Assembly: GCA_016929235.1 (NCBI GenBank)
Contig: JAFGJD010000005.1
Coordinates: 92,168-156,167 of the forward strand
Source of the DNA: Candidatus Babeliales bacterium
GTDB taxonomy: Bacteria; Babelota; Babeliae; Babelales; JABCYS01
Reading direction: 5' to 3'
Length of the DNA: 64,000 nucleotides
How positions within the stretch are numbered: position 1 is the first letter of the stretch; the number at the start of each line of letters is the position of its first letter. Both the position numbers and the translations under genes were made by a program. The notes under the pieces were generated by a model. That model had not been told where the DNA came from and did no database searches. It worked only from the letters and a program-made list of their open reading frames with translations. Below are positions 1 to 64,000 of the stretch, piece by piece.

Positions 1-175
<175 letters not shown>

Positions 176-190
176 TTAGTGTTATATAAG

Positions 191-210
191 GCCGGGATCA
201 TATACCCGGC
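191..210 (-). promoter_or_regulatory. Perfect 6-bp stem / 8-nt loop hairpin in the dnaK leader; function unknown
   Basis: GCCGGG-ATCATATA-CCCGGC lies 31-50 nt upstream of the dnaK ATG at 160, just before an AAAGGGA Shine-Dalgarno-like run. I did not find a CIRCE (TTAGCACTC-N9-GAGTGCTAA) element. Confidence 0.3.
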
Positions 211-480
211 TAACTTTTAAAATTCTCTATAGATTTTTAACTGTTCTGGAAGAAAATGTCAATGAGGTCTTGAAATTTTCTTAGTCTAGTAATGTAGATT
301 ATCTCATGCTTTAGTTGAGGCTAGTCTTTGGGAGGGGCTATCTGTGGCCAAAATAGTATGCCCTGAATTAAATCGATGTAAAGCCTGGATTCTGTTTGGC
401 TAAGATGAGTCTCGAGTTCTTTTGTTTATATCTTTCTTCGAGTCCGTCTGATAATGCCAGGGGCTCCCCCTTTAAGTCTT

Positions 481-745
481 TCTTACCTCCACTCCGCCCC
501 CGCACGCCCCGGCTGGTGGGCCCGGGCCTTCGATGATGACATGGGGGTGGGCGAAAGTTCGAGACGGAGGGGTTGGGTAACGAGGGGGCACGGGTCTTGG
601 GAAAGCTTGGCGAGCTCGTGCCTGAGGGCTCGAGCTACGAGGCTACGCACTGGGGGGAATGGATGAGGGCGCGAGCTGATAGCTCGTGGGGTAACAGGGC
701 GGTGGTGCTCGGCTCCGTTTTCTATGCCCTGATCAAACACCCCCC
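481..745 (+). other. GC-rich, strand-asymmetric non-coding island; candidate structured RNA of unknown class, or a foreign DNA remnant
   Basis: I hand-counted 159 G+C in the 240 nt from 481 to 720 (~66%), against ~40% elsewhere. Positions 481-540 are C-rich and 541-720 are G-rich on the + strand. Local hairpins include CGAGCT-GAT-AGCTCG (672-686) and AGCTCGTGCC-TGAG-GGCTCGAGCT (613-636, one U-U mismatch). GGGGGTG (543-549) can pair with CACCCCC (738-744). The only ORFs here are Arg/Gly/Pro/Trp-rich, overlap on both strands, and lack an RBS. Confidence 0.35.
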
Positions 746-770
746 GACTGTGCATAATGTGAATAAAAGA

Positions 771-803
771 AATTATAAGGAATTATAAGGAATTATAAGG
801 AAT
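771..803. repeat. Tandem 10-mer AATTATAAGG x3 plus a partial fourth unit
   Basis: aattataagg aattataagg aattataagg aat reads directly at 771-803, at the right border of the GC-rich island. Confidence 0.9.
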
Positions 804-1463
804 CATTATGTATAAGATTTTCTACGGACCTTATGATAGAACATGCTTATTGAGCCTTCACCTCCTCCTATCTCTCTACACACACTTCGCGCCTGCCCGC
901 ATTCCCGCGTATGCCCACAGAACCAATCGAACGTTACCCTTCCTTTTATATCCCTTACTTTTGTTATGGAGCAGAAAATCAAAACCCTCCATAAAGGGGA
1001 AAATCGGGCAGCCTCTCTACATCGGCCAGGTGGAATCTGGAGGTGCAACCGGACATATGAAATGCTCATGCAAAAAGCTACGCTACGATTGCTACTGTGG
1101 TTTTCGTTGTGAGGATCATTATCATAATACACGCATATCACCTTGTGTGGCGCCAGTTGTTGTGGCCATCCTGGTCTTTCTTTACTATATTTCCGTAGAA
1201 TAGGGGTTGTGCGAGTAGGTCTTTGAGATGCACCCCTCAGTTCGTTCGTCAGCGCATAAATAAGATATGTTATAGTGAACTCCTGACCAAGACATCGTTG
1301 GTGATTATTCGTGCCATATGATGTTTCGTCAGAATGTGTAGCCCCCATTCTCTCTCAATGGACTTTTGGTTGACAGAGTGGGTTATTTCCGTTGACTTTC
1401 TCGGATCAAAACAAGTACTGTTATCATGTTACTAGGTATGGTTGAGTTGTAGAGGATTGCCTT

Positions 1464-1910
1464 ATGAATGCCAGAATCTCCAGTCTTGCTATCGCAGGAA
1501 GTCTGCTTGTAACCCTTATTATCATAGGACGCCTTAGCATAGGCGTTTCGTATGCTGACCAATCTCTAGTAACAGAGACTTCTCAGGTAGCCGTTCAATC
1601 AGACCAAAAGAATGATAAGGCAGCCCTGGAGAAGCATGTCCCGTGGTTATTGTTGGCAACTGGCGGTGGTTTATCCGTTGCCGCACTCTTATGGTACGCT
1701 GCTTTCAAAACTCGAAGGCTTGGTGATAGAATTGATCGCGTGGGGCAACAGCTGGACATGGCACGCCAACAGTTAATTATGGCGCGTGCAGCCGGTAATA
1801 TGCAAGCCGTGTTTCAAGCTAGAGTTGCAGAAAATGCGGCTATTGTGGAAGCTACAAGAATATTGGAATCGCCGTTTGTAAGGTTGCTGATCAGACTAGG
1901 GATTATCTAG
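1464..1910 (+). CDS. Hypothetical bitopic membrane protein (signal peptide, one TM, Ala/Arg/Gln-rich helical tail); member of the window-wide family
   Basis: The N-terminus is SSLAIAGSLLVTLIIIGRLSIGVSYA. The internal TM is WLLLATGGGLSVAALLWYAAF, followed by KTRRLGDRIDRVGQQLDMARQQLIMARAAG. Confidence 0.6.
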   Translation: MNARISSLAIAGSLLVTLIIIGRLSIGVSYADQSLVTETSQVAVQSDQKNDKAALEKHVPWLLLATGGGLSVAALLWYAAFKTRRLGDRIDRVGQQLDMARQQLIMARAAGNMQAVFQARVAENAAIVEATRILESPFVRLLIRLGII

Positions 1911-2056
1911 TTTCCTTCTGCTCAAAAGAGGTCTCCCGGGTTCTATGAGTTGAAATCGGGCGCAGCATACGCGTAGCCAGGGTCTATCTTATAGATGGAC
2001 ACACTGGAAGACGCCATGGTTGTGTCACCCCTCATCTCAAATACATTATTGCTTCC

Positions 2057-2173
2057 AAAGAAGATAATGCTAATAATCTCATCAAGCTTGCTTGTCCCCA
2101 TGAAACGCTGTTTTGATGACTTGATACTGTGAAAAAGAAGATTATGATAATAATATCAAGCTTGCTTTTCCCT
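2057..2173. repeat. Imperfect ~40-bp direct repeat with ~77-bp period, upstream of the ankyrin gene
   Basis: aaagaagataatgctaataatctcatcaagcttgcttgtcccc (2057-2099) matches aaagaagattatgataataatatcaagcttgcttttccct (2134-2173). Each copy overlaps a small hydrophobic ORF: 2016-2132 (38 aa) and 2144-2254 (36 aa). Confidence 0.7.
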
Positions 2174-2420
2174 GTGGGATACCGTTTGGATGGTTATGAT
2201 GAATCTGAAAAAAGCTTGTATGTTAAAGATCTTCGATCCAAAGACGCTACCTGATGAGCTGAAAGAAAGATTCTCCGAAGTGGTGAGTTCTTAAGAGAGC
2301 CTGAGGCATGATCTGTAGCTGCCATAGGGGATAAGAATAGATCGGTGGGTAGAGCTCTGAAGACCAATCTAATACTTGATACTGGGTGTCTTACTTGATC
2401 GTAGGGTGTGGGGGTTTTTC

Positions 2421-3086
2421 ATGAAACAGTTATGTGTGCTTTTAGCCGCTCTGATGAGTGTGTTTAGTTGCATAAATATATTTGCTGAAGATGGGCGACG
2501 TTTGTGCTTAGCTGCTCAGGATGGCAATTGGGCATTGGTGAGCGGGGAGTTGGCTCGAGGAGCTGATGTGAACTATGTATTGCCGTACAGTGGTTGGACG
2601 GCTTTGCAATATGCAGCAAAGTATTGTGAGCTGACTGCGGTATGTCAATTGTTGCTGAAAGGCGCTAACACAAATTTACCGAATCAGTATGATCAAACTC
2701 CGTTGCATCTTGCCGCAAGCGGGGGATCGGCTGCGATCGCGGTTAAATTAATATCGGCCGGAGCTGATGTGCATGCAGTGGATAGATTTGGGGATACTCC
2801 ATTGCATAAAGCAGCGTTCAATAATCATTATACTGTTGTACAAATATTGTTGGGGGCTGGGGCTCGAGTAGATGCTCGAAATCGGTCGGGTCATACACCA
2901 TTGCATCGGGCATCGCTATATACATATGACTCTGAAGTTGTCAGATTATTATTAGATGCAGGAGCTGATAGAGAAGCTATCGATAGGGCAGGAAAGAAAC
3001 CAGCCCTCCAAGAAAGTGGGAGTGTAGCTTTAGAGGGTGAAGGATCGGTTCATAGCTTGTTCTGCGCACTTGGTTGGTGTAGGTAG
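2421..3086 (+). CDS. Secreted ankyrin-repeat protein (about 5 ANK repeats)
   Basis: The signal peptide is MKQLCVLLAALMSVFSCINIFA. ANK consensus runs follow: GWTALQYAA..., QTPLHLAASGGSAAIAVKLISAGADV, GDTPLHKAAFNNHYTVVQILLGAGARV, GHTPLHRASL...VVRLLLDAGAD. I prefer ATG 2421 (G-rich RBS) over the track's TTG 2376. Confidence 0.85.
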   Translation: MKQLCVLLAALMSVFSCINIFAEDGRRLCLAAQDGNWALVSGELARGADVNYVLPYSGWTALQYAAKYCELTAVCQLLLKGANTNLPNQYDQTPLHLAASGGSAAIAVKLISAGADVHAVDRFGDTPLHKAAFNNHYTVVQILLGAGARVDARNRSGHTPLHRASLYTYDSEVVRLLLDAGADREAIDRAGKKPALQESGSVALEGEGSVHSLFCALGWCR

Positions 3087-3290
3087 AGTATGAGTAGTAG
3101 ATTCAGATTCATTGTCGTTAAATAATGATTCGCCTGAAAATTGTCGCTAATGAATGCCTTCATGATACAGAGTTGTTTCCAGTTGGATCGTCTGGTTGAA
3201 AGGGTGATATTAGTGATGAGGTAAATGTTTGTATTAGGTATTGAACTAAGAGTATATTTTTAATAAAGACCGTACTATATGGAGGTTACT

Positions 3291-3707
3291 ATGAAAAGAA
3301 TGATCGTTTGGGTGATAGCGATCAGTGGTGTTTGTCATGCTTTGCAATGGGAGTTGGCAGACGAAGCAGCTCTTGATAGAGCGATAGAAAGGGTTGCATC
3401 ACGTGATGAAGCGTATAGGGTTGACGCACTAGGAATTCCGTTGATCATAGGAATGATAAAAAGATGTGTTCGTACACACGCGGATCCAGACTATCAACGC
3501 TTGGAGAGAGTTCTACGACATGGTGTGTACCGTGTGTATCAGGGTGTTCCATTGTATAGAGTTGCCAAAGACATTGGTCTCGATGAGAGAGGCCGAGTCC
3601 TTCTAGAGAAAGTGTTACGTACACAAGATGCTCATCAAGAACGGGATACTCTTTTACGGACTGGGTGGAGGCGCTCGACATTAGCTATACTTGGTGAAAG
3701 AGATTAA
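3291..3707 (+). CDS. Hypothetical secreted protein
   Basis: GGAGG lies 5 nt upstream of ATG 3291. The N-terminus MKRMIVWVIAISGVCHA looks like a signal peptide. I recognised no family. Confidence 0.55.
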   Translation: MKRMIVWVIAISGVCHALQWELADEAALDRAIERVASRDEAYRVDALGIPLIIGMIKRCVRTHADPDYQRLERVLRHGVYRVYQGVPLYRVAKDIGLDERGRVLLEKVLRTQDAHQERDTLLRTGWRRSTLAILGERD

Positions 3708-3831
3708 CATATCCAATGATTACGATATGGTCGTTTCTAAAAACTACATTTCAAAAGTTAGAAAATATCTTCGGCCCTAGATGCGATGTTTTCTAGTTTG
3801 CTAATATCATCAATTAAAAATCACTAAAACT

Positions 3832-3879
3832 AAAAATTAGGGGAGAATATGGTTGTATTTGTATTCTCCCCTAATTTTT
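3832..3879. terminator. Bidirectional rho-independent terminator between convergent genes
   Basis: A perfect 18-bp stem, AAAAATTAGGGGAGAATA (3832-3849) with TATTCTCCCCTAATTTTT (3862-3879), encloses a 12-nt loop. The A-tract and T-tract arms serve both strands. Confidence 0.8.
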
Positions 3880-3937
3880 AATGACGTATTGAAATTGTTG
3901 GAGTCTGCATTTTTTATAATCATGATTATTTCTTGTT

Positions 3938-4426
3938 TTAGATGAAAAGCGATACCGATAGCAGGGCGAGAGCGTTTGTCTTGATAAGTTCCCAAAATGT
4001 GAGTTGTTTCTTTGAAATGATATAGTCTATAAAGCTTTTGATTGCTACGATAAATATGAATGATATACATGCAAGTATGTACAAAGTTCCCGCACTTTTT
4101 TGATATTTTCCTAGTACTGCCCTTAGGGCTTCATGTTGCCATCGTATAATGAATCCCGATCCAATTAGCCATGAGAAAATATTGCCTGCTCGTAAGAAGA
4201 TGTAGTCAGCAATAATGAAAATGGTACCCCAAAAAAGTTCTTTTTTCGCAATAGACCGAGCAATTTCATGTCCAAGGAATATTGATTGTATAATAAAAGA
4301 AAACAGTAATAGTGCTATGATGAAGAGCAGGCCAGTCGTCCATGCCACATATATAAGACCTTCAAAGCCCATGTATTGAAGGCCGAATAAAATAGTCGCC
4401 AAACGTAAAATATAACTTTTGATCAT
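3938..4426 (-). CDS. Hypothetical polytopic membrane protein (about 5 TM)
   Basis: Hydrophobic helices run throughout (LATILFGLQYMGF, TTGLLFIIALLLFSFIIQSIFL, and others). It is the last gene of the minus-strand cluster 9649 to 3938. Confidence 0.55.
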   Translation of the reverse strand: MIKSYILRLATILFGLQYMGFEGLIYVAWTTGLLFIIALLLFSFIIQSIFLGHEIARSIAKKELFWGTIFIIADYIFLRAGNIFSWLIGSGFIIRWQHEALRAVLGKYQKSAGTLYILACISFIFIVAIKSFIDYIISKKQLTFWELIKTNALALLSVSLFI

Positions 4427-4493
4427 CAGAACATCTCCTAAACATAGTTACAGATGATAATCCTATTGTTATATAAGGCTGTAGGGAAAAACT

Positions 4494-5588
4494 CTATACT
4501 TCTTCGTTGGCACTTGTATTTGTTGGCCGATATTCTTCGGCAATCCATGCTTCTGCCAATGCTTCTGGTGGAGGCAGAAGAGCCTTGTCTAAATTGCGAG
4601 CGTATCTAAAATCGGTATGGTACAAATGTCCTGTGGTTACTTCTGTGAAGTCTGTTCCTTCGAGATTGGCATTCTGGAATGTGGCATTAGCAAGTACTAC
4701 ATCTTCAAATATTGCATATGATAAGTCTGATCCTATAAATTTTGCTCCATAAAAACCATAGATCCCATTGCCGGCCTTGAAGGTTGTCCCTCGAAAATTA
4801 GTGCTTTGGTACAGCTCTTCGTTCCACTCCGTTCCGGGATGACCATAGACCTCTTTGGGGCCATCGAGCATGATCGTAGTTTCAGGAAGTGGTTGCTCTG
4901 CGATGACGAGTTTTTCGTATGTCTCTAGCTGGTCAGCTACTGTTTCATCAGCTGTTATTTTCTCATCAGGTGTAATGTTATCTGCCATAAGGTTTTCAAG
5001 TATTGTAGTGTCATCAATAAGAGCTTGCTCTAGAAGTGACGTTGGGATATGAGCGCCAGTTAGGTTAGCGCCTCGTAAATCCGCTCCAACGAGTGATGTT
5101 TCCTCTGAAAAAACCGCTTCCGTGAGATCTGCTTTGTAAAATGATGCACCATTTAACATGGCTTGGGAAAAATTGGCTTTGTGTGCTATGGTTCGACCGA
5201 AGTTTGTATGTCGACAGTGCGCCCTCGTGAAATCTGCTTCTTTGAGCGATGCTCGTACGAAGGTGGAACCTGTACAGTCGCTGCGTCTGAGGACTGCCTT
5301 ATCTAGGATCGCCTTACTCAAGTCAGCGCCCCCCAGGTTTGTCCTAATAAGTCGTGCTTCAGTGAAGTTGCAACCCACAAGTTTTGTTGGCTGAGGATTT
5401 CCAAAGAACCATGGAATATACGGCGAAAAGTCTGCATCGGTAAGATTTGCTCGCTTGAATGTTGAGTTACTCAGATCTTGACCACAATATGACCTTCCAC
5501 TCAAATTCTGGCGATCATATGAGGGCGCTGCATAAGCGCTGCTTGCACATATAATGCTATATAGAACAATTGATATAAACGAAACCAT
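4494..5588 (-). CDS. Secreted pentapeptide-repeat protein
   Basis: GGGAGGG RBS precedes ATG 5588, and the signal peptide is MVSFISIVLYSIICASSAYAAP. Pentapeptide (A[DN]LxX) runs follow: ANLTDADF, TNLGGADLSKAILDKAVLRRSDCTGSTF, ADLRGANLTGAHI. The C-terminal module is paralogous to 5755-6618. Confidence 0.8.
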   Translation of the reverse strand: MVSFISIVLYSIICASSAYAAPSYDRQNLSGRSYCGQDLSNSTFKRANLTDADFSPYIPWFFGNPQPTKLVGCNFTEARLIRTNLGGADLSKAILDKAVLRRSDCTGSTFVRASLKEADFTRAHCRHTNFGRTIAHKANFSQAMLNGASFYKADLTEAVFSEETSLVGADLRGANLTGAHIPTSLLEQALIDDTTILENLMADNITPDEKITADETVADQLETYEKLVIAEQPLPETTIMLDGPKEVYGHPGTEWNEELYQSTNFRGTTFKAGNGIYGFYGAKFIGSDLSYAIFEDVVLANATFQNANLEGTDFTEVTTGHLYHTDFRYARNLDKALLPPPEALAEAWIAEEYRPTNTSANEEV

Positions 5589-5754
5589 AAGAAACACCCT
5601 CCCTATTATAAGAGTATTGTGATGATAATTGTTCACGATACTCAGAAACACTACAGCATCACTCTACTGAATGGCTGGATAGAAAATCAATAAAAAAGAG
5701 GAGACCAATCACAGAGTGATCGGTCTCGAAAATTGTGAAAAATAGAAGAAGCTT

Positions 5755-6618
5755 TTATCTCCAAGCGTCTACAAGTTCTGATGCTGGAGGCCATATAGCC
5801 TTGTCTTTGTTTTTTGCAGATCTAAAATCAGTGTGGTAAAGATCGCTTCTCTTGAGTTGACTAAAGTCAGTTTCCTCAATGTTAGCATTATTAAAACTTG
5901 CATTGGAGATACGAGCACCAGTAAAGAACTTTGCTCCTGTTAGGTCGGCACCATTAAACCAAACGCCGTAGAAGCTTCTATTATTGCGAGGCTTAAACTT
6001 CGTGCCTTTATAGTTGCCATCAACAAACGTTGATTCTTTTTCTTGTTCAGTCCAGTCTTTGCCATACACTGTGTCTGGTCCTTGAACGCTTGGTTCTGCT
6101 TGTTCATCACCACCAGAGCGAGTTAGTTCTTCTGGAGATACATTGGATGGAAGTTTAGCGTCTTTTAATATCGCGTTTTTAAAAATTACTGGCCACAAGT
6201 CTGATCTGGAGAGATTAACATTGCTTAGATCTGCGCGAGTTAAGTCGGCATTTTCAAAAGTTGTGCCTTCTTGAAGAGTAATTCTTCCAAAATTAGCATT
6301 CTGCATTTTAGCGTTCTTAAAATTAGCTTCTGTAAGTGTGGCATTATTAAAGGACGCACCCTCTAGATTTGTAAATGTTCTAAATCCGAAAACGCCTGCA
6401 GGAGAAAAATCTGCTCTTGAGAGATCTGCGCCATCAAAAATCGCTCCGGCTAGCTCTGCACCACAAAATTTAGCCTCTGTAAGGTCTGAGTTTGCAAAAT
6501 TAGCGTTGGTTAGCTTTTGTTTAGAAAAATCTCTTCCTGCAAATGACATATTTTTATAATCTTCCATATCTGCATATGCCAGGCCCATGATTGACATTGC
6601 AATCAACAATCGTTTCAT
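5755..6618 (-). CDS. Secreted pentapeptide-repeat protein, tandem paralogue
   Basis: GAGGAG RBS precedes ATG 6618, and the signal peptide is MKRLLIAMSIMGLAYA. Repeats include NANFANSDLTEAKFCGAELAGAIFDGADLSRADF. The C-terminus ...SDLYHTDFRSAKNKDKAIWPPASELVDAW parallels ...GHLYHTDFRYARNLDKALLPPPEALAEAW in the neighbour. I reject the track's longer N-terminal extension to 6804. Confidence 0.8.
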   Translation of the reverse strand: MKRLLIAMSIMGLAYADMEDYKNMSFAGRDFSKQKLTNANFANSDLTEAKFCGAELAGAIFDGADLSRADFSPAGVFGFRTFTNLEGASFNNATLTEANFKNAKMQNANFGRITLQEGTTFENADLTRADLSNVNLSRSDLWPVIFKNAILKDAKLPSNVSPEELTRSGGDEQAEPSVQGPDTVYGKDWTEQEKESTFVDGNYKGTKFKPRNNRSFYGVWFNGADLTGAKFFTGARISNASFNNANIEETDFSQLKRSDLYHTDFRSAKNKDKAIWPPASELVDAWR

Positions 6619-6724
6619 ACATCTATCTCCTCTTTTGATAAAACGATACAATTTTCTCCGCATCCATATTAACCCTAACATACCCATTATAGGTAAATCA
6701 ACACTTGATTGGCTATTTTTCTGG

Positions 6725-8173
6725 TTAATGATGCAGTAAGGCGTTGACAATAAATGAGAGAACGAGGGCGCATGCTGTGCTTGATGCGATCCAACTGATT
6801 CCATAGCCGATATTGTGGGGTATAGTGTATGACTTGCGTACGAAATATACCATGACTCCTAAGGTAATCAGCTTTACACTATGTAAGAATGCGATCAATG
6901 GCAGAAAGTGAACCCGTCGCAACAAAAGCAAAAAGACAATAAGTCCTACGGTGTAAATGCCATATGCCTGCAATAAAAGCCTGTATCGTTGTTTTACTTC
7001 TAAGAATCGCTCATATGGTAAAAGGAGAAACTCTAGAAAGTAACCAGTAATCAGTATGACAAATAGAGTGAAAATAAGTGGGTCTTTTTGAATATGCGTA
7101 AAGCTTTTAAGAATGATACCAAGCAGATGTGTTTGAGAAAGGAAGATTAAAATTCCAAGTAAAATACTGCAGAGTGAAATGGTTGTTCGATACAATAAAG
7201 AGAACGCCTCTGCCTGTTTTCGTGGTAGATGATCTGCATGAGCAAGTAGAGAGGTATCAGCGGTACCGAGTGTCTTGAGCATCGTTCGTTGAAAAAGAAG
7301 AGCTCCATCATTGGCGAGTTTGAAAATGTTGGCAATCTGTGGTCCGATAATATAGGTTAAGAGCGGAATGAGAAAATTGCGCTCGGATAAACTTTTAAGA
7401 CTCGTAGTTCCCCATAGGAGTATTGAATGTTTGGCAAAAGATTTCCAAAGATTTTTTGTTGGCGCATGGAATTCAATTACAGTGCGCTTTAAAAATGGAA
7501 GGATGCATATGCTTCCGAAGATGACTCCAGCATTACAGAGCATCTTGTTGAAGAGAATGAGATAGACCAGATCTGAGCTTGTGTGAGGTGTTAGAAGTGC
7601 TACGGCATCAAGGAACATCTCGCATAGTAGGGAAGCGGTTATGAGAAGGTTAAAAAAACGATTCCAAAAATACGCATGATAAATAAGTCGAAACAGAGAA
7701 ATAAGCCCTTCGGTAACGAATAGATGAGTGGCAATACCAATAATCCATGTCGACGCAGAAAGACCAAGGATCAAAAAAAATTGTCGAAGTCCATAATAGA
7801 AAATGGGTGTAAAGCCTAGTAGAATAATCGATTGATATGTGATGATCCTAACCAAAAAGGTGTTAAACTTAGTGGGTGAAGCAGAGAAATAGAGCGCAAA
7901 GCGTGGGATAGATTTTTTCAAACCCGAATCGATCCACAAGAGAGCAAGAAAAGTAATAGATGACGTATTACTCCACAGTGCGAAATCATGGGTAGAAAGA
8001 TGCCTAAAAAATAGGAGAGTGAGTAATGTCATAGCGACTTTGTAGAACAAATAAAGAGAGGCATTCCAGTTAATTGCTGCTGAAAATTTTGCCGCTAATG
8101 CATCTTGATCCATAACAAGCCTATCATCTAAATATGTTCCAACAGTACCCCAAAATGATTTTAAAGTCACCAC
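6725..8173 (-). CDS. Polytopic membrane protein (~12-14 TM), MOP/Wzx/MurJ-flippase-like; family assignment tentative
   Basis: It is 482 aa and almost entirely TM helices. It is paralogous to 8318-9649: LSERNFLIPLLTYIIGPQIANIFKLA...LKTLGTADTSLLAH matches LSSSNLWIPLFASIFDIQRAGILTLV...QKLFGTTSGAAFAH. This resembles the mid-protein region of polysaccharide/lipid-II flippases. Confidence 0.45.
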   Translation of the reverse strand: MVTLKSFWGTVGTYLDDRLVMDQDALAAKFSAAINWNASLYLFYKVAMTLLTLLFFRHLSTHDFALWSNTSSITFLALLWIDSGLKKSIPRFALYFSASPTKFNTFLVRIITYQSIILLGFTPIFYYGLRQFFLILGLSASTWIIGIATHLFVTEGLISLFRLIYHAYFWNRFFNLLITASLLCEMFLDAVALLTPHTSSDLVYLILFNKMLCNAGVIFGSICILPFLKRTVIEFHAPTKNLWKSFAKHSILLWGTTSLKSLSERNFLIPLLTYIIGPQIANIFKLANDGALLFQRTMLKTLGTADTSLLAHADHLPRKQAEAFSLLYRTTISLCSILLGILIFLSQTHLLGIILKSFTHIQKDPLIFTLFVILITGYFLEFLLLPYERFLEVKQRYRLLLQAYGIYTVGLIVFLLLLRRVHFLPLIAFLHSVKLITLGVMVYFVRKSYTIPHNIGYGISWIASSTACALVLSFIVNALLHH

Positions 8174-8317
8174 GTCCTATTGTTGTCATATAACGCCTCT
8201 TGCGTATAATTTTTCGCAAAACTCAATTTTTTTGTGATTACGTAAAGTTGGCGTGAAATATCTAGGAGAGGGTTCAATGGGTGTGTTCATAAATGATGCT
8301 TCGGATAATATTGGTGC

Positions 8318-9649
8318 TCATAGTCGAAGTTTCCACATGCGGTATGCGTAGAGGCTAATCATGCCAAGAGTTCCTGCACGTATAGCGAGGGTTCCGACCA
8401 GAGCGTGTAGCGGAGAAAAGCTCCATAGCCACGGCAAGACACTGAAAAGTACAAGTGTTCCAAGTGTGGTATAGGCGGTAAAGATGTGAGCTCTCTCTTC
8501 TACGAAGAAAAATTCGCGATATGTTACAAGAATATTCTCAGTAAAGTGGACTATGAGGAAGATGCTCAGAGGAATCCATGTTGTTGAAGGGACATCAAAA
8601 TGAGAACGCATGTACGGGTAGGTTGCTGCGAACATGATGATAATGCCACCTAACGTGATATAAAGTACACGATTGATTTTATGGAAGAGACGTTGTTTTT
8701 GAAGAGGGCCATGATACCGAATATGGGCAAAGGCTGCTCCACTAGTAGTACCAAATAGTTTCTGAATAATTCTACTGAGCGAATACGAACCGTGGCTGAC
8801 TAGCGTTAATATCCCTGCTCGCTGTATGTCGAAAATACTTGCAAATAAGGGTATCCAGAGATTGCTTGAAGAGAGTTGCGATAAAATTTGGTAGAAGGTG
8901 CATGATATACGATGAAAAAGTATACGTGCGAAAATAGGTTCCTTGAGTGTGCCGTGTGATGGAAGTGTATCATAATATTGCTTTGTTAAGATACAGAGTA
9001 CTCCAAGTGATAGGATTGAAAGGATTGCGAATGGAACGAGAATCTGTGTGAATGAAAGACTTCCGACTATACCGTAACTGGTCCATACGATTGAGCAATA
9101 GAGAATTAATGTTCCAATTTCAATAAATGCAAGTGGCTTGTTTTTGAATGGTACATATAAAAGATGTCTGATTGTACGTTTCATTCCTTCAGTCATAATG
9201 AGGAGCCACATAATATTCAAGACCCACATTCGATCATTGGAGATTGCAAGAATATCTAAAAGTCGAGAATAATGAGAGCCTAACAACATGAAGAATAATG
9301 GTGGGAGTGTTGCGAGAAGCGCTATGTTAATGCAAAGTTGTCGCAGAATGACCTGTCTAAATGTCTCTTTGCTGCGAGTTGCCTCAACAAAAAATGGTTG
9401 CCATGACTGATATAGGCCGAAATTAAAAACGTTGGTTGCGAGAAATATAATGGCAAGAATTGTTCCGATATAACCATAAAAATCTCCCGATACATAGAGT
9501 GATAAAAACCATTCATGGCACAACAAGATCAATTGATATCCAATGGCCTCTACTGAGCTCCATACAAAAGCATATTGAAATTTTTCATACCAATGATTCA
9601 TGATACAACCTTGTATTTTATTAAGAGATGCAGTACAGAAAAGATACAT
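8318..9649 (-). CDS. Polytopic membrane protein, MOP/flippase-like paralogue
   Basis: It is 443 aa and multi-TM, paralogous to 6725-8173. The start is uncertain; an alternative ATG at 9601 gives MNHWYEKF. Confidence 0.45.
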   Translation of the reverse strand: MYLFCTASLNKIQGCIMNHWYEKFQYAFVWSSVEAIGYQLILLCHEWFLSLYVSGDFYGYIGTILAIIFLATNVFNFGLYQSWQPFFVEATRSKETFRQVILRQLCINIALLATLPPLFFMLLGSHYSRLLDILAISNDRMWVLNIMWLLIMTEGMKRTIRHLLYVPFKNKPLAFIEIGTLILYCSIVWTSYGIVGSLSFTQILVPFAILSILSLGVLCILTKQYYDTLPSHGTLKEPIFARILFHRISCTFYQILSQLSSSNLWIPLFASIFDIQRAGILTLVSHGSYSLSRIIQKLFGTTSGAAFAHIRYHGPLQKQRLFHKINRVLYITLGGIIIMFAATYPYMRSHFDVPSTTWIPLSIFLIVHFTENILVTYREFFFVEERAHIFTAYTTLGTLVLFSVLPWLWSFSPLHALVGTLAIRAGTLGMISLYAYRMWKLRL

Positions 9650-9763
9650 GAGAAAAGATAAAGATGAAAAATTAGAAGAAAAACTTTTTTACAGTATACT
9701 GTGGTTTGTGTGTGGATAAGTTTTTCGGTGAGATGTATTCCAATGAAATAAAAGGAGTCATCT

Positions 9764-10351
9764 ATGACCGATAATCCATCGCCTGTGACCGTTCCTCGCT
9801 TCAAAGCTGCAACAACAACCTACTCAATACATGATCGAGTTGTCTATCCTGGCCATGGGGTTGCGGAGATAACTAACATTCTTGAGAAAAGTATAGGTCA
9901 ATGTAGTATCAAATTTTATGAGCTTAAATTCCTGAATAAGGACATGACAGTCTTAGTTCCCCTACATAATTTGCCGTCTGTTGGTATTCGCCCTCTGAGT
10001 TCTTCAGAGCGTGTTCATATGGTGTTTGAAGCACTTGCGCGCCCTGCTCGCAAAATATCTCCGTACGAACTTACGGCAAGCAATTGGAATAAACGAAATA
10101 AAGAATACCAGACAAAAATCAGAAAAGGTGATCTGAACGATTTGTCAGAGATTTATCGTGATTTAAAAAATATTGCGCAGCAAAAAGAGTTGTCATTTGG
10201 CGAGAAAAATTTACTTCACCAAACTGAGCATCTGCTTGTTGAAGAAATCGCATTGATTGAACGAGTTAATGAGGAACGAGCAATTGAGCTCCTTCGTTCC
10301 ATGATTAGCCAAGGCTTTGCAAACAAGCAGGCGCAGCACGTATCAGAGTAG
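9764..10351 (+). CDS. carD: CarD/CdnL-family RNA-polymerase-binding transcription regulator
   Basis: AAAGGAG RBS precedes the start. The N-terminal CarD_CdnL_TRCF pattern is YSIHDRVVYPGHGVAEITNI...YELKFLNKDMTVLVP, and a helical C-terminal domain follows. Confidence 0.85.
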   Translation: MTDNPSPVTVPRFKAATTTYSIHDRVVYPGHGVAEITNILEKSIGQCSIKFYELKFLNKDMTVLVPLHNLPSVGIRPLSSSERVHMVFEALARPARKISPYELTASNWNKRNKEYQTKIRKGDLNDLSEIYRDLKNIAQQKELSFGEKNLLHQTEHLLVEEIALIERVNEERAIELLRSMISQGFANKQAQHVSE

Positions 10352-10357
10352 CAGTAT

Positions 10358-11311
10358 ATGGAGCAACAGATTGGAATTATTACAGGACCTACCGGGAGCG
10401 GTAAAAGTGATTGCGCTCTCGATATTGCTTGTGAGATGCGGGCTGAGATTATCAATGCGGATGTGGGACAGTTTTATGAGCCGTTAACCATTGGTACAGC
10501 TAAACCGGACTGGAAACGTGCTGCACAAGAACATCACTTGTTTGATTATCTCACAAAGCCGGTTGATCTTACAGTCTGGGAATATCGACAAGCGGTGCTC
10601 CAAAAGATTTCAGAGATCTGGAAACGTAAGAAGCTGCCACTTCTTGTGGGGGGCTCGGCTTTCTATCTACAATCACTTTTCTTTCCACCACTTGCAAGCT
10701 CGCATGAACTTCCGCAAGACTATGCTGACTATTCTCAACAGCAGTTGTGGAATATATTGCGTGAAATAGACCCACAGCGCGCAGCGGAAATACAACCTCA
10801 AGATCGTTATCGTGTGGAAAGGGCATTGGCTATCTGGCATGGTTCTGGACAAATGCCGTCCCGTGTGAAGCCGGAGTTTGATCCGCTTGCTTCGTTTGCC
10901 ATGGTTATTGTTGAACGTGAGAGGGATGATCTCAATAAGCGAATTAATTTACGCGTGGAACAGATGATCGATGCGGGCTGGATCGATGAGGTTAAGGCAT
11001 TGATGGGCACTGCATGGGAAGCATTCTTAATAAAGAAAAAATTGATTGGATATGATGATATTATTCATTACTTACGTGGTGAGTTGAGACGTGAGGAATT
11101 AATCACGACTATTCAGACAAAAACACGTCAGTATGCAAAGCGCCAGCTGACGTTCTTGCGAATGTTTGAGCGGAAGTTGAACAGCGCTCTTATATCCTGT
11201 CCTGAAGGGTACGGAACGGTTGCTCGAGTCAACTTGACTTTGACCGACGTTCCTCTATATATAAGGCAGATATCACAAATTCTAGGAAAGCAAGTAACTA
11301 AAAAGAAATGA
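10358..11311 (+). CDS. miaA: tRNA dimethylallyltransferase
   Basis: The motifs are P-loop GPTGSGKS, IINADVGQFY, PLLVGGSAFYLQSL and TRQYAKRQLTF. Confidence 0.9.
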   Translation: MEQQIGIITGPTGSGKSDCALDIACEMRAEIINADVGQFYEPLTIGTAKPDWKRAAQEHHLFDYLTKPVDLTVWEYRQAVLQKISEIWKRKKLPLLVGGSAFYLQSLFFPPLASSHELPQDYADYSQQQLWNILREIDPQRAAEIQPQDRYRVERALAIWHGSGQMPSRVKPEFDPLASFAMVIVERERDDLNKRINLRVEQMIDAGWIDEVKALMGTAWEAFLIKKKLIGYDDIIHYLRGELRREELITTIQTKTRQYAKRQLTFLRMFERKLNSALISCPEGYGTVARVNLTLTDVPLYIRQISQILGKQVTKKK

Positions 11312-11943
11312 ATATTTTAAAAAAAGGCCCTACTGATTCAACGCAGCAATCGTCTCAAGAGAAGCATGGTGTTGTGATTCATCCAAAATATTTGAGTCGC
11401 ATTGTGGCCTTGTTTTTATTAACAAGTTGTTGTGTATTCTTAGGTGGGTATTTCTGGGGACAACGCACAGCAATTGATCAGCTTTTGAATTCCATTGAGC
11501 GGGATTCGTTTGCAGATCAAGTATACTACTCGATGTGTGCAGCTTATGACCAACGTGATTATGAAAGTAATGGGCCTGATGCGGTTCGTGACGAGGTGGC
11601 AGCAGAGGTGGTACAAGCGCAGAATGAGACTACTGCTTGTGATGGAATAAAAAATAAAGTCGAGCCAGTCACGACCGCACCGGAACAGGCCGGTCGTTTT
11701 TATGCACAGCTTGCTGGATTTGGAACGCAAAAAGCGGCAGAAAAATTAGTGCGAAAATTACAATCCCAAGGTATCCTTACTGAAGTATCTCGTCGTGTAA
11801 GTAAGACTGCAAAGGGAAAAACAATTGCATGGTACCAGGTGATTACGCCTGACTATCTCACAAAAGATTCATTAGAAGCGACGATTAATGAAATCAAAAC
11901 ACATGAGCGGTTGCACGATGTGCGCGTAATTAAGCGCTGTTAG
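11308..11943 (+). CDS. SPOR-domain membrane protein
   Basis: The start overlaps the miaA stop in an ATGA. There is one TM (IVALFLLTSCCVFLGGYFW). The C-terminal SPOR-like fold signature is FYAQLAGFGTQKAAEKLVRKLQSQGI...IAWYQVITPDY. Confidence 0.7.
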   Translation: MNILKKGPTDSTQQSSQEKHGVVIHPKYLSRIVALFLLTSCCVFLGGYFWGQRTAIDQLLNSIERDSFADQVYYSMCAAYDQRDYESNGPDAVRDEVAAEVVQAQNETTACDGIKNKVEPVTTAPEQAGRFYAQLAGFGTQKAAEKLVRKLQSQGILTEVSRRVSKTAKGKTIAWYQVITPDYLTKDSLEATINEIKTHERLHDVRVIKRC

Positions 11944-11967
11944 GGAACCGTAACACGGATCAAGGGG

Positions 11968-13947
11968 TTGTTTATGCCATTTAATAGGTGGTTTAAAAAT
12001 GTTTCCAAATACTGGACAAAGGCACACTACCGAGCACAGCTGCGAAGAAGTTTTTATAAAGGAATTGTCTGGGTACTTGTCGTTGGAATGAGTATTTCTT
12101 TTGGTCTAGTTAACTTTTTAACACGTTCTCAACACAAACAACAAAATACTGTAGCTCATGTAGATGGTGCGTCCATCGGTGCATGGCCATATCATCGAAG
12201 AACTTCTGCGAAGCGCGAGAGTTTGGCAATGATGCAGCGTCAGTTTTCCCAGTTCGGGGTTCCCTTTGATTTAAATGAAGATCCTCAAAAATGGGCCATG
12301 GAAACTCTTATTAATGACGTTTTACTGGATGCTGTAGCGGGAGATCTTCGTTTAAATCTTGATGAAGATTATATTGCATACAAGTTAATGGATCCCTACT
12401 TTGCCTTTGAAGAACTGTCTGAGTTTATACCCATTCATGTTTTGTTATCACAAAGTTTTGATGCAATGACAATTTCACAGGCATTACAGCAAAAAGGAAT
12501 CTCTTATCGGGAGTTTGAGTTGTTCATAGAAAAAGCCTTGGCGCGACGATGCGTGAAAGATATAGTTCGTAACGCTTTCTATGTACCAGCCTTTTCCTTG
12601 CGTCATGAGTATCAAACGCAGTATGCACCTAGAGATTATACGTTATTAGAATTATCGCTTGATTCATATGTGCAACATGAAAAAGAAACGCAATTAGAGG
12701 ATAAGGACATTACTGCGTTCTTTGAACAGCAAAATATGACTACGAAACGGTATGATGTTCCTGAGCGGCGCAGTGGAAAGATGTGGGAGTTTAAGGCGCA
12801 AGATTATAAGGTAATGGTTTCTGATGCTGATTTGCGTGATTACTACGAAAATCATAAAAGCAAGTTCATTGATGCTCCCGCAAAAGTCAATGTGCGTAGA
12901 ATTTTGATTAAACAAGATGATGGGGCTCAGCAAAAAACACAAGATCTGTATGATCAGCTTATAAAAGATCCCGATTCATTTGCAAAGAAAGCAAAAGGGG
13001 TATCTGAAGATCCTGAGACCTCTAAAAAAGGTGGTGAGACCGGATACTTTGTCAAAAAGGATAAGAGCAAAGTTTTTGGGACAGCAGCATTTAGACTCAA
13101 GCAGCCTGGTGATATTTCTCCAGTTATTCAAACCGATGATGGATACGAAATTTTACAGCTCATTGAAAGAACAAAGATGACCTACAAATCTTTTGATTCT
13201 GTAAAAAGTTCACTCCATGCTCAAGTAGTAGATAGAAAGTTTAAGCTTTCATTTTCTGATGACATTGAAGAACTTCTAACAAAAGTGCTTGGAAATAAAG
13301 ATTCCATTGAACAGTTTGTTAAGAATCATGGCGGAAAGGAGCGTACCTTAGACGAGGTCACTCGTGATAGTTCTGTGCGTGCGGAGCGCTTGTTTAAAAT
13401 ACGGGGAAAAGATTTCGCTTATTTCAAAGAGGGTGATCTGGGGATATTGATCCAACTGACAGATATTCATCCAAGTTATACTCCAGAGCTTGTTTCTGTT
13501 CGTGAAACCGTGGTTGAGGATCTTTACCGTGATAAGGCGACGAAGGCCCTCAAGAGAGACCTTAAGCTTGCGTTGAAGGATGTCTCATCCTCTTCTATGG
13601 GAGAGCTTGCCAAAAAATATAATGGTATTCTTCGCAAAGTAGTAAAGGTTGTAGCTAGTGACGACAAGCGCAAAGAAAAGTTAGGTAAAGATAATATGCC
13701 AGTCGATACGATGTTGATGTTGGAAGTGCCAGGTAAAGCTACAACTGTCTTTGAAGGTCTCACTGGATATCTTGTGCATCTTGATTCAATGACAGCATTT
13801 GATAAAGATGACTTTGATCAACATAGGCAGGAGCTTAGCCTTCAGTTGCTACAGAAGTATGGGGCACTTGAGCTAGAAAGTTTCATTGTGGGACTTCGTC
13901 GTGCGGCAACGATCACGTTGAATGAGAAAGCGTTAGACAATCGATAA
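11968..13947 (+). CDS. PpiD/SurA-like periplasmic chaperone with parvulin PPIase domain
   Basis: The N-terminal anchor is GIVWVLVVGMSISFGLVNFL. The central parvulin domain is VNVRRILIK...KKGGETGYFVKKD...PGDISPVIQTDDGYEILQLIERT. The start may be ATG 11974. Confidence 0.75.
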   Translation: MFMPFNRWFKNVSKYWTKAHYRAQLRRSFYKGIVWVLVVGMSISFGLVNFLTRSQHKQQNTVAHVDGASIGAWPYHRRTSAKRESLAMMQRQFSQFGVPFDLNEDPQKWAMETLINDVLLDAVAGDLRLNLDEDYIAYKLMDPYFAFEELSEFIPIHVLLSQSFDAMTISQALQQKGISYREFELFIEKALARRCVKDIVRNAFYVPAFSLRHEYQTQYAPRDYTLLELSLDSYVQHEKETQLEDKDITAFFEQQNMTTKRYDVPERRSGKMWEFKAQDYKVMVSDADLRDYYENHKSKFIDAPAKVNVRRILIKQDDGAQQKTQDLYDQLIKDPDSFAKKAKGVSEDPETSKKGGETGYFVKKDKSKVFGTAAFRLKQPGDISPVIQTDDGYEILQLIERTKMTYKSFDSVKSSLHAQVVDRKFKLSFSDDIEELLTKVLGNKDSIEQFVKNHGGKERTLDEVTRDSSVRAERLFKIRGKDFAYFKEGDLGILIQLTDIHPSYTPELVSVRETVVEDLYRDKATKALKRDLKLALKDVSSSSMGELAKKYNGILRKVVKVVASDDKRKEKLGKDNMPVDTMLMLEVPGKATTVFEGLTGYLVHLDSMTAFDKDDFDQHRQELSLQLLQKYGALELESFIVGLRRAATITLNEKALDNR

Positions 13948-13981
13948 ACGTTATAATCCATGAACAGCTAAGGATGCATTT

Positions 13982-15016
13982 GTGAAGCAAAAAATTACAG
14001 AACCAACGGCAGATCGTATTGCCGTAAAAAAGAAGGCCCTCGAAGTCACCTTTTCCCAAATTGATAAACAATATGGGAAGGGAGCAGTGATGCTTATGGG
14101 TGATAGCCCGGGGACAAGGGTTGAGGTTATCCCAAGTGGCTCGATTTTGATTGACCAAGCGCTTGGCGTTGGAGGCTACCCAGTTGGTCGTATTATTGAA
14201 GTGTTCGGTCCAGAGTCGTCTGGAAAGACAACCTTGGCTTTGCATGCCATTGCCCAGGCGCAAAGTAGGGGGGGCATCTGTGCATTTATCGATGCAGAGC
14301 ATGCGTTGGATCCTACACATGCTGCAAAGTTAGGTATCGACATTGAAAATCTGATTATTTCTCAGCCTGACTATGGAGAGCAGGCTCTGGATATTGCAGA
14401 AATGCTGGTTCGATCTGGAGCTATTGATGTGATCGTTATAGATTCGGTTGCGGCCTTGGTTCCCAAAGCAGAGCTGGAAGGGGATATGGGTGACGCACAT
14501 GTTGGGTTACAGGCTCGTTTGATGTCGCAGGCATTAAGAAAATTGACTCCAGTGGTTCATAAATCTAAGACCGTTTTGATCTTTATCAATCAGATCAGAC
14601 AAAACATTAATAGCCTCCCTTTTGCAAAAAAGGAAACAACGTCAGGGGGCAATGCTCTCAAATTTTATGCCTCGCTGAGATTAGATGTGCGTAAGATTGG
14701 CAACCTTAGAAAGAATGAGGTTCAGTTTGGAAACAGAATCGCTGTCAAGGTGGTAAAGAATAAGGTTGCTCCCCCCTTTAAGAAGGTTGAGCTTGATTTG
14801 CTCTTTACTGAGGGCATTTCTCCTGAGCTTGACCTATTGGACGCAAGTCTGTTTTATACTATAATTACTCAATCGGGGTCCTGGTTTGCGTTCGATGGCA
14901 AAAACCTAGCCCAAGGAAGAGAGCAGGCGCTCGACTTTTTTAAAAAGAATCCCGATATTCGCAATGAGGTCCGAGCTGCCTTGCTTGCGAAAATAGAAGA
15001 ACAGAAACAGCTCTAA
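13982..15016 (+). CDS. recA: Recombinase RecA
   Basis: The motifs are [22 protein letters not shown], Walker [13 protein letters not shown] and [18 protein letters not shown]. The start codon is GTG. Confidence 0.97.
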
Positions 15017-15028
15017 GACGGGATAATC

Positions 15029-15577
15029 TTGAGAAACGATAGAGAAAATAACGACCAGTCTACTCTAGTCAATGAACATATTAGAGCACCTCGGGTTCAA
15101 TTAATTACCCATGAAGGTGAGAATCTAGGTGTGGTGCCACGTGACCTTGCTTTAAGGGTTGCACGCGAGGCCGGACTTGATTTGGTCATGTTGAGTGAGC
15201 AAGGCAGTGAAGGGGTTCCTGTTACGAAGGTCATGGATTTTGGCAAAGCGCTGTATGCTAAAAAGAAGAAAATGGCAGAGGCGAAAAAGCACCAAAAAAC
15301 CCTTCAGATTAAGGAGCTTAAATTCCGTCCAAAAATTGGCGAGCATGATTTTAAAACAAAAATGAATCAGGCTATTCAATTTTTGAATGCGGGAAAGCGT
15401 CTTAAGATTACCCTAGTATTTCGAGGCCGTGAGATGGTTCTTAGAGAGCAGCATGGTCAGGAAATGTTTGATAAGATTTCCGCAGCGCTTGAGGCTGCTG
15501 GTGTAACAAATGTTATCCAGGAGAAAGACAGCAGGGCGGGGAAACTTTGGTCTCGTACATTTATATTGAAACATTAA
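15029..15577 (+). CDS. infC: Translation initiation factor IF-3
   Basis: The motifs are VNEHIRAPRVQLITHEGENLGVV and KELKFRPKIGEHDFKTK. There is no in-frame ATG or GTG near the start. The only candidates after the recA stop are ATA 15023, ATC 15026 and TTG 15029. Confidence 0.9.
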   Translation: MRNDRENNDQSTLVNEHIRAPRVQLITHEGENLGVVPRDLALRVAREAGLDLVMLSEQGSEGVPVTKVMDFGKALYAKKKKMAEAKKHQKTLQIKELKFRPKIGEHDFKTKMNQAIQFLNAGKRLKITLVFRGREMVLREQHGQEMFDKISAALEAAGVTNVIQEKDSRAGKLWSRTFILKH

Positions 15578-15602
15578 AGATCATTATTTGTTTAGGATTT
15601 TT

Positions 15603-15794
15603 ATGCCAAAAATGAAAACACACAGCGGAGCAAAAAAGCGTTTTAAAAAAACTAAGTCAGGCAAGATTAAGATGAGTAAAGCTTTTCATCGTCACTTGCT
15701 TACGAAAAAGAGCTCTGCTAAAAAGCGTAGCATGAGAAAGTCAGCATATATTCAACCGTGTGATGCTGGTCATCTTACTCATCTTGTATCCTAA
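15603..15794 (+). CDS. rpmI: Ribosomal protein L35
   Basis: MPKMKTHSGAKKRFKKTKSGKIK. I prefer ATG 15603 over the track's TTG 15588. Confidence 0.93.
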   Translation: MPKMKTHSGAKKRFKKTKSGKIKMSKAFHRHLLTKKSSAKKRSMRKSAYIQPCDAGHLTHLVS

Positions 15795-15859
15795 TCATTT
15801 TTATAAAACAATTGGTATTCCTCTGTGGGTACCTACTTTAATTGACTTAAGGAATTAAT

Positions 15860-16210
15860 ATGACTCGAGTGAAACGTGGTCTTGCTACAAAGCGACGACA
15901 TAAGAAGCTATTGAAGCAGACAAAGGGATACTGGGGCCAAAGAAAAAACATTTTTCGCCGAGCAAGTGAAACCTTGCGTCGCGCATTGGCCTTTGCCTTC
16001 ACAGGGCGCAAACAAAAGAAGCGTTCTATGAGGGCTCTCTTTATTACAAGAATAAGTGCTGCTGCTGAAGCCCATGGCATGCCATATAATCAATTTATTC
16101 ATGGATTAAAGAAGGCCAACGTTCAATTAAATCGTAAGATGCTTAGCCAAATTGCGATCTATGAGCCTAAGGTCTTTGAGCAGCTCGTTGGTCTTGCGAA
16201 AGCAGCATAA
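15860..16210 (+). CDS. rplT: Ribosomal protein L20
   Basis: MTRVKRGLATKRRHKKLLKQTKGYWG... Confidence 0.95.
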   Translation: MTRVKRGLATKRRHKKLLKQTKGYWGQRKNIFRRASETLRRALAFAFTGRKQKKRSMRALFITRISAAAEAHGMPYNQFIHGLKKANVQLNRKMLSQIAIYEPKVFEQLVGLAKAA

Positions 16211-16313
16211 GTTTTCTTGACAGGAAAAAACGAGCACGACTAGACTACCATTGGTAATGGATAGTGATATTAGGCGTCGCGCAGTAGACGATTATAACGA
16301 TAAGGAGTGTGCA

Positions 16314-16568
16314 ATGAAGACATTAGAAATGCTTGAGAAAAGGGTAAGAGCCCTTGTTGATATGGTGCAAGAACTCCAAGCAAATAATGTTTCATTGAGC
16401 AAGGAAAACAAGGAACTACAGGAGCAGATTCAGGTTATGGAAAAGACCATAATGCAAGAATCAAAGAACTTGGATAATCTTAAGGTAGAACAGGATAAGA
16501 CCAAGTCTTTTGTAGATAGCCTAATCAAAGACATTGATGCATTAGTTGAACATGGTAATAACTTATGA
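16314..16568 (+). CDS. ZapB-like coiled-coil cell-division protein
   Basis: AAGGAG RBS precedes ATG 16314. The product is ~84 aa of continuous heptad coiled coil (LEMLEKRVRALVDMVQELQANNVSLSKENKELQEQ), resembling ZapB. Its stop overlaps the zapA start. Confidence 0.6.
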   Translation: MKTLEMLEKRVRALVDMVQELQANNVSLSKENKELQEQIQVMEKTIMQESKNLDNLKVEQDKTKSFVDSLIKDIDALVEHGNNL

Positions 16569-16843
16569 CAGCAGAAAAAAAGAAATATACCGTAAAGATC
16601 TTTGGGGATACCTATCACTTGGTGAGTGATGAACCTGAACGGCGTGTTATGCAAACGGCAGATATGGTTGATGCCATGATGAAAGAGTTTGCAAGCGGTT
16701 CCGGTATGAATGATTCAAAGAAACTAGCTGTTCTTGTTGCTCTTCAATTTGCAAATCAGGTTGTTTCCTTAGAAGCACAACATGCAGAAGATGAACTAGT
16801 CGTTCGACGATTAGTTGATTCTCTGGATTCTACTGTACTTTAG
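16565..16843 (+). CDS. zapA: Cell-division protein ZapA
   Basis: YTVKIFGDTYHLVSDEPERRVMQTADMVDAMMKEF...KLAVLVALQFANQ fits the ZapA family pattern. Confidence 0.8.
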   Translation: MTAEKKKYTVKIFGDTYHLVSDEPERRVMQTADMVDAMMKEFASGSGMNDSKKLAVLVALQFANQVVSLEAQHAEDELVVRRLVDSLDSTVL

Positions 16844-16923
16844 CGGCGACTGTGTCTCTTCCGTGTCAAGTAGTCAGTAATGCTGACACACTTGAAATGA
16901 TACATTAAAGCAAGGAAGAATTC

Positions 16924-18498
16924 ATGGTTATTACGCTTACAAACCTTTTGAATCCTGTAGTGATTACAGGTTTTGTCATGGTTCTACTTGGTCTTGTGCT
17001 ACTTGCATATAACTGGTTTCGCTTACAAAATGTCTCACGCTTACATCGAGAGGCTGAAGAGCGAGCCCGTGATCTCAAACACCGTATTGAATCTGAACGG
17101 CGAGAAGCATCTATTAAGATCAAGGACGAACTCTATAAAAAACGACAACAATTTGAACGCGAGATGAAAGAAGAACGCCTTGACCTCGATCGTTCTCAAA
17201 AAAAGCTCCAAGAAAAATATGATGCGCTCGAAGTAAAAGAGAACCGCATGGATGATATGCGACGAGAATTGCATCAAAAAGAACGTACGCTTTCTCGCAC
17301 TAGCGATATGCTCCGTATCAGCGAAAATAAGCTGAAAACCGTTTATAACGAACTCGTTGCTAAACTTGAGCGGATCAGTGGTATGAGTGTTGATGCTGCA
17401 AAGAAAATGCTTCTTGATACGCTCTCTAATGAAGTAAAAGAGTCGAATGAGCGATGGGTCCAAAAAATCGAAAATGAGGCTCGTGAAACGGCAAAAACAA
17501 AATCCATACGTATACTTGCTGATACGATGCAGCGCTATGCGGTCGAACAAGTTTCACAGCATTCGGCAAGTATTATCCATTTGCCAAACGATGATATGAA
17601 GGGTCGTATCATCGGCAAGGAAGGCCGTAATATTAAAGCACTTGAAAATGCTACCGGTATGGAATTTGTGATTGGCGATACGCCTGAAATAATCACTATC
17701 TCTGGATTTAATCCTATTCGCAGAGAGATAGCTCGCACGGCATTAGAACGATTAATTGGCGATGGTCGCATTAATCCAACACGCATTGAAGAAACGGTTG
17801 AGCAATGCGAAAAAGAAATCAACGAAATGATCGAGGAATACGGAAAGAATGCGGCACAGGACCTTGATGTGCAAGGCCTACATCCGGAGCTTATCACACT
17901 TCTCGGCAAGTTGTATTTTAGGACCTCGTTTACACAAAATGTTTTAGAACATAGTAAAGAAGTAGGCATGTTTGCTCGTACGATTGCAGAGGAGCTAGGT
18001 CTCAATGGATCTATTGCGGCGCGAGCTGGCTTGCTGCATGACATAGGCAAAGCGGTTTCTGCAGAGATAGAGGGCCCCCATGCTCGTATTGGTGCAGATA
18101 TTGCTAAGCGGTGCGGCGAAGACGCCTTAGTGGTCAATGCCATAGCGGCTCATCATGAAGAGGTTCCGTATGTATCGATCTATTCCCTGATCATTGTAAT
18201 TGCGGATACAATTTCTGCATCGCGACCAGGTGCACGTCGTGAAACGCTCGCTGCCTACATTAAGCGGCTTGAATCGCTTGAAGACCTAGCGATGAAGTTT
18301 GATGGTGTAAAACGTGCTTTCGCATTGCAGGCTGGACGCGAAGTTCGCATTATCGTACAAGAGGATTATCTTGATGATGATAAAGCTGCTATCTTGGCAC
18401 GTGACGTGGCAAAAAAGATAGAGGATGAGATGAATTTCCCAGGACAGATTAAAGTTAATGTGATTCGAGAAAAACGTATTGTCGAATATGCGAGGTAA
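16924..18498 (+). CDS. rny: Ribonuclease Y
   Basis: It has an N-terminal TM, a Lys/Glu-rich coiled coil, a KH domain (GRIIGKEGRNIKALE) and an HD domain (LLHDIGKA...AAHHEE). Confidence 0.95.
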   Translation: MVITLTNLLNPVVITGFVMVLLGLVLLAYNWFRLQNVSRLHREAEERARDLKHRIESERREASIKIKDELYKKRQQFEREMKEERLDLDRSQKKLQEKYDALEVKENRMDDMRRELHQKERTLSRTSDMLRISENKLKTVYNELVAKLERISGMSVDAAKKMLLDTLSNEVKESNERWVQKIENEARETAKTKSIRILADTMQRYAVEQVSQHSASIIHLPNDDMKGRIIGKEGRNIKALENATGMEFVIGDTPEIITISGFNPIRREIARTALERLIGDGRINPTRIEETVEQCEKEINEMIEEYGKNAAQDLDVQGLHPELITLLGKLYFRTSFTQNVLEHSKEVGMFARTIAEELGLNGSIAARAGLLHDIGKAVSAEIEGPHARIGADIAKRCGEDALVVNAIAAHHEEVPYVSIYSLIIVIADTISASRPGARRETLAAYIKRLESLEDLAMKFDGVKRAFALQAGREVRIIVQEDYLDDDKAAILARDVAKKIEDEMNFPGQIKVNVIREKRIVEYAR

Positions 18499-18501
18499 CC
18501 A

Positions 18502-19320
18502 ATGAAAAAAGGGCTTAGGATCCTGTTTATTGGTGATATTGTCGGCCCGCTTGGTGTTGGCATTTTCCAAAAGCATATCGATGCTGTGAAAAAGCAGTGC
18601 GACATTGATGCTGTAGTCGTAAATGGTGAAAACGCAGCAACCGATGGGCGTGGTATTGTACCAAGAATTGCCGCATCTTTGAAGCATAATGGAGCTAATG
18701 TTATTACTACAGGGAATCATGTCTGGGCCCGTAGAGAAATCTATCAATACTTATCCGAAAACAACGATGTGCTCAGGCCAGCCAACTTTCCTAGTGGCTG
18801 TCCAGGAACTGGTGTTACAACGATTACTGTCCAGGGGCATACGGTTGGTATTATGAACCTCCAGGGTCGCGTATTTATGAACCAGCATGTAGACTGTCCT
18901 TTCAAGGCGGCCGATTCTTTACTAACGTATCTGAATTCTAAGACCAAGTGTATTTTTATTGATTTCCATGCTGAAACCACATCAGAGAAAATAGGTTTGG
19001 GCCATTACATGGATGGTAGGGTGACGGGCGTCGTGGGGACCCATACCCATGTGCAAACTGCTGATGAACGCATTCTACCGGGAGGGACGGCCTTTGTTAC
19101 GGATCTTGGCATGACGGGTGCACTTGATTCTATGCTGGGAATGAAGACATCATCTATTATGCCGCACTTGCTGACTCAAATGCCCAATAGATTTATGGTA
19201 GAAGACGCTGGGCCAGCAATTTTGAGTGGGGTATGGATTGAGTTTGATCCTATGACCGGAAAGGCGTTGAATATAGAACGAGTTTTAGTAAAAGACACTG
19301 AGTTTTCTTTGAACTCATAA
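18502..19320 (+). CDS. ymdB: YmdB-type metallophosphoesterase (2',3'-cyclic-nucleotide phosphodiesterase family)
   Basis: The motifs are ILFIGDIVG, VVVNGENAATDGRGI, TTGNHVW, IDFHAETTSEK and GTHTHVQTADERI. It lies directly downstream of rny, as in Firmicutes. Confidence 0.88.
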   Translation: MKKGLRILFIGDIVGPLGVGIFQKHIDAVKKQCDIDAVVVNGENAATDGRGIVPRIAASLKHNGANVITTGNHVWARREIYQYLSENNDVLRPANFPSGCPGTGVTTITVQGHTVGIMNLQGRVFMNQHVDCPFKAADSLLTYLNSKTKCIFIDFHAETTSEKIGLGHYMDGRVTGVVGTHTHVQTADERILPGGTAFVTDLGMTGALDSMLGMKTSSIMPHLLTQMPNRFMVEDAGPAILSGVWIEFDPMTGKALNIERVLVKDTEFSLNS

Positions 19321-19423
19321 CTCTTTTTCGATCAACTCTATCGTCGTCCTTTATCTGTTTGTTACTCTAAACAGAGGAGGGGGGAATCATATAATTAATC
19401 GTACGTATATCAGGGGGTGTCCA

Positions 19424-20326
19424 ATGATATTGGCATTTATTCTCTATGTTTTATTCGCACTTATTTTCATCTTTGGAAAAATATCATTGGGATATGGTAG
19501 TCCTATTTTTGCGGTAGGTGTTCGTATGCTTATAGCTGGGTTTATCCTGATGGGTTACTTATTGTGGAAGAATCCAAAAGCATTGCGTATACGTAAAAAG
19601 GACATTCTTCCAATTGTATTAGTAACTATCTTTAACGTGTACCTCACCAACGTACTTGAATTCTGGGGACTACAGTATTTGGTTTCAGCTAAGGCAAGCT
19701 TTCTATACAATTTATCCCCATTTCTCACAGCACTTCTTTCCTATTTTGTTTTTTATGAAAAGATGACAAAACGCAAGATCATAGGCCTCGTTGGAGGATT
19801 TATTGGTTTTCTTCCTATCTTAATGAGTGAATCTCAGGGTGAACTTGCTTCGGGACATATAGGATTCTTTTCGTGGCCTGAGCTTGCGCTTTTGGGCGCG
19901 GCAACAGCAACAACGGTTGGCTGGATAGCATTGCGCACCATGGTTACTCACGGATTTTCACCAATTGCTGCTAACGCATGGAGTATGTTAATCACTGGAT
20001 TCTTATGTATTCCTACCTCGCTTGTATTCGAAACGTGGAATCCATTTCCTGTCGTAGCGTGGAAACCGTTCTTGGGCTGGACCTTGATTATTGCTATGAT
20101 CTCAAATTTGATATGTTACAACCTTTATGGCTACCTTTTAAAGCGATACTCGGCAACGTTAATGGCATTCCTCGGTTTCTTCTCTCCATTCATCGCTGCC
20201 ATTGTTGGTTGGTTGGTACTTGGAGAAACGGTAACATGGAACTTTGTTACCTCTGCTGTTATTGTGTTTGTTTCATTCTACCTCTTTTACAAGGAAGAAT
20301 TGCGTCAGGGTTATATCAAGATTTGA
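19424..20326 (+). CDS. EamA/DMT-superfamily transporter (10 TM), paralogue 1
   Basis: It is 300 aa with two EamA halves. The C-terminus is FYLFYKEELRQGYIKI. Confidence 0.85.
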   Translation: MILAFILYVLFALIFIFGKISLGYGSPIFAVGVRMLIAGFILMGYLLWKNPKALRIRKKDILPIVLVTIFNVYLTNVLEFWGLQYLVSAKASFLYNLSPFLTALLSYFVFYEKMTKRKIIGLVGGFIGFLPILMSESQGELASGHIGFFSWPELALLGAATATTVGWIALRTMVTHGFSPIAANAWSMLITGFLCIPTSLVFETWNPFPVVAWKPFLGWTLIIAMISNLICYNLYGYLLKRYSATLMAFLGFFSPFIAAIVGWLVLGETVTWNFVTSAVIVFVSFYLFYKEELRQGYIKI

Positions 20327-20338
20327 TGAAAGGATTCA

Positions 20339-21244
20339 ATGAAATTAATAATACTGTTCAACGCAATTTCGGCAGCCAGTTTTCCTATCAGTAAGTATCT
20401 TATCGGAGTAATGCCACCATTCTTATTGACTGCTGTAAGACAGCTTTTGAGCGGCATAGCATTGTTGGTATACCAATATTTTATGAAGCCTCATACTCTA
20501 TATATTAAGCGCAAAGACTGGGGCAGTCTCGTTGCAATTGGACTCTGGTTAATGTGCTTATCCCTGGTGCCTATCTATTATTCTTTAGACTACATTACGA
20601 CTGCGCGCTCTAGTTTTATTTTTAATCTTACCCCATTCATCACAGCATTCCTTTCATACCTATATTTTAAGGAAACACTTACCATTAAAAAAACGTTGGG
20701 GCTTTTTATTGCCATTGTAGGGTTCCTTCCCCTATTGTTGACTGAATCTCCAGGCGAGTCATCTAAAAACGGTATGCTCTGGATTTTTAGCTATGGAGAA
20801 CTGTTTGCTATTGGCGGAGTTTTCGCATGGGCCTATGGCTGGGTCTTGGTAAGAAAGTTAGTCTCGTGCAAACGATATTCCCCTATAGCTATTATGGGAT
20901 ATACCATGGTAATTGGGAGTTTTTTCTCATTTATAGGTGCAGGTATATTTGAGTCATACCGTGTTTCATATACTCATGGATATGTGGCACTGATTTTGTT
21001 TATTCTCTTTATGGGCGGTAATGCAATAGGGTACAGCCTTTACTCGTATCTTTTGCAACAATATACTGCAACATTTCTTTCATTTGCAGCGTTTATGATG
21101 CCGATGTTTGCGGCCTTGTTTGGATGGATATGTCTACATGAGCCCATTACAATCTACTTAGTTGTTTCAACGATACTTGTTTTTGTTGGTCTTTATTTGT
21201 TCTATCAAGAAGAACTTCGACAAGGATATGTCGTACGCGACTAA
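20339..21244 (+). CDS. EamA/DMT-superfamily transporter, paralogue 2
   Basis: It is 301 aa with the same architecture. The C-terminus is LYLFYQEELRQGYVVRD. Confidence 0.85.
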   Translation: MKLIILFNAISAASFPISKYLIGVMPPFLLTAVRQLLSGIALLVYQYFMKPHTLYIKRKDWGSLVAIGLWLMCLSLVPIYYSLDYITTARSSFIFNLTPFITAFLSYLYFKETLTIKKTLGLFIAIVGFLPLLLTESPGESSKNGMLWIFSYGELFAIGGVFAWAYGWVLVRKLVSCKRYSPIAIMGYTMVIGSFFSFIGAGIFESYRVSYTHGYVALILFILFMGGNAIGYSLYSYLLQQYTATFLSFAAFMMPMFAALFGWICLHEPITIYLVVSTILVFVGLYLFYQEELRQGYVVRD

Positions 21245-21327
21245 TCGCTGTTGGCATACCTCAAAAAATGCGTATATTGAGATTCTTGTAAAGAAGCCCA
21301 CAGACCTATGGGGATCTCAAAAGGCAG

Positions 21328-22002
21328 ATGAAGACGTATCTAAAATATTTACTTTTTGCTGTGATAGCGTCACTTCCAATTTTGTTTTATGTATTTAACT
21401 TCAATGAACATCTCACCGTTGCAAACCTAAAATATTACCAATGTTTGTTGAAGGAGATGGTGGATCAGCATCAGTTTCTGTCGATTATTCTTTTCATGCT
21501 CGCGTATACTGCAAGCGTGGTTGCATCACTTCCTCTTGGCGGCCTTTTTACATTGACTGGCGGCTTTTTATTTGGGGTGTTTCCTACGGTGATTTGCGTC
21601 GATATCTCTGCGACTGCGGGAGCTATAGGGGCATTTCTTTTGGCGCGATACGTCTTTGGAGAGGCATTGCATAAAAAATACCCTTACTACATAAGCAAGC
21701 TTTCAGGAGAACTTTCACAATATGGATGGAGTTACATGTTGAGCATACGCCTCAACGCTGCCATCCCATTCTTCATCACCAATATGATTATTGGGCTCAC
21801 TCCATTACCTCTCAAAACATTCATCTGGACTACAGCTGTCGGAATGATTCCGAGTATTACCTTATTTGCATTTGCCGGAAGTCGTTTAGCAACAATTCAT
21901 ACTATTGGGGATATTGTCACGCCACATGTTCTAATGGCATTTGGAGCATTAGCATTGTTGCCGATTTTCTCAATGCTTGCGCGTCGTTGGTATAGAGCTT
22001 GA
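21328..22002 (+). CDS. TVP38/TMEM64 (DedA-related, SNARE-associated) family membrane protein
   Basis: The core VVASLPLGGLFTLTGGFLFGVFP...ATAGAIGAFLLARYVFG is typical of the family. Confidence 0.75.
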   Translation: MKTYLKYLLFAVIASLPILFYVFNFNEHLTVANLKYYQCLLKEMVDQHQFLSIILFMLAYTASVVASLPLGGLFTLTGGFLFGVFPTVICVDISATAGAIGAFLLARYVFGEALHKKYPYYISKLSGELSQYGWSYMLSIRLNAAIPFFITNMIIGLTPLPLKTFIWTTAVGMIPSITLFAFAGSRLATIHTIGDIVTPHVLMAFGALALLPIFSMLARRWYRA

Positions 22003-22057
22003 CCTTCATACTCAGCTTTTCTATAGTCAGGCAAATTCGTTGTTATAAGGAGAGGCT

Positions 22058-22507
22058 ATGAATATAAAATCGTGTTTCATCATTGGATTTCTTGTGAGCT
22101 TTCCGCTTTCAACATTTCCATGGATTTGGACGCTTATGAATGATACAAATAAGCCAGTGCTTGTTGTGCCAAATGGTTCCTATGCTTTGCGCATAGAGCC
22201 ACGTCAGGTCAAAGCTCTTGATACGGGGGTTACTCCTACTTGGTGGAATAAAATGCAAAGCTATATGGCTCCTCCTTCGTTTGCTATCTATTTTGAAACC
22301 AATACAGAAGATGTTTTTGTACAACGCTTCAAGCTCACAGAGCGACATACGGTTGCAAAAAACGATCGATTGAAAATTAGTGATATTGGCCGGAATACTG
22401 AAGTTGCTGCTAAAAATTTTCATGTAAAGACCTTTTTTATCCCTGAACAACAGCAAGCACAAGAACTAAAACAAGCTAAAAAAATGAGTAAGAAGAACAA
22501 AAAATGA
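22058..22507 (+). CDS. Hypothetical secreted or anchored protein with Lys-rich C-terminus
   Basis: The N-terminal hydrophobic segment is CFIIGFLVSFPLSTFPWIW. I recognised no family. Its stop overlaps the next EamA start in an ATGA. Confidence 0.5.
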   Translation: MNIKSCFIIGFLVSFPLSTFPWIWTLMNDTNKPVLVVPNGSYALRIEPRQVKALDTGVTPTWWNKMQSYMAPPSFAIYFETNTEDVFVQRFKLTERHTVAKNDRLKISDIGRNTEVAAKNFHVKTFFIPEQQQAQELKQAKKMSKKNKK

Positions 22508-23406
22508 TCTTAATTGCGGTCCTCTACCTGATCTGTGCAAGTACGTTTACGATATCAAAAAATGCTTTGAATTACGCTGACCCAATCTTTTTTACGGGTG
22601 TCCGCATGACTTTATCGGGGATCTTGCTCCTCAGTTATCATCTTGTCCGAAATGGTTATTCGCTGCGGCTTAAGCGTGATCATTATCTACTATTTGGACA
22701 GGTTGTACTGTTCTACATCTACTTGGCCTATGTCTTTGATATTCTAGCGCTTCAACATCTTACCTCAGCAAAAGCATGTTTGCTCTATGATCTTTCACCA
22801 TTTATCACAGCATTGTTTTCCTACTTTGCGTTTCGTGAGGTGATGACCACAAAAAAATGGGTAGGTTTGAGTATCGGCCTTGTTGGATTCTTGCCAAGTC
22901 TCTTGTCACAAGCTGCGCGTGAGGCAGCACCAGTAGGTGTACCGTTTTTATTACCAGAAGGATTGATGTTGGGTGCCGTAGTAAGCTCGGTGTATGGCTG
23001 GGTGGTAGTTCGTAAACTTGTGCGAGAAGGGTCATATTCTCCTGTGCTGATTAATGGAGTGGCAATGTTGGGCGGGGGCCTGCTTGCGCTTCTCACCTCT
23101 TTTTTCTGGGAGGGATGGTATACAGCTCCAGTGACCAATGTAGGTCAGTTCGCTCTTTATACAGGATTGATTATCCTTACATCGAGTGTGTTATTCTCGA
23201 ATCTATATGCGTATCTTCTCAAAAAGTATTCTGCAACATTACTTTCATTTGCAGGATTTACCGCACCATTATTTGCAGCATTACTTGGCGGGATATTTCT
23301 TGGTGAGACTGTGTCTTGGGATTTCTTTGTTACTACAGGGTTTGTAGTTTTTGGTATCTACTTATTTTATCAGGAAGAACTTAAACAAGGGTATGTTCTC
23401 GATTAG
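22504..23406 (+). CDS. EamA/DMT-superfamily transporter, paralogue 3
   Basis: It is 300 aa. The C-terminus is IYLFYQEELKQGYVLD. Confidence 0.85.
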   Translation: MILIAVLYLICASTFTISKNALNYADPIFFTGVRMTLSGILLLSYHLVRNGYSLRLKRDHYLLFGQVVLFYIYLAYVFDILALQHLTSAKACLLYDLSPFITALFSYFAFREVMTTKKWVGLSIGLVGFLPSLLSQAAREAAPVGVPFLLPEGLMLGAVVSSVYGWVVVRKLVREGSYSPVLINGVAMLGGGLLALLTSFFWEGWYTAPVTNVGQFALYTGLIILTSSVLFSNLYAYLLKKYSATLLSFAGFTAPLFAALLGGIFLGETVSWDFFVTTGFVVFGIYLFYQEELKQGYVLD

Positions 23407-23408
23407 AG

Positions 23409-23777
23409 TTATAGATCTTCTGTATATTTTCCTGATCGTCCCCTCCATTTTTTTACAGGATACTTTTCACAGATCTCTTGCAGTTTTCGTTCGAAATTAG
23501 AGCTTACATCAATATTATAGTGTACCGCAAAGGTGAGTAGAGCGATAAGGACGTCAGATAACTCATCGCGAATGCATTTTCCCTTGATTGGATCATCTAA
23601 TAAATCTTCAGATTCTTTTTCAGTTGTCCATCGAAAGATATCTAAAAGCTCCGCGGCTTCTGAAGCAATAGCCATACTAAGATTTTTTGGCGAATGATAT
23701 TGGCGCCAGTTGCGATCACTGACAAATGTTTGAATTTGATCTTTTAATGCTTGTACTGTTCTATCTTGGTCATTCAT
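23409..23777 (-). CDS. MazG-like nucleoside-triphosphate pyrophosphohydrolase (dCTPase-like)
   Basis: FVSDRNWRQYHSPKNLSMAIASEAAELLDIFRW...ELSDVLIALLTFA shows the EExxE/D metal-binding helices of a small all-alpha NTP-PPase. Confidence 0.75.
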   Translation of the reverse strand: MNDQDRTVQALKDQIQTFVSDRNWRQYHSPKNLSMAIASEAAELLDIFRWTTEKESEDLLDDPIKGKCIRDELSDVLIALLTFAVHYNIDVSSNFERKLQEICEKYPVKKWRGRSGKYTEDL

Positions 23778-23829
23778 ATAAGCCTCCTCATCCTAGATAA
23801 ACTAGGAACCAAGTATACGGCTCTGGCAG

Positions 23830-24744
23830 CTATTGGCAATGCATTTTATATAGTGATTTAAGCTTTTCGGCCGCAGTTTCTAATTTTTTTTGTTCTTCGT
23901 TGTTGAGAGGTGTTTTAATGATCTGCTGTATGCCTCTACGGCCCAAGACTGCCGGCATGTTAAGAGCAACATCTAGATCTTCTAGGTAACAGGAAACCGG
24001 AAGCACGCGCTTTTGATCAAATAGAATAGTTTCACATAATACGGCAACACAAGTGCCAACACCAAAAAAGGTTGCACCTTTACATTCAATGATACGATAC
24101 ACTTCTTGCCGTACTGTATCTTCAAGTTTTGCACATTGTGTTCTAGATAATCCTGCAAATTTAACCAGTGGAACTCCAGCAACGCTTGCTGATGACCAAG
24201 CAACAAATTGTGCATCTCCATGCTCTCCAAGAATATTTACGTGTAATGATTGTTCTGCAATATGAAGTTGCTTGGTTAGCAGACTACGAAGCCTTTGTGT
24301 ATCAAGCAATGTTCCAGATCCGAACACTTGTGTTATGGGAAGACCAGACGATGCCTGAACAACGCGTGTCATAATATCAACCGGATTAGTTACCACAATA
24401 ATAATAGTATCCGTCTTAAGTGGTTTAAGGTCCTGCATAATAGAGCATACAATGGTGCGATTTGTTTTTACTAAGTCAGCACGGTCTTGTCCTGGCTCCT
24501 GACGAGCTCCTGCTGCGATGATAATAATATCAGCCTCCCTGGCCTCCTTAATTGTTACGGCATGGATACGGGATGCAACGCTGAAGGGAAGGGCATCAGT
24601 AAGATCGAGAACCTCTCCAATACATTTTTTATTGTTCTTATCGACTAGCATAATATGCGGAACTAAGTTACGCATTATTAAAGCGTATGCTGTCGTAGTT
24701 CCTACAGAACCTGCCCCGATGATAGCTACTGCGGAATGCCTCAT
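23830..24744 (-). CDS. ldh: L-lactate dehydrogenase (LDH/MDH family)
   Basis: It has a Rossmann motif (IIGAGSVGTT) and the catalytic GEHGD. AGARQEPGQDRADL carries Gln at the position that discriminates LDH from MDH, which has Arg. Confidence 0.85.
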   Translation of the reverse strand: MRHSAVAIIGAGSVGTTTAYALIMRNLVPHIMLVDKNNKKCIGEVLDLTDALPFSVASRIHAVTIKEAREADIIIIAAGARQEPGQDRADLVKTNRTIVCSIMQDLKPLKTDTIIIVVTNPVDIMTRVVQASSGLPITQVFGSGTLLDTQRLRSLLTKQLHIAEQSLHVNILGEHGDAQFVAWSSASVAGVPLVKFAGLSRTQCAKLEDTVRQEVYRIIECKGATFFGVGTCVAVLCETILFDQKRVLPVSCYLEDLDVALNMPAVLGRRGIQQIIKTPLNNEEQKKLETAAEKLKSLYKMHCQ

Positions 24745-25092
24745 AGTATGTTTCCTTTTTCTTATGAAACGACACTAAGACTGTAGTCTACCTACCACAA
24801 GACCGAAAAAGAAAGTATCTTTTTGTTGTGCATATTTAATTATAGTTACTAGGTGAGAGATAAACCCTGGCAATCTAAAGGCTTAATCCTTTTTCTAGGA
24901 ATTTCTATAAGAATTTTTGTGCTGTGATCAAATAGCGCCTCTCGTGTAAGGTTTGGCCAATAGAAGATAATTGTTATTTTTTTATAACTTTTCATACTGT
25001 CCTCTTTTTAAGGGTGCTTGATCTTTTTCTTTTTATTATGGTCTATTTATGGTAATTCTATTGACATAAGTAGCTATTTCTTGAAAGTCGGC

Positions 25093-26517
25093 ATGATGAA
25101 AAAATTACCTGATCTTGTGACATCGTTTCCAGAATGGTACCAAGAGGTTATCTACCAGGCTGAACTGGCTGATCAATCTCCTGTCAGAGGTTCTATGGTT
25201 ATTCGGCCCTATGGAACGGCGTTATGGGAAAATATCAAAAATATCCTAGATAAGAAAATCAAGGATACCGGACATCAAAATGCGATTTTCCCACTTTTGA
25301 TTCCAATGTCATTTCTCAAAAAAGAAGCAGAACATGTAGAAGGATTTGCTCCCGAACTTGCTGTGGTAACACATGCTGGGGGCAAGGAGCTTGATGAGCC
25401 ATATGTTATTCGCCCAACATCAGAAACGATAATTCACTATATGTTTGCCCAATGGATCAAATCATGGCGCGATCTTCCCATGAAAATTAATCAATGGGCT
25501 AACGTAATGCGTTGGGAACTCCGTCCACGAGCCTTTTTAAGGACCAGTGAATTTTTCTGGCAAGAGGGGCATACTGCCCATGAAACAGCAGAAGAGGCTC
25601 ATGAGGAAGCACTACTTATGTTAAATCAGTATATTGACTTGTGTGAAAAGGAATTAGCTATTCCAATAATTGCGGGAGCAAAATCAGAGAGTGAAAAATT
25701 TGCTGGAGCCGATAAGACCTATACTCTCGAAGGGATTATGCAAGATGGTAAGGCTCTCCAAATGTGTACCTCACATCTAATTTCACAAAGTTTTGCCAAG
25801 GCATTTGGCATGCAATTTCAAGACAAGACCGGTGCACTTGCCTACCCTTATTTGACTAGCTGGGGTGCAACAACACGTTTGATTGGGGCAATGGTTATGA
25901 CGCATGGCGATAATAAGGGACTTATTATGCCGCCACGAGTTGCACCAATACAGGTTGTGATCATTCCAATTATGAAGAAGGGAGCCGATGAGCAGACGCT
26001 TCTAAAAGCTGCTGGTTATCTTAAGGAAGGCCTTGAGAAGGAAGGTATTCGTGTCAGGGTAGATGCAGATACGCATGAAACACCCGGATCAAAATTCTAC
26101 AAATGGGAAATGAAGGGCGTTCCTATTCGTATAGAAATAGGCCCTCGTGATCTTTTAGCCGGTACCGTTTTGTGCAAAGATCGACTTGGTATGAGTAAAG
26201 AATCTATTGCGCTGAATGAATGCGTTGTACATGTTACTAGGCTTCTTGATACAATCCAAAATGAACTATTCAAACGAGCGTGTGCACGCCGTGATGCATT
26301 ACTGAAGCATGGGGAGCTTTTGGAAGAGTTTGGAAATATCTTAGCAAAAGAACCTGGTGCGTATATTACTGGATGGTGTCAAGATCCTCTCTGTGAAGAG
26401 AAATTTAAGCCTTATAAGGCAACCATTCGGTGTCTATTAAAATCAAAAGATCATAAAGTGTGCTGCGTATGTCATGAGCAAAGCTTAGGCGATATTATTC
26501 TTGCACGGGCATATTAA
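25093..26517 (+). CDS. proS: Prolyl-tRNA synthetase, archaeal/eukaryal-like architecture (no INS editing domain)
   Basis: The motifs are FPEWYQEVIYQAELAD and class II motifs (IRPTSET, FRTSEFFWQEGHT). The length is ~475 aa. The Cys-rich C-terminal domain (CQDPLCEEK...CCVCHE) ends in Tyr. I prefer ATG 25093 over TTG 25018. Confidence 0.9.
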   Translation: MMKKLPDLVTSFPEWYQEVIYQAELADQSPVRGSMVIRPYGTALWENIKNILDKKIKDTGHQNAIFPLLIPMSFLKKEAEHVEGFAPELAVVTHAGGKELDEPYVIRPTSETIIHYMFAQWIKSWRDLPMKINQWANVMRWELRPRAFLRTSEFFWQEGHTAHETAEEAHEEALLMLNQYIDLCEKELAIPIIAGAKSESEKFAGADKTYTLEGIMQDGKALQMCTSHLISQSFAKAFGMQFQDKTGALAYPYLTSWGATTRLIGAMVMTHGDNKGLIMPPRVAPIQVVIIPIMKKGADEQTLLKAAGYLKEGLEKEGIRVRVDADTHETPGSKFYKWEMKGVPIRIEIGPRDLLAGTVLCKDRLGMSKESIALNECVVHVTRLLDTIQNELFKRACARRDALLKHGELLEEFGNILAKEPGAYITGWCQDPLCEEKFKPYKATIRCLLKSKDHKVCCVCHEQSLGDIILARAY

Positions 26518-26537
26518 AGCATGAAAAGGAGAGAGGT

Positions 26538-27443
26538 ATGAATGGTCTGATTACAAAGTTCGAAGCATATCTACTTACTGAAAAGCGCGTCTCGCATAAT
26601 ACATTTGATGCCTATAAGCGTGATATGGCACAGTTTCAAAGGTTTTTGGATGAAAAGAAGCTTATTCTACAAACAGTGCACCTTGATGAATTGAAAAAAT
26701 TTCTTGAATGGTTACATGTACGAAAAATTGGAGCACGAAGCTTGTCTCGTAAGATTTCATGTTTAAAAGCATTTTATAGATGGGCGGCCGAATATCACGG
26801 GCTTCATAATCCTGCTGCTGAACTTGCATTTCCCCGTATAGAAAAACGACTTCCTCAATACCTATCTGAAAAAGATATTGAAGCTTTACTCGAGGCAGCA
26901 AATAGCAACATAACACCGCTTGGAGTTCGCAACAAGGTGATTGTGTATTTGCTCTATGTGTCCGGAATGAGAATTAGTGAGCTTGTATCGCTCAAAAAAT
27001 CGCATATGCATTTTGATACAGGCCTAATCGTTGTCCAAGGTAAGGGCGGTAAAGAGCGTCAGATTCCATTGCCAGCGGAAGTTCTTGAACTTATGCGTCA
27101 TTACTTTAGTACTACGCATCGAAAGCTTACGCAGCAGGGCAACTTGTATGTTGAAACCGACTATGCATTTCCTGTGCTGTATGGCAAACGCGTCAAGCCA
27201 ATATCACGACAAGCGTTCTGGCTGATTCTCAAAAAACTGGCTCGTTCGGTTGGTATAAAAGATATGGTTTCACCACATAAATTACGACACTCGCTTGCAA
27301 CACATTTACTACACAAGGGAGCAGATCTCCGTTCATTGCAGCTTCTACTCGGCCACGAAAATCTATCAACAGTGCAGATCTATACGCATCTAGAGACAGG
27401 TCATTTGAGATCTATTTATGATAAGAAGCATCCTCGATCATAA
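26538..27443 (+). CDS. xerD: Tyrosine site-specific recombinase XerC/XerD
   Basis: It has an N-terminal SAM-like domain and catalytic-domain motifs: GMRISEL, HKLRHSLATHLL and LLGHENLSTVQIYTH (catalytic Tyr). Confidence 0.85.
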   Translation: MNGLITKFEAYLLTEKRVSHNTFDAYKRDMAQFQRFLDEKKLILQTVHLDELKKFLEWLHVRKIGARSLSRKISCLKAFYRWAAEYHGLHNPAAELAFPRIEKRLPQYLSEKDIEALLEAANSNITPLGVRNKVIVYLLYVSGMRISELVSLKKSHMHFDTGLIVVQGKGGKERQIPLPAEVLELMRHYFSTTHRKLTQQGNLYVETDYAFPVLYGKRVKPISRQAFWLILKKLARSVGIKDMVSPHKLRHSLATHLLHKGADLRSLQLLLGHENLSTVQIYTHLETGHLRSIYDKKHPRS

Positions 27444-27526
27444 GAATTTTTTATTTTTTATATGATCTGAGTATACTGCTACCAACCTTGCTGATATCTG
27501 TACACTTTTGTTGAGGACGATGCGTT

Positions 27527-28654
27527 ATGGAAAACAAGTTTGTGATTGAACAGAAGTCGATTTTGTCTGTTTTATCATCCATGCAACCTATATGCACAAA
27601 GCGAACAACACTGGATACGACAAACTATATTTTGTTTCATGTTGGTCATCGTGAACTTGTTCTCAAGAGCACAGATCTTGAAATTAGTTTGCAAGCAAAT
27701 TGCACCCTCAAAGAAAGTGATGTAACGGAAACACGTTCATTTCTTGTGTCAGGACGTCGGCTTTTTGATTTAGTAAAAGAGCTTGCTGATGATATTACCG
27801 TAACGATTGATGATACAAGTCTCGGCCTTACCTCAGGGACAGCGCAGCTTACGCTTAATATTAAGGATGCACAGGAATTTCCACCATTCCCAGAACGCAT
27901 TGAAAATTTGATGCATTTGGATGCAAAATTTGTACTTGAGCTACTCAATAAAGTTGCATTTCTAATTCCACAAAATAACGCAAATCCTGCACTTAACGGT
28001 TTATTTTTGGAACTTTCGTCGGCAGGCCTCAAGATGACTACAACAGATGGGCACTGTCTTGCACAGATTGCTACGAATAAATATAAGCTTGATGGCGAAA
28101 AGAAATGGCTTTTGCCGCGACGAGCAATTTTTGAAATTAAAAAAATTCTTGAAAGTTCAGACGATGCAACACTGTTCCTAGGAACTTGCGGCAACCAGCT
28201 GGTATTTTCAGGAACATCATTCAACTTCTTTACCAAATTACTTGTAGATCCATTTCCTAATTATTCGACCATTCTTGATCGCAATGGATTTATACCTGCA
28301 CGTCTGGATAGAACCAACTTTGTAAAAACTTTGCGCAGGTCGTCCGTCCTTCTATCAGGTCAGTTTATTGCTACAAAGTTTGCCTTTGAAAAGGAACGGC
28401 TCAGTGTTTCTCTGCATAATAAAGAGGTTGGAAAGCTAGACGAAGCACTTGCGTTGGAAGATTTTGACTCTGATAAAATGGAAATCAGATTTTACTCACC
28501 ATATCTTTTGAGTGGGCTTCAAGCATTCCAAGACGAAAAAAGTACATTCTATCTAAAGAATCCCGCTCGCCCAATCATTTTCGAGTCAAACGAAAAAGAA
28601 AAAGGATACATGTTAACGTATCTTGTCATGCCAGTATCCCCATCAACGCAATAA
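27527..28654 (+). CDS. dnaN: DNA polymerase III beta sliding clamp
   Basis: Its 375 aa fit the three-domain clamp layout. The sequence is DnaN-like throughout (LLNKVAFLIPQNNANPALNGLFLE, PNYSTIL, and others). It is followed by recF. Confidence 0.9.
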   Translation: MENKFVIEQKSILSVLSSMQPICTKRTTLDTTNYILFHVGHRELVLKSTDLEISLQANCTLKESDVTETRSFLVSGRRLFDLVKELADDITVTIDDTSLGLTSGTAQLTLNIKDAQEFPPFPERIENLMHLDAKFVLELLNKVAFLIPQNNANPALNGLFLELSSAGLKMTTTDGHCLAQIATNKYKLDGEKKWLLPRRAIFEIKKILESSDDATLFLGTCGNQLVFSGTSFNFFTKLLVDPFPNYSTILDRNGFIPARLDRTNFVKTLRRSSVLLSGQFIATKFAFEKERLSVSLHNKEVGKLDEALALEDFDSDKMEIRFYSPYLLSGLQAFQDEKSTFYLKNPARPIIFESNEKEKGYMLTYLVMPVSPSTQ

Positions 28655-28667
28655 CTTTTTCAAAGAC

Positions 28668-29783
28668 GTGCAGATAACAAGCCTTCACATAAAAAATTTT
28701 CGCTGCTTTTCGTCGCTTTCGGTGAATCTTGATGATCGTATCATTGTAATAGAAGGCGATAATGGTTCGGGTAAAACATCCTTGCTCGAGGCAATCCACT
28801 ATCTTTGTTATATGCGTTCATTCAGGACGCATATTCCACGAGACTTGGTAAATTTTGAAAAGGATTCATTTTTTGTTAAGGCACAGCTCTCTGTTGATGA
28901 TGCTCCCGCTGAAATTCAAGTTGGTTTTTCCGGAGCACGGAGACTTGTAAAATTTAATCAACGGCCGATACAATCATTTAAGGATCTTGTTCCACATTAT
29001 CGAGTCGTTACTCTGATCGAAGATGATCTTATGTTGATCAAAGGTGGCCCTGAGATTCGACGTGCATTTATTGATCAGGCATTGATACTTTCTAATCCAG
29101 ATTACCTGCTATCACTCAAATCATACCGCGCGGCAGTTGATCATCGAAATACCGTTTTAACTCAAAGTCATGTTGCGGATGATACGTACCGTTTTTGGAC
29201 AAAGCATCTGTGGGAGCAGGGTATCACCTTGCAAAAACAACGTAGGGACCTACTTGCCAACTTAGAACAGCGAGTGAATATTTTATTTAAAGAGCATTTT
29301 TCCGAGCAATCACCATTAGATATTACACTTGAATATCGTTCACGTAAGCACGCCGATGATGAGTCATTTGATACATTCTTGCAAGTGTACGGTGATTTGC
29401 TTAAGCAGGAAGAATTGCGGCTTGGTCGCTCCATGTTCGGCGCGCATCTGGATGATTTTGCCATTCATTTTCGTTCTAAAAAATCCAAGCTTTATGCTTC
29501 CCGTGGGCAACAAAAGCTTATTATGCTTCTACTCAAAATTGCACACGTACAGGAGATCATTGAGCAACATGGTCCCATCATTTTTTTACTCGATGATCTT
29601 ATGGCTGACTTTGATACTGCAACGCTTGAGCGGCTTGTCGCTATGTTGATCAATCTTAACTGTCAGCTCATTTTTACAATCCCCACGCAACCGTCTCAAT
29701 TAAAGGACCTCCTGACCATCCAGGGCGCTGTCATTATGAAATTGACAGATGGAAACATTTGCTCCGCTGCTGGCGATTTCTGA
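28668..29783 (+). CDS. recF: DNA replication and repair protein RecF
   Basis: The motifs are ITSLHIKNFRCF, Walker A GDNGSGKTSLLEAI, signature SRGQQKLIMLLLKIA and Walker B IFLLDDLMADFD. I prefer GTG 28668, just after the dnaN stop, over the track start 28623, which overlaps dnaN. Confidence 0.9.
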   Translation: MQITSLHIKNFRCFSSLSVNLDDRIIVIEGDNGSGKTSLLEAIHYLCYMRSFRTHIPRDLVNFEKDSFFVKAQLSVDDAPAEIQVGFSGARRLVKFNQRPIQSFKDLVPHYRVVTLIEDDLMLIKGGPEIRRAFIDQALILSNPDYLLSLKSYRAAVDHRNTVLTQSHVADDTYRFWTKHLWEQGITLQKQRRDLLANLEQRVNILFKEHFSEQSPLDITLEYRSRKHADDESFDTFLQVYGDLLKQEELRLGRSMFGAHLDDFAIHFRSKKSKLYASRGQQKLIMLLLKIAHVQEIIEQHGPIIFLLDDLMADFDTATLERLVAMLINLNCQLIFTIPTQPSQLKDLLTIQGAVIMKLTDGNICSAAGDF

Positions 29784-29843
29784 TTTTATTTCATTTGACA
29801 GACTTATAAAAACATCGTATTGTTTTTCGACAAATTTAAACCT

Positions 29844-30050
29844 ATGAAGGGGCTACTGATCGCAGTTTTCGCGCCCTTTGACATTATTAAATTTTTGCCC
29901 ATACTAGGTTTCTGTGATGACGCGTTCCTACTGTTGTTTTGGAACGCTTTAACTTTAGGCTTCATTACTACTCTCCTTTTTTCCACCGTATTGATCTACG
30001 ATCAGTGCGGTGGTTTTTTTGGATCAAATCTATTTCTTTTACTCCTCTAA
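29844..30050 (+). CDS. Small membrane protein, DUF1232/YkvA-like
   Basis: PFDIIKFLPILGFCDDAFLLL resembles the DUF1232 D-x-IP-D-x-IP-x-x-G-x-x-DD motif. It has two TM helices. Confidence 0.45.
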   Translation: MKGLLIAVFAPFDIIKFLPILGFCDDAFLLLFWNALTLGFITTLLFSTVLIYDQCGGFFGSNLFLLLL

Positions 30051-30098
30051 ATTTCCTATCCTAAACCTATAATTAGATAATGTAGGGGAAGGAATAAT

Positions 30099-31556
30099 AT
30101 GAGGTATCTATGGCTCATTACCTGTATCTCCATAATGTATGGAGCTATGGGCATAGAATTAGTTGATATAGGTCTAGAGGGGACGGTACTCACGGCTCAA
30201 GAGCTAGAACAGGCCAAGCGCGGCAACACCACCATAAGGCGCGATGTGCGGGATGCTGTCCTATGGCATCAAGCTATCCCTACTACGGGACTTCTGGAGA
30301 CAACACCTTACTTTCCCCCGCACTATCCCTATCTGCCGCATCAGTTTACCCTGTGGGAGCTTGCTCCTAATAAGGGTAGGGGGGTTTCTATCGGGATTAT
30401 CGATACAGCAATAGGACCTAATCCTGATCTCATGTTTGCCTACCAGACGATTAATCTCGTTCCTAAAATAGAGGGCTCTGTAACAACTGCTGGAGAACCA
30501 AAGCTCAGCCATGGGAGCCATACCATGGGCATTATTTCAGGAATAGATGATGGAGGGGAGAACCGTTCGCCTTCTCAGGATACAGGAATTAGCGGCCTTG
30601 CCCCTAATGCTACTATTACGTTGCTTAATGCGTTTGAGAATGGTAAAAGCTCCAAGAATATGCTTACCAGGGCCCTTGAGGAAGCCCATCGGCAGAATAT
30701 TGATATTGTTAATATGGGCCTTAAAATTGCTGAATCCATTAATCTAGACGATCAATCTACCAAGGAGCTTGAACGCGCGATTGGTCATATTCCTTATACT
30801 GTAACGGCTGCGGGAAACTCAGGAACATCCCATCTTTCTTATCCCGCAAAATTTCCATGTGTAACCTTCGATGTTGGAGCCTTTAAGTATAAAGATAACG
30901 CGTATCCTATATTTGAGGTATCGCAACATGAAGAGGGGATAGGGCCACTTTTTGTAGCACCTGGCTACAATATTTTGAGCTCAGGCTATCCGGATAATGA
31001 TCAAGCGACCTATGTCTTTATGGGTGGGACATCCACAGCAGCGCCAATAATGACAGGTTTTGTTGCACTTATGCTAGGTGAGTTCAAAGACACCTTTACG
31101 AAACCCCAGCTGCTTGCGGTTGTGTATACATCGGGGTTCTTTATGCATGACACACAAAGCTGGAAATCGCACTCATTGCTAGGAACTCTTGATATGAGAA
31201 CAGCTTTATTTGTATTACATTGCTTGAATTATATACGAGATCACTATCCAGATGTGGATTTTGCCGATAAGGCACAATTTGAGACAGCTGTAGCGATACT
31301 ACACGATATGCTGCTACAGCCAATTGGCGGGCAAGCAGCAAAGCAAAATTTTGCAGTATTTTTAAACCAGAATGCTCACCAATCTCCACATCCAACTAAT
31401 CTTAATCTTTCTCAGGTAGTTGCTTCTGTTGCTCATAAGGCATACCAAAAGTTGGGTGGTGTAAAAAATCAAAAAAACAGTACACTATTCTCACACTTAC
31501 CACAGTACACACAGCAACGAATTGAAAAAAAGCTGAAATGTAGTTCTGAATCTTAG
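30099..31556 (+). CDS. Secreted subtilisin-like serine protease (peptidase S8)
   Basis: It has a signal peptide and the catalytic triad contexts GIIDTAI (Asp), SHGSHTMGII (His) and GGTSTAAPIMTG (Ser). Confidence 0.85.
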   Translation: MRYLWLITCISIMYGAMGIELVDIGLEGTVLTAQELEQAKRGNTTIRRDVRDAVLWHQAIPTTGLLETTPYFPPHYPYLPHQFTLWELAPNKGRGVSIGIIDTAIGPNPDLMFAYQTINLVPKIEGSVTTAGEPKLSHGSHTMGIISGIDDGGENRSPSQDTGISGLAPNATITLLNAFENGKSSKNMLTRALEEAHRQNIDIVNMGLKIAESINLDDQSTKELERAIGHIPYTVTAAGNSGTSHLSYPAKFPCVTFDVGAFKYKDNAYPIFEVSQHEEGIGPLFVAPGYNILSSGYPDNDQATYVFMGGTSTAAPIMTGFVALMLGEFKDTFTKPQLLAVVYTSGFFMHDTQSWKSHSLLGTLDMRTALFVLHCLNYIRDHYPDVDFADKAQFETAVAILHDMLLQPIGGQAAKQNFAVFLNQNAHQSPHPTNLNLSQVVASVAHKAYQKLGGVKNQKNSTLFSHLPQYTQQRIEKKLKCSSES

Positions 31557-31574
31557 GTTTGGGGATCTGGTCAT

Positions 31575-32786
31575 ATGAATAAAATCATTATAGCGCTGGT
31601 ATTCTTGGGGAATGCGTTGTGTGCGCAGGAGTATCTCTATCCTGTGGGAAAGATACAAGATGAAGGGCGCACCATGGTGTATCTTATACATCAGCGCTCG
31701 CCATCTCATATAAATCTTCTTATATGGAATCCTGTTACCTATGAAACATCGCCTGGTCTACTCTCTACATATACCCCGGCAAGCTTTACGTTACTTCCAG
31801 ATCAAAGTGGATTTAGTTTCATTGATCATGGGAGAGTTCGCATAAAAAATTTTAATAAACGATCTCCAAAAGCAATTAGTTTTAGATATCCCATAGATGA
31901 CATTACTAAGATTTGTTGGCTTTCCAATGAAACGTTTTATTTCTCGGGAAGGCCTGGACATCGCTTTGGTATTTTTGCAGCAAATCTCCAGGGCGATGTT
32001 ATACCGCTGATTCATGACACGATTAATGATTATCTTTATCCGCAAAGGATTGGATCTGAACTATTCTGTATTAAGAGAACACCTCAGGGAACCTATTCGA
32101 TTATAACCACCCATGTTTCTGATATTAATCTGACAAATAGAAGCTCTTCATTAAATGAAGAAGAATTTCATGCTGCAGTACTCCAAATGATGTATGAAGA
32201 CGCGGAACCGGTATTTGCAGCCCCAGACTTAGAAGATGTTTTTTCTGATGACACAACGGCATTAATTTTTCTTACAATGGTCTCTGAGGCCGAGGGTTTT
32301 GTTATTCAACATCCTCGGACAATCGAATCAGATACACATATGATTAAATTTTCGTATTGCCACATCATCAAAAATAATAACACCTGGAAGAATGAACAGT
32401 TGTTTGCGTTTACTCTTCCAGCAAAATTCATTCGTCGTGGCTCAGACGATCTTTTGTATGAAAACATTCTACCATTGCTTCCTCGCGTTTTTGGTAATGA
32501 TATTTTTTATGCTCATTGTGATGATTCAGATCATTGTAAAACCAACTTATTCAGTTTTGATATGACCAATCATCATTCGGAACGGCGTTCGCTGCCTATA
32601 TCACACGAGCTTTTAGATTCTGCAAGTTTTTCACCTCTCACCGTAGATCCATTTGTCTTTTATGGCGGGAAAATTTCATATGCCTATGATCAACCAAGCG
32701 GCTATGGAACAACACCAACATTGTGGATCAATGAGCGAGGCATTTTATGTGCTGCTTTGCCTATGATAAATAATGCGTTACTCTAA
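31575..32786 (+). CDS. Hypothetical secreted protein, possibly TolB/PD40-like beta-propeller
   Basis: The signal peptide is MNKIIIALVFLGNALCA. It is beta-rich, with one PD40-like stretch (FTLLPDQSGFSFIDHGRVRI). The family call is weak. Confidence 0.4.
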   Translation: MNKIIIALVFLGNALCAQEYLYPVGKIQDEGRTMVYLIHQRSPSHINLLIWNPVTYETSPGLLSTYTPASFTLLPDQSGFSFIDHGRVRIKNFNKRSPKAISFRYPIDDITKICWLSNETFYFSGRPGHRFGIFAANLQGDVIPLIHDTINDYLYPQRIGSELFCIKRTPQGTYSIITTHVSDINLTNRSSSLNEEEFHAAVLQMMYEDAEPVFAAPDLEDVFSDDTTALIFLTMVSEAEGFVIQHPRTIESDTHMIKFSYCHIIKNNNTWKNEQLFAFTLPAKFIRRGSDDLLYENILPLLPRVFGNDIFYAHCDDSDHCKTNLFSFDMTNHHSERRSLPISHELLDSASFSPLTVDPFVFYGGKISYAYDQPSGYGTTPTLWINERGILCAALPMINNALL

Positions 32787-32832
32787 ACGGTGATTACAAG
32801 CGCATTCGCATCACGTTCGTGAAGGAATATCC

Positions 32833-33129
32833 ATGATTTTTTCGTTAAAAAAATTAACATTGCTTATTATATTTATCATAGGAAGTATGGTGACAAAAAC
32901 AATGCCAGACCCCACAAAATCATCGGATGCTTATCGACGGGCCGTGGAAGGCTTGGTTATGCAATGGAGAATTTCAGGAAAAAATATGCATGGTGATTGG
33001 GGCTTGCGGAACTTTCACGAGAGATCATTTGTATATGCAATGCAAGCACCTGGCTTCCCAGAAGGTTCCGATTATGGGGTTGTTGCAGCTTATTTATCAC
33101 AACGCTATCCAGATGCAAGGCCAAGCTGA
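32833..33129 (+). CDS. Small hypothetical secreted protein
   Basis: The N-terminal segment LTLLIIFIIGSMV is signal-like. I recognised no family. Confidence 0.4.
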   Translation: MIFSLKKLTLLIIFIIGSMVTKTMPDPTKSSDAYRRAVEGLVMQWRISGKNMHGDWGLRNFHERSFVYAMQAPGFPEGSDYGVVAAYLSQRYPDARPS

Positions 33130-33171
33130 TTTTACATAAGATCCATTATCAGGAGGTAAAAGTTTTGGTCT

Positions 33172-33648
33172 CTATGGATATGTCACCAACATGATCGGCA
33201 TAGATTCATGGAACTTGAGATCCTTGAGTTGTTTTCTAAAAACCTTATACCAAGGCATGGTAACAAGATCATTCGTAACCTCAATCCAGAGAAAATCACT
33301 ATAAAAATGGTCACAGAGAAATTCAGAGAGATCATTATATGGATAACTCAACCATCCCCCAGCCTCTAACTCTTTTAGGACAGAGACAATGGAATTGCCA
33401 AGTGGAATTGAACTGACTGAGAGACATGCAACTTCATTATAATAATTAAATGACCCAAGGAAGGTTTTCATGAGCTCTCGGCCATGAAAAACATCCCTAA
33501 CCATGATTGAATGGAATCCGTTGGTTAAAAATTTATCGCTTAATGTTAGGATTTCTTGTTCTGCGGCTGAAAGATCTATCGTTGTTGTTGGTACCGCTGC
33601 GCCGAATCTAAGTATCGCGTTAGTATTCATTGTTGCGTCTCGTTTCAT
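33172..33648 (-). CDS. Hypothetical cytoplasmic protein
   Basis: It is a 158-aa ORF with plausible composition and no motif I recognised. The start may be ATG 33630. Confidence 0.45.
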   Translation of the reverse strand: MKRDATMNTNAILRFGAAVPTTTIDLSAAEQEILTLSDKFLTNGFHSIMVRDVFHGRELMKTFLGSFNYYNEVACLSVSSIPLGNSIVSVLKELEAGGWLSYPYNDLSEFLCDHFYSDFLWIEVTNDLVTMPWYKVFRKQLKDLKFHESMPIMLVTYP

Positions 33649-33909
33649 GGCTTACCCCTCCCGGTTTATCCCCCCATTGAGTAATCCCCTGCATTCCTAT
33701 CATGAGTTGCGCCATTTGTGTCATAGTTTGTTGTAAACTTTTAATGCTTCTAAAACATACAAAAAAAATGATATAAAAATCAAGTTTTTATATCAATATG
33801 AAAAGTAACAACAAAAAAATGAATCAAAAATAAAGATACATAAGGAATAAAATCAATAAGATACGAACTGTAACAAAAAAATGAATTTGATTGTTAAATA
33901 GTGCAACAG

Positions 33910-34398
33910 TCACTTTTGGGCGCTGATAATCTTTTTTGTGTTCCATAAACCACAAACTGAAACTGCAAGCGCGTCTGTGACATCGAATTTTTTTGGCATC
34001 AGTAATCCGGGAAATAGCCGTAGGAGCATGCGAGCAACCTGTTCTTTACTAGCGCCACCATATCCTGTTAACGACTGCTTAACCTCACGTGGCGAAAACT
34101 CGTGGAGTGTAATTGAGTTGCTATATGCAAGATGATAAATGATGCCTCGCAAATATCCAAGTTTCAAAAAGTTTTGAGCATTTTTGCCAAGAAATGGAGT
34201 TTCGATTGCAATATCGGTTACGTGCCATGTTTGAATAAGATGCAGCATATTGTCATGAAATTTTGAGACACGCTCTGGTAATCCCTTTGTTCCTAAGCGC
34301 AAGAATCCATAATCAAGTAAGACCGAACGTTGCTTGTCTTTTTTTAACACTCCATAGCCACTGATGATGGTTCCGGGATCGACGCCGAGAATGATCAT
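33910..34398 (-). CDS. ruvC: Holliday-junction resolvase RuvC
   Basis: The motifs are MIILGVDPGTIISGYGVL, AIETPF and DVTDALAVSVC. Confidence 0.92.
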   Translation of the reverse strand: MIILGVDPGTIISGYGVLKKDKQRSVLLDYGFLRLGTKGLPERVSKFHDNMLHLIQTWHVTDIAIETPFLGKNAQNFLKLGYLRGIIYHLAYSNSITLHEFSPREVKQSLTGYGGASKEQVARMLLRLFPGLLMPKKFDVTDALAVSVCGLWNTKKIISAQK

Positions 34399-34424
34399 TC
34401 TCTCTCCTTTTCATACGAACATCT

Positions 34425-35798
34425 TTACTGTTCGTATTCCGCATCCTCAAACTTCGTAAGTTCTTTAAGGAAGTTCAAATAGGCAGTACCAGTTGGTCCA
34501 TTCCGCTGCTTACCTATAATCAGCTCGGCAAGCGCAGGGTTATCGGTCTCAGGATGATACACGACATCACGATATAAAAACATTATCAAATCGGCATCCT
34601 GTTCGATTGCTCCGGATTCACGCAAATCAGAGAGCATCGGTCGCTTATCCATGCGACTATCAACTGCACGTGATAACTGTGACAATGCAATAACTGGAAT
34701 AGCAAGCTCTTTGGCAAGAGCCTTAAGCGCGCGCGATATTTCTGAAACCTCCTGATGTCGGTTTTCATGGCGACCAGGTGCACGTAGCAATTGGAGATAA
34801 TCAACAATTAATAATTGAAGCCCATGCTCAGCTTTGAGCTTGCGAGCCTTGGCACGCAGTTCCATTACATTGAGCATTGCAGTATCATCAATAAAAATTT
34901 TTCGTGAAGCTAATGAACTAGCAACATTAGTAAGTGTTAGCCATTCATCAGAGGTTATAGTTGCATTGCGAATATTGTGATGTGGTATGCCAGACTCTGA
35001 TGATAGCAAGCGTAACGTGAGTTGTTCTGCTGACATTTCGAGCGAAAAGAAGCCAACGGTAAAATCATGGCGCGCCGCATTGATCGCAGCGTTGAGTGCA
35101 ATACCAGTCTTACCCATCGAGGGGCGCCCTGCTACAACGATTAAGTCGCTTTTTTGAAAACCCGACGTAAGATGATCTAGTTTTGCAAAACCACTCGGCA
35201 CTCCGGTAATACCATGCGCGTGTGTCTTGATTTCGTTAATGTGTTGGAATGTTCGCTTCAACCAAATATTCAGTTGTGTAAAACTTTGGTTTGCACGTTT
35301 GTGCGATATATTGAAAATCGTTTTTTCAGCGTTATCAAGAACCGCTTCTATTGCTTTATCCTGTTGATCATAGCATGTCGTGATAATGTCAACGGCAGAA
35401 CCAATGAGATCACGAAGCACTGATTTTTCTTTGATAATACGTGCATGGGATTCAATCATACCTGCTGACGGAATCTCATCTTGCAACGATAGGAGGTACG
35501 ATGATCCACCGATTGCTTCCAATTGATCTTTCTTTTTCAGCTCATCTTGTAAGGTAACTAAATCAACGCGATTAAATTTCTCGGCCAGTTCCAAAATGGT
35601 TTCATATACAATGCGATGTGGTGCACTGTAAAAATCTTGTGCTAATAAAAAATCAGACACTGATGAAAGTGTCTGATCATCTAATAAGATTGCACCAAGA
35701 ACAGCTTTTTCTGCTTCCGTATTAAACGGCAGTTCTTTTCCAAGAATGGTTTCAGGTGCTATAGAAAGATTCCGTTGTTCTTGTTTTCGCTTTTGCAT
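34425..35798 (-). CDS. dnaB: Replicative DNA helicase DnaB
   Basis: The motifs are LPFNTEAEKAVLGAILLD, Walker A GRPSMGKTGIALN, LLIVDYLQLL and KQRNGPTG. Confidence 0.95.
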   Translation of the reverse strand: MQKRKQEQRNLSIAPETILGKELPFNTEAEKAVLGAILLDDQTLSSVSDFLLAQDFYSAPHRIVYETILELAEKFNRVDLVTLQDELKKKDQLEAIGGSSYLLSLQDEIPSAGMIESHARIIKEKSVLRDLIGSAVDIITTCYDQQDKAIEAVLDNAEKTIFNISHKRANQSFTQLNIWLKRTFQHINEIKTHAHGITGVPSGFAKLDHLTSGFQKSDLIVVAGRPSMGKTGIALNAAINAARHDFTVGFFSLEMSAEQLTLRLLSSESGIPHHNIRNATITSDEWLTLTNVASSLASRKIFIDDTAMLNVMELRAKARKLKAEHGLQLLIVDYLQLLRAPGRHENRHQEVSEISRALKALAKELAIPVIALSQLSRAVDSRMDKRPMLSDLRESGAIEQDADLIMFLYRDVVYHPETDNPALAELIIGKQRNGPTGTAYLNFLKELTKFEDAEYEQ

Positions 35799-35809
35799 GC
35801 GTTAGCTGC

Positions 35810-36259
35810 TTAATCTTGTTCTGGAACAATTTTCAAGAGGACTGTCGGTTGAAGTCGTGATGATAATTTAATGGTGATGTGGTGTACACCTTTTTCTTTA
35901 ATGTTTTTATCAAAGATGACTTGATTTTTCGCAACCTTTACACCTTCATCCGCCAGTAACTCCATAACTTCCATAGGGCTGACTGAACCATAAAGTTTAC
36001 CGTCGTCGTGAACCTTACGTTTGAGGATTAGTTTTAGTGACCGAATTTTTTCTGCAAGCATTGAGGTTTCAGTTGCGATCGCAGTTTTACGGTCTTGTAT
36101 TACTTTTACACGCTTTGCAAAGCTTGATTCGTTGTGGGGTGTTACCTGTTCGGCCAATTTTTTAGGGAATAGATAGTTCGCTGCAAATCCATCTGAGACT
36201 TTGACCATTTCCCCGGCAATGCCTACTTTGGCCACGTCTTTCAGTAAAAACACCTTCAT
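35810..36259 (-). CDS. rplI: Ribosomal protein L9
   Basis: MKVFLLKDVAKVGIAGEMVKVSDGFAANYLFPKKLA. Confidence 0.93.
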   Translation of the reverse strand: MKVFLLKDVAKVGIAGEMVKVSDGFAANYLFPKKLAEQVTPHNESSFAKRVKVIQDRKTAIATETSMLAEKIRSLKLILKRKVHDDGKLYGSVSPMEVMELLADEGVKVAKNQVIFDKNIKEKGVHHITIKLSSRLQPTVLLKIVPEQD

Positions 36260-36356
36260 AATTATCCTTGTATGCTAGCAATAGAATTGACGTTGTTCGA
36301 TAGTGCACTCGGCACAAGACAGAGTTGAGTATAGAAAAAAACAAAGCGGTTGAGAA

Positions 36357-37679
36357 CTAGAGATATCTATCAATCATACGTTGATGTGATCCGTCTGGCT
36401 TCAGTACCCATCCACCAGTATGGGACACATAAACCACTCCCCTCCCCCAGGTCATGGCCTGCATCCTTGCATATAACCACAATACTCTCTGAAAGTACGG
36501 GGTATGCATAAACCAACTATCATTAACTAGAACCACAATCGGCTCGTTCCCACAAGGCGCAGCAGACGCGAAGAAGAAATCAGAGCAGATCATGGGAATA
36601 AAGGGAAGTGATCCAAACATCATTATAGGCCGCTCGGAGCAAGGCGCGGAGAAAGGTCTACACTTGCTGAGGAAAAGTCCTTTGAAAAATGGAATTTGGT
36701 TCCATATGGTCGGTAGGTATTCAACGAAGGGAAACCTATGTTGTTTTTCATAAGCTTGTATTATCGGACCATTTTTAAAATAATAAAACTTATTGTATAA
36801 ATTACCGTTTGTTTCGCCATGTGCGCCAATGATACAAGGTACTCGTGTCATTGCCAATGTTTGCATGCATCGCTCATAGTTGTTGATTGGAAATCGCAGT
36901 GTCGACTCTGGTGCTATACAACAGACTACATCTTGATGAAGATCATGAACCGCCTCGATTGAAGATACAATCTCCTGTACGCCATCCCAGAGCGACAGAT
37001 GTTTATCTGGTGGAGCTACATAACCCAACTTCGGAATCTCACACCCACTATGAGTAAAGAAAGAACCAAAAACAATCAGAATAAGCGCCCCGCTCGCTAG
37101 CAAGAGCGAGTGTCGTGTATGCTTTCCGCATACAGCATTAACAAACAACAAAGGAACAACCAAAAAGAGAAGTAATGCAGCATGGTGCCCATATGCAAGA
37201 AGGCCCCTACTCATCCATGGCCACTCACACAATGGAAGATATGGACATACCATAGAAATACCTTCGTTGTGACCAATAATAAAAAAGATGCGTGAGGTAA
37301 CGAGATACCAATAGATATACGTTGTTGCCAGCCATGACCAGATTGTATTACTAAGTCGTGTCGCTGCCCAGAACCACAGACCTGAATATATCGCACAATA
37401 ACAAATAAGGAGTACGTATCCAAGCTCACGCCCAACGCCATCCGCCTGTGTATGAAGCAAGACTGCGCTGAACCAGAACGTACCACCAAACGAAACCAAT
37501 CCCCATACATATCCGTGCTTGAAAGAATACACTCGTCTGTTCAAAACTGAATACCACAAGGGAACGAAGGCTGCCCACGAAAGACATCCTAGCCATGGCG
37601 AACAAAGAAACGCCAGCACATACAACAGCGCAGAGTAAAGAACCATTATCATGATGCACTCCATGATGTTATGACCCAC
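36357..37679 (-). CDS. lnt: Apolipoprotein N-acyltransferase-like protein (multi-TM N-domain plus CN-hydrolase domain)
   Basis: The N-terminal half has about 6 TM helices. The C-terminal nitrilase-type triad contexts match Lnt: IAPEST (Glu), YEKQHRFPFVEYLP (Lys) and PMICSDFFF (Cys). At ~430-440 aa it is shorter than E. coli Lnt. Confidence 0.7.
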   Translation of the reverse strand: MGHNIMECIMIMVLYSALLYVLAFLCSPWLGCLSWAAFVPLWYSVLNRRVYSFKHGYVWGLVSFGGTFWFSAVLLHTQADGVGRELGYVLLICYCAIYSGLWFWAATRLSNTIWSWLATTYIYWYLVTSRIFFIIGHNEGISMVCPYLPLCEWPWMSRGLLAYGHHAALLLFLVVPLLFVNAVCGKHTRHSLLLASGALILIVFGSFFTHSGCEIPKLGYVAPPDKHLSLWDGVQEIVSSIEAVHDLHQDVVCCIAPESTLRFPINNYERCMQTLAMTRVPCIIGAHGETNGNLYNKFYYFKNGPIIQAYEKQHRFPFVEYLPTIWNQIPFFKGLFLSKCRPFSAPCSERPIMMFGSLPFIPMICSDFFFASAAPCGNEPIVVLVNDSWFMHTPYFQRVLWLYARMQAMTWGRGVVYVSHTGGWVLKPDGSHQRMIDRYL

Positions 37680-38071
37680 TTATCATCATTGCGGGCCAAC
37701 ACGCACGAAACTCGACCACAGTGTACACCCTGCTCGAGCAATTGTGCACAAACCGTAACCTGATCGCCATGATAGTCACACATAATCTTCCCCGAATAGT
37801 GTGCATCGCCGGGAGGCCATGAACGAAACACCACCGGTTCGTCAATATTTTTATGGGCGCGTATCATCGCACAGCCCGCCCTCGCTAATCCTTCAGAAAG
37901 AAGGATCCGTTGTTCATGCTGCAGACGGTATCGCCATTGCTGTGCAAGCGCACCGTATGATCGCCACATGGCAAGAGTCAACGTTGTACACACACCGATA
38001 AATAACACCACCAGGAGCATTGCCGATCCTCGTCCTACCATACCGCCCCCACTCTTCGTACAACATCCCAC
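37649..38071 (-). CDS. Pseudopilin-like protein (GspK/ComGG-like hydrophobic N-terminus)
   Basis: GRGSAMLLVVLFIGVCTTLTLAMW is followed by a small soluble domain. It overlaps both neighbours. Confidence 0.45.
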   Translation of the reverse strand: MGCCTKSGGGMVGRGSAMLLVVLFIGVCTTLTLAMWRSYGALAQQWRYRLQHEQRILLSEGLARAGCAMIRAHKNIDEPVVFRSWPPGDAHYSGKIMCDYHGDQVTVCAQLLEQGVHCGRVSCVLARNDDKWVITSWSAS

Positions 38072-38553
38072 GAAAGCTCATATCGTTGTCCTCGTCGCTC
38101 AAGAACAAGTACCACATGAAGTAGATCATCCTGTCGCTTGAAACAACACTTTGCAACGTCATGGGCCATCGCAATCGAACGCTTCGTTAACCACTGATAT
38201 GCATGCACATCATACGTACCAACAATGCGACACAGTGTTCCACTATGCAGCTCCCACCCATAGGCACCATTATCGTTACTACAGATCATGCAGTCATCAA
38301 AGCAATATACTTCTCGTGCACGATGATAGTCCGCACAGATAACATCGTGAAGACGCAGGCAAACAGACTGCAGCTGAGAACGTGTGCATAAATCTTGGTA
38401 TGCAGGCACCATCTGCACAATACGCGTCAGGACCAGAACACAGACCATGCTGACCAATGCAAGATACACAATAACTTCAACAAGCGTTATACCAATACGA
38501 TTGTTGTTAATATCATGTCCTGCTCGCCATGTTTTAGAACGACCCATCGACAT
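38035..38553 (-). CDS. Minor pseudopilin (type II secretion / type IV pilus class)
   Basis: The class III signal is NRIG|ITLVEVIVYLALVSMVCVLVL, with Glu at +5. Confidence 0.6.
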   Translation of the reverse strand: MSMGRSKTWRAGHDINNNRIGITLVEVIVYLALVSMVCVLVLTRIVQMVPAYQDLCTRSQLQSVCLRLHDVICADYHRAREVYCFDDCMICSNDNGAYGWELHSGTLCRIVGTYDVHAYQWLTKRSIAMAHDVAKCCFKRQDDLLHVVLVLERRGQRYELSWDVVRRVGAVW

Positions 38554-38858
38554 CCTGGAATAACCTCTCCGGCATCGGTTACTACTGTTCTTTCATCCCA
38601 CACATACCTCGAAGCCACCCCTCGAGAAAGAATCGTTTTCCCTTGCAGGCGCTGCTCCAATAATGAACGCATCTGAATAAGAGAAAGCACGAGCCTCTCG
38701 TGTTCGTATTGGCGCATCATCAGACTCGCATACTGCTGTTGAATCAAAAGCCCGATCATGGTGAAAACACCAATAGCAATCATAACCTCTATAAGGAGAA
38801 AACCCTGAGTTTTACATTGACTTTGTAGCCTGCCACAGGTACGTTTACGTATGATCAT
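38487..38858 (-). CDS. Minor pseudopilin (type II secretion / type IV pilus class)
   Basis: The class III signal is KTQG|FLLIEVMIAIGVFTMIGLLI, with Glu at +5. It is the first gene of the pseudopilin-lnt operon. Confidence 0.65.
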   Translation of the reverse strand: MIIRKRTCGRLQSQCKTQGFLLIEVMIAIGVFTMIGLLIQQQYASLMMRQYEHERLVLSLIQMRSLLEQRLQGKTILSRGVASRYVWDERTVVTDAGEVIPGCRWVVLKHGEQDMILTTIVLV

Positions 38859-38910
38859 AATGTCCCCTCATAAAGCACTGGGGACATACTACTATGAGAG
38901 GAACTCCATT

Positions 38911-40623
38911 ATGAATATCTCATCAAAGATCAAACAGATTTTCTTTGTCGCACTCAGCCTTCTATACCTCAATTCAACAATCGAGGCACAACAAGGACCA
39001 AATCCAAACCTACAACAGTTTGCGGCCAATATGCCAATGCCTACCGAAGAGGAAATACAGGCAGCATCAGCCTTTCTTGAAGACTTCTTCAATAATATGA
39101 GTGATGAAGAGATGGCTGATTTTATGCAGTTTTATGAAGGATTTGTGCAGGATATCGAAAGCGGCAAAATCAAAGTAGAAGATATCTTTGGCCCATTACC
39201 CGAACAACCACCGGTTACGCCACAAGAGCCGAAAAAGCCCGAACCTCAAAACCTTCCTGAACAAAAACCGGCTCCGGTTACCCAGGATAATCTAAGAGAT
39301 AAAAAAGCAACTGCAGAAATAATCAAAAAACTAATCGCATCTATCACGTCACTCAAGACAAAAGCGGCAAGTTCTCACAAAGTGCTTACCACGATTGAGC
39401 CGTTATCAAAAGAAATTGATACTCTCGTGTACTATCTATATGCACTGGAAAAGCCAGAACATATCCAGCAACTTGTTACAGATAAAGAACTCATACCATT
39501 ACACGACCAGCTCAAGTCATTGCAACAAGTAATGGAACAATACGAACCACGACTTGCTATTCCTGAGTTTGGCATCGGCCCTCAAAATCCTCAAGAAAAA
39601 GAAGCCTCTAAAAAGGCTCTCAGCGAAATAATCAATGCATTCAAGAAAGCATTCTCTGCCGAAAATATATTGGAGAAGTTGGAGAAATTATTTGAAAAAT
39701 ATGAGCCAGAAATTTTAAAACAAAAAAAAGCAGCTGAAGATGCAGAGGAACGGGCAAAACAAGAACTTGCTGCTATGAAAGGATGGCGCCAAGACCCTTC
39801 TCGCGTTGCACCAGAACCTAGAGAACGTAACTATCCAACGCGCTACTCAGATCGCGGGTCATACGGAGGAGGATACCAGGACTACAGTGTACCTTCTGTA
39901 GGTAGCGGTTCTATACAACCGCCACGCCAGTTCAGTGGTGCTCCATCATCGCTGCCACCGGCACCAAAAACATCTACTCCAACGGTCGTAGGTTCACAAA
40001 CGCATCAACTTCCCGCTCCACCAGAAACAAAGCCATCGGCAAAGAAATCCGAACCTGAAAAAACAAAGATTGAGACACCAGCGGAAGATCATCTGATTAC
40101 AAATAAGCTGACAGATCTTAAAGAGGCTCTAGGTGATGCAAGTAAGGCTGCTACTGAAGTCAACAAAACAACAAAAAACGATCTACCTATGTACCTCATA
40201 ACAAACAGCACAACAGCAGACGAAAAACAGGCAAAAGAAATAAATAAGAAACTCGAAACGTGTATTGAATCACTTACCGATGCAAAGAAATACAAAAAGA
40301 GCGTAGAATCTCGCATCGAATCAGCTAAACGTTCGGACTATACCAGCAAAGTAAATGAAACAATGATGAGGGTTCAACCATCACTCAAGCACCTCTATGA
40401 CTCATTGTACAATGCACTAGATAACTATACCCCCACCGTTCAAGCTCGACACATGGGATATGAGATCAAGGGGGTAAAGAAGCTTACCGACAGAAATCTG
40501 ATTGAGTCGTTCCAAGAATTGTATGAGGATCTCTATAATCCTCCACAAAAAGCACAACGAAAAGAAAAGAGTAAGAAAGTAGCTGCGCCGGAACCTGTTA
40601 AAACTATGGAGGAAATGAGCTGA
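38911..40623 (+). CDS. Hypothetical secreted protein with Pro/Lys/Glu-rich linkers (570 aa)
   Basis: The signal peptide is MNISSKIKQIFFVALSLLYLNSTIEA. Low-complexity PEQPPVTPQEPKKPEPQNLPEQKPAP and PPAPKTSTPT segments sit between helical regions. It is divergent from the pseudopilin operon. Confidence 0.6.
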   Translation: MNISSKIKQIFFVALSLLYLNSTIEAQQGPNPNLQQFAANMPMPTEEEIQAASAFLEDFFNNMSDEEMADFMQFYEGFVQDIESGKIKVEDIFGPLPEQPPVTPQEPKKPEPQNLPEQKPAPVTQDNLRDKKATAEIIKKLIASITSLKTKAASSHKVLTTIEPLSKEIDTLVYYLYALEKPEHIQQLVTDKELIPLHDQLKSLQQVMEQYEPRLAIPEFGIGPQNPQEKEASKKALSEIINAFKKAFSAENILEKLEKLFEKYEPEILKQKKAAEDAEERAKQELAAMKGWRQDPSRVAPEPRERNYPTRYSDRGSYGGGYQDYSVPSVGSGSIQPPRQFSGAPSSLPPAPKTSTPTVVGSQTHQLPAPPETKPSAKKSEPEKTKIETPAEDHLITNKLTDLKEALGDASKAATEVNKTTKNDLPMYLITNSTTADEKQAKEINKKLETCIESLTDAKKYKKSVESRIESAKRSDYTSKVNETMMRVQPSLKHLYDSLYNALDNYTPTVQARHMGYEIKGVKKLTDRNLIESFQELYEDLYNPPQKAQRKEKSKKVAAPEPVKTMEEMS

Positions 40624-41505
40624 TTAGCGCCACCCGATGTAATGCCAGATTCCGCCAGTCTCGGAAGGTTCTCCTTGAAGTTGCCGAGTGAGGGCTTCGT
40701 TGTCACGTTGAAGCTGTTCGTTCATTGCTCGTAGCTCTTGTTCCTCAACTGCAACTCTTTCTCGTGCTTCCCGCTCTGCATCGCGTCCCCGTCTGTCAGC
40801 TGCACCAATTTGCGCCAACGCTCTTTCAGTTAGTTGCCTAATCTCTTCACGAGTAGCACGTCGAACATCCTCAAGCTCTTCTTGTCTTTGTACCAATTGT
40901 TGTGAGAGGGAAACACACTGTCTCCCAAGGGCCTCTCGACTTCGATGAGCTCTTTCTCGTTCGTCAACGGCTCTTACGGCCACGTCTTGAGCCCCATCGC
41001 GTTCTCTGCGAGCTTGCTCAGCTTCCTGCATATGCGCCTCCGCCCGAGTGAATAATGCATCCTGTACTTGCTGAAACGCGCCGATATTAAGATCTCTATC
41101 TACTACATCAGATCTTAGCTGCCTTTTTTCCTCACGTAAGCCGCGTATCTCCCGAACTTGATCAGCGATTGTTCTACGGTAGGATCTTTTATCGTAGGAA
41201 TTTTTTGCTAACCACCCCATGGCGATTATACATGCACCAGATAAAACATAATGCTCCTGTATATCTTCCGTGGCCTGCAGGAAAAACTTATTGAGAGCAA
41301 CGCTTGCCGTTTGAGGAAAGGATACCACCCCGTTCCAGAGCGATGCAGCTTTATCGGCAAGTGATTGAGTGTGTGCTGCAAGGGCATGTCCACCTTGACC
41401 ATCACTCTGGATGGACAAACCAAGAACAGACTTGTCGTGATTAGAGTCCTCACCGTATCCATATACAGGGAGAACCGCTAAACTTAGGAGAACCAATCGT
41501 TTCAT
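40624..41505 (-). CDS. Bitopic membrane protein with ~190-aa Arg/Glu-rich coiled-coil tail (family member)
   Basis: The signal peptide is MKRLVLLSLAVLPVYGYG and the internal hydrophobic segment is SGACIIAMGWLA. The tail follows: KRSYRRTIADQVREIRGLREEKRQL...RQEELEDVRRATREEIRQL... Two hand-counted 60-nt samples gave 52-58% GC. Confidence 0.6.
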   Translation of the reverse strand: MKRLVLLSLAVLPVYGYGEDSNHDKSVLGLSIQSDGQGGHALAAHTQSLADKAASLWNGVVSFPQTASVALNKFFLQATEDIQEHYVLSGACIIAMGWLAKNSYDKRSYRRTIADQVREIRGLREEKRQLRSDVVDRDLNIGAFQQVQDALFTRAEAHMQEAEQARRERDGAQDVAVRAVDERERAHRSREALGRQCVSLSQQLVQRQEELEDVRRATREEIRQLTERALAQIGAADRRGRDAEREARERVAVEEQELRAMNEQLQRDNEALTRQLQGEPSETGGIWHYIGWR

Positions 41506-41609
41506 GTAGCATCCTAGAATCATTATTATAACTTCCATTTAGTACTCTAGAGGCTACCTGAAAGGCTATTCCTGGTCAAAAGCCAGCAACAACCCATCTA
41601 TCATGGCTG

Positions 41610-42419
41610 CTAAGGCAGCGCGTCTACTACTTCTAACATCGCTCTAAGGGACTCATCCACCGCATTACCGCCTGGAATAACCTCTGCACCGCCGGCATTT
41701 TTCGTATGTTCTGCCTCAACTGCATCAAGTCTGCGGCGAAACTCTCGATTTTCTTTCACAAGTTTATCGTAATTTACTAATAAAGCTGTCACTGCACCTT
41801 CAATAGACGCATCTGAACCCCTAATACCACCTTGAGAAACAGACCTTACAAGTGTCCCGCCTGGGGGATAGTGCGCCCCTTCACGACGTTCTTCTCTGCG
41901 TAACTCAACGTGTTCATCGCGGTTAGATCGCCACCGAGCAACCAAGATCCCTGCCAAGATGCCAATCCCGCCAACAAGACCAGCGACTTTACGACTAATG
42001 GTCGGCAGCATAGCCTGAACTTGGGCAAGATGAAATCGCCAACGCGCAGCCATAGACGCATTATCGGGAAGATAGCCTATCCCGCTAGCACTGGACATTG
42101 AAGTGACCGCCGTATCTTGGGATGCTGTTGTGACATCGAATAAGTTTGCATAGGGTGATATTGCCTCCACTGCCATTCCACTCATATCACGAGAAGGAAT
42201 ATCCTCTACTGCCTCCGCTTGGATCTCTTTTAGTGCATCTTCAAGCGCAGCCTCACATTGCTCGGACACCTCAGATTCTAGGCTCACGGCTGTTTGTTCG
42301 TTTGTAACCGTTTTTTTACGTGGAATCAGCACGGCTTGTTCATGTCCTATATGACAACTGCAGCGCGCCTCAACCTGCCCACACATCAAACTCATCATAA
42401 CTAGCAATATTACAAACAT
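41610..42419 (-). CDS. Bitopic membrane protein with charged helical tail (family member)
   Basis: The signal peptide is MFVILLVMMSLMCGQVEA and the ectodomain is acidic. The TM is VAGLVGGIGILAGILVA, followed by RWRSNRDEHVELRREERREG... Confidence 0.6.
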   Translation of the reverse strand: MFVILLVMMSLMCGQVEARCSCHIGHEQAVLIPRKKTVTNEQTAVSLESEVSEQCEAALEDALKEIQAEAVEDIPSRDMSGMAVEAISPYANLFDVTTASQDTAVTSMSSASGIGYLPDNASMAARWRFHLAQVQAMLPTISRKVAGLVGGIGILAGILVARWRSNRDEHVELRREERREGAHYPPGGTLVRSVSQGGIRGSDASIEGAVTALLVNYDKLVKENREFRRRLDAVEAEHTKNAGGAEVIPGGNAVDESLRAMLEVVDALP

Positions 42420-42473
42420 TGCGCCCTCCTGGTTACTCGCTCTTGACCGTTCGCATATTGTAAAAAAGGCGAA

Positions 42474-45281
42474 CTAGTTTGAAACCACTTCCTCACACCT
42501 CTGGCATAATCCATGCTCGTGCAACGATATGTCCCACTGCCAGCATCGTGGGCATTTTACTCCATCTGCATGCTCAACTGCAACCGCTACCCCAGAAAGA
42601 ACCGTTGCTTTAAGGCCCTGGGCACGGTCCACAAACATAAGTTGCGATACAATACACCACTCCTTTATAGACCGCATATATGCATCACCAAACGAATCAA
42701 ATAATTGCTTGAGCGGCGCGAGCTCTTTTCTACTCCAATCACAATGCACTGTGACTTTGGCATCAAGCGAATGTTTAACAACACCCTCTTCACGCTTCAA
42801 CTCAATCGCCTTGAGTACAACAGCGCGAAACTCATGGAACAACTCCCATTGCTTTTGTCGCTTACTATCAAAACGATACATAGCCGGAACTTCTGTAAAA
42901 TTCTGTTCATGAATCGAACACAACTTATTGCTTTGATAATGGTCAGAAATTAATTCAGACGTAAATGACAGTACCGGAGCAATGACATGCGTCAATGTAT
43001 CAAGAATATGCCATACAACTGTCTGCGCCGAGCGACGTTTGTGACCGCCCGCTTGCTCGACATACAAACGATCCTTGATAATGTCTAAATAAAACGAACT
43101 CAACGACCGGGCACTGTATTCCCCAAGAATATGAAACACCGCCGTAAAATCATACGCATCATATGCTTCTCGCAATGATGCATTCACACGCGCAAGTTCA
43201 TCGAGGGCATACTGATCTAATGGCAGCATCTTATCATATGGAACCGCGTCATGGTCATGCGAAAAGTCATACACATTCGAAAGTAAGAATCGACACGTGT
43301 TACGCACCTTGCGATACACCTCTTGTACATTCTTGAGCAATGTTGGTGATACAATCGCATCACCTTCAAACGAGATGCTGGATACCCATAAACGTAGGCC
43401 ATCTGTTCCCAACTGCTTGATAATGTCATCCGGAGCAACAACGTTACCGAGCGACTTGGACATCTTTTTGCCATGCTCATCCACCGTGAACCCGTGCGTT
43501 ACCACGGAGCGATAACACGGTTCATTCGAGAGCACTAAACTCGTTAACAAGGAACTTTGGAACCATCCACGGTGTTGATCAACCCCTTCAAGGTACATGT
43601 CTGCTGGATACCCAAGCTCAGGATTATCCTGTAGCACTGCATAGTGACTCACACCGGAATCAAACCACACATCAAGAATATCCTGTTCTTTGATGTACTC
43701 ATCAGGTGTATTCCCTTGTTCACGTAATGCATCGGGGAAAATATCTTTGATCAAAACCGTATCCCAATACTCGATACCATGTCGATACACCCCGGCCGCA
43801 ACGCGCTCAACAAGTTGCGCATCAATATACGCCTTGCCCGTCTGCGTGTGCACAAGCGCTGGGATCGGAACACCCCATACGCGTTGACGCGAGAGACACC
43901 ATTCAAGTCTGTTTTGCACTGAAGCCTTTAAGAAATTTTTAGAACGTTCCGGAATAAATGTCACCGTATCAATTGCTTTAAGCGCACGTTCACGAAGATC
44001 ACCCTGCGACAGGTCACAGAACCACTGACTCGTTGCACGGAATATCAATCCGTTACGGCAACGCCAACAATGTGGATACGAGTGACGAATACTCCCCTTG
44101 TACATAAGCATGCCATTACCAGCAAGAGCCTTGATCACCCATCCTTGCGCATCGTTGATCGACATGCCTTCGAGCTCTTTTGGCATAATGCCACTCGTGT
44201 ACTTACCGTCTGGAGATAATGGTGAAAAAATCTCAAGGCCATAGCGAACACCCATCTCATAATCTTCAGGACCACATCCGGGAGCGCTATGCACACATGC
44301 TGTTCCATCATCAAGTGATACAAATCCATCAGCAAGCACGGGTACTGTTCGAGTGGTATCAAATGGATGGACAAGCGTTGCATTCACTAATTGTTCTGCA
44401 GGAACCTCAGCAACAACTTTTTTCTCAATGCCCATCGTATCACAGACTGCATCAGCACACGGAGCACCAACAATGAAGTACACGCCATCATGTTCAAGAA
44501 TCTGATACGTTGTTTTAGGACGAATGAATACTGCGCGATTGAGCGGCAAAGTCCATGGCGTTGTTGTCCAGATCAGCATACTGACTGGTTTTCCCGCTAG
44601 TTCTGGGAGATGGTTCTTGATTGCGTCATCGGTTAATGCAAAACGCACATAGATAGATGGATCTTTGCGATCAGAATATTCGATCTCTGCGGTTGCGAGC
44701 ACTGTCTCACATGATGCACACCACGGCACTGTTTTATTTTTCTTTTCAATGTATCCCTGCTTCACAAACGAACCGAATGCGCGCAAGATAGCCGCTTCGT
44801 ATCGTGGGTCCATTGTTTCATATGGATGAACCCAGTCCATTAGTACACCAAGTTGCTTAAACTCATGACGCTGGATATCAATCCATTTTTTTGCATAGGC
44901 ACGACATGCTTTCTTGAGGTCTTGTGAATCCAAATTTGGATGCTCTTGTGTCACTTTCAGCTCAATTGGCAGACCATGGCAATCCCAACCTGGCGTAACC
45001 GGAACGTGTTTTCCGCTCATGCGCTGTGACTTGGCAACCATGTCCTTAAGGATCTTATTGTACGCATGCCCGAGATGAATGTGACCGTTCGCGTAGGGAG
45101 GCCCGTCATGAAGAAGGAACTTTTTCTTTCCTTTATTAAGGTCAAATGTCTTGCGTGACAGATCTTCCTTGTCCCAGCGCTGCAGAAGTTGCGCATCGGA
45201 TTCTTTATGGTTTGATCGGATTGGGAAATCAGTGCGGGGAAGATTGAGGGTGTCCTTGTAACTCACCTTGGTCTGCGCCAT
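42474..45281 (-). CDS. ileS: Isoleucyl-tRNA synthetase (type 1, C-terminal zinc-binding domain)
   Basis: The motifs are the HIGH motif PYANGHIHLGHAYN, KMSKS, and a C-terminal CPRCW...CQRC. Confidence 0.97.
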   Translation of the reverse strand: MAQTKVSYKDTLNLPRTDFPIRSNHKESDAQLLQRWDKEDLSRKTFDLNKGKKKFLLHDGPPYANGHIHLGHAYNKILKDMVAKSQRMSGKHVPVTPGWDCHGLPIELKVTQEHPNLDSQDLKKACRAYAKKWIDIQRHEFKQLGVLMDWVHPYETMDPRYEAAILRAFGSFVKQGYIEKKNKTVPWCASCETVLATAEIEYSDRKDPSIYVRFALTDDAIKNHLPELAGKPVSMLIWTTTPWTLPLNRAVFIRPKTTYQILEHDGVYFIVGAPCADAVCDTMGIEKKVVAEVPAEQLVNATLVHPFDTTRTVPVLADGFVSLDDGTACVHSAPGCGPEDYEMGVRYGLEIFSPLSPDGKYTSGIMPKELEGMSINDAQGWVIKALAGNGMLMYKGSIRHSYPHCWRCRNGLIFRATSQWFCDLSQGDLRERALKAIDTVTFIPERSKNFLKASVQNRLEWCLSRQRVWGVPIPALVHTQTGKAYIDAQLVERVAAGVYRHGIEYWDTVLIKDIFPDALREQGNTPDEYIKEQDILDVWFDSGVSHYAVLQDNPELGYPADMYLEGVDQHRGWFQSSLLTSLVLSNEPCYRSVVTHGFTVDEHGKKMSKSLGNVVAPDDIIKQLGTDGLRLWVSSISFEGDAIVSPTLLKNVQEVYRKVRNTCRFLLSNVYDFSHDHDAVPYDKMLPLDQYALDELARVNASLREAYDAYDFTAVFHILGEYSARSLSSFYLDIIKDRLYVEQAGGHKRRSAQTVVWHILDTLTHVIAPVLSFTSELISDHYQSNKLCSIHEQNFTEVPAMYRFDSKRQKQWELFHEFRAVVLKAIELKREEGVVKHSLDAKVTVHCDWSRKELAPLKQLFDSFGDAYMRSIKEWCIVSQLMFVDRAQGLKATVLSGVAVAVEHADGVKCPRCWQWDISLHEHGLCQRCEEVVSN

Positions 45282-45398
45282 GGAGTAATTCCTTTTATCT
45301 ATACAGGCAAATGTTAGTTCAGTATAAGAACTTTTGGCAGTTTATACAAAACTGATATAGTGTTGTCCATCTTATAAAAAAACAGTCTAAAGGCATCC

Positions 45399-46760
45399 AT
45401 GAATAACCAATACCATACCTACGGAATCTTGGGTTTTGGCGTCGTCGGAAAATCAGTGCTCAGACATCTCTCAAATCAATCTCCTGATCGCATTGCCGTG
45501 TATGATTCCCGCAAGCTCTCTCAGGACGAGAACACAATAATCAGGGCAAACAATGGTGTTGTGTATCAACCTAGTGCACTGGAATCTTTTTTGATTGCCT
45601 GTGAACACATTATCCCAAGCCCTGGCATTGCACTACATAGGTATGACAAGTATAGCCACAAATGGCTGAGCGAACTTGATCTGTTTGCACATGCATGGCA
45701 CAAACATGTCATTGCCATTACAGGAACAGTCGGCAAAACAACAACAGCAGCACTTCTCGCACACACACTTGAACATATAGGGGAACATGTCGGCTTAGGC
45801 GGGAATATTGGAACCCCAATGCTTGATCTGGTTTCTTGCCAGGAGACGTATGCCCTTGCTGTTCTAGAACTCTCAAGTTTTCAGCTTATGCACATGAAAG
45901 AGTTTGCACCCGACATTGCAGTACTCCTCAATCTGTACCCCAATCACTTGGATTATCATACATCCTACGATGAATACAAAGCAGCAAAACTTAGACTATT
46001 TACCAACCAAAGCGAAAAACAAAATGCAATCATCCCGCTATTCCTAAAGGATGCATTGAAGGGCAAAAAAGCACACACAATTATAGTCACCCCCAACGAT
46101 CAGCTTTGTGAAGAAGAGCAACAAATTACTTTTGCCGAGCATAATGGCAATGTCACAAAGAAGAATAAGGGACATAAGGAAAGCATTATCAGACTTGGAT
46201 CTATACCCCCGTTCACTGTTACTGAAAACCTCGTCTTTATCACCGCAATACTTGATACTCTAAAGATTGATCCAATGCATCTAATTAATGCAGCATCAAC
46301 CTTTCCACCACAGGAACATCGTATGGAATACGTGTTAGAGCGCGATGGTGTCACCATCTACAATGACTCTAAGGCAACATTACCTGAGGCAACGCTTGCT
46401 GCACTCAATCGTCTGGGCAATCGCCCTACTATTCTTATCATTGGAGGATTATCTAAGGGAGTTGATCGCACGCCATTTTTTACGAACCTACCACCATCAG
46501 TACGTCACATTATTTGTTTTGGCAAAGAAGCAGAGAAGCTCGGCCATATTGGATCACAGTTTCATACGCCATGCACAATCAGCGCCTCGTTAGAGACGGC
46601 TATACGTGTGGCCTGGGAGACTAAACAACCAGGAGATATAATTCTTTTTTCACCGGGCGGCTCAAGTTTTGATCTTTTTAAAAACTATCAAGAACGAGGC
46701 AATTGTTTTAAGGCACACGTTATGAGACAATGGAGCCCTCAGGAGGTTGTAGGGTTATAA
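45399..46760 (+). CDS. murD: UDP-N-acetylmuramoylalanine--D-glutamate ligase
   Basis: The motifs are the N-terminal Rossmann GFGVVGKS, the P-loop ITGTVGKTTT, and the Mur ligase middle and C-terminal domains. Confidence 0.9.
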   Translation: MNNQYHTYGILGFGVVGKSVLRHLSNQSPDRIAVYDSRKLSQDENTIIRANNGVVYQPSALESFLIACEHIIPSPGIALHRYDKYSHKWLSELDLFAHAWHKHVIAITGTVGKTTTAALLAHTLEHIGEHVGLGGNIGTPMLDLVSCQETYALAVLELSSFQLMHMKEFAPDIAVLLNLYPNHLDYHTSYDEYKAAKLRLFTNQSEKQNAIIPLFLKDALKGKKAHTIIVTPNDQLCEEEQQITFAEHNGNVTKKNKGHKESIIRLGSIPPFTVTENLVFITAILDTLKIDPMHLINAASTFPPQEHRMEYVLERDGVTIYNDSKATLPEATLAALNRLGNRPTILIIGGLSKGVDRTPFFTNLPPSVRHIICFGKEAEKLGHIGSQFHTPCTISASLETAIRVAWETKQPGDIILFSPGGSSFDLFKNYQERGNCFKAHVMRQWSPQEVVGL

Positions 46761-46792
46761 TATAAACGTACCAACATTATTGGGGGCCTCCG

Positions 46793-47329
46793 ATGAAACA
46801 GGTTATTTTTTACCTTTCTTTGTTAAGTGTTTTACAGGTATGTGCTGAACATGATCACGACTCTACGAAGCGCTCACTTCCTACAACCCTCTCTTCCCAG
46901 GTCTCTTCATGCCCACTCTATGCAACGAGTATTGTCATGCTGACATGCGTCGGAATACTTGTGAACGGGCGAACAAAATATGCAACCAAAGAAGAACTCC
47001 AAGAACTATCCAAGCCCTGTGACCATTCCAACCTACTCACTGCCAATGCCCTCCAGGAACAGTTAGCCGCAGATGGTTTTATAAAAAAAGTAGCTGATGA
47101 AGTTAGACAAGAGATAGCCACAAGAATTACTGGCGACCTCATAAGCACGTCTATAATGGCAGCGAAAGATAGTGTTCGTGTGATTGCCCAATCTAATATG
47201 GCCGCATTAAATGAAGTTGCTATGGAACATCTTGCAGAACTAGAGGCACGTCTCAAAGCGCTTGAACAACCAAACAAACCAAAGCAACGCCGAATGAGCT
47301 GGCATGGAGACGGCACGCCACACCAATGA
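46793..47329 (+). CDS. Bitopic membrane protein with helical tail (family member)
   Basis: The signal peptide is MKQVIFYLSLLSVLQVCA. The TM is LYATSIVMLTCVGILV, followed by NGRTKYATKEELQEL...LAELEARLKALEQ. Confidence 0.55.
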   Translation: MKQVIFYLSLLSVLQVCAEHDHDSTKRSLPTTLSSQVSSCPLYATSIVMLTCVGILVNGRTKYATKEELQELSKPCDHSNLLTANALQEQLAADGFIKKVADEVRQEIATRITGDLISTSIMAAKDSVRVIAQSNMAALNEVAMEHLAELEARLKALEQPNKPKQRRMSWHGDGTPHQ

Positions 47330-47446
47330 ATCTGAACAATACTCTTAATTTAGAATATCCTCAGCCGACTTGCCTTAACACTCGTTAGACCTTAGACTCA
47401 TATGAACAGTGTATTTTCAACTTATTCTATCGAAGAAGGAAATCGG

Positions 47447-48079
47447 ATGAGATCATCAAAACTACTCTTGTTTACACTTGCAACAGTGCTTCTAACGCCG
47501 CAAGTTCTTTTCACCAATGATATTGAAAATGATCTAGATTATACGCAGCCGGCCTCCTCGAGTAGTGGCTCTTGGATGCCTTACATTATGTGCGCTGGCC
47601 TAAGTATTGTAGTATATCGACAACACAACAGGATTAATGCAATTGGCCAAAGGCGCTTCGAGACCGTGGCTAAAATACATGATGCTCATGCGCAGATCGA
47701 TACATTAGCGCACGCCATAGACGGAGAAGACGACCCTGAAGGGGGACATTTGCCTGGATTACGAGAGCAAGCACAACATATGCAACGGGGCTTAAACCAC
47801 CTCTGGACCGTCGTCATACAAGGAGAAGCTAATCGAGCAGGAAGAATTATTAGGAAGCCATTAGCAACTTACGTGGCTGAAAATGATCAAGCTCTGCAAG
47901 AACACGGGGTGCAACTTGGTCGACTTGGTCGTAACATAGAGGCAATACATGCCCAACAACAAGCTCTCTCGCAAAGGCTAGAAGAATTAGCTGAACAACG
48001 TGAACGAAGCGCTGAACCCGTCACAGATGCGCTACGTCAATTGAACGGAGAAGAAGATTCTGAAGAGGATGCTTCTTAA
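47447..48079 (+). CDS. Bitopic membrane protein with helical acidic tail (family member)
   Basis: GAAGGA RBS precedes the start, and the signal peptide is MRSSKLLLFTLATVLLTPQVLFT. GSWMPYIMCAGLSIVVY is followed by RQHNR and then AQQQALSQRLEELAEQRERS. It shares GxWMPxIxC with 49777-50184. Confidence 0.6.
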   Translation: MRSSKLLLFTLATVLLTPQVLFTNDIENDLDYTQPASSSSGSWMPYIMCAGLSIVVYRQHNRINAIGQRRFETVAKIHDAHAQIDTLAHAIDGEDDPEGGHLPGLREQAQHMQRGLNHLWTVVIQGEANRAGRIIRKPLATYVAENDQALQEHGVQLGRLGRNIEAIHAQQQALSQRLEELAEQRERSAEPVTDALRQLNGEEDSEEDAS

Positions 48080-48107
48080 TAAGCTTTAAAAACATCAAGC
48101 TCATAGG

Positions 48108-48142
48108 CACGGGAAGCATTGTGCTTCCCGTGTATTCTTTTT
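48108..48142 (+). terminator. Rho-independent terminator
   Basis: An 11-bp stem, CACGGGAAGCA (48108-48118) with TGCTTCCCGTG (48122-48132), has a 3-nt loop and is followed by TATTCTTTTT. Confidence 0.85.
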
Positions 48143-48216
48143 AATACACCACACCCTAGATAAAACTGATCAGTTATGTAATAGTACACACAAGAAAGTA
48201 TCACCTCTATGTCTAT

Positions 48217-49332
48217 GTGTGTATGTTTAGAGAACGAAGACTATTACAAGCAGATCTTAATATTTTTTTGAGCCTTGTCACAACACTGATTGTGATCGGC
48301 TTCCTTTTCATTTACTCATCGAGTTCTGTCTATGCATTAGAAAAACTCGGAAGCGCACATTACTTTGTTAAAAAACATTCTTTTGGACTACTTCTGGGTA
48401 TTATCGCGGGATGCGTTACACGGTATTTACCACTTGACCTCATCAAAGTAACGAGCCCCCTACTTTTTTTTACGTCACTGATCCTAACTACCATGACCAT
48501 GCTCACACCATTTGCACAACGCATTCACGGCTCCAGCAGATGGCTCAACTTAGGTGGCCTTGTGTTCCAACCAAGTGAACTTTTGAAAATGTCACTCTTG
48601 ATTTATATCGCCTATTTTTTAACGAAGAAAGAGCGCTATAAAAAATCATTCATGTATGGATACCTACCTTTTCTCATCATTTTAGGAATCAGTTGCGGGC
48701 TACTCCTGAAGCAACCTGACTTTGGACTCGCCGCCACCTTGGGCGCAACAACGTTTATTCTTTTGTTCATCGCACAGTTTAATACATCGTACCTCGTCAT
48801 AACCGTTGCCGCCGCTCTTCCAGGCCTGATTGGGCTTGTGTACTTCTTCCCCTACCGTTGGAAACGAATCATGACATTCCTTAATCCTTGGCAGGATCCT
48901 CAAGGTGCTGGGTTCCAGATCATCCAGTCACTGATTGCGATTGGCTCAGGGAGCATGTGGGGAGCAGGGATCTCACACTCCAAACAAAAGTTCTTTTATT
49001 TACCCATGCAGCATACTGACTTCATCTTCTCTATTATTGCCGAAGAGACCGGTTTTGTTGGATCAACTTTAATCGTCATCCTGTATGTACTTTTTACCTA
49101 CTATGGAATGCGCATCGCATGGCGCATGAAGGATACATTCTCTGTCTTTGTGACTCTTGGATTTGTAATCCTAACTAGCATGCAAGCTGTTATCAACCTC
49201 CTAGTTACCACTGGTTTGGTGCCAACCAAGGGCGTCGGGTTACCCTTCATCAGCTATGGGAACTCAGCCCTGATCTGTTCCCTTGCCATGATTGGATTGA
49301 TCATAAATTGCACCAATGAGCAACGGCTCTAG
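48217..49332 (+). CDS. ftsW: SEDS-family peptidoglycan glycosyltransferase FtsW/RodA (FtsW by proximity to murD)
   Basis: It has about 10 TM helices and the family motifs FQPSELLKMSLLIY, KQPDFG, WQDPQGAGFQIIQSLIAIGSG, HTDFIFSIIAEE and TKGVGLPFISYG. The start is GTG 48217 or ATG 48223. Confidence 0.9.
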   Translation: MCMFRERRLLQADLNIFLSLVTTLIVIGFLFIYSSSSVYALEKLGSAHYFVKKHSFGLLLGIIAGCVTRYLPLDLIKVTSPLLFFTSLILTTMTMLTPFAQRIHGSSRWLNLGGLVFQPSELLKMSLLIYIAYFLTKKERYKKSFMYGYLPFLIILGISCGLLLKQPDFGLAATLGATTFILLFIAQFNTSYLVITVAAALPGLIGLVYFFPYRWKRIMTFLNPWQDPQGAGFQIIQSLIAIGSGSMWGAGISHSKQKFFYLPMQHTDFIFSIIAEETGFVGSTLIVILYVLFTYYGMRIAWRMKDTFSVFVTLGFVILTSMQAVINLLVTTGLVPTKGVGLPFISYGNSALICSLAMIGLIINCTNEQRL

Positions 49333-49426
49333 ATAGCCCCTAAAAGGCCAAAACCATTTGATCGAAAGCATCTTTACGGCTATCTTGGAAAGTAGAAAAT
49401 GAGATCTACAACAAGAATAAGGCATC

Positions 49427-49732
49427 ATGAAACTAAAATACTATGCTGTGGCATTCCTAGTCCTCATGGCGAATCACACCGCGCCAACAATGGACGAGCA
49501 AAAGGATATTCCTCAGGAAAAAATTATCCAAAAAAGCTCTCAGTCGACACAGTTCAACCACGTGGCCAGGTTTATAATGATTTCGGAAATTTTATGTGTT
49601 GCACTTTTGTCTGTTGCCATTGCAAAAGGCCGCAATAAACTTTCAAGAATTCTCCATGAGAAGGACGGGCTCAAGATGCAAATCAATCAACAAAGGGGCG
49701 AGCTCTCCGCATTAAGAGACGACAACACATAA
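49427..49732 (+). CDS. Small bitopic membrane protein (family member)
   Basis: The signal peptide is MKLKYYAVAFLVLMANHTA. The TM is FIMISEILCVALLSVAIA, followed by KGRNKLSRILHEKDGLKMQINQQRGELSAL. Confidence 0.5.
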   Translation: MKLKYYAVAFLVLMANHTAPTMDEQKDIPQEKIIQKSSQSTQFNHVARFIMISEILCVALLSVAIAKGRNKLSRILHEKDGLKMQINQQRGELSALRDDNT

Positions 49733-49776
49733 AGACTTCTCCGTGTAGGATAAAAAATCAGATAAAGGAATTTCTT

Positions 49777-50184
49777 ATGAAGTGCTCATGGCTCATCCTA
49801 ATCATCGCAGTGGCATTCGCACCGACAATATACACAATGCCTGAACAATCACCCATACGCGATCTCCTTTATGACTCTCCTATGAGCATATCTATAGCTC
49901 CCCAGATTACCTTACAGCCTGACCTCTCACCTCAACCTCGTCGAGGATGGATGCCTGAGATTTTGTGCATCAGTACCGTAGCAGCAACACTTGTGGGAGC
50001 TCTACGAGCTCTTAATGCCGACCAAAAGCAATGGGATCTACATTTTGGTCAAGCCAGAGAATACTATCACTTGGCTCAGGACGGCATTGCATTAATCATC
50101 GGAAAAACAAAAACAGCCAAGACAAATCAAAGTCGACTTCATAAACAAGCAAGCGATCTGCAAAAAGCAACCGAATCTTTGTAA
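49777..50184 (+). CDS. Small bitopic membrane protein (family member)
   Basis: The signal peptide is MKCSWLILIIAVAFAPTIYT and the ecto segment is Pro-rich. RRGWMPEILCISTVAATLVGAL is followed by a helical tail. Confidence 0.55.
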   Translation: MKCSWLILIIAVAFAPTIYTMPEQSPIRDLLYDSPMSISIAPQITLQPDLSPQPRRGWMPEILCISTVAATLVGALRALNADQKQWDLHFGQAREYYHLAQDGIALIIGKTKTAKTNQSRLHKQASDLQKATESL

Positions 50185-50185
50185 A

Positions 50186-51685
50186 TTATTTCCAGTTCAT
50201 CACTAGATCAATAAGTAATCGAACGCCCGCTCCGGTAGCACCAGTTCGATAGTAACTCATACCCGGCACATCAAACGCTGTTCCTGCAATATCCAAATGT
50301 ACCCAAGGTGTTGTACCAACAAATGCGTGCAAAAAGAAAGCAGCTGTTGTTGCACCCGCTTTGTATGCAGGCTTTCCAATGTTACAGATATCTGCAACTG
50401 GCGTCTGTATCGCAGGAAGATAATCGTCATCCATAGGAAACCGCCATACACGATCACCAGAGCTATGGGCTGCTACCTCAACACGACGGGCAGCACTATC
50501 ATGCTTGCTGAACATACCGGTAAAAAATGGCCCGAGTGCATATTGGCATGCACCTGTGAGGGTTGCTAAATCAATCATGAAATCAGGTTCGTAATGCTTA
50601 ACAGCATACGAAAGGGCATCCGCGAGAATCAACCGACCTTCCGCATCAGTATTACGGACTTCAGCAGTCTTGCCGTTGTAGAACGTTATAATATCACCTG
50701 GTTTTGCTGCAGCACCACTTGGAAGATTTTCTGCTGCAGGAGCAACCATAACGACATTGACCTTCGGTTGTAGTTGTGCAATTGCTTGCATAGCACTGAT
50801 TACAGCTGCCGCGCCTGACATATCTTCTTTCATGGTCTCCATAGCATTTGCAGGCTTCAAACTCAAACCACCAGAATCGAATGTGATTCCCTTACCAATC
50901 AATGCAACTGTTGGCGCTTTCGCAGAGACCTTATATTCCATGATGATGAGCTTACAGTCCTGTTCGGAACCGGCTGATACTGCAGCAAGTCCTCCCATAC
51001 CCATCTTCTTAATCTGTTCTTCACTCAACACCTTACATGAGATGTTGTGCTGACGCGCAATCGATTCTGCGTGTTTTGCAAGCACAGCAGGCGTCAAATC
51101 ACTTGGTGGCGTATCAATTAACATACGCGCATTGTTAACCGCCTCGCCAATCACTTCTCCAACTGAAAGCGCCTTCTTGACTTGTGTTACATATGATCCA
51201 ACACACAAAGTTATGGAACGCTTAATTTTTGAGGGCTTGTCTTTGGTAAATCGATCAAAACGATAATCTGCCATATGTAATGTGGTTGCGGTATGTTGGA
51301 TAACGTCATCATAGGATTCCTTGAAACACGATGCCTCAGGAATCTGGAGCGCAATAGACGTAAGCTTATAACATTCGGCAGTGCGTATCAGCTTCCCAAG
51401 TGCACGTCGATATGATTCAAGTGTACAATGTAACCCCCTTTTTTTCCCCATACCAACAAGAATTATGTGTATCAGCTTTTTGTTATGCAATGCCGACACA
51501 ACACAATGTGTTTGCGCACTACCTTTGAATGCTTTCTGTTTCACCGCCTGAGCAAGTATTGGGAATTTTGCATGAACTGTTGCGGAAATATCTTTTGTTA
51601 CTGAGAACCCTTCATATACACACAGCGCATACGCGTGTGCATTGGCACTTGTTACTGTTTTACTGGAAAGAGTTAAGCAAATCAT
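50186..51685 (-). CDS. pepA: Leucyl aminopeptidase (M17)
   Basis: The motifs are VGKGITFDSGG and NTDAEGRLILADAL. The start ATG overlaps the stop of the giant gene in an ATGA. Confidence 0.93.
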   Translation of the reverse strand: MICLTLSSKTVTSANAHAYALCVYEGFSVTKDISATVHAKFPILAQAVKQKAFKGSAQTHCVVSALHNKKLIHIILVGMGKKRGLHCTLESYRRALGKLIRTAECYKLTSIALQIPEASCFKESYDDVIQHTATTLHMADYRFDRFTKDKPSKIKRSITLCVGSYVTQVKKALSVGEVIGEAVNNARMLIDTPPSDLTPAVLAKHAESIARQHNISCKVLSEEQIKKMGMGGLAAVSAGSEQDCKLIIMEYKVSAKAPTVALIGKGITFDSGGLSLKPANAMETMKEDMSGAAAVISAMQAIAQLQPKVNVVMVAPAAENLPSGAAAKPGDIITFYNGKTAEVRNTDAEGRLILADALSYAVKHYEPDFMIDLATLTGACQYALGPFFTGMFSKHDSAARRVEVAAHSSGDRVWRFPMDDDYLPAIQTPVADICNIGKPAYKAGATTAAFFLHAFVGTTPWVHLDIAGTAFDVPGMSYYRTGATGAGVRLLIDLVMNWK

Positions 51686-54600
51686 ACTGTCATTCCCTTT
51701 TGCTTCTTAGCACGTCGCGATTGTTTTTTATTTGCCCATGTTGGCTTTGTTTTTTTTGAACCACGCGTGTCTGACACGCGAATATTAGCAGATTGTGAGT
51801 GTACACGACTCTTTTTTCTTTTCACAGAGGATTGTTTAACTGATTGTGGAATCACCGTTTCACTCAACTGACCACCAGGGATAAACTTCAATGCGCCATC
51901 AACAACACCCACATTAAGCTTGTTAAGTATTTGTCGGAGTGAATCAAGCGGCAATGATGTACCAGATGGAATACCATCCTGATCATAGACCAATCCATTC
52001 TCGAGATTTATATAATTACGGTCGTAGACATCTCTGTAATACTGCTGACTGCCATCGGCAAGCGCATCCATTTGATAATAATATGATGCACCACTCTTGT
52101 AGATTACAGGCATTGCCCATAGACCTGCTGCCTGCGCGTTAGTCTTGAGTTGTTGATTTCCTTCATCCACAACCAATGATGATTCAGTTACTTGCTGCAA
52201 TAACATTGGTTGTATTTCTGGAACTAAACGATTATTACCAAGAACATCTACCGCTGGTCCTATCTTCCATACATCTCTTTGCAATTGTGTGATTTCAGCC
52301 TGATCAAACTGATCATACAAAGTGATATATTCGCGCGATAGTTCTTCACCACCAATAGCTTGATAGATCATATAACCGGTATCACCCTCCACAACACGAA
52401 TATCGCCTGAATCACCATATGAAGTATCGCCCGCGTCAACACGTTTTTGAAGGGCATCACTATGCATCATGTATTCATGATCCGCGTTTTTCGACACTCG
52501 TTCAAACAGAAAGTCATTATAGAGAAACTCTTGAACACCCATGTCGTCTTTAATAACAACACCAGCATCACCAAGCAAACTATCGTTCACCGCAATGCCC
52601 TTAGTTGGTGTAAATGTATCTTGTATGAGAATTTGATAGGAACTATCGCTCAAAAACGACGGTTCTTGGCCAGCAGGAGGATTATCTGCAGATGAGCGCA
52701 CATAGTATGCAACATCGTAATCCTGATAGTCATAATCATTAGACTCAGGTTGCCGAGCATAGACGAACAAGCTATCACCCGCGTCATTTGTAAATTCATT
52801 GCCACTCTTGAACGTATACGTATCAGTTCCAAGCGTAAGCGATTCAAGACCACCGTCATCACTCAGTGTGACTGGAACATCATAGCTTTCGAAGAACCAT
52901 GTCACATCGTACTGAATTTGACCACCAGCAGTTCGTACGACAATATCCATATCATTAAAGCTGTCATCTGAGAGGGTATACCGCTTGTATCCGTCTGTAG
53001 TAGTGTCATTCCACCATTCATCATACATCTTTTGGTTCACTGTTGCTGCCTGAATTCCATACTGATCAGATACGATACTCATTGATTGCCCGTCTGCCGT
53101 TTTATAGATTTCCGTCATCACAACATTCTGTGAATCAACATCAGGCGTACCATCTGGACGGTAAAGTTTACCCGTCACAAAATCAATGTAACGATCCATA
53201 CCAGCAGCCGCGTCGACTTGCCGCACAAGATACGTATTCATGGACTCTCCATCCTTGTCTTGGGTCACATAGTAGAAGTAATAGGTACTACCCTTATCAA
53301 TAATCGCTGCAATACCAGCCGTTGGGAATCGTGAATCAGTACTTACAATGAGATTAGTACCACTTTGTCCGGCAGATACATTTTTGTCACTATCCGCAAA
53401 CGGCAATGCAATCGTATCTGATGTAGGGATCAATGATTGCGTTCCGTCTGAGTTATTCTGCACGCCAGCAGATGCCATTACACCACGCAAGATCCATCCA
53501 GTCATGTGCGAAATATACTTACCATCCGCATCATACGATATACCAATCTTACGACGATACTGATCTATTTTATCAGGATAGAGTAATGCAATATCACTAT
53601 CTGATGGATTAAAGTCAAAATATCCTTTTGGGTCCGAAAATGCTTGATAATATTTACCTGTCGCAGGATCCTGTTTCACAAAAGGATGCCCAATAACTGT
53701 TTCTTGTGCATCAAGTTGTGCTCGTAGCGTATCGCTAAAAACTGGCGTCCTCTTCAATTCTTGCTCTGGAACTGTTGCTGATAATCGAGCAAAATCTGCA
53801 GTCTCTGCTTGAATGGTTTGCTTTAATTCATTGCCAATGCCTTGATACTTCCATGAGACCAATTCATACAAAGCCTGATTATCATACTGAGCAATCTTAC
53901 CAGTCCTATCATACTGCACACCGGTTACCAAACTGATAAGTGATGATACTGATGCAGTGAACTCTACTCCATATTGTGTCCCAGATGCCTGATCGCTTTT
54001 CACACACACAACATAATCTGTGAATGTCGGATAGGCACGTGCTGTTGACTTGTAAATATAGTGGCCCTTATTCATCTCTTGGCTAAGCGCAGCATCATCT
54101 TCAGGAATAGAGAGCTGGAATTGGTAGAAAGAGAACGGCCCACGAGCACTCGCTTGTTGCTGCAGTCGACGTTCCTGTGCTTGCTGAATATCATCCCATG
54201 TCTTGTTACCACTGATGCCTTTAAATTCTTTACCGCCTTGGCGAACTTGATTTTCCTGAACTTTGGCAAGCAACAGGTCAACATTGAATGTTTTTGCAAC
54301 GCCACTTTCATCAGTTACTTTTCGCCCGCTTTGATCATAGATCACACCTGTCGATACACTCACGGCATAAGGTCGTTCATCTAGTGAGAAAAATAATCCG
54401 GTATTGTCTGTAAGTTGATCTGGTGAATCGGTCATGACAAATAAATCAGTAGGCTCAAAGACCATCGTATTTCCAGCATTTTGATAGTCAGTATTCACCG
54501 ACTGATAGAAGTAATTGCCATTGATCGCAAGGTCTATGCTTGGAATTTGGAAGTAAATATTAAACAACCGGTTAGTGGTAAACTGAAACGGTCCAACAAA

Positions 54601-56985
54601 AAGTGTTGCATCGACATCTCTACCTCCCCACGCTTTACGCGACTTATCCAAGGTCGCATTCAACTGATCGACACCATAAATAAACGTAAAATAGAAGAAT
54701 GGTTGGCTCCCGTCGGATGTTCCGATTTTTGTAGGAAGTGGAATGCCATCGGGATTCACAATACCAGCAGTATATTTGGTTCCCAATGCAACCATTGTAT
54801 CGGGAGTAAGATTGGGATTCTGTTCGATACGATCCTTAATCAAATTCCACACGCTTGGGTTCATATTTTCTTTAACTGTTACCGGTCGAACAGAAAGCGA
54901 TCCATCAGTTTCATATACACGCGACGTAACCAGGGAAATTAGAAGATCCGCATCATCAACCGATGTAGTCCGACCAAAAACATATTTTCCTGGATTATTT
55001 GAGTCTTCCTCATATTTCACACAAATGAAGTAATCCAAAATACGATTACCCTGATCATCTGTGCCAACATCACCTAACGATGTAGGAGATGTATAGACCA
55101 GCGTATTATTCACCGCACCATAGACGGTAAGATTCAAGTTGGTTACCGGAGCCTTACTCCACTGTTCAGCCATCCAGGTTACTTGTGCTTGAATTTGAGA
55201 CGCCCAATCATAAAGCTCATCCTTGAACTCATCGAAACTATGTTGGCGACCAGTTTCTATCTTAGTGCCATCCAAGCCGTATTTGGTACTGTTCACTAAA
55301 CTAAAGAGAGTTACAACCTGGTCATTTTTAACAAAACCATCCCTTGCTTGATTTACCACATGAAGAGGCACAATATTCCCCTGACCATCAAGACACACAA
55401 CATAATCCTTAAGCGCTACTTTCACATCAGCGCCCTGTAATGCCTGAACAAACGGAGTATCCACCGTTTCATACACATAGATACCTTCAGCCGGTAAACA
55501 TACTGGGGCCGTGATTGTACCATATTCGTGCTGCGTTACACTCTGTTGTTCATAAGGATCATTATAAAGTTTCATGGCCTCAAGCTTTACCTTTGCTGTA
55601 GCGTCTGCTGTGGTAAGCTCATCACCATTCCGCAAAAGAATAACGCTGGCAGCCATGCTATCACGAATGTCGTCGTAATATTTCTGACCATCCACGTCAA
55701 CACTCGTTGCCTTATCTAGTGGCGAATCAAAATATGTAGGCACCTTACCTTCAACCAAGTGACTTTGGAATCTCGCTACGAAATCATCAACTGGCTTGTC
55801 GCCATACTCGTTATCTATTGCTCCATACAATGGCAATAATTTTCTGCCATGTGCACCACCATCACGCGTAAATTGATATCCTCTTCCAAGATCAACCATA
55901 ACACCAGAAAAGTCGGCGCTTTGCATATACGTACGAGCCCAATCACCAGAATCTTTTGAAACATAGAAATTAGTTTCACCCCCATCTGCATATAGAAATG
56001 GAGATAATGCAGGATGTTCCTTATCGATGATATCGCTTGGAATATGCATCGTAATACCGCCAAACTCTGTGTCCTTCCCAATCACATCAACAAGGGCATC
56101 TGCACGGCTCTTGGCAGTGTAAGCTTGCCAAAACTCACCCGGAAGCATAAAGGCAACACCCACTGCTAGCGTTCCAAAAAACCATTTTGCGCCCGAACTC
56201 ATGAGCCTCCAAATACCGGCCTTTTGTAACGATTTAGCAGTACTTTGTAGTGTCACACCAAAACTTCTCTCTAGTCGTTCTGCCTCTGTACTGAGCGCAC
56301 CTATCTCCCCATCAAGTTTATTAATACGGCCTGTAAGCTCAGTAATCTCTTCAGTACTCTTAGCTATCGCCCTTTCGCCAACTAAAGCTTCTCGCGCAAC
56401 CGCTTTATCTCTAAGTTCTCCTGAAATCTGGCCCAATCTTGCCAACTTTGATGTTTGGACTGCTTCTCGACCGACTACCGCTTCAGTCCGCCGAGCCGCT
56501 GCTGTTGATCCAATATCTACCCCCTCTAAGCCTAAGTGACCCACTGCCGCTTCATCTAATTCCCCGATATATTTTCCTAGTTTTCCACCAGAAGCAAGCG
56601 ACTTTATACCTGCTCTAACATCAGCCGTAACCGCCGTACCAAACATCTCACTTGATATTTCCTGAACGCCTTTACTAAAAGCACGGTTAAAGACCTCGAC
56701 TTCTGCTGCAGTTGCCTCTCTACCAAAAAGCCTTGCTATCGCTCCTTCCTCCCTAGTGACCCCAACTAATGTCTCTTTAAATGCTTCCGATGCCATATGC
56801 CCTTCCGTTTTTCCTGCTGCTTCTAGGCCTTCACGTAGAGCCACCCTTGCAGCACCTTCAGCAGCGCCTCGTCCCGCTGCACTTTCTACTCTTCCAAATA
56901 GTTGCATGCCATGCAAAGATGAAGCACAAGATAATAGAATCGCGGTGATTAAAAGAGTCTTTTTTTGATATGATATGGTCTTCAT
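51682..56985 (-). CDS. Giant (~1767 aa) hypothetical protein: signal peptide, ~240-aa Ala/Gly/Glu/Arg-rich helical region, one TM, ~1430-aa beta-rich region with at least 6 copies of a novel ~40-48 aa module, and a basic C-terminal tail
   Basis: It is a single uninterrupted 5.3-kb frame. I prefer ATG 56985 (MKTISYQKKTLLITAILLSCASSLHG). The TM WFFGTLAVGVAFMLPG is encoded at ~56137-56184. Module copies lie at ~55264-55407, 54898-55035, 54322-54450, 53896-54018, 53149-53283 and 51973-52083. An example is DYVVCVKSDQASGTQYGVEFTASVSSLISLVTGVQYDRTGK. The tail is VKRKKSRVHSQSANIRVSDTRGSKKTKPTWANKKQSRRAKKQKG. Confidence 0.8.
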   Translation of the reverse strand: MKTISYQKKTLLITAILLSCASSLHGMQLFGRVESAAGRGAAEGAARVALREGLEAAGKTEGHMASEAFKETLVGVTREEGAIARLFGREATAAEVEVFNRAFSKGVQEISSEMFGTAVTADVRAGIKSLASGGKLGKYIGELDEAAVGHLGLEGVDIGSTAAARRTEAVVGREAVQTSKLARLGQISGELRDKAVAREALVGERAIAKSTEEITELTGRINKLDGEIGALSTEAERLERSFGVTLQSTAKSLQKAGIWRLMSSGAKWFFGTLAVGVAFMLPGEFWQAYTAKSRADALVDVIGKDTEFGGITMHIPSDIIDKEHPALSPFLYADGGETNFYVSKDSGDWARTYMQSADFSGVMVDLGRGYQFTRDGGAHGRKLLPLYGAIDNEYGDKPVDDFVARFQSHLVEGKVPTYFDSPLDKATSVDVDGQKYYDDIRDSMAASVILLRNGDELTTADATAKVKLEAMKLYNDPYEQQSVTQHEYGTITAPVCLPAEGIYVYETVDTPFVQALQGADVKVALKDYVVCLDGQGNIVPLHVVNQARDGFVKNDQVVTLFSLVNSTKYGLDGTKIETGRQHSFDEFKDELYDWASQIQAQVTWMAEQWSKAPVTNLNLTVYGAVNNTLVYTSPTSLGDVGTDDQGNRILDYFICVKYEEDSNNPGKYVFGRTTSVDDADLLISLVTSRVYETDGSLSVRPVTVKENMNPSVWNLIKDRIEQNPNLTPDTMVALGTKYTAGIVNPDGIPLPTKIGTSDGSQPFFYFTFIYGVDQLNATLDKSRKAWGGRDVDATLFVGPFQFTTNRLFNIYFQIPSIDLAINGNYFYQSVNTDYQNAGNTMVFEPTDLFVMTDSPDQLTDNTGLFFSLDERPYAVSVSTGVIYDQSGRKVTDESGVAKTFNVDLLLAKVQENQVRQGGKEFKGISGNKTWDDIQQAQERRLQQQASARGPFSFYQFQLSIPEDDAALSQEMNKGHYIYKSTARAYPTFTDYVVCVKSDQASGTQYGVEFTASVSSLISLVTGVQYDRTGKIAQYDNQALYELVSWKYQGIGNELKQTIQAETADFARLSATVPEQELKRTPVFSDTLRAQLDAQETVIGHPFVKQDPATGKYYQAFSDPKGYFDFNPSDSDIALLYPDKIDQYRRKIGISYDADGKYISHMTGWILRGVMASAGVQNNSDGTQSLIPTSDTIALPFADSDKNVSAGQSGTNLIVSTDSRFPTAGIAAIIDKGSTYYFYYVTQDKDGESMNTYLVRQVDAAAGMDRYIDFVTGKLYRPDGTPDVDSQNVVMTEIYKTADGQSMSIVSDQYGIQAATVNQKMYDEWWNDTTTDGYKRYTLSDDSFNDMDIVVRTAGGQIQYDVTWFFESYDVPVTLSDDGGLESLTLGTDTYTFKSGNEFTNDAGDSLFVYARQPESNDYDYQDYDVAYYVRSSADNPPAGQEPSFLSDSSYQILIQDTFTPTKGIAVNDSLLGDAGVVIKDDMGVQEFLYNDFLFERVSKNADHEYMMHSDALQKRVDAGDTSYGDSGDIRVVEGDTGYMIYQAIGGEELSREYITLYDQFDQAEITQLQRDVWKIGPAVDVLGNNRLVPEIQPMLLQQVTESSLVVDEGNQQLKTNAQAAGLWAMPVIYKSGASYYYQMDALADGSQQYYRDVYDRNYINLENGLVYDQDGIPSGTSLPLDSLRQILNKLNVGVVDGALKFIPGGQLSETVIPQSVKQSSVKRKKSRVHSQSANIRVSDTRGSKKTKPTWANKKQSRRAKKQKGMTV

Positions 56986-57148
56986 GTACCACACCCTTTT
57001 TCTTGGATAAAACAAACACTTAAAACTGCAACAAACATAAAACAGCTCTGGTTTGAAATGCAAGAAAAGAAAAAGTTATCCCGCATGTACCAGTAGCACA
57101 CACGGGACGACCAAAATAGGGTGGGTAAGAAAACTTTTTATAATGCGG

Positions 57149-57808
57149 CTACCAGCCAACTCCCCAGTAGAACCCAGGACGACCGTAATATCCATAGTAA
57201 CCATATGGATACCAATAATATGGCGTGCCCCAACTTACACCCAAATACGGGCCATAATATGCGCTGCGAGCACGCCGCTCTGCAGCTTCTTCACGTTTCT
57301 GCTGTTTAATTTCATCGATGTATTCATTGAAGGAATCTCGAATGAACTCAACAATTTCAGATCGATTACGGAATCCTGTTAATACAACTGGACTTTTGAC
57401 ATCACCACGCTTCATGCCCCAGAATGTTGACTCTTCTTCTTGTCCACCTTTCTCTTCGTACGGCAACCCTCTTCTGAACAACATCACAATAGGTGTTGTT
57501 CCAATACGATATTCCTGACGCAGGTCATCAAGCTTGTCTTTTGCAAGGTTCACACGAATGAATCGTACATACTTTTCACTACGAGCAGCAGATTCAAACG
57601 ACTTTTCCATCGCTTCAATCTGATCATTAGTAGCTTTATCTTTTCGTATTTCACGATCTTGCTCATAAAACAACACAACAGCTAACTCGTTTTTATCAAG
57701 TACCGCTTCTAAAGAGCGCTTATTTGTCACAGATAGTACATCTGCACAGATCGCCCGCGAGAATATTAAACCCACGAAAACAATAAAAATTTTTACTACG
57801 CCCTTCAT
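57149..57808 (-). CDS. Secreted thioredoxin-fold protein lacking CxxC, with Tyr/Gly/Trp/Pro-rich C-terminal tail
   Basis: The signal peptide is MKGVVKIFIVFVGLIFSRAICA. The Trx/PDI-b-like core is LAVVLFYEQD...YVRFIRVNL...TPIVMLFRRG, with no redox cysteines. The tail is YYGPYLGVSWGTPYYWYPYGYYGYYGRPGFYWGVGW (57152-57259). Its start overlaps the upstream hydrolase stop in an ATGA. Confidence 0.65.
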   Translation of the reverse strand: MKGVVKIFIVFVGLIFSRAICADVLSVTNKRSLEAVLDKNELAVVLFYEQDREIRKDKATNDQIEAMEKSFESAARSEKYVRFIRVNLAKDKLDDLRQEYRIGTTPIVMLFRRGLPYEEKGGQEEESTFWGMKRGDVKSPVVLTGFRNRSEIVEFIRDSFNEYIDEIKQQKREEAAERRARSAYYGPYLGVSWGTPYYWYPYGYYGYYGRPGFYWGVGW

Positions 57809-58887
57809 GAGGCTTCTCCTCTACGGTCTTCATCAGGATCAGCAAAAATCTTTGCCGAATGATCATGCTTCAATGACCCTTTTATTGCCTTTTGAACAAA
57901 GGTGTTCACTTCATACATATACTTTTCTGGATTGTAGAAGAATGAGTCAAAATGTCGTCGTCCGTTAGTAATCCATAACCGTTTATATCCAGTTGTCTTG
58001 GAGAACACTGAAGTCACCGCTTCTACAGAAACTTTTTCGTCATTTTTACACGTAATGAAATAACACGGGACACTGATCTTAGATGCCGATGTTACCGGAG
58101 TCACTGGCATGATATTGGTATTGATATCCCGTGCATCAAACTTAGCAACCGCCTTAAGCATCGCCTTCAATAGTGATTGTACATATGGGCTGTATGCATA
58201 TTTTTGAAGCATACGTTGTCCTGGGAGCTTAAACTCGTACCCTAAGATATTGAGCTTGAGGTTAGAGAGCCCTTTCTTGATAAGGTTATCACTTGAATCG
58301 AATGGACAGTCCAATATCATAGCATCAAACATAGGCTCACGCGCCTGCGCCTCAATCGAGGAAACTGAACCCATAGAGAATGCATATGAAATAATAGGCT
58401 TACCCGCCACTTCTGGACGGGTTTTAAGATATTCTACAGCACCAATCACATCAAAGGCTTCTTCTTTGCCAAAAGTACATTGTTGGTTTTCAATACCTTC
58501 GCCATGGGCCCTAAAATCAAACGTCATGCAGTTGTATTTAGAAAAGATCGTTCTAATAAAAGCGATGTCGAACTTGTCACACATATAACCGTGGCATACA
58601 AGAATAGTCGCTGGCGCATTCTTGCGCTTTACAAAGTACCCATTTCTAGTAATCATCTCGTCACTGGCTTCATGAGCCTTCGCCTGAAATGTTATACGCT
58701 CAATAGCTGCATCCTGATGATTGACCATCTCTTCAGTAACAGGAATATCTGGAATAGTTGCGGTTGGAATAGCCGGAGCCGATTCAAGCCCCTTGCGAAC
58801 AAATTGTCCCTGAGATGACACGACAAACAAAAGCAGGAGCACTTTTGTCAGGTTTTTGAGCTTAGTCATTGTTGTCGTGCGCTTCAT
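57805..58887 (-). CDS. Secreted alpha/beta-fold hydrolase
   Basis: GAGGAAG RBS precedes ATG 58887, and the signal-like segment is LTKVLLLLFVVSSQG. The catalytic contexts are the nucleophile elbow YAFSMGS, Asp in TCKNDEKV and His in GRRHFD. Confidence 0.7.
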   Translation of the reverse strand: MKRTTTMTKLKNLTKVLLLLFVVSSQGQFVRKGLESAPAIPTATIPDIPVTEEMVNHQDAAIERITFQAKAHEASDEMITRNGYFVKRKNAPATILVCHGYMCDKFDIAFIRTIFSKYNCMTFDFRAHGEGIENQQCTFGKEEAFDVIGAVEYLKTRPEVAGKPIISYAFSMGSVSSIEAQAREPMFDAMILDCPFDSSDNLIKKGLSNLKLNILGYEFKLPGQRMLQKYAYSPYVQSLLKAMLKAVAKFDARDINTNIMPVTPVTSASKISVPCYFITCKNDEKVSVEAVTSVFSKTTGYKRLWITNGRRHFDSFFYNPEKYMYEVNTFVQKAIKGSLKHDHSAKIFADPDEDRRGEAS

Positions 58888-59066
58888 GTCTTCCTCTACT
58901 CTCATGGAAAGCTTCACGTTTATAGCCTAGCACTTCCATTTCTACTACCAGAGTAGCAATTTACATTTTCTAATTGCAACAGTTTTCATAGAGAAATAAT
59001 GAAAAGCTAAAATGCTGACAAAGCCCATCTGATCCTAGAGAGAAAAAACATTGATTCAGCAAGAAA

Positions 59067-59678
59067 TTACTCATTCCAATATGGTTGGGGTTCTTCAAAA
59101 AGACCGCCACTAACTGGCACATATCTTGTTCCCGCTGGAGACGGAAGATGATAACTTTCAGTAGTACGATCGTAGATTGCCCCTCTGGGCAAAGTGATCC
59201 TATGTCCCATCTCATTCAGAATGTACCGCCCATCTTCCATAGCTGGCATATGGCGACTATACATATCAACATCAAAATTCCTATTCGGTTTAATACCTCG
59301 ATGTTGCCCGGTCACTTTGTAAAGAAATGCAGCAGCCATCAAAAGATATGATCCCCAGAGCGCAGCTTTGAACCACGAGATACCACCGTCCTCAGCTATA
59401 CCAATATCCGGCAAATTTGACATGACAGTCTTTTGAATAGGCTCAGGAATAGTGATACCGCCATCAGTAATGGAACCAATGGTATGGGTAGTTGGATCAA
59501 AATTTTGATACTTCTCTAAAATTCTCGCTGTTTCTGGATGAACGGTATGCGATTGCGTGTAGTATGATCCCTTGTAAAGTACATTCGATGAACCAGAACT
59601 TTGTTCAAGCAATTGCTGATATGAAGCTGATACTCCCATAACAGACGCTACCATGCATATTAATCTTAGCTGCTTCAT
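59067..59678 (-). CDS. Hypothetical bitopic membrane protein, paralogue A (G-x-YYTQ-x-H-x-x-HPET-x-RILEKYQ ectodomain motif)
   Basis: The signal peptide is MKQLRLICMVASVMGVSA. The conserved motif is KGSYYTQSHTVHPETARILEKYQ. The TM is ALWGSYLLMAAAFLY, and the tail is Pro/Tyr-containing. Confidence 0.6.
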   Translation of the reverse strand: MKQLRLICMVASVMGVSASYQQLLEQSSGSSNVLYKGSYYTQSHTVHPETARILEKYQNFDPTTHTIGSITDGGITIPEPIQKTVMSNLPDIGIAEDGGISWFKAALWGSYLLMAAAFLYKVTGQHRGIKPNRNFDVDMYSRHMPAMEDGRYILNEMGHRITLPRGAIYDRTTESYHLPSPAGTRYVPVSGGLFEEPQPYWNE

Positions 59679-59699
59679 ACTTCTCTATACTACATAAGA

Positions 59700-60329
59700 C
59701 TATCGCGGCAAGGTTGCCTCATCACTCACAGGAACACCACGGATTTCCCTAGGTTCCGCAACTTGAACTTCATCTAAACCTGACCAGAAGTCTGACCATC
59801 GCCCTGGCATAGGTATTTTTTCGAATGGGGGCCTATATTCAACACCGGCACCTGTATCCCGAGGATCCACATACTCCTCGCCACTTGAATATACTGCTTC
59901 AACGTCAGACTCTTCTCCAGCTGCAAACTCAAAATCCTCATGGTACGGACTACGACGCTGTGCACGTTGTGCTAGCTTTGACTGAAGAAGACCCAAAACT
60001 ACAATCGCACCAGCACTAATTAGCTTAGACAACCAATATGAGTCAACTGCTCCATACCCTTTATCTTGAGACGAAACTACACTTGTGTCACCCTGCAGCC
60101 TCTCTCTTCCGGAAGCAACACCCTGCTGGTATTTCTCTAAAATTCTTTCTGTTTCTGGATGTAACTCATGGTGCTGAGTATAGTAGGGGCCTTCCTTGAT
60201 TGTGACGGCCCTTTCCCCATGGCTTTCGAACAGATCTTGATACCCTGCATGGGTCAATGTAGAAACGCAAACACACGCCCAGAGAAGGGCATAGAATTTT
60301 GTGATGTGTCTTTTTCTAGTTCGCTTCAT
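59700..60329 (-). CDS. Hypothetical bitopic membrane protein, paralogue B
   Basis: The signal-like segment is FYALLWACVCVSTLTHA. The conserved motif is EGPYYTQHHELHPETERILEKYQ. The TM is LISAGAIVVLGLL, and the tail is acidic. Confidence 0.6.
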   Translation of the reverse strand: MKRTRKRHITKFYALLWACVCVSTLTHAGYQDLFESHGERAVTIKEGPYYTQHHELHPETERILEKYQQGVASGRERLQGDTSVVSSQDKGYGAVDSYWLSKLISAGAIVVLGLLQSKLAQRAQRRSPYHEDFEFAAGEESDVEAVYSSGEEYVDPRDTGAGVEYRPPFEKIPMPGRWSDFWSGLDEVQVAEPREIRGVPVSDEATLPR

Positions 60330-60538
60330 TGTTTCGCCTATACCGCAGGTAGCGGTTTAACTTAGATCGCAATACCTACCGCTTATAACTACAGAATACC
60401 CTATTGCAGTTACATATTGCAACAAAAACCCCTACCTCATATATAGAAAAACTGCATTAAACACCATAGCGTCTTTCTAACACACTCAATCTTTTAAGAA
60501 AGTAAATTATCCCGCGACCTCATGCCAGCATGGAGACA

Positions 60539-62041
60539 TCACGATGCCAGGTATGAGTTGATCCACTGTGAAAGCTCCTGCCGGCTCATAGTCTTCATCT
60601 CTTTCGCAACAAGCTTACCGTCCTTATAGAGCAGGAGCGCTGGTACTTTTGGCACGTTGAGATAGCGGACAATATCCTTGGCTTGATCCGCATCAACCTT
60701 AAAGAAATGTACATCGTCAGAATAGCGCTTAGATACAGACGAGAAGATCGGCAACATCATCATACACGATGGACAGTACTCCGCATAAAAATCAACCACA
60801 GCAATGCCTTTAGACATACCTTCAACATGCTTTGCGAATTCGCTCATTGAGGATAGTAACGTCAGTGCATCAGGCTCAGATTCAAAAGCGTCGAAATACA
60901 CGCCCCGATTATCAAGCTCATCTGCAAACTGCTGGTTGAGTCCGATCTCGTTTAGAAAATTCACGGCATCCAGCCCGGCCTTAATGCCATCACCTGCTGC
61001 AACACCTGCTTGGCGATAGACATCATCCTCCACCTCGCCTGCTGCAAACACTCCAGGAACCAACGTCGCTTGGCTGCGACCTTGAACATGAATATGACCC
61101 TGAGGCGTCATAGGAAGCTGCCCTTTAAAAAGATCTGTGTTTGGCTTATGCCCGATAGCAAGAAATACCCCATCTGTCTCAAGAGTTTTGACCTCGCCTG
61201 TTTTGTTATTACGTACCTCAACTCCGGTTACCTGATCACCGTCACCAATAATCCTCTGTACGTCATAGTTGTACAGCACATCAATTTTTCCCGAGATCTT
61301 ATCGAGACGCTCCTGCATGACGGGAGCGGCACGCATAGACGTTTTTCGAACTAAGATCGTTACATGGCGTGCAAACGCAGCAAGTTGCAATGCCTTCTCG
61401 ATGGCTGAATCACCACCACCAATCACAATCGCATCTTTCTTTTTATAAAATGGCGCATCACAGATGGCACATACCGCAACCCCACGGCCCCAGTATTCCT
61501 TCTCTCCTGGTATACCAAGGGTCACCGAGTGAGCTCCTGTTGTAATAATGACACTCAAGGCATTGATCGTATGGCCATCTTCAGTCTGTACCGTATAAGG
61601 CCACTTAGAAAAATCAGCCCCCACAACAGAATCCTGCAAAATCTCAGCACCGAAGCGGCGGGCTTGGTTCTCCAGGCTGGACATGATAGATCTACCTAAT
61701 TGCTTTTCACTGCCCGGCCAATTTTCCACATAGGTCGTTTCCGTAAGCTGACCACCTGGTTTATCACCTGCGATAATAAGCGTATGCATACGCGAGCGAG
61801 CCGTATACAAAGCGGCACTAAGACCAGCTGGCCCCGAACCAATGATCAATACATCTACAACCTGTTTATGACTTTTAATACTAGATAACGAGAATGAGGA
61901 TCTCCTAGGCGCGCCACATTGAGAACGAAATCCAAAGCCAACAATGAGAGCAAATAAGACCGCTGCTCCCCCACTAATCATAACCGCACTTTTCCGCATA
62001 CTATCCCTTTTGATAGGTGGAAACCGCTTTGACAGAAGCAT
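60539..62041 (-). CDS. trxB: Thioredoxin reductase fused to a C-terminal thioredoxin domain (NTRC-like), with an N-terminal hydrophobic leader or anchor
   Basis: The FAD motif is VLIIGSGPAGLSAALY, the redox centre is VCAICDAPFY and the NAD(P)H motif is VIGGGDSAIEKAL. The C-terminal Trx domain is VVDFYAEYCPSCMMMLPIF...VPALLLYKDGK. The N-terminus MRKSAVMISGGAAVLFALIVGFGF is strongly hydrophobic. An alternative start is ATG 61999. Confidence 0.85.
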   Translation of the reverse strand: MLLSKRFPPIKRDSMRKSAVMISGGAAVLFALIVGFGFRSQCGAPRRSSFSLSSIKSHKQVVDVLIIGSGPAGLSAALYTARSRMHTLIIAGDKPGGQLTETTYVENWPGSEKQLGRSIMSSLENQARRFGAEILQDSVVGADFSKWPYTVQTEDGHTINALSVIITTGAHSVTLGIPGEKEYWGRGVAVCAICDAPFYKKKDAIVIGGGDSAIEKALQLAAFARHVTILVRKTSMRAAPVMQERLDKISGKIDVLYNYDVQRIIGDGDQVTGVEVRNNKTGEVKTLETDGVFLAIGHKPNTDLFKGQLPMTPQGHIHVQGRSQATLVPGVFAAGEVEDDVYRQAGVAAGDGIKAGLDAVNFLNEIGLNQQFADELDNRGVYFDAFESEPDALTLLSSMSEFAKHVEGMSKGIAVVDFYAEYCPSCMMMLPIFSSVSKRYSDDVHFFKVDADQAKDIVRYLNVPKVPALLLYKDGKLVAKEMKTMSRQELSQWINSYLAS

Positions 62042-62123
62042 AACCGAACCTTAAACTGATTTACACTAGTGTACTTAAGGATACGCAAAAACTCAAAACC
62101 CGCACCGCTTCGAATAGGGGATC

Positions 62124-64000
62124 ATGAATACACAGTTCCGCACGCTCTTCCTATGTTGCATGGGGATCACGTTATTCCCTGCCAATGATACCGATATAAC
62201 CCTACCAGAAACTCAAGAAATAACTGCGCAAAAACGCGCAACCCAGCCCATAACTGAGCAAGACTGTGCCGCAACGATCTTGTTCTATGATGACCTCTTT
62301 CGGGACGCGACCCCTGAAGCAATCTTGACCATTCTCGCGCAGCTCCAAGATCCTTCTGAAGCTGTGAATATTGGCATCTCACAAGATGATATCAATCAAT
62401 TGATTAGGTTTTTGCCGCACGTTGCACTGAAAAAACATGGTGCCCGACAATTGCACGCACTCTCATCATATCTTGATGAACTGGCCATGGTGATTACCCA
62501 TAAGTCTATTGGCCTCTCGCAAGCACAACTTAAAACGATTACTAAACACATTGGTGATCTACGCGAGCATATTAATGCGCAGCAAAAACTCATTGTACAA
62601 TGCACACCGGAAAATATTATCGAGCTCTTCTCATTCACTGAACAAGTCACATTATTCTTGGCCAAAGAATGTCAAACAGGGTTCAAAAAGAAGGCAACAT
62701 TTACACTTAAGAAAATCGCCACCCGTTCACGTGATTCTGTCTTTGATAACGTAGAAGGCGTTATCAAAAAGAGCCGCATACGCTTCCAAGAATTCGAAGA
62801 CGCAATGCGTGACCTAGGAATGACACACACACAAAAATTTGTAAGAAAATTTCAAAAATGGAATGGCAATTGGAATCTATTGAGCAAACTAGAAATTGGC
62901 GGGCTGTTAACATTGGCAGCATCCCTTGGCCGATACTTCCTCAAAGCTCCCACCGCAGTTAATCACCAAAACCATGCAATTATAGATCAATACCCTAATC
63001 AACCGGATAGCTTGTATAAACTACTTCCTCGTGGGGTCCAGTGGTATGACAAAACAATAATAGGCCGACAACCAAGTCGAATTAATCCAGAGCGCGGAGG
63101 AACTGAGTCATGGGCGCATGAAGGCCTCTTCGGTGCAATCCATGCAAAATCACCATCACTCATTACATTCGTCGCTTTTGCGGCAATGCTTAAAAATGAA
63201 TTTGTAAACCGTTTGGTTGATGGTCTGAATATGTGGAAGGGCCTCTATCGTAACCCTAGAAACTATTTCAGAACGAGCGAAATATTTAATGATGAACGCA
63301 AATCTGTTGATGCCGTCGAAGAAGTATTTATTTCACGCATCATCGAAATTGCGCAGCCACGAATCACGTTTGATGATGTAGTCGGACTTGAAGAACAAAA
63401 ACGAGAGCTACAAGGTATCATCCAATACCTTCTTAACCCAACCGCATATGACCGTAAAGGAACCTCTGTTGAAAAAGGCTGTATTCTCTACGGGCCAACC
63501 AGAACAGGTAAAACATATCTTGCCGAAGCTCTTGCAGGTGAAATCCTCTATAAATACAACGGCTCCGTATCGTTCCTCAAAATCAACAGCGCAGAACTGC
63601 GCATCTGGGGTATTGATAAAGCTCTAGAAGTGATCAAGCGTCATGCGCCATGTATCGTTTTTATTGATGAGATCGACCTGCTCAACTTACAACGAGGTAA
63701 CAACTCAAATCTCCTTGAACAGTTCTTGACGCAACTCCGTAGTTATGAACATGATCGCATTGTGTTTCTCGCGGCAACCAACCGTATAGATCATATTGAT
63801 AATGCACTCTTGCAACCAGGACGATTTGGAAAGATTATTCCATTCGAAAATCCATCGTTTGTAGAACGCCAAGAATTTTTCATACAACAGTTACGCAAAC
63901 GAGGTATTGAAGTTACCAATATTAATTTTGAACGCGTTGCTTATGAAACTGAAGGCTGCTCCTTTGGCCAGCTCGCAAGTATCATCAATGATGCCCTGAC
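62124..64000 (+). CDS. AAA+ ATPase of the classical (FtsH/Cdc48-like) clade with a ~410-aa novel N-terminal region; 3' end beyond the window
   Basis: The frame is open from ATG 62124 to the window edge (625 codons). It is not in the ORF track because it has no stop. The N-terminal segment MNTQFRTLFLCCMGITLFPA is signal-like, and hydrophobic segments lie near aa 253-272 and 345-360. The AAA motifs are Walker A GPTRTGKT (~63492-63515), Walker B CIVFIDEID and AATNRIDHIDNALLQPGRFG. Confidence 0.85.
   Translation, partial: MNTQFRTLFLCCMGITLFPANDTDITLPETQEITAQKRATQPITEQDCAATILFYDDLFRDATPEAILTILAQLQDPSEAVNIGISQDDINQLIRFLPHVALKKHGARQLHALSSYLDELAMVITHKSIGLSQAQLKTITKHIGDLREHINAQQKLIVQCTPENIIELFSFTEQVTLFLAKECQTGFKKKATFTLKKIATRSRDSVFDNVEGVIKKSRIRFQEFEDAMRDLGMTHTQKFVRKFQKWNGNWNLLSKLEIGGLLTLAASLGRYFLKAPTAVNHQNHAIIDQYPNQPDSLYKLLPRGVQWYDKTIIGRQPSRINPERGGTESWAHEGLFGAIHAKSPSLITFVAFAAMLKNEFVNRLVDGLNMWKGLYRNPRNYFRTSEIFNDERKSVDAVEEVFISRIIEIAQPRITFDDVVGLEEQKRELQGIIQYLLNPTAYDRKGTSVEKGCILYGPTRTGKTYLAEALAGEILYKYNGSVSFLKINSAELRIWGIDKALEVIKRHAPCIVFIDEIDLLNLQRGNNSNLLEQFLTQLRSYEHDRIVFLAATNRIDHIDNALLQPGRFGKIIPFENPSFVERQEFFIQQLRKRGIEVTNINFERVAYETEGCSFGQLASIINDAL

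Follow-up and report, generated by a model that had tools for sequence, protein, structure and literature searches.

A candidate non-coding element with a covarying hairpin upstream of dnaK in one clade of Dependentiae (TM6)

Results

Comparison across related genomes indicates that the ORF-free, GC-rich stretch next to dnaK in the window (the whole 64-kb stretch of DNA analysed here) is the local copy of a previously undescribed non-coding element of one Dependentiae (TM6) clade. The element spans approximately positions 446 to 1013 and its blocks read on the minus strand; in dnaK orientation they follow the order A, B, G/T-rich tract, tandem repeats, D-E-F hairpin and H (Table 1). The block patterns are GCGCC..TTCCCCTTTATGG for A, ACGTGCGATTGG for B and TTATGCGAC for H. 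Our preferred reading, to which we assign a probability of roughly 60%, is a modular, dispensable, clade-specific non-coding element that is probably transcribed as a structured RNA.

Table 1. Features of the dnaK-proximal end of the window
Feature	Position	Strand	Basis or remark
dnaK 5' end (start codon 158-160)	1-160	-	Translation; context gene, outside the element
dnaK promoter-like site	233-289	-	TTGACA 257-262, 18 nt, AAAAAT
Clade-wide operator-like motif CTAGACTAAGAAAATTT	273-289	-	Just upstream of the dnaK promoter-like site
Block H ATTATCAGAC	446-455	-	Local variant of clade consensus ATTATGCGAC; dnaK-proximal edge
Small GC hairpin GGGGGAGCCCC between F and H	460-470	-	Read from sequence
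Compact D-E-F hairpin module AUCGAAGGCCCGGGCCCACCAGCC...GGCGGAGUG	490-534	-	Covariance model R1
F block GGCGGAGTG	490-498	-	
GC-rich 205-nt insert, G-rich on + strand	541-745	.	Genome-specific
Block C tandem repeat, ATTCCTTATA x3.7 on the dnaK-sense strand (AAGGAATTAT on +)	767-803	-	TRF
G/T-rich tract GTGTGTGTAGAGAGATAGGAGGAGGTGAAGG, before the repeats	855-885	-	Same kind at same position in L002, L085
Block B AACGTTCGATTGGTT	921-935	-	Clade consensus ACGTGCGATTGGTAC, often two copies
Block A GGCTGCCCGATTTTCCCCTTTATGGAGGG (985-1013), then TGATTTTCT (973-981)	973-1013	-	Alignment of 8 lineages
Non-coding DNA between element and 148-aa gene	1014-1463	.	Covered by 180-aa ORF without protein homology

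The stretch upstream of dnaK is non-coding and compositionally extreme

The first-pass annotation had found no credible ORF across 161-1463, and codon log-odds, the lack of GC3 periodicity and protein searches bear this out. Codon-usage log-odds of the ORFs in 450-1350 ranged from -0.18 to +0.03, compared with 0.07-0.30 for the real genes of the window, and GC3 periodicity was absent from the ORF-free stretch. The 131-aa and 90-aa ORFs retrieved only themselves among 5.8 billion proteins, the 180-aa ORF had no match among 1.84 billion representatives, and a comparison across 11 lineages revealed no ORF conserved between them. By codon usage, periodicity, homologues and shared reading frames, the stretch is neither a protein-coding gene nor a pseudogene.

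Its composition is equally distinctive. G+C over 481-720 measured 66.25%, in agreement with an earlier hand count of about 66%, and no other 240-nt window of the 64 kb is as extreme: such windows average 42.6% (sd 4.3%), and the runner-up reaches 55.8%. The reported switch from C-rich to G-rich sequence on the plus strand is real and flips at 540/541, with 16 G and 27 C in 481-540 and 83 G and 33 C in 541-720.

Beyond the element, 1014-1463 contains no conserved block, has no counterpart in relatives, and presumably holds the promoter of the 148-aa gene, itself without a relative among genome representatives. The helix noted earlier in the second part of the region is present, at 1203-1236, and falls inside this stretch. 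The description of that second part as a series of helices needs revision: 806-1013 carries the conserved blocks A and B, and 1014-1350 is not conserved.

Ordered blocks are conserved at the same site in related lineages

The window's dnaK is 81% and 79% identical to those of two MAGs, one of them labelled Dependentiae, and at most 69% identical to all others; a further match carries the name HGW-Dependentiae-1. A syntenic arrangement, dnaK ... CarD-miaA-SPOR, is common to the window, L002 and L083. The search for homologues that had been proposed for this region found at least 10 related Dependentiae lineages with the element at this same site, upstream of dnaK. Blocks A, B, the repeats, D, F and H occur in order in the window and in L002, L085, L089, L091, L093, L094, L096 and L175, and in part in L090, L098 and L100. 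Position and block order are the same in lineages whose dnaK differs by 16-33%. In 11 lineages of the clade the block H pattern TTAT[GC][CGA]GAC precedes the dnaK ATG by 170-440 nt, whereas some 130 other dnaK loci yielded 2 matches, at unrelated distances. A GC bump is found at the same place in relatives (0.52-0.69 versus 0.35-0.44 for the locus). At the place of block C, the relatives carry different repeats, pyrimidine-rich and G-poor with short units, in tracts of 40 to approximately 900 nt, and in the F-H interval they carry small hairpins unrelated to GGGGGAGCCCC.

The element was missing from the fetched flanks of six related lineages (L003, L087, L088, L095, L097 and L174) and is therefore dispensable at this site. 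In L088, L095 and L174 a membrane-protein gene is followed by approximately 220 nt and then dnaK; in L093 and L175 a related gene is followed by 1.27-1.44 kb, including the element, and then dnaK. In L083, another gene lies between the hairpin module and dnaK. The promoter-like site and the operator-like motif sit between element and dnaK, an arrangement also seen in relatives both with and without the element. We observed one copy of the element in the 64 kb and none elsewhere in approximately 200 kb of related loci. The comparison across lineages supports the view that the element belongs to something under selection, and, given the conservation of ordered blocks together with a covarying hairpin, it is probably a new signal at the RNA (or DNA) level and not DNA of foreign origin or in decay.

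Block A, the distal edge of the element, includes a weak hairpin and a T run, and a terminator-like prediction falls there at 985-998 on the minus strand; no intrinsic terminator is conserved, and consensus scans of either strand returned no conserved promoter or intrinsic terminator. Adjoining the G/T-rich tract, 887-906 is 75% complementary to 655-674 in the island.

Compensatory changes in the D-E-F hairpin

The conserved hairpin has the form CAC-GGA-GUC ... variable stem ... GAC-GGA-GUG, in which two 3-bp helices flank a symmetric purine loop. Unconstrained minimum free energy folding gave the same architecture of P1, 3x3 loop, P2 and stem in 7/9 lineages, and RNAalifold applied to a MAFFT alignment recovered the same 6 pairs. 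Fold z-scores of the hairpin in the lineages were -3.8, -3.9, -3.75, -2.3, -1.1, -2.2, -0.3 and -2.3, with a mean for the relatives of about -2.4.

Covariation was assessed on about 10 lineages in hand-anchored alignments, with the variable stems taken from each sequence's own fold. In all, 93% of cells were paired and both sides changed in 9/12 pairs, a result reached by none of 500 shuffles. For the six D/F pairs in 10 lineages, 87% of cells were paired and 8 had changed on both sides, versus 2.2 expected (again 0/500 shuffles). The hairpin arms differ completely between lineages, yet their stems of 10-13 bp keep pairing. Covariance model R1 also found a copy in L083, a locus outside its training set (19.4 bits, E 0.11), in which six of six pairs are retained, with U-A and G-C as two new pair types. 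Compensatory base pairs, the generic mark of a structured RNA, thus appear in the relatives' D-E-F hairpin, and we take them as modest support for an RNA structure. Neither energies nor G-U pairs singled out one strand: the sense strand was more stable in 5/8 lineages and the antisense strand in 2, by up to 11.6 kcal/mol. A loosely defined D/F-helix descriptor gave chance matches by the thousand and was set aside.

The GC island is a small module plus a private insert

The 66% GC island is composite, consisting of the hairpin module (490-534) and the private 205-nt insert (541-745), which makes up most of it. Searched with model R1, window positions 400-1100 returned the module at 490-534 (12.2 bits, E = 0.009), and on the strength of this alignment we assign 490-534 as the homologue of the relatives' conserved irregular hairpin. 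Earlier placements of block D at 707-721 or 641-649 were dropped in favour of this one. The window's module is degenerate, with U.U and A.G in the outer helix.

The insert is closed by a 7-bp inverted repeat, GGGGGTG (543-549) and CACCCCC (738-744), which the first-pass annotation had proposed as a closing helix; it contains direct repeats (572-588/686-702 and 623-636/664-677) and an inverted F-like word at 561-572, and it has no similarity in relatives. In our reading it is an insertion or duplication confined to this genome, and the C-rich/G-rich flip reflects the two arms or orientations of the GC-rich pieces that form the island. Fold z-scores against shuffles were -1.07 (+) and -1.57 (-) for 450-770, +0.8/+0.9 for 486-649, and -1.6 (+) and -2.45 (-) for 541-745; the module itself scored +0.64 and its canonical hairpin does not appear in the minimum free energy fold. 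Neither the hairpin module nor the insert of the window folds better than shuffled sequence.

Other local details described earlier are present as letters in the sequence: the hairpin CGAGCT GAT AGCTCG at 672-686, the words GCGAAAG and GGGAAAG, and the tandem 10-mer at the right edge (AAGGAATTAT x3.7, 767-803). The local hairpins listed there differ from the conserved one, which is the short module at 490-534 on the minus strand. Because the island is composite, composition alone overstates the amount of structured RNA. What stands of the proposal of a functional RNA is that the region is non-coding, matches no known RNA class and belongs to something under selection, as judged by the blocks and the compensatory hairpin in at least 10 Dependentiae lineages; a single structured RNA of approximately 0.9 kb is not supported, the G-rich bulk at 541-745 being private to the genome and folding no better than shuffles.

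Searches against known RNAs and signals

The Rfam search that had been suggested, run with 4227 families at gathering score and at E<=10, gave no gathering-score match in the window and none below E = 3.9 in 150-1500; run on the homologous regions of 7 relatives, it returned nothing for the element. The single group II match lies elsewhere, in L083 at 2481-2558. ARAGORN predicted no tmRNA gene in the 64 kb. That the first-pass annotation could assign no class agrees with both searches. A tmRNA was rejected on the two together; RNase P, SRP and 6S RNA were rejected on the missing Rfam match and on the conserved hairpin having small internal loops only; and group I and II introns, GOLLD, ROOL, OLE, HEARO and raiA were rejected on the absence of any Rfam model match in the window.

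At the DNA level, plasmids and phages searched by blastn and viral contigs scanned for exact words gave no match, and no source was traceable for the insert 541-745 alone. The block B 15-mer had 25 viral matches, each without any other block, and we therefore regard them as chance matches. By eye, the arms do not fit dif or attC; block H, tried as a -10 box in sigma-70, extended -10 and sigma-E-like forms, lacks a consistent -35; and block B, tried as a sigma-54 -24 box, lacks a conserved -12 box. A leader peptide beginning at block H (ATG CGA ...) was rejected, the ATG being missing from several variants. A tRNA-like T-arm at block D is confined to L091, and a G-quadruplex to some lineages.

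Discussion

The element lies between the promoter/operator of dnaK and the next gene. Under our preferred reading, an RNA is most likely made from it; the hairpin, whose purine internal loop is conserved, would most likely bind protein as an RNA structure, the repeat tract, being unstructured, would serve as a spacer or binding platform, and the whole would be an accessory regulatory RNA separate from the dnaK mRNA. A more specific version is rather unlikely in our estimate: a new, Dependentiae-confined class of modular 0.5-1.4 kb non-coding RNA, with A and B at its 5' end, a repeat platform and a protein-binding GGA/GGA-loop hairpin, serving as a chaperone-side stress-response regulator or decoy. 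In that version, partners of the repeat tract could be cold-shock-domain or S1-like proteins, or ribosomes could bind the tract via SD/anti-SD-like words.

Proteins might equally well bind blocks A, B and H as DNA, and a DNA-level cis element is an alternative that we take seriously while considering it unlikely overall. A, B (with two ATTGG boxes) and H would then be regulator or nucleoid-protein sites of the promoter region of dnaK or its neighbour, the GC hairpin would form a cruciform or a structure in single-stranded DNA, and a structural spacer would be supplied by the polypyrimidine/polypurine repeats. Several observations are in keeping with this: sequence rather than structure is conserved at A, B and H, an RNA promoter or terminator was not found in the consensus scans, the hairpin is equally possible on either strand, and the promoter/operator region adjoins the element. 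However, stems of 10-13 bp that change sequence wholly and remain paired are unlike the evolution of a duplex operator, lineages without the element still keep the dnaK promoter and operator, and in L083 the module is parted from dnaK by another gene. We consider it improbable that the element is the relic of a non-autonomous mobile or insertion element (MITE/REP-like) upstream of dnaK, with 541-745 as a later, similar insertion. The patchy presence at one locus (L088, L095 and L174 versus L093 and L175), the GC-rich palindromes, and a private insert flanked by an inverted repeat would fit such an origin, but the low copy number does not, fixed position and order across the range of dnaK divergence argue for vertical inheritance under selection, and neither a transposase nor a target-site duplication was recognised.

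A very divergent 6S, RNase P, tmRNA or SRP RNA, or part of a replication origin, is highly improbable. The element is GC-rich within an AT-leaning genome and single-copy, and its long irregular hairpin loosely recalls 6S or SRP RNA; against this stand the negative Rfam and ARAGORN results in the window, the negative Rfam results in 7 relatives, and the lack of a large central bubble, a tRNA-like end or P4 words. For an origin, DnaA-box matches (at most 1 mismatch) numbered 0-2 per locus versus 0.2-0.7 expected, which is no enrichment, and dnaN-recF and the skew/orientation switch lie 27-37 kb away. Absence from six related lineages speaks against a housekeeping RNA and an origin alike. We give very little credence to non-functional DNA, whether decaying spacer with slippage repeats, an assembly chimera, or host or foreign DNA. 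Unremarkable fold energies in the window, the degenerate local module, and the lack of counterparts in relatives for 541-745 and 1014-1463 speak for it, yet ordered blocks and a covarying hairpin persist in at least 10 lineages, at divergences that leave neutral DNA unalignable, and a Logan contig of run SRR13394437 is 100% identical to window 1-1500. Contaminant or foreign DNA was rejected on the same-site element in those lineages and the negative plasmid, phage and viral-contig searches. Both this conservation and the lack of protein or DNA matches, including in the blastn check for a foreign source among plasmids and phages, contradict the suggestion of horizontal acquisition, contamination or decay; for the element as a whole, a non-functional reading is largely refuted.

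Searching AT-rich bacterial genomes for GC-rich intergenic regions has turned up orphan structured non-coding RNA motifs, among them raiA, OLE, ROOL and HEARO-type candidates. The element resembles them in its long ORF-free intergenic setting, local GC excess, conservation in one lineage, compensatory hairpin, and a function not deducible from its neighbours. It differs in matching 0/4227 Rfam families, in having one short covarying hairpin rather than a large multi-helix fold, and in combining a hypervariable repeat tract of 40-900 nt with conserved unpaired blocks. CsrB/RsmZ-type protein sponges offer an analogy that we treat as resemblance only: the element has a short-repeat array (AAGGAA on the strand opposite to dnaK) whose repeat number varies between lineages, and GGA would be exposed in its conserved internal loop on the dnaK strand. 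Unlike those sponges, its two kinds of GGA are on opposite strands, its repeat units differ between lineages (L094 being without this type), and no promoter or terminator was found. CsrA, Hfq and CspA genes were not seen within approximately 200 kb of clade DNA, a negative from which we draw no conclusion. As with the CIRCE/HrcA operator, an inverted repeat precedes dnaK, but a better candidate for that role is a separate and shorter inverted repeat with a T run next to the -35 (273-289). Every clade locus has this repeat, even where the element is missing; the element itself lies further upstream and is dispensable. Intergenic GC-rich imperfect palindromes and presence/absence polymorphism are shared with REP/BIME or MITE sequences; single copy, fixed locus and fixed block order over deep divergence are not.

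A GC island in an AT-leaning genome can thus be composite, a small conserved module plus a private insertion. Dependentiae live inside protists and are uncultured or hard to grow, and in the literature searched we found no description of non-coding RNAs or regulatory elements specific to their lineage. A covarying hairpin with flanking blocks beside the main chaperone gene provides a concrete, testable candidate, open to searches across all Dependentiae genomes and in metatranscriptomes.

The sequence upstream of dnaK is non-coding

The 5' end of dnaK opens the window on the minus strand, its start codon ending at 160. The first-pass annotation had found no believable ORF in 161-1463, and codon usage, periodicity and protein searches agreed that this stretch holds no convincing gene. 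Codon-usage log-odds, trained on 29 long window genes, were -0.18 to +0.03 for all ORFs in 450-1350, compared with 0.07-0.30 for real genes, and no third-position GC periodicity was found in the ORF-free stretch. Two ORFs of 131 and 90 aa, called by a gene caller on a Logan contig (an assembly of run SRR13394437 containing the identical sequence), matched only themselves among 5.8 billion proteins, and a 180-aa ORF had no match among 1.84 billion cluster representatives.

The compositional features reported earlier were also borne out. G+C content at 481-720 is 66.25%, in a window where 240-nt segments average 42.6% (sd 4.3%) across 64 kb and the second-highest reaches 55.8%. G/C counts switch from 16/27 in 481-540 to 83/33 in 541-720, and the 10-mer array (767-803), hairpins and sequence words named in that annotation are all present. 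Folding energy did not exceed chance for 450-770 (z = -1.07 and -1.57), 486-649 (z = +0.9 and +0.8) or 541-745 (z = -1.6 and -2.45).

An ordered element is conserved upstream of dnaK

The first 159 residues of DnaK, lengthened with the Logan contig, were used as query. The protein is 81% and 79% identical to those of two MAGs, one labelled Candidatus Dependentiae, and at most 69% identical to every other genome representative; a protein search yielded about 30 further fragments at 75-84%, one named HGW-Dependentiae-1. The contigs of those matches and JGI metagenome loci served as comparison loci (L numbers). Gene order dnaK ... CarD-miaA-SPOR is common to the window, L002 and L083.

Upstream of dnaK, the same ordered parts recur in the window, L002, L084/85, L089, L091/92, L093, L094, L096 and L175, while three short contigs (L090, L098 and L100) carry partial copies.

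Parts of the element in dnaK orientation, and their positions in the window
Part	Sequence or character	Window position	Strand
A	GCGCC..TT(T/C)CCCCTTTATGG, then GTGATTTTCT about 30 nt on	985-1013	minus
TGATTTTCT		973-981	minus
B	ACGTGCGATTGGTAC, frequently two copies flanking a small GC hairpin	921-935	minus
G/T-rich tract	between B and C	855-885	minus
C	short tandem repeats, pyrimidine-rich, nearly G-free	767-803	minus
D	(C)ACG(G/T/A)AGTCGAGCC		
E	at least one GC-rich hairpin		
F	GAGGACGGAGTG, then G-rich sequence	490-498	minus
H	ATTATGCGAC	446-455	minus

Blocks A and B are visible in an E-INS-i alignment, and their distances from the dnaK ATG were measured by regular expressions. The unit and length of C vary by lineage, with 37 nt in the window and about 700-900 nt in L093 and L091 as the extremes. 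Beyond H, AT-rich DNA extends for 100-250 nt, followed by an inverted repeat plus T run and then by a TTGACA/TATAAT-like dnaK promoter. In 11 lineages of the clade H falls 170-440 nt from the ATG, against two occurrences, at other distances, across some 130 unrelated dnaK loci. Relatives share the GC bump (0.52-0.69, against 0.35-0.44 for the loci), and no ORF is common to the lineages. Window and L002 match only marginally by blastn; because neutral intergenic DNA is unalignable at such divergence, the ordered blocks indicate selection.

The 131-aa ORF (808-1203, plus strand), which has no homologue and overlaps A and B, begins directly after AAGGAA repeats resembling Shine-Dalgarno sites; an ankyrin gene of L083 begins likewise after the purine-rich repeats of that strand.

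D, E and F form a compensated hairpin

Pairing between D and F can build two 3-bp helices, separated by a symmetric 3x3 loop in which GGA faces GGA; inside them lie the linkers and the E stem. When the D-to-F segment was folded without constraints, this P1/3x3 loop/P2 architecture came out in seven of nine lineages, RNAalifold on a plain MAFFT alignment returned the same six D/F pairs, and hairpin z-scores in relatives were -3.8, -3.9, -3.75, -2.3, -1.1, -2.2, -0.3 and -2.3. E stems are unrelated in sequence (for example CCAACCACCCT/AGGGTGGTTGG, CCGGCCAGCCTT/AAGGCTGGCCGG and CCCCTTG/CAAGGGG). In counts that rest on few lineages, with D and F anchored by hand and E stems taken from each sequence's own fold, an alignment assembled from D, F and the six outermost E pairs had 93% of cells paired and 9 of 12 pairs changing on both sides (matched by 0 of 500 shuffles); the six D/F pairs alone, across ten lineages, had 87% of cells paired versus 76% in shuffles and eight cells with two-sided change versus 2.2 expected (again 0 of 500), the number of varying pairs not being significant. 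At pair 7:3', seven lineages have G-C and three have A-U; at pair 8:2', U-A, C-G and G-C all occur.

A covariance model built on seven lineages found one untrained copy, at L083 3774-3854 (19.4 bits, E = 0.11), which keeps all six pairs, adds two new pair types and has pyrimidine repeats 5' of it. A 129-aa gene separates this copy from dnaK, and A and B are missing, so the hairpin module is a separable unit. The window's own module at 490-534 (AUCGAAGGCCCGGGCCCACCAGCC...GGCGGAGUG) scored 12.2 bits (E = 0.009 in 701 nt); its outer helix includes one U.U and one A.G, and it differs from the minimum-energy fold.

The segment at 541-745 had no counterpart in relatives. An F-like word lies inverted at 561-572, direct repeats occur within the segment (572-588/686-702 and 623-636/664-677), and GGGGGTG/CACCCCC closes it. 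The strand-asymmetric island of 66% GC therefore consists of two pieces, a small module that is conserved and a GC-rich insertion or duplication private to this genome, whose opposite orientation accounts for the flip at 540/541. Sequence at 1014-1463 is not conserved.

A 20-nt, 75% complementary inverted repeat (655-674 and 887-906) brackets the tandem-repeat tract, and the repeats of L002 and L085 are preceded by a purine run and followed by a pyrimidine run complementary to it. Since complementary runs flank the tract in all three, the repeats may lie inside a long-range stem.

The element is absent from some dnaK loci

Six loci lack the element in the flanks fetched (L003, L087, L088, L095, L097 and L174) and retain the promoter and inverted repeat; judged from sequence, the element would therefore not be needed for dnaK expression. 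Occupied (L093, L175) and empty (L088, L095, L174) loci share a related upstream membrane-protein gene, so that occupied and empty loci differ at one site by a roughly 1-kb indel.

Every clade locus, whether or not it has the element, carries the inverted repeat and T run ahead of its dnaK promoter. The repeat lies just upstream of the -35 box, at 273-289 (minus) in the window and in L096, L097, L083, L002, L175 and others, for example as CTTAGCGCAATAGACTAAGATTTTTT or AAAGTTGAGT-N7-ACTCAACTTTT. Similar to CIRCE but shorter, it probably serves as the heat-shock operator in this clade. The presumed dnaK 5' UTR contains a perfect 6-bp GC hairpin (GCCGGG-N8-CCCGGC, 191-210), between the promoter-like site (233-262) and the ribosome-binding site.

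Other features of the window and its relatives

L001 stops 477 nt into dnaK, and L091 and L092 each stop after 657 nt of it; such breaks in independent short-read assemblies suggest strain variation or a second copy of an hsp70-like gene. In the long-read contigs L083, L087, L088 and L089, dnaK appears as several called genes, a split that frameshift errors probably caused. Between CarD and an ankyrin gene, L083 carries a weak group II intron domain V/VI match (2481-2558, minus; 32.2 bits, gathering 40; E 0.013).

In the window, a 61-nt direct repeat (2058-2118 and 2132-2192, 70% identity) occupies the spacer before an ankyrin gene, each copy spanning the beginning of a small ORF that opens with the hydrophobic KKIM(L/I)II(S)SSLL(V/F)P. 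There are also three EamA-family transporter paralogues (19424-20326, 20339-21244 and 22504-23406), and a VTT-domain protein lies between them; a 105-nt direct repeat joins 21038-21142 and 23203-23307.

Nature of the element

The element is conserved, non-coding, single-copy and dispensable, and its hairpin is kept by compensation. We regard it as a conserved functional non-coding element with a probability of about 0.85. Whether it acts as RNA is close to an even call, leaning slightly to doubt. It would then be transcribed, the hairpin being an RNA structure and the G-poor repeat tract unstructured RNA; the purine loop that is conserved on the dnaK-sense strand hints at this being the sense strand, and at a protein-binding site. 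Counting against RNA, no conserved promoter or terminator was found on the element, and a comparison of energy and G-U pairs singled out no strand. Blocks A, B and H could be sites on DNA, and action at the DNA level is a rather unlikely alternative. That the element is a relic of a mobile element we consider improbable.

The first-pass annotation had proposed a large structured RNA or a foreign remnant. The stretch is non-coding and in part conserved, with a compensated hairpin, and folding energy in the window was not above chance; foreign origin gained no support, blastn against plasmids and phages giving zero matches. Junk or foreign DNA is a very improbable source, and we give equally little credence to a divergent known RNA or origin. 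Rfam 15 gave zero matches at gathering score across the window, the best in 150-1500 being no better than E = 3.9, and ARAGORN found no tRNA or tmRNA. An oriC was rejected: DnaA boxes are not enriched, the six empty loci lack the element in their fetched flanks, and dnaN (27527-28654), recF (28623-29783), dnaB (34425-35798, minus), a Xer-like tyrosine recombinase (26538-27443) and the change in gene orientation and GC skew all lie at 27-37 kb. There, orientation converges near 33 kb, skew changes sign (positive to negative) in the 30-37 kb interval, and 26538-37679 holds no dnaA.

The element is outside all curated families, and the literature searched contained no report of non-coding RNAs in Dependentiae. 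Its likeness to CsrB-type sponges, REP elements and CIRCE is superficial; in its way of showing up it recalls those orphan RNA motifs that form GC-rich intergenic regions in AT-rich bacteria. It is a candidate for a new, uncharacterised, lineage-specific conserved non-coding element, and a candidate structured RNA.

Follow-up and report, generated by a model that had tools for sequence, protein, structure and literature searches.

The Babeliales (Dependentiae/TM6) phylum consists of parasites living inside eukaryotic microbes. In Chromulinavorax destructans 44% of the coding sequences carry signal peptides, a set enriched in ORFans, and the organisms of this phylum, which live as intracellular parasites, are reported to have secreted ankyrin proteins and very large numbers of ORFans with signal peptides (PMC6561590). 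The core secretion apparatus reported for TM6 genomes comprises Sec and type II secretion/type IV pilus, and the genomes are reported to lack ftsQ, ftsN, zipA and zapB (PMC4776705). Here we analysed a 64,000-nucleotide stretch of DNA from a Candidatus Babeliales bacterium (the window), which holds at least nine genes of a single design (A–G, J and K; Table 1). The reading we favour, with somewhat better than even confidence, is that they encode lineage-specific, very rapidly diverging bitopic inner-membrane proteins oriented N-out/C-in, related as an architectural class. One plan combined with almost no common sequence and fast evolution is unusual for bacteria and consistent with this phylum.

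Table 1. Members of the class, neighbouring genes and sequence elements in the window (slash, predicted cleavage site).
Feature	Coordinates	Strand	Locus tag	N-terminal part or basis	Helix and tail
A	40624..41505	-	JW872_02735 (protein MBN1549554.1)	293 aa; signal-like N-terminus VYG/YG; 67-aa acidic ecto segment	marginal YVLSGACIIAMGWLA; patch KNSYDKRSYRR; 193-aa Arg/Glu/Ala/Gln-rich helical tail
B	41610..42419	-	JW872_02740	269 aa; signal peptide VEA/RCSC; 126-aa ecto segment	Gly-rich VAGLVGGIGILAGILVA; patch RWRSNR; 108-aa tail
C	46793..47329	+	JW872_02755	178 aa; signal peptide VCA/EH; 18-aa S/T-rich ecto segment	helix 37-57; NGRTK patch; 121-aa helical tail
D	47447..48079	+	JW872_02760	210 aa; signal-like N-terminus; 19-aa acidic ecto segment	WMPYIMC entry; short helix; RQHNR patch; 153-aa tail of strong heptad periodicity
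E	49427..49732	+	JW872_02770	101 aa; weak signal-like N-terminus; 29-aa ecto segment	FIMISEILCVALLSVAIA; KGRNK patch; 35-aa heptad tail
F	49777..50184	+	JW872_02775	135 aa; 20-aa N-terminal hydrophobic segment; 37-aa Pro/Ser/Gln-rich ecto segment	WMPEILC entry to helix; weak basic patch; 59-aa tail
G	1464..1910	+	JW872_02520	148 aa; 18-aa N-terminal hydrophobic segment SYA/DQ; 27-aa ecto segment	VPWLLLATGGGLSVAALLWYAAF; KTRR patch; 67-aa Arg-rich helical tail
J	59700..60329	-	JW872_02805	209 aa; signal peptide THA/GY; 69-aa ecto segment with GPYYTQHHELHPETERILEKYQ	LISAGAIVVLGLL; AQRAQRR patch; acidic Pro/Gly-rich tail
K	59067..59678	-	JW872_02800	203 aa; GSYYTQSHTVHPETARILEKYQ in ecto segment	J-like plan
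I (doubtful member)	3279..3707	+		142 aa; signal-like N-terminus	Arg-rich tail
ileS	42474..45281	-		context anchor	
murD	45399..46760	+		Pfam Mur_ligase_M, Mur_ligase_C, MurD_N	
ftsW (FtsW/RodA/SpoVE family)	48217..49332	+		Pfam PF01098, E=3.7e-98	
WMPYIMC-coding DNA in D	47573..47593	+		pattern search	
WMPEILC-coding DNA in F	49948..49968	+		pattern search	
Promoter-like site upstream of murD	45334..45361	+		TTGGCA, 16-nt spacer, TATAGT, TG extension; 10/12 consensus positions, consensus match only	
Terminator-like hairpin directly after D	48107..48133	+		12-bp stem, then T run; consensus match only	

ORF calling and translation of the window recovered all seven frames (A–G) listed by an earlier sequence-only reading of this DNA; J and K are two additional members which that list had missed. 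All nine are annotated as coding sequences by NCBI, A–G under the product name "hypothetical protein". Codon usage scored +0.09 to +0.18 bits per codon in the annotated frame (A: +0.117, in that frame only) and negative in the five other frames, with housekeeping genes at 0.13–0.28 bits per codon as the yardstick. AGGA/AAGGA-type Shine-Dalgarno-like sites lie 5–10 nt 5' of the member ORFs, as they do before ileS, rplI and recA, and an AAGGAA site favours 47447 as the start of D. The ORFs occupy the whole of their slots. On this evidence we take the members to be genuine genes that this Babeliales (Dependentiae/TM6) bacterium translates. That they are instead non-functional or newborn ORFs, hydrophobic-plus-charged frames arising by chance or de novo in intergenic slots, is highly improbable: beyond codon usage, Shine-Dalgarno-like sites and slot filling, none of 72 shadow ORFs has the design, a CxC motif is kept across the clade, and an ecto motif and the membrane helix are conserved between J, K and a database relative (see below). 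Points in favour of newborn ORFs are the lack of homologues for D and B (the two members searched), the variable slot occupancy among relatives and the low complexity of the segments.

The common plan runs from a signal-peptide-like N-terminus through an acidic low-complexity segment to one hydrophobic helix, a basic patch and a tail (signal peptides and membrane helices were called heuristically, by sequence rules). Each of A–G begins with an uncharged hydrophobic stretch of 11–20 aa, followed by an ecto segment of acidic or neutral net charge and a single internal hydrophobic stretch. Ecto segments span 18–126 aa and tails 35–193 aa in the window; the short ecto segments are 44–61% S/D/P/Q/T, versus 26% in housekeeping proteins. 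The shared architecture proposed earlier stands in its order of parts, but two of the helices are marginal: that of A has 15 uncharged residues, and none of its 19-aa windows attains a hydropathy of 1.6, the threshold; that of D has some 15 hydrophobic residues. The basic patch of F is weak. Hydrophobicity of the internal helices is only moderate. The doubtful member I has a hydrophobic stretch of just 11 aa (ALGIPLIIGMI), followed by KRCVR. A single crude mechanical rule for the design selected 11 of 63 window genes, compared with 0/72 shadow ORFs (Fisher p=1e-4) and 1/125 E. coli genes in 150 kb (p=3e-5), bearing out the expectation that the architecture is more frequent here than among random small ORFs. 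The lone E. coli protein was YgfX, whose record reads merely "protein YgfX" and which we take to be a two-helix inner-membrane protein.

The h-regions are 11–15 aa long, the length of signal peptides, in 7/9 members; AxA-type cleavage sites could be read from 6/9 sequences; and K+R in the 15 aa after the helix exceeded K+R before it in 6/7 of A–G (F tied, 2 and 2) and in 8/9 once J and K are counted in. These h-region lengths, cleavage sites and positive-inside bias fit the topology that had been predicted before, N-out/C-in with a small outer segment and a cytoplasmic tail. Cleavage sites are poor in D, E and F, with no good AxA, and the N-terminal hydrophobic segments of F and G are of membrane-helix length (18–20 aa), so some members may be two-helix hairpins, in which the N-terminal segment would be an uncleaved first helix, both ends would be cytoplasmic and the "ecto" segment would form a periplasmic loop; that YgfX alone passed the rule in E. 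coli points the same way. We consider such hairpins unlikely, since the h-regions of seven members are too short for a membrane helix, canonical small residues stand at -3 and -1 in six of the nine, the loops would be long (18–126 aa) and acidic, and in four lineages the position of the B-type CxC coincides exactly with the mature N-terminus as predicted.

AlphaFold2 gave helical tails for A (one helix, 106–278, with pLDDT above 90 at about residues 160–270) and D (helices 43–93 and 103–201), in line with the helical part of the earlier claim of helical or coiled-coil tails, but heptad periodicity rose above shuffles in D and E only (D score 0.88; 0/200 shuffles as high). The tail of A (R/(R+K)=0.92) looks more like a charged single helix than a coiled coil, judging from 24 i/i+4 opposite-charge pairs in A versus 14.9 ± 3.3 in shuffles. 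Tails range from 25 to about 980 aa in relatives' genes of like design; a cytoplasmic rod of 200 to about 980 aa on a tiny ectodomain has no obvious role.

The members are an architectural class, not a sequence family. All-vs-all blastp and phmmer found no relationship among A–G, so that "expanded family", as the sequence-only reading had it, does not hold in the sense of paralogy, and its view that most members are linked by architecture only does. D and F, which it had called true paralogues through GxWMPxIxC, in fact have WMPxIxC in common (GSWMPYIMC in D, RGWMPEILC in F). This pattern occurs twice in the window and in none of 100 shuffles (a post hoc test), and the underlying DNA is identical at 17/21 nt; comparison of the whole proteins gave weak statistics (blastp E=0.3; z=2.8 by Smith-Waterman), and WMPEILC/WMPYIMC had no match in any of the 25 loci compared. 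The motif is suggestive of relatedness, with paralogy not established. J and its tandem paralogue K (phmmer E=4e-12) are the only demonstrably paralogous pair. A profile of the two retrieved one true relative among 1.84 billion representatives (P0013; E=1.4e-15 against J), in which the ecto motif, HPETxRILEKYQ, and the membrane helix are conserved and the tail is divergent.

No described family had been recognised in the translations, and searches agreed: Pfam, NCBIfam, PHROGs and PDB sequences gave no match above cut-off or significant for the members (for A, none above cut-off in Pfam or NCBIfam), and a weak hit of A to the RmuC N-terminal region (18 bits, E=2e-4) was the sole PADLOC match. 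Foldseek with the D model found no significant match in PDB. Among 5.8 billion proteins, B and D, the two members searched, found nothing beyond their own 90% cluster; D retrieved its own entry, JW872_02760, alone. The long members had also been described as GC-rich; A and B do exceed their neighbours, but modestly (0.49–0.50 vs 0.44–0.46). Their GC1 is 0.63–0.67 and their GC3, 0.38–0.39, is the genome norm, so the extra GC comes from amino-acid composition; foreign origin as a reading of the GC-richness is not supported.

Related Babeliales carry non-alignable genes of the same design at the same slots. In an IleS neighbour-joining tree the window falls in a clade with L002, L016, L009 and L013, and 5/5 clade members have a gene encoding signal peptide, membrane helix and tail directly 3' of ileS, B being its positional orthologue. 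CxC follows the predicted cleavage site in B, L016 5743-6779, L009 3361-3876 and L013 13100-13684, that is, in 4/5 ileS-downstream genes versus 1/136 other signal-peptide-like proteins (Fisher p=1.6e-6); B and its L016 counterpart gave blastp E=0.004 in that single comparison. Genes of like design occupy the murD-ftsW slot in L002 and L016, where C has positional counterparts of like size (L002 7959-8441, L016 789-1280), and the ftsW-pepA slot in L010 and L012. L010 6487-6891 and L010 6931-7293 show tandem duplication, as J/K do. Occupancy is patchy: in L004, L017 and L011 murD and ftsW, or ftsW and pepA, are adjacent with no such gene between. No sequence similarity was found between C, D, E or F and their positional counterparts in relatives, so independent gain of these four is possible.

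B and A come after ileS and share its strand, the gaps being about 55 and 105 nt. C starts 33 nt 3' of murD, E starts 95 nt 3' of ftsW, and the F stop adjoins the convergent pepA stop; C, D, E and F are co-directional and tightly spaced with murD and ftsW. The hairpin after D suggests a murD-C-D transcription unit, and the clustering of 3/5 member loci in the 9.6 kb that surround ileS, murD and ftsW, at a post hoc p of 0.027, makes a functional link to cell-wall genes possible. The members might then be accessory cell-division or peptidoglycan proteins, membrane-anchored helical adaptors co-transcribed with murD and ftsW that stand in for missing FtsQ, FtsN or ZipA as FtsL/FtsB/DivIC- or ZipA/EzrA-like proteins. 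This proposal, close to the "divisome tethers" of the earlier reading, draws on the co-directional, close arrangement of C–F with murD and ftsW, on the promoter-like site before murD and the hairpin after D, on the occupied slots in L002, L016, L010 and L012, on the ftsQ, ftsN, zipA and zapB genes reported missing (PMC4776705), and on weak FtsL and DivIC profile matches of E and A. Those matches are at noise level (12.5–12.7 bits vs cut-offs of 28.9 and 42.45; for E against the NCBIfam FtsL model, E=0.09 and 12.7 bits vs 42.45), the predicted cytoplasmic tail is the reverse of FtsL/FtsB, and a globular ZipA- or EzrA-type domain is lacking. In addition, L004, L017 and L011 do without such a gene, the design recurs in G, J and K, at a distance from division and cell-wall (dcw) genes, and unconserved sequences would be unusual in partners of an FtsW that is 55–70% conserved. 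We regard a division role as decidedly unlikely.

In the inner-membrane reading that we favour, a Sec-type signal peptide would begin export and, in most members, be cut at an AxA-type site, leaving the short acidic low-complexity segment in the periplasm; the single helix would then halt transfer and serve as the inner-membrane anchor, its basic patch facing the cytoplasm. The Arg/Glu/Ala/Gln-rich tail would remain cytoplasmic, as a long single helix or coiled coil in A–E and G and disordered in J and K. The genes, mostly tandem pairs (B-A, C-D, E-F, K-J) in permissive slots 3' of housekeeping genes, are probably on the same transcripts as these neighbours, and may have spread by tandem duplication and diverged until the plan and a few short motifs remained: CxC at the B-type mature N-terminus, HPETxRILEKYQ plus the helix in J/K, and possibly WMPxIxC in D/F. 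A role at the envelope or host interface, not in cell division specifically, is most likely. The analysis shows that the genes are real, that they share the architecture, that homology is lacking and that positions are conserved, while topology, signal-peptide cleavage, co-transcription and function are inferred.

In eukaryotes, type I membrane proteins classically follow this order of parts too, from signal peptide and ectodomain through membrane helix and basic stop-transfer patch to tail. The members could be host-directed effectors that are released from the bacterium, in outer-membrane vesicles for instance, and become inserted in host membranes with the tail to the host cytosol, like Inc proteins or mimics of eukaryotic type I membrane proteins. 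Effectors are typically fast-evolving and lineage-specific, as the members are, and the moderate hydrophobicity of the internal helices would suit this. So would a signal-peptide-bearing ankyrin protein at 2376-3086 in the window, and the richness of these intracellular parasites in signal-peptide ORFans and secreted ankyrins (PMC6561590). We nevertheless judge export to the host very unlikely. As Sec substrates carrying a stop-transfer helix, the members should be retained in the inner membrane, and their ecto segments lack the length and complexity of a folded exported domain. "Inc-like", the earlier suggestion, does not fit one internal helix without the bilobed two-helix domain that defines Inc proteins, nor a window without type III or IV secretion genes in a lineage whose reported core is Sec, type II and type IV pilus (PMC4776705).

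Several known systems resemble the inner-membrane class in part. Chlamydial Inc proteins, many of which have coiled-coil tails, are likewise membrane proteins from an intracellular bacterium that evolve fast and are lineage-specific; they have a bilobed hydrophobic domain (two helices, short loop) and type III export, whereas in the members a Sec-type signal is followed 18–126 aa later by a single internal helix, and the window has no type III genes. FtsL/FtsB/DivIC are small and poorly conserved, often lie in division/cell-wall gene clusters, and have one helix with a heptad helix at once after it. Their N-terminus is cytoplasmic, without a signal peptide, and their coiled coil periplasmic; the signal peptide and post-helix basic patch of the members predict the opposite orientation. 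ZipA, EzrA and the RmuC N-terminal region share an N-out/C-in anchor followed by a charged or coiled-coil cytoplasmic region, but the anchor is uncleaved and N-terminal and the end domain globular (FtsZ-binding in ZipA, nuclease-like in RmuC), and the members have no such domain. M13 gp8 procoat has the same order of parts on a smaller scale (a signal peptide that is cleaved off, a short acidic segment outside, a single helix and a basic cytoplasmic end), in about 73 aa with a roughly 10-aa tail and in a phage genome; the members have tails of 35–193 aa, a chromosomal context and no significant PHROG match. Sortase LPXTG, PEP-CTERM and GlyGly-CTERM proteins combine an N-terminal signal peptide with a hydrophobic helix and basic cluster; there the protein stops at the cluster and has a short recognition motif before the helix, whereas the members have long tails after the patch and no common motif ahead of the helix. 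The signal-peptide ORFans of Chromulinavorax destructans belong to the same phylum, have Sec-type signals and no recognisable homologues, and, like the members, are interspersed among the housekeeping genes of a reduced genome (PMC6561590). That report gives a proteome-wide statistic, obtained with Phobius, and its available part does not treat separately the proteins that combine a signal peptide with one helix, a basic patch and a cytoplasmic tail, or their positional conservation or tandem pairing (PMC6561590; Deeg et al., 2019). The best reading is that the members belong to this signal-peptide-rich, ORFan-enriched fraction already reported for the phylum.

All seven ORFs named in the sequence-only reading (here A–G) were found at its coordinates and are annotated as CDS, the candidate proteins being NCBI entries from a 216,852-bp contig. 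A codon-usage log-odds score derived from 15 conserved window genes was +0.10 to +0.18 bits/codon for A–G in the annotated frame and negative in the other five, whereas known shadow ORFs (non-gene ORFs of the same window) scored in the opposite way. AGGA/AAGGA-type sites lie 5–10 nt upstream of the ORFs, as they do for ileS, rplI and recA. For A and D, the longer starts at 41538 and 47402 were dropped for 41505 and 47447, because the positions of the Shine-Dalgarno-like sites favoured the shorter starts of the sequence-only reading, as did the NCBI calls. We conclude from the annotation, the codon score and the Shine-Dalgarno-like sites that A–G are real genes; that they are non-functional ORFs is very improbable, given this coding signal and the conserved motifs described below. 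Members placed behind ileS, murD and ftsW are co-directional with these genes and tightly spaced. There is weak support for murD-C-D as a candidate transcription unit: murD is preceded by a promoter-like site, and D is directly followed by a strong hairpin resembling a terminator (both consensus matches only). Two members, J and K, were added to the set, along with a doubtful one, I.

Members of the architectural class, anchor genes and other features of the window
Feature	Coordinates	Strand	Description
A	40624-41505		annotated CDS
B	41610-42419		annotated CDS
C	46793-47329		annotated CDS
D	47447-48079		annotated CDS
E	49427-49732		annotated CDS
F	49777-50184		annotated CDS
G	1464-1910		annotated CDS
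K	59067-59678		same plan; tandem paralogue of J
J	59700-60329		same plan; tandem paralogue of K
I	3279-3707	+	doubtful member
ileS	42474-45281	-	anchor gene
murD	45399-46760		Pfam-confirmed MurD
ftsW	48217-49332		Pfam: FtsW/RodA/SpoVE protein
M17 aminopeptidase	50186-51685		Pfam
H	38851-40623	+	conserved 590-aa protein
Three small genes	37649-38858	-	prepilin-like N-termini
Region without coding signal	170-1460		between dnaK start and G
GC island	~430-770
Tandem copies	771-800		after GC island
ORFs	483-755, 806-1348		negative codon score
Ankyrin-repeat protein	2376-3086	+	close to G
Two pentapeptide-repeat proteins	4494-6804	-	close to G
ZapB-like protein	16251-16568	+	Pfam PF06005
ZapA	16565-16843	+	directly downstream of ZapB-like gene
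Multi-domain protein	16924-18498		caught by census rule
Prolyl-tRNA synthetase	25018-26517		Pfam; caught by census rule
dnaN, recF	27527-29783
1793-aa multi-domain protein	51682-57063	-	caught by census rule
219-aa protein	57149-57808	-	signal peptide
Thioredoxin reductase-thioredoxin fusion	60539-62041	-	caught by census rule

The common architecture described for these ORFs was borne out by sequence scans in its N-terminal stretch, ecto segment, single helix and basic bias. The N-terminal uncharged hydrophobic stretch spans 11–20 aa and is preceded by K/R in most members; a heuristic h-region was detected in all (11–15 aa in 7/9), with AxA-type sites in 6/9. Ecto segments are net acidic or neutral, and the short ones consist of 44–61% S/D/P/Q/T, compared to 26% in housekeeping proteins. 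Hydropathy scans detected one internal hydrophobic stretch per protein, 18–126 aa beyond the N-terminal signal-like segment, and the K+R count in 15 residues was higher after this stretch than before it in eight of the nine proteins. Tails of 35–193 aa follow the basic patch. On this pattern, a Sec signal peptide would be cleaved in most members, the short acidic head would remain periplasmic, the helix would stop transfer with the basic patch inside, and the tail would be cytoplasmic. A two-helix hairpin topology was weighed against this arrangement and appears rather unlikely overall, although it may hold for F, G, D and E.

The tails were less uniform than the helical coiled coils first proposed. 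Heptad periodicity above shuffles was observed only in D (0/200) and E (3/200). Single-sequence AlphaFold2 models gave helices at 43–93 and 103–201 in D and one 173-residue helix (106–278, pLDDT >90 over ~160–270) in A. With 24 i/i+4 opposite-charge pairs, compared to 14.9 ± 3.3 in shuffles, A shows the excess seen in charged single helices. J and K have tails with 17–19% Pro+Gly that look disordered. A preference for Arg is a real shared oddity of the tails: R/(R+K) is 0.80–0.92 in A, B, D, G, J and K, compared to 0.39 in housekeeping proteins.

To measure how frequent the design is, we used a census rule under which a protein needs a signal-like h-region, then a single hydrophobic window with two or more K/R at the end, and in addition a charged tail no shorter than 25 aa. 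Matches were obtained for 11/63 window genes, 0/72 shadow ORFs of the same window (p = 1e-4), 1/125 ORF-called genes from 150 kb of E. coli K-12 (p = 3e-5), and 6/189 genes of other Babeliales loci. The rule is crude, catching four multi-domain proteins plus the doubtful I and missing A, D and K (all with marginal helices); the curated count of nine members still differed from E. coli (p = 3e-4). The design is real and non-random, and the comparison with non-gene ORFs, which the sequence-only reading had proposed as a check, came out in its favour. Few bacterial bitopic proteins are known to combine a cleaved signal peptide with a cytoplasmic tail. Here the design accounts for ~1 gene in 7 over 64 kb, whereas the crude census yielded 1/125 genes over the 150 kb examined in E. 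coli.

Among A–G, we found no sequence relationship to match the common design. All-vs-all blastp of A–G gave nothing significant (best E 0.09–0.3), phmmer gave zero matches among them, and Smith-Waterman scores against shuffles had z <3 for window pairs except C–G, where the alignment was of hydrophobic segments. An "expanded family" in the sense of paralogues was thus unsupported among A–G, and the view that most members are related by architecture only agreed with this lack of pairwise similarity; judged by these comparisons, the members are an architectural class, not a sequence family. The sole related pair was J–K (phmmer E = 4e-12), with the common ecto motif YYTQxHxxHPETxRILEKYQ. D and F had been called true paralogues on account of a GxWMPxIxC motif. 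A common motif is present, but as WMPxIxC, without the leading Gx: 5/7 residues are common, the DNA is identical at 17/21 positions including three synonymous ones, and the flanks are weakly similar (QPxxS). No further copy of the pattern was found in the window or in 25 fetched loci (a post hoc test). The whole-protein comparison was weak (blastp E = 0.3; z = 2.8, with 3/100 shuffles equally good), and D–F paralogy is plausible at most. An old duplication would be a reasonable origin for the pairs B–A, C–D and E–F, because J/K, like a gene pair of a related locus (L010), show tandem duplication.

The GC-richness noted for the long members was confirmed for A and B, although the excess is small (0.49–0.50 vs 0.44–0.46 in neighbours). 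It arises from the Ala/Arg/Glu/Gly-rich composition at first codon positions: GC1 of A and B is 0.63–0.67, while GC3 is 0.38–0.39, the genome norm. Horizontal transfer as the cause was rejected since only GC1 is raised, and the normal GC3 gives no indication of a foreign origin of A and B. GC3 is 0.35–0.42 in A–D, F, G, J and K, and 0.49 in E, as in ftsW. Composition is also unusual in the ~1.3 kb without coding signal between the dnaK start (minus strand, ~170) and G, where an island of 65% GC in this 42% GC genome is followed by three tandem copies of AATTATAAGG. The two ORFs of this region have negative codon scores in all frames, and no tRNA or tmRNA was found in it; a structured RNA at the island was rejected (no Rfam match at E ≤ 1; folding z-scores -0.5 and -0.9). 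The sign of the GC skew changes near 27–37 kb, where gene orientation switches from plus to minus and dnaN and recF are located; the skew there may track the coding strand, not replication. dnaA lies just outside the window, about 9–10 kb past its right end (locus L025, 137–1519).

When searched against 5.8 billion clustered proteins, D and B each retrieved only their own 90% cluster (an NCBI entry for D, a Logan gene call for B); the large-database searches covered D, B and J/K. Ten sequences (nine proteins) that were looked up belong to 90%-identity clusters of 1–2 sequences, all of them from the NCBI record or the Logan assembly of this organism. A J/K profile detected one true relative, the JGI metagenome protein P0013 (E = 1.4e-15); between it and J, the ecto motif and membrane helix are conserved and the tail is free. 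The only addition from a full HMMER search of the J/K/P0013 profile against 1.84 billion representatives was P0014, a 503-aa tandem-repeat protein rejected as a spurious repeat match. No match of the members passed the cut-off in Pfam, NCBIfam or PHROGs, and PDB sequences gave no match; Foldseek with the D model against PDB gave only E >2. A matched the PADLOC RmuC profile at 18 bits over positions 13–198 of 439 only, which we take to be its N-terminal helix-and-coil region. Weak matches to DivIC, FtsL, PspA, an Rz-like spanin and the RmuC N-terminal region were put down to common helix-plus-coil composition. Consistently with the sequence-only reading, no described family was recognised at these thresholds.

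The Dependentiae (TM6) are a phylum of obligate intracellular parasites of protists with very few cultured members. Within it the window lineage is rather isolated, because its closest IleS relatives, Babeliales/Babelota metagenome-assembled genomes found among GTDB genomes and JGI metagenomes, are 54–64% identical; IleS-anchored scans of both collections found no relative above 64%. An exact match to the window's IleS protein was obtained only on a Logan contig of run SRR13394437. A–F had no blastp match (E ≤ 1e-3) and no phmmer match (E ≤ 10; 579 ORFs) in related Babeliales loci. The gene order pepA-ftsW-murD-ileS-H is retained in many of these loci, and the same gaps are filled by other genes of the same design, so that position is conserved alongside extreme divergence of sequence. 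The closest genome-collection relative, L002, has four consecutive such genes between ileS and the H homologue (12851–18080), a larger expansion than that of the window, one of them encoding a 1048-aa Gln-rich coiled-coil protein; L009, L013 and L016 have one each. One such gene occupies the murD-ftsW gap in L002 and one in L016, and one to two lie downstream of ftsW in L010 and L012. ileS directly adjoins H in L004, L017 and L010, and murD-ftsW or ftsW-pepA are adjacent, with no gene between, in L004, L017 and L011. The positional counterparts of C (L002 7959–8441, L016 789–1280) resemble it in size and layout only, with no alignable similarity, and the design is absent from three unannotated proteins in the ~8 kb right of the window (Logan contigs).

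We placed the window in an IleS neighbour-joining tree, where it forms a clade with L002, L016, L009 and L013. A gene with signal peptide, membrane helix and tail lies immediately downstream of ileS in 5/5 clade members, and in 4/5 a CxC directly follows the predicted cleavage site (marked by a slash: VEA/RCSC, GLA/RCRC, GLA/VCTC, LLS/VCTC). One other case was found among 141 signal-peptide-like proteins of the window and 17 loci (Fisher p = 1.6e-6). B matched the L016 protein with E = 0.004 in one pre-specified comparison. The position downstream of ileS, the clade, the CxC and this match indicate that B has been inherited, and that after sequence decay only the plan and the two-cysteine motif are left, with tails from about 25 to about 980 aa among the B-type proteins. 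The comparison of J with P0013 reveals the same mode of evolution. A lipoprotein reading of the CxC was rejected, since a lipobox makes demands on the residues before Cys for which R or V at -1 is unfit. The most interesting aspect of the case is that orthology is visible only via position, architecture and the CxC motif where sequence search fails; a gene that seems to be an ORFan among 5.8 billion sequences can nevertheless be of old, inherited origin.

Several other genes of the neighbourhood were recorded. H is a signal-peptide, coiled-coil protein with no Pfam match, found beside ileS in most Babeliales loci at 26–35% identity. It is divergently adjoined by the three small prepilin-like genes (N_methyl match sub-threshold, 19.5 bits vs a cut-off of 21.2). 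H could therefore work with a type II secretion or type IV pilus system as a partner not yet characterised. In the 1793-aa protein the N-terminus is signal-like and the start is rich in Ala/Gly/Glu/Arg. The crude census reads this protein as a signal peptide with one membrane helix, and its only full-length homologue is in L002 (33% identity over 1671 aa). The 219-aa protein has no Pfam match and a Tyr/Gly/Trp/Pro-rich C-terminus, YYGPYLGVSWGTPYYWYPYGYYGYYGRPGFYWGVGW. The hydrophobic N-terminal segment ahead of the Pyr_redox_2 plus Thioredoxin fusion, beside the J/K pair, points to a redox enzyme that is exported or anchored in the membrane. The ankyrin-repeat protein near G, which has a signal-like N-terminus, and the pentapeptide-repeat proteins, the first with a hydrophobic N-terminal segment, resemble putative secreted effectors that have been reported from this phylum. 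The ZapB-like protein scored 33.4 bits (cut-off 31.5) and ZapA 51.8 bits; zapB was absent from all genomes examined in a comparative TM6 study (PMC4776705).

Taken together, we judge it somewhat better than an even chance that the members form a distinct sub-class of the Dependentiae signal-peptide ORFan fraction, with predicted N-out/C-in topology. Such ORFans are known to be characteristic of the phylum: in Chromulinavorax, 44% of CDS have a signal peptide, and ORFans are over-represented among these CDS (PMC6561590). The members belong to a Dependentiae genome (Candidatus Babeliales bacterium) and lack a recognisable homologue or family as far as the D, B and J/K searches extend; a Sec-type signal peptide is predicted from the heuristic h-region in every member. 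Of the roles considered, one at the envelope or the host interface is the most probable. If confirmed genome-wide, the class would be a concrete, testable subset of this large unexplained fraction and a source of candidates for such proteins. No new mechanism is revealed by the finding alone, which is a variant of a known phenomenon; the family, Inc-like and divisome ideas of the sequence-only reading were not borne out. A far-reaching alternative, to which we assign a low probability, is that a Babeliales-specific, vertically inherited, hyper-divergent type I bitopic module at ileS-murD-ftsW replaces lost divisome/envelope adaptors (FtsQ, FtsN, ZipA). If true, membrane-anchored helical rods in the cytoplasm (25 to about 980 aa) with tiny periplasmic heads, e.g. 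an N-terminal CxC, would link membrane and cytoskeleton in a new way and would have been preserved through position and architecture, not sequence.

Comparison with named systems bears on the remaining alternatives. A divisome or cell-wall role, proposed earlier as divisome tethers, would fit the gene positions and the reported lack of ftsQ, ftsN and zipA in TM6 (PMC4776705). It is nevertheless unlikely: the profile matches are noise (A vs Pfam DivIC, 12.5 bits, cut-off 28.9; E vs NCBIfam ftsL_broad, 12.7 bits, cut-off 42.45), the slots are filled in some relatives but not in others, and G, J and K are located elsewhere. FtsL, FtsB and DivIC are N-in/C-out, whereas, by heuristics, the signal-like N-terminus and the basic patch after the helix predict the reverse for the members, and A–F lack the conserved presence beside division genes in related loci. 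A host-membrane effector, although compatible with the lifestyle and fast evolution, is improbable, since the members lack the bilobed Inc domain and have no way past the inner membrane. In the 64 kb window plus about 8 kb beyond, type III secretion genes were not found, and type II secretion and the type IV pilus are listed as the core TM6 systems (PMC4776705). Chlamydial Inc proteins, which are exported by type III secretion, have a bilobed pair of membrane helices with a short loop; this domain is missing from the members, each with one internal helix in hydropathy scans. ZipA/EzrA/RmuC-type proteins have a globular or repeat domain after the anchor, which is absent here, and no Pfam/NCBIfam match to ZipA_C, EzrA or RmuC was obtained in members. 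Sortase/exosortase sorting signals place helix and basic cluster at the extreme C-terminus, whereas the window members continue beyond the patch for the whole length of their tails.
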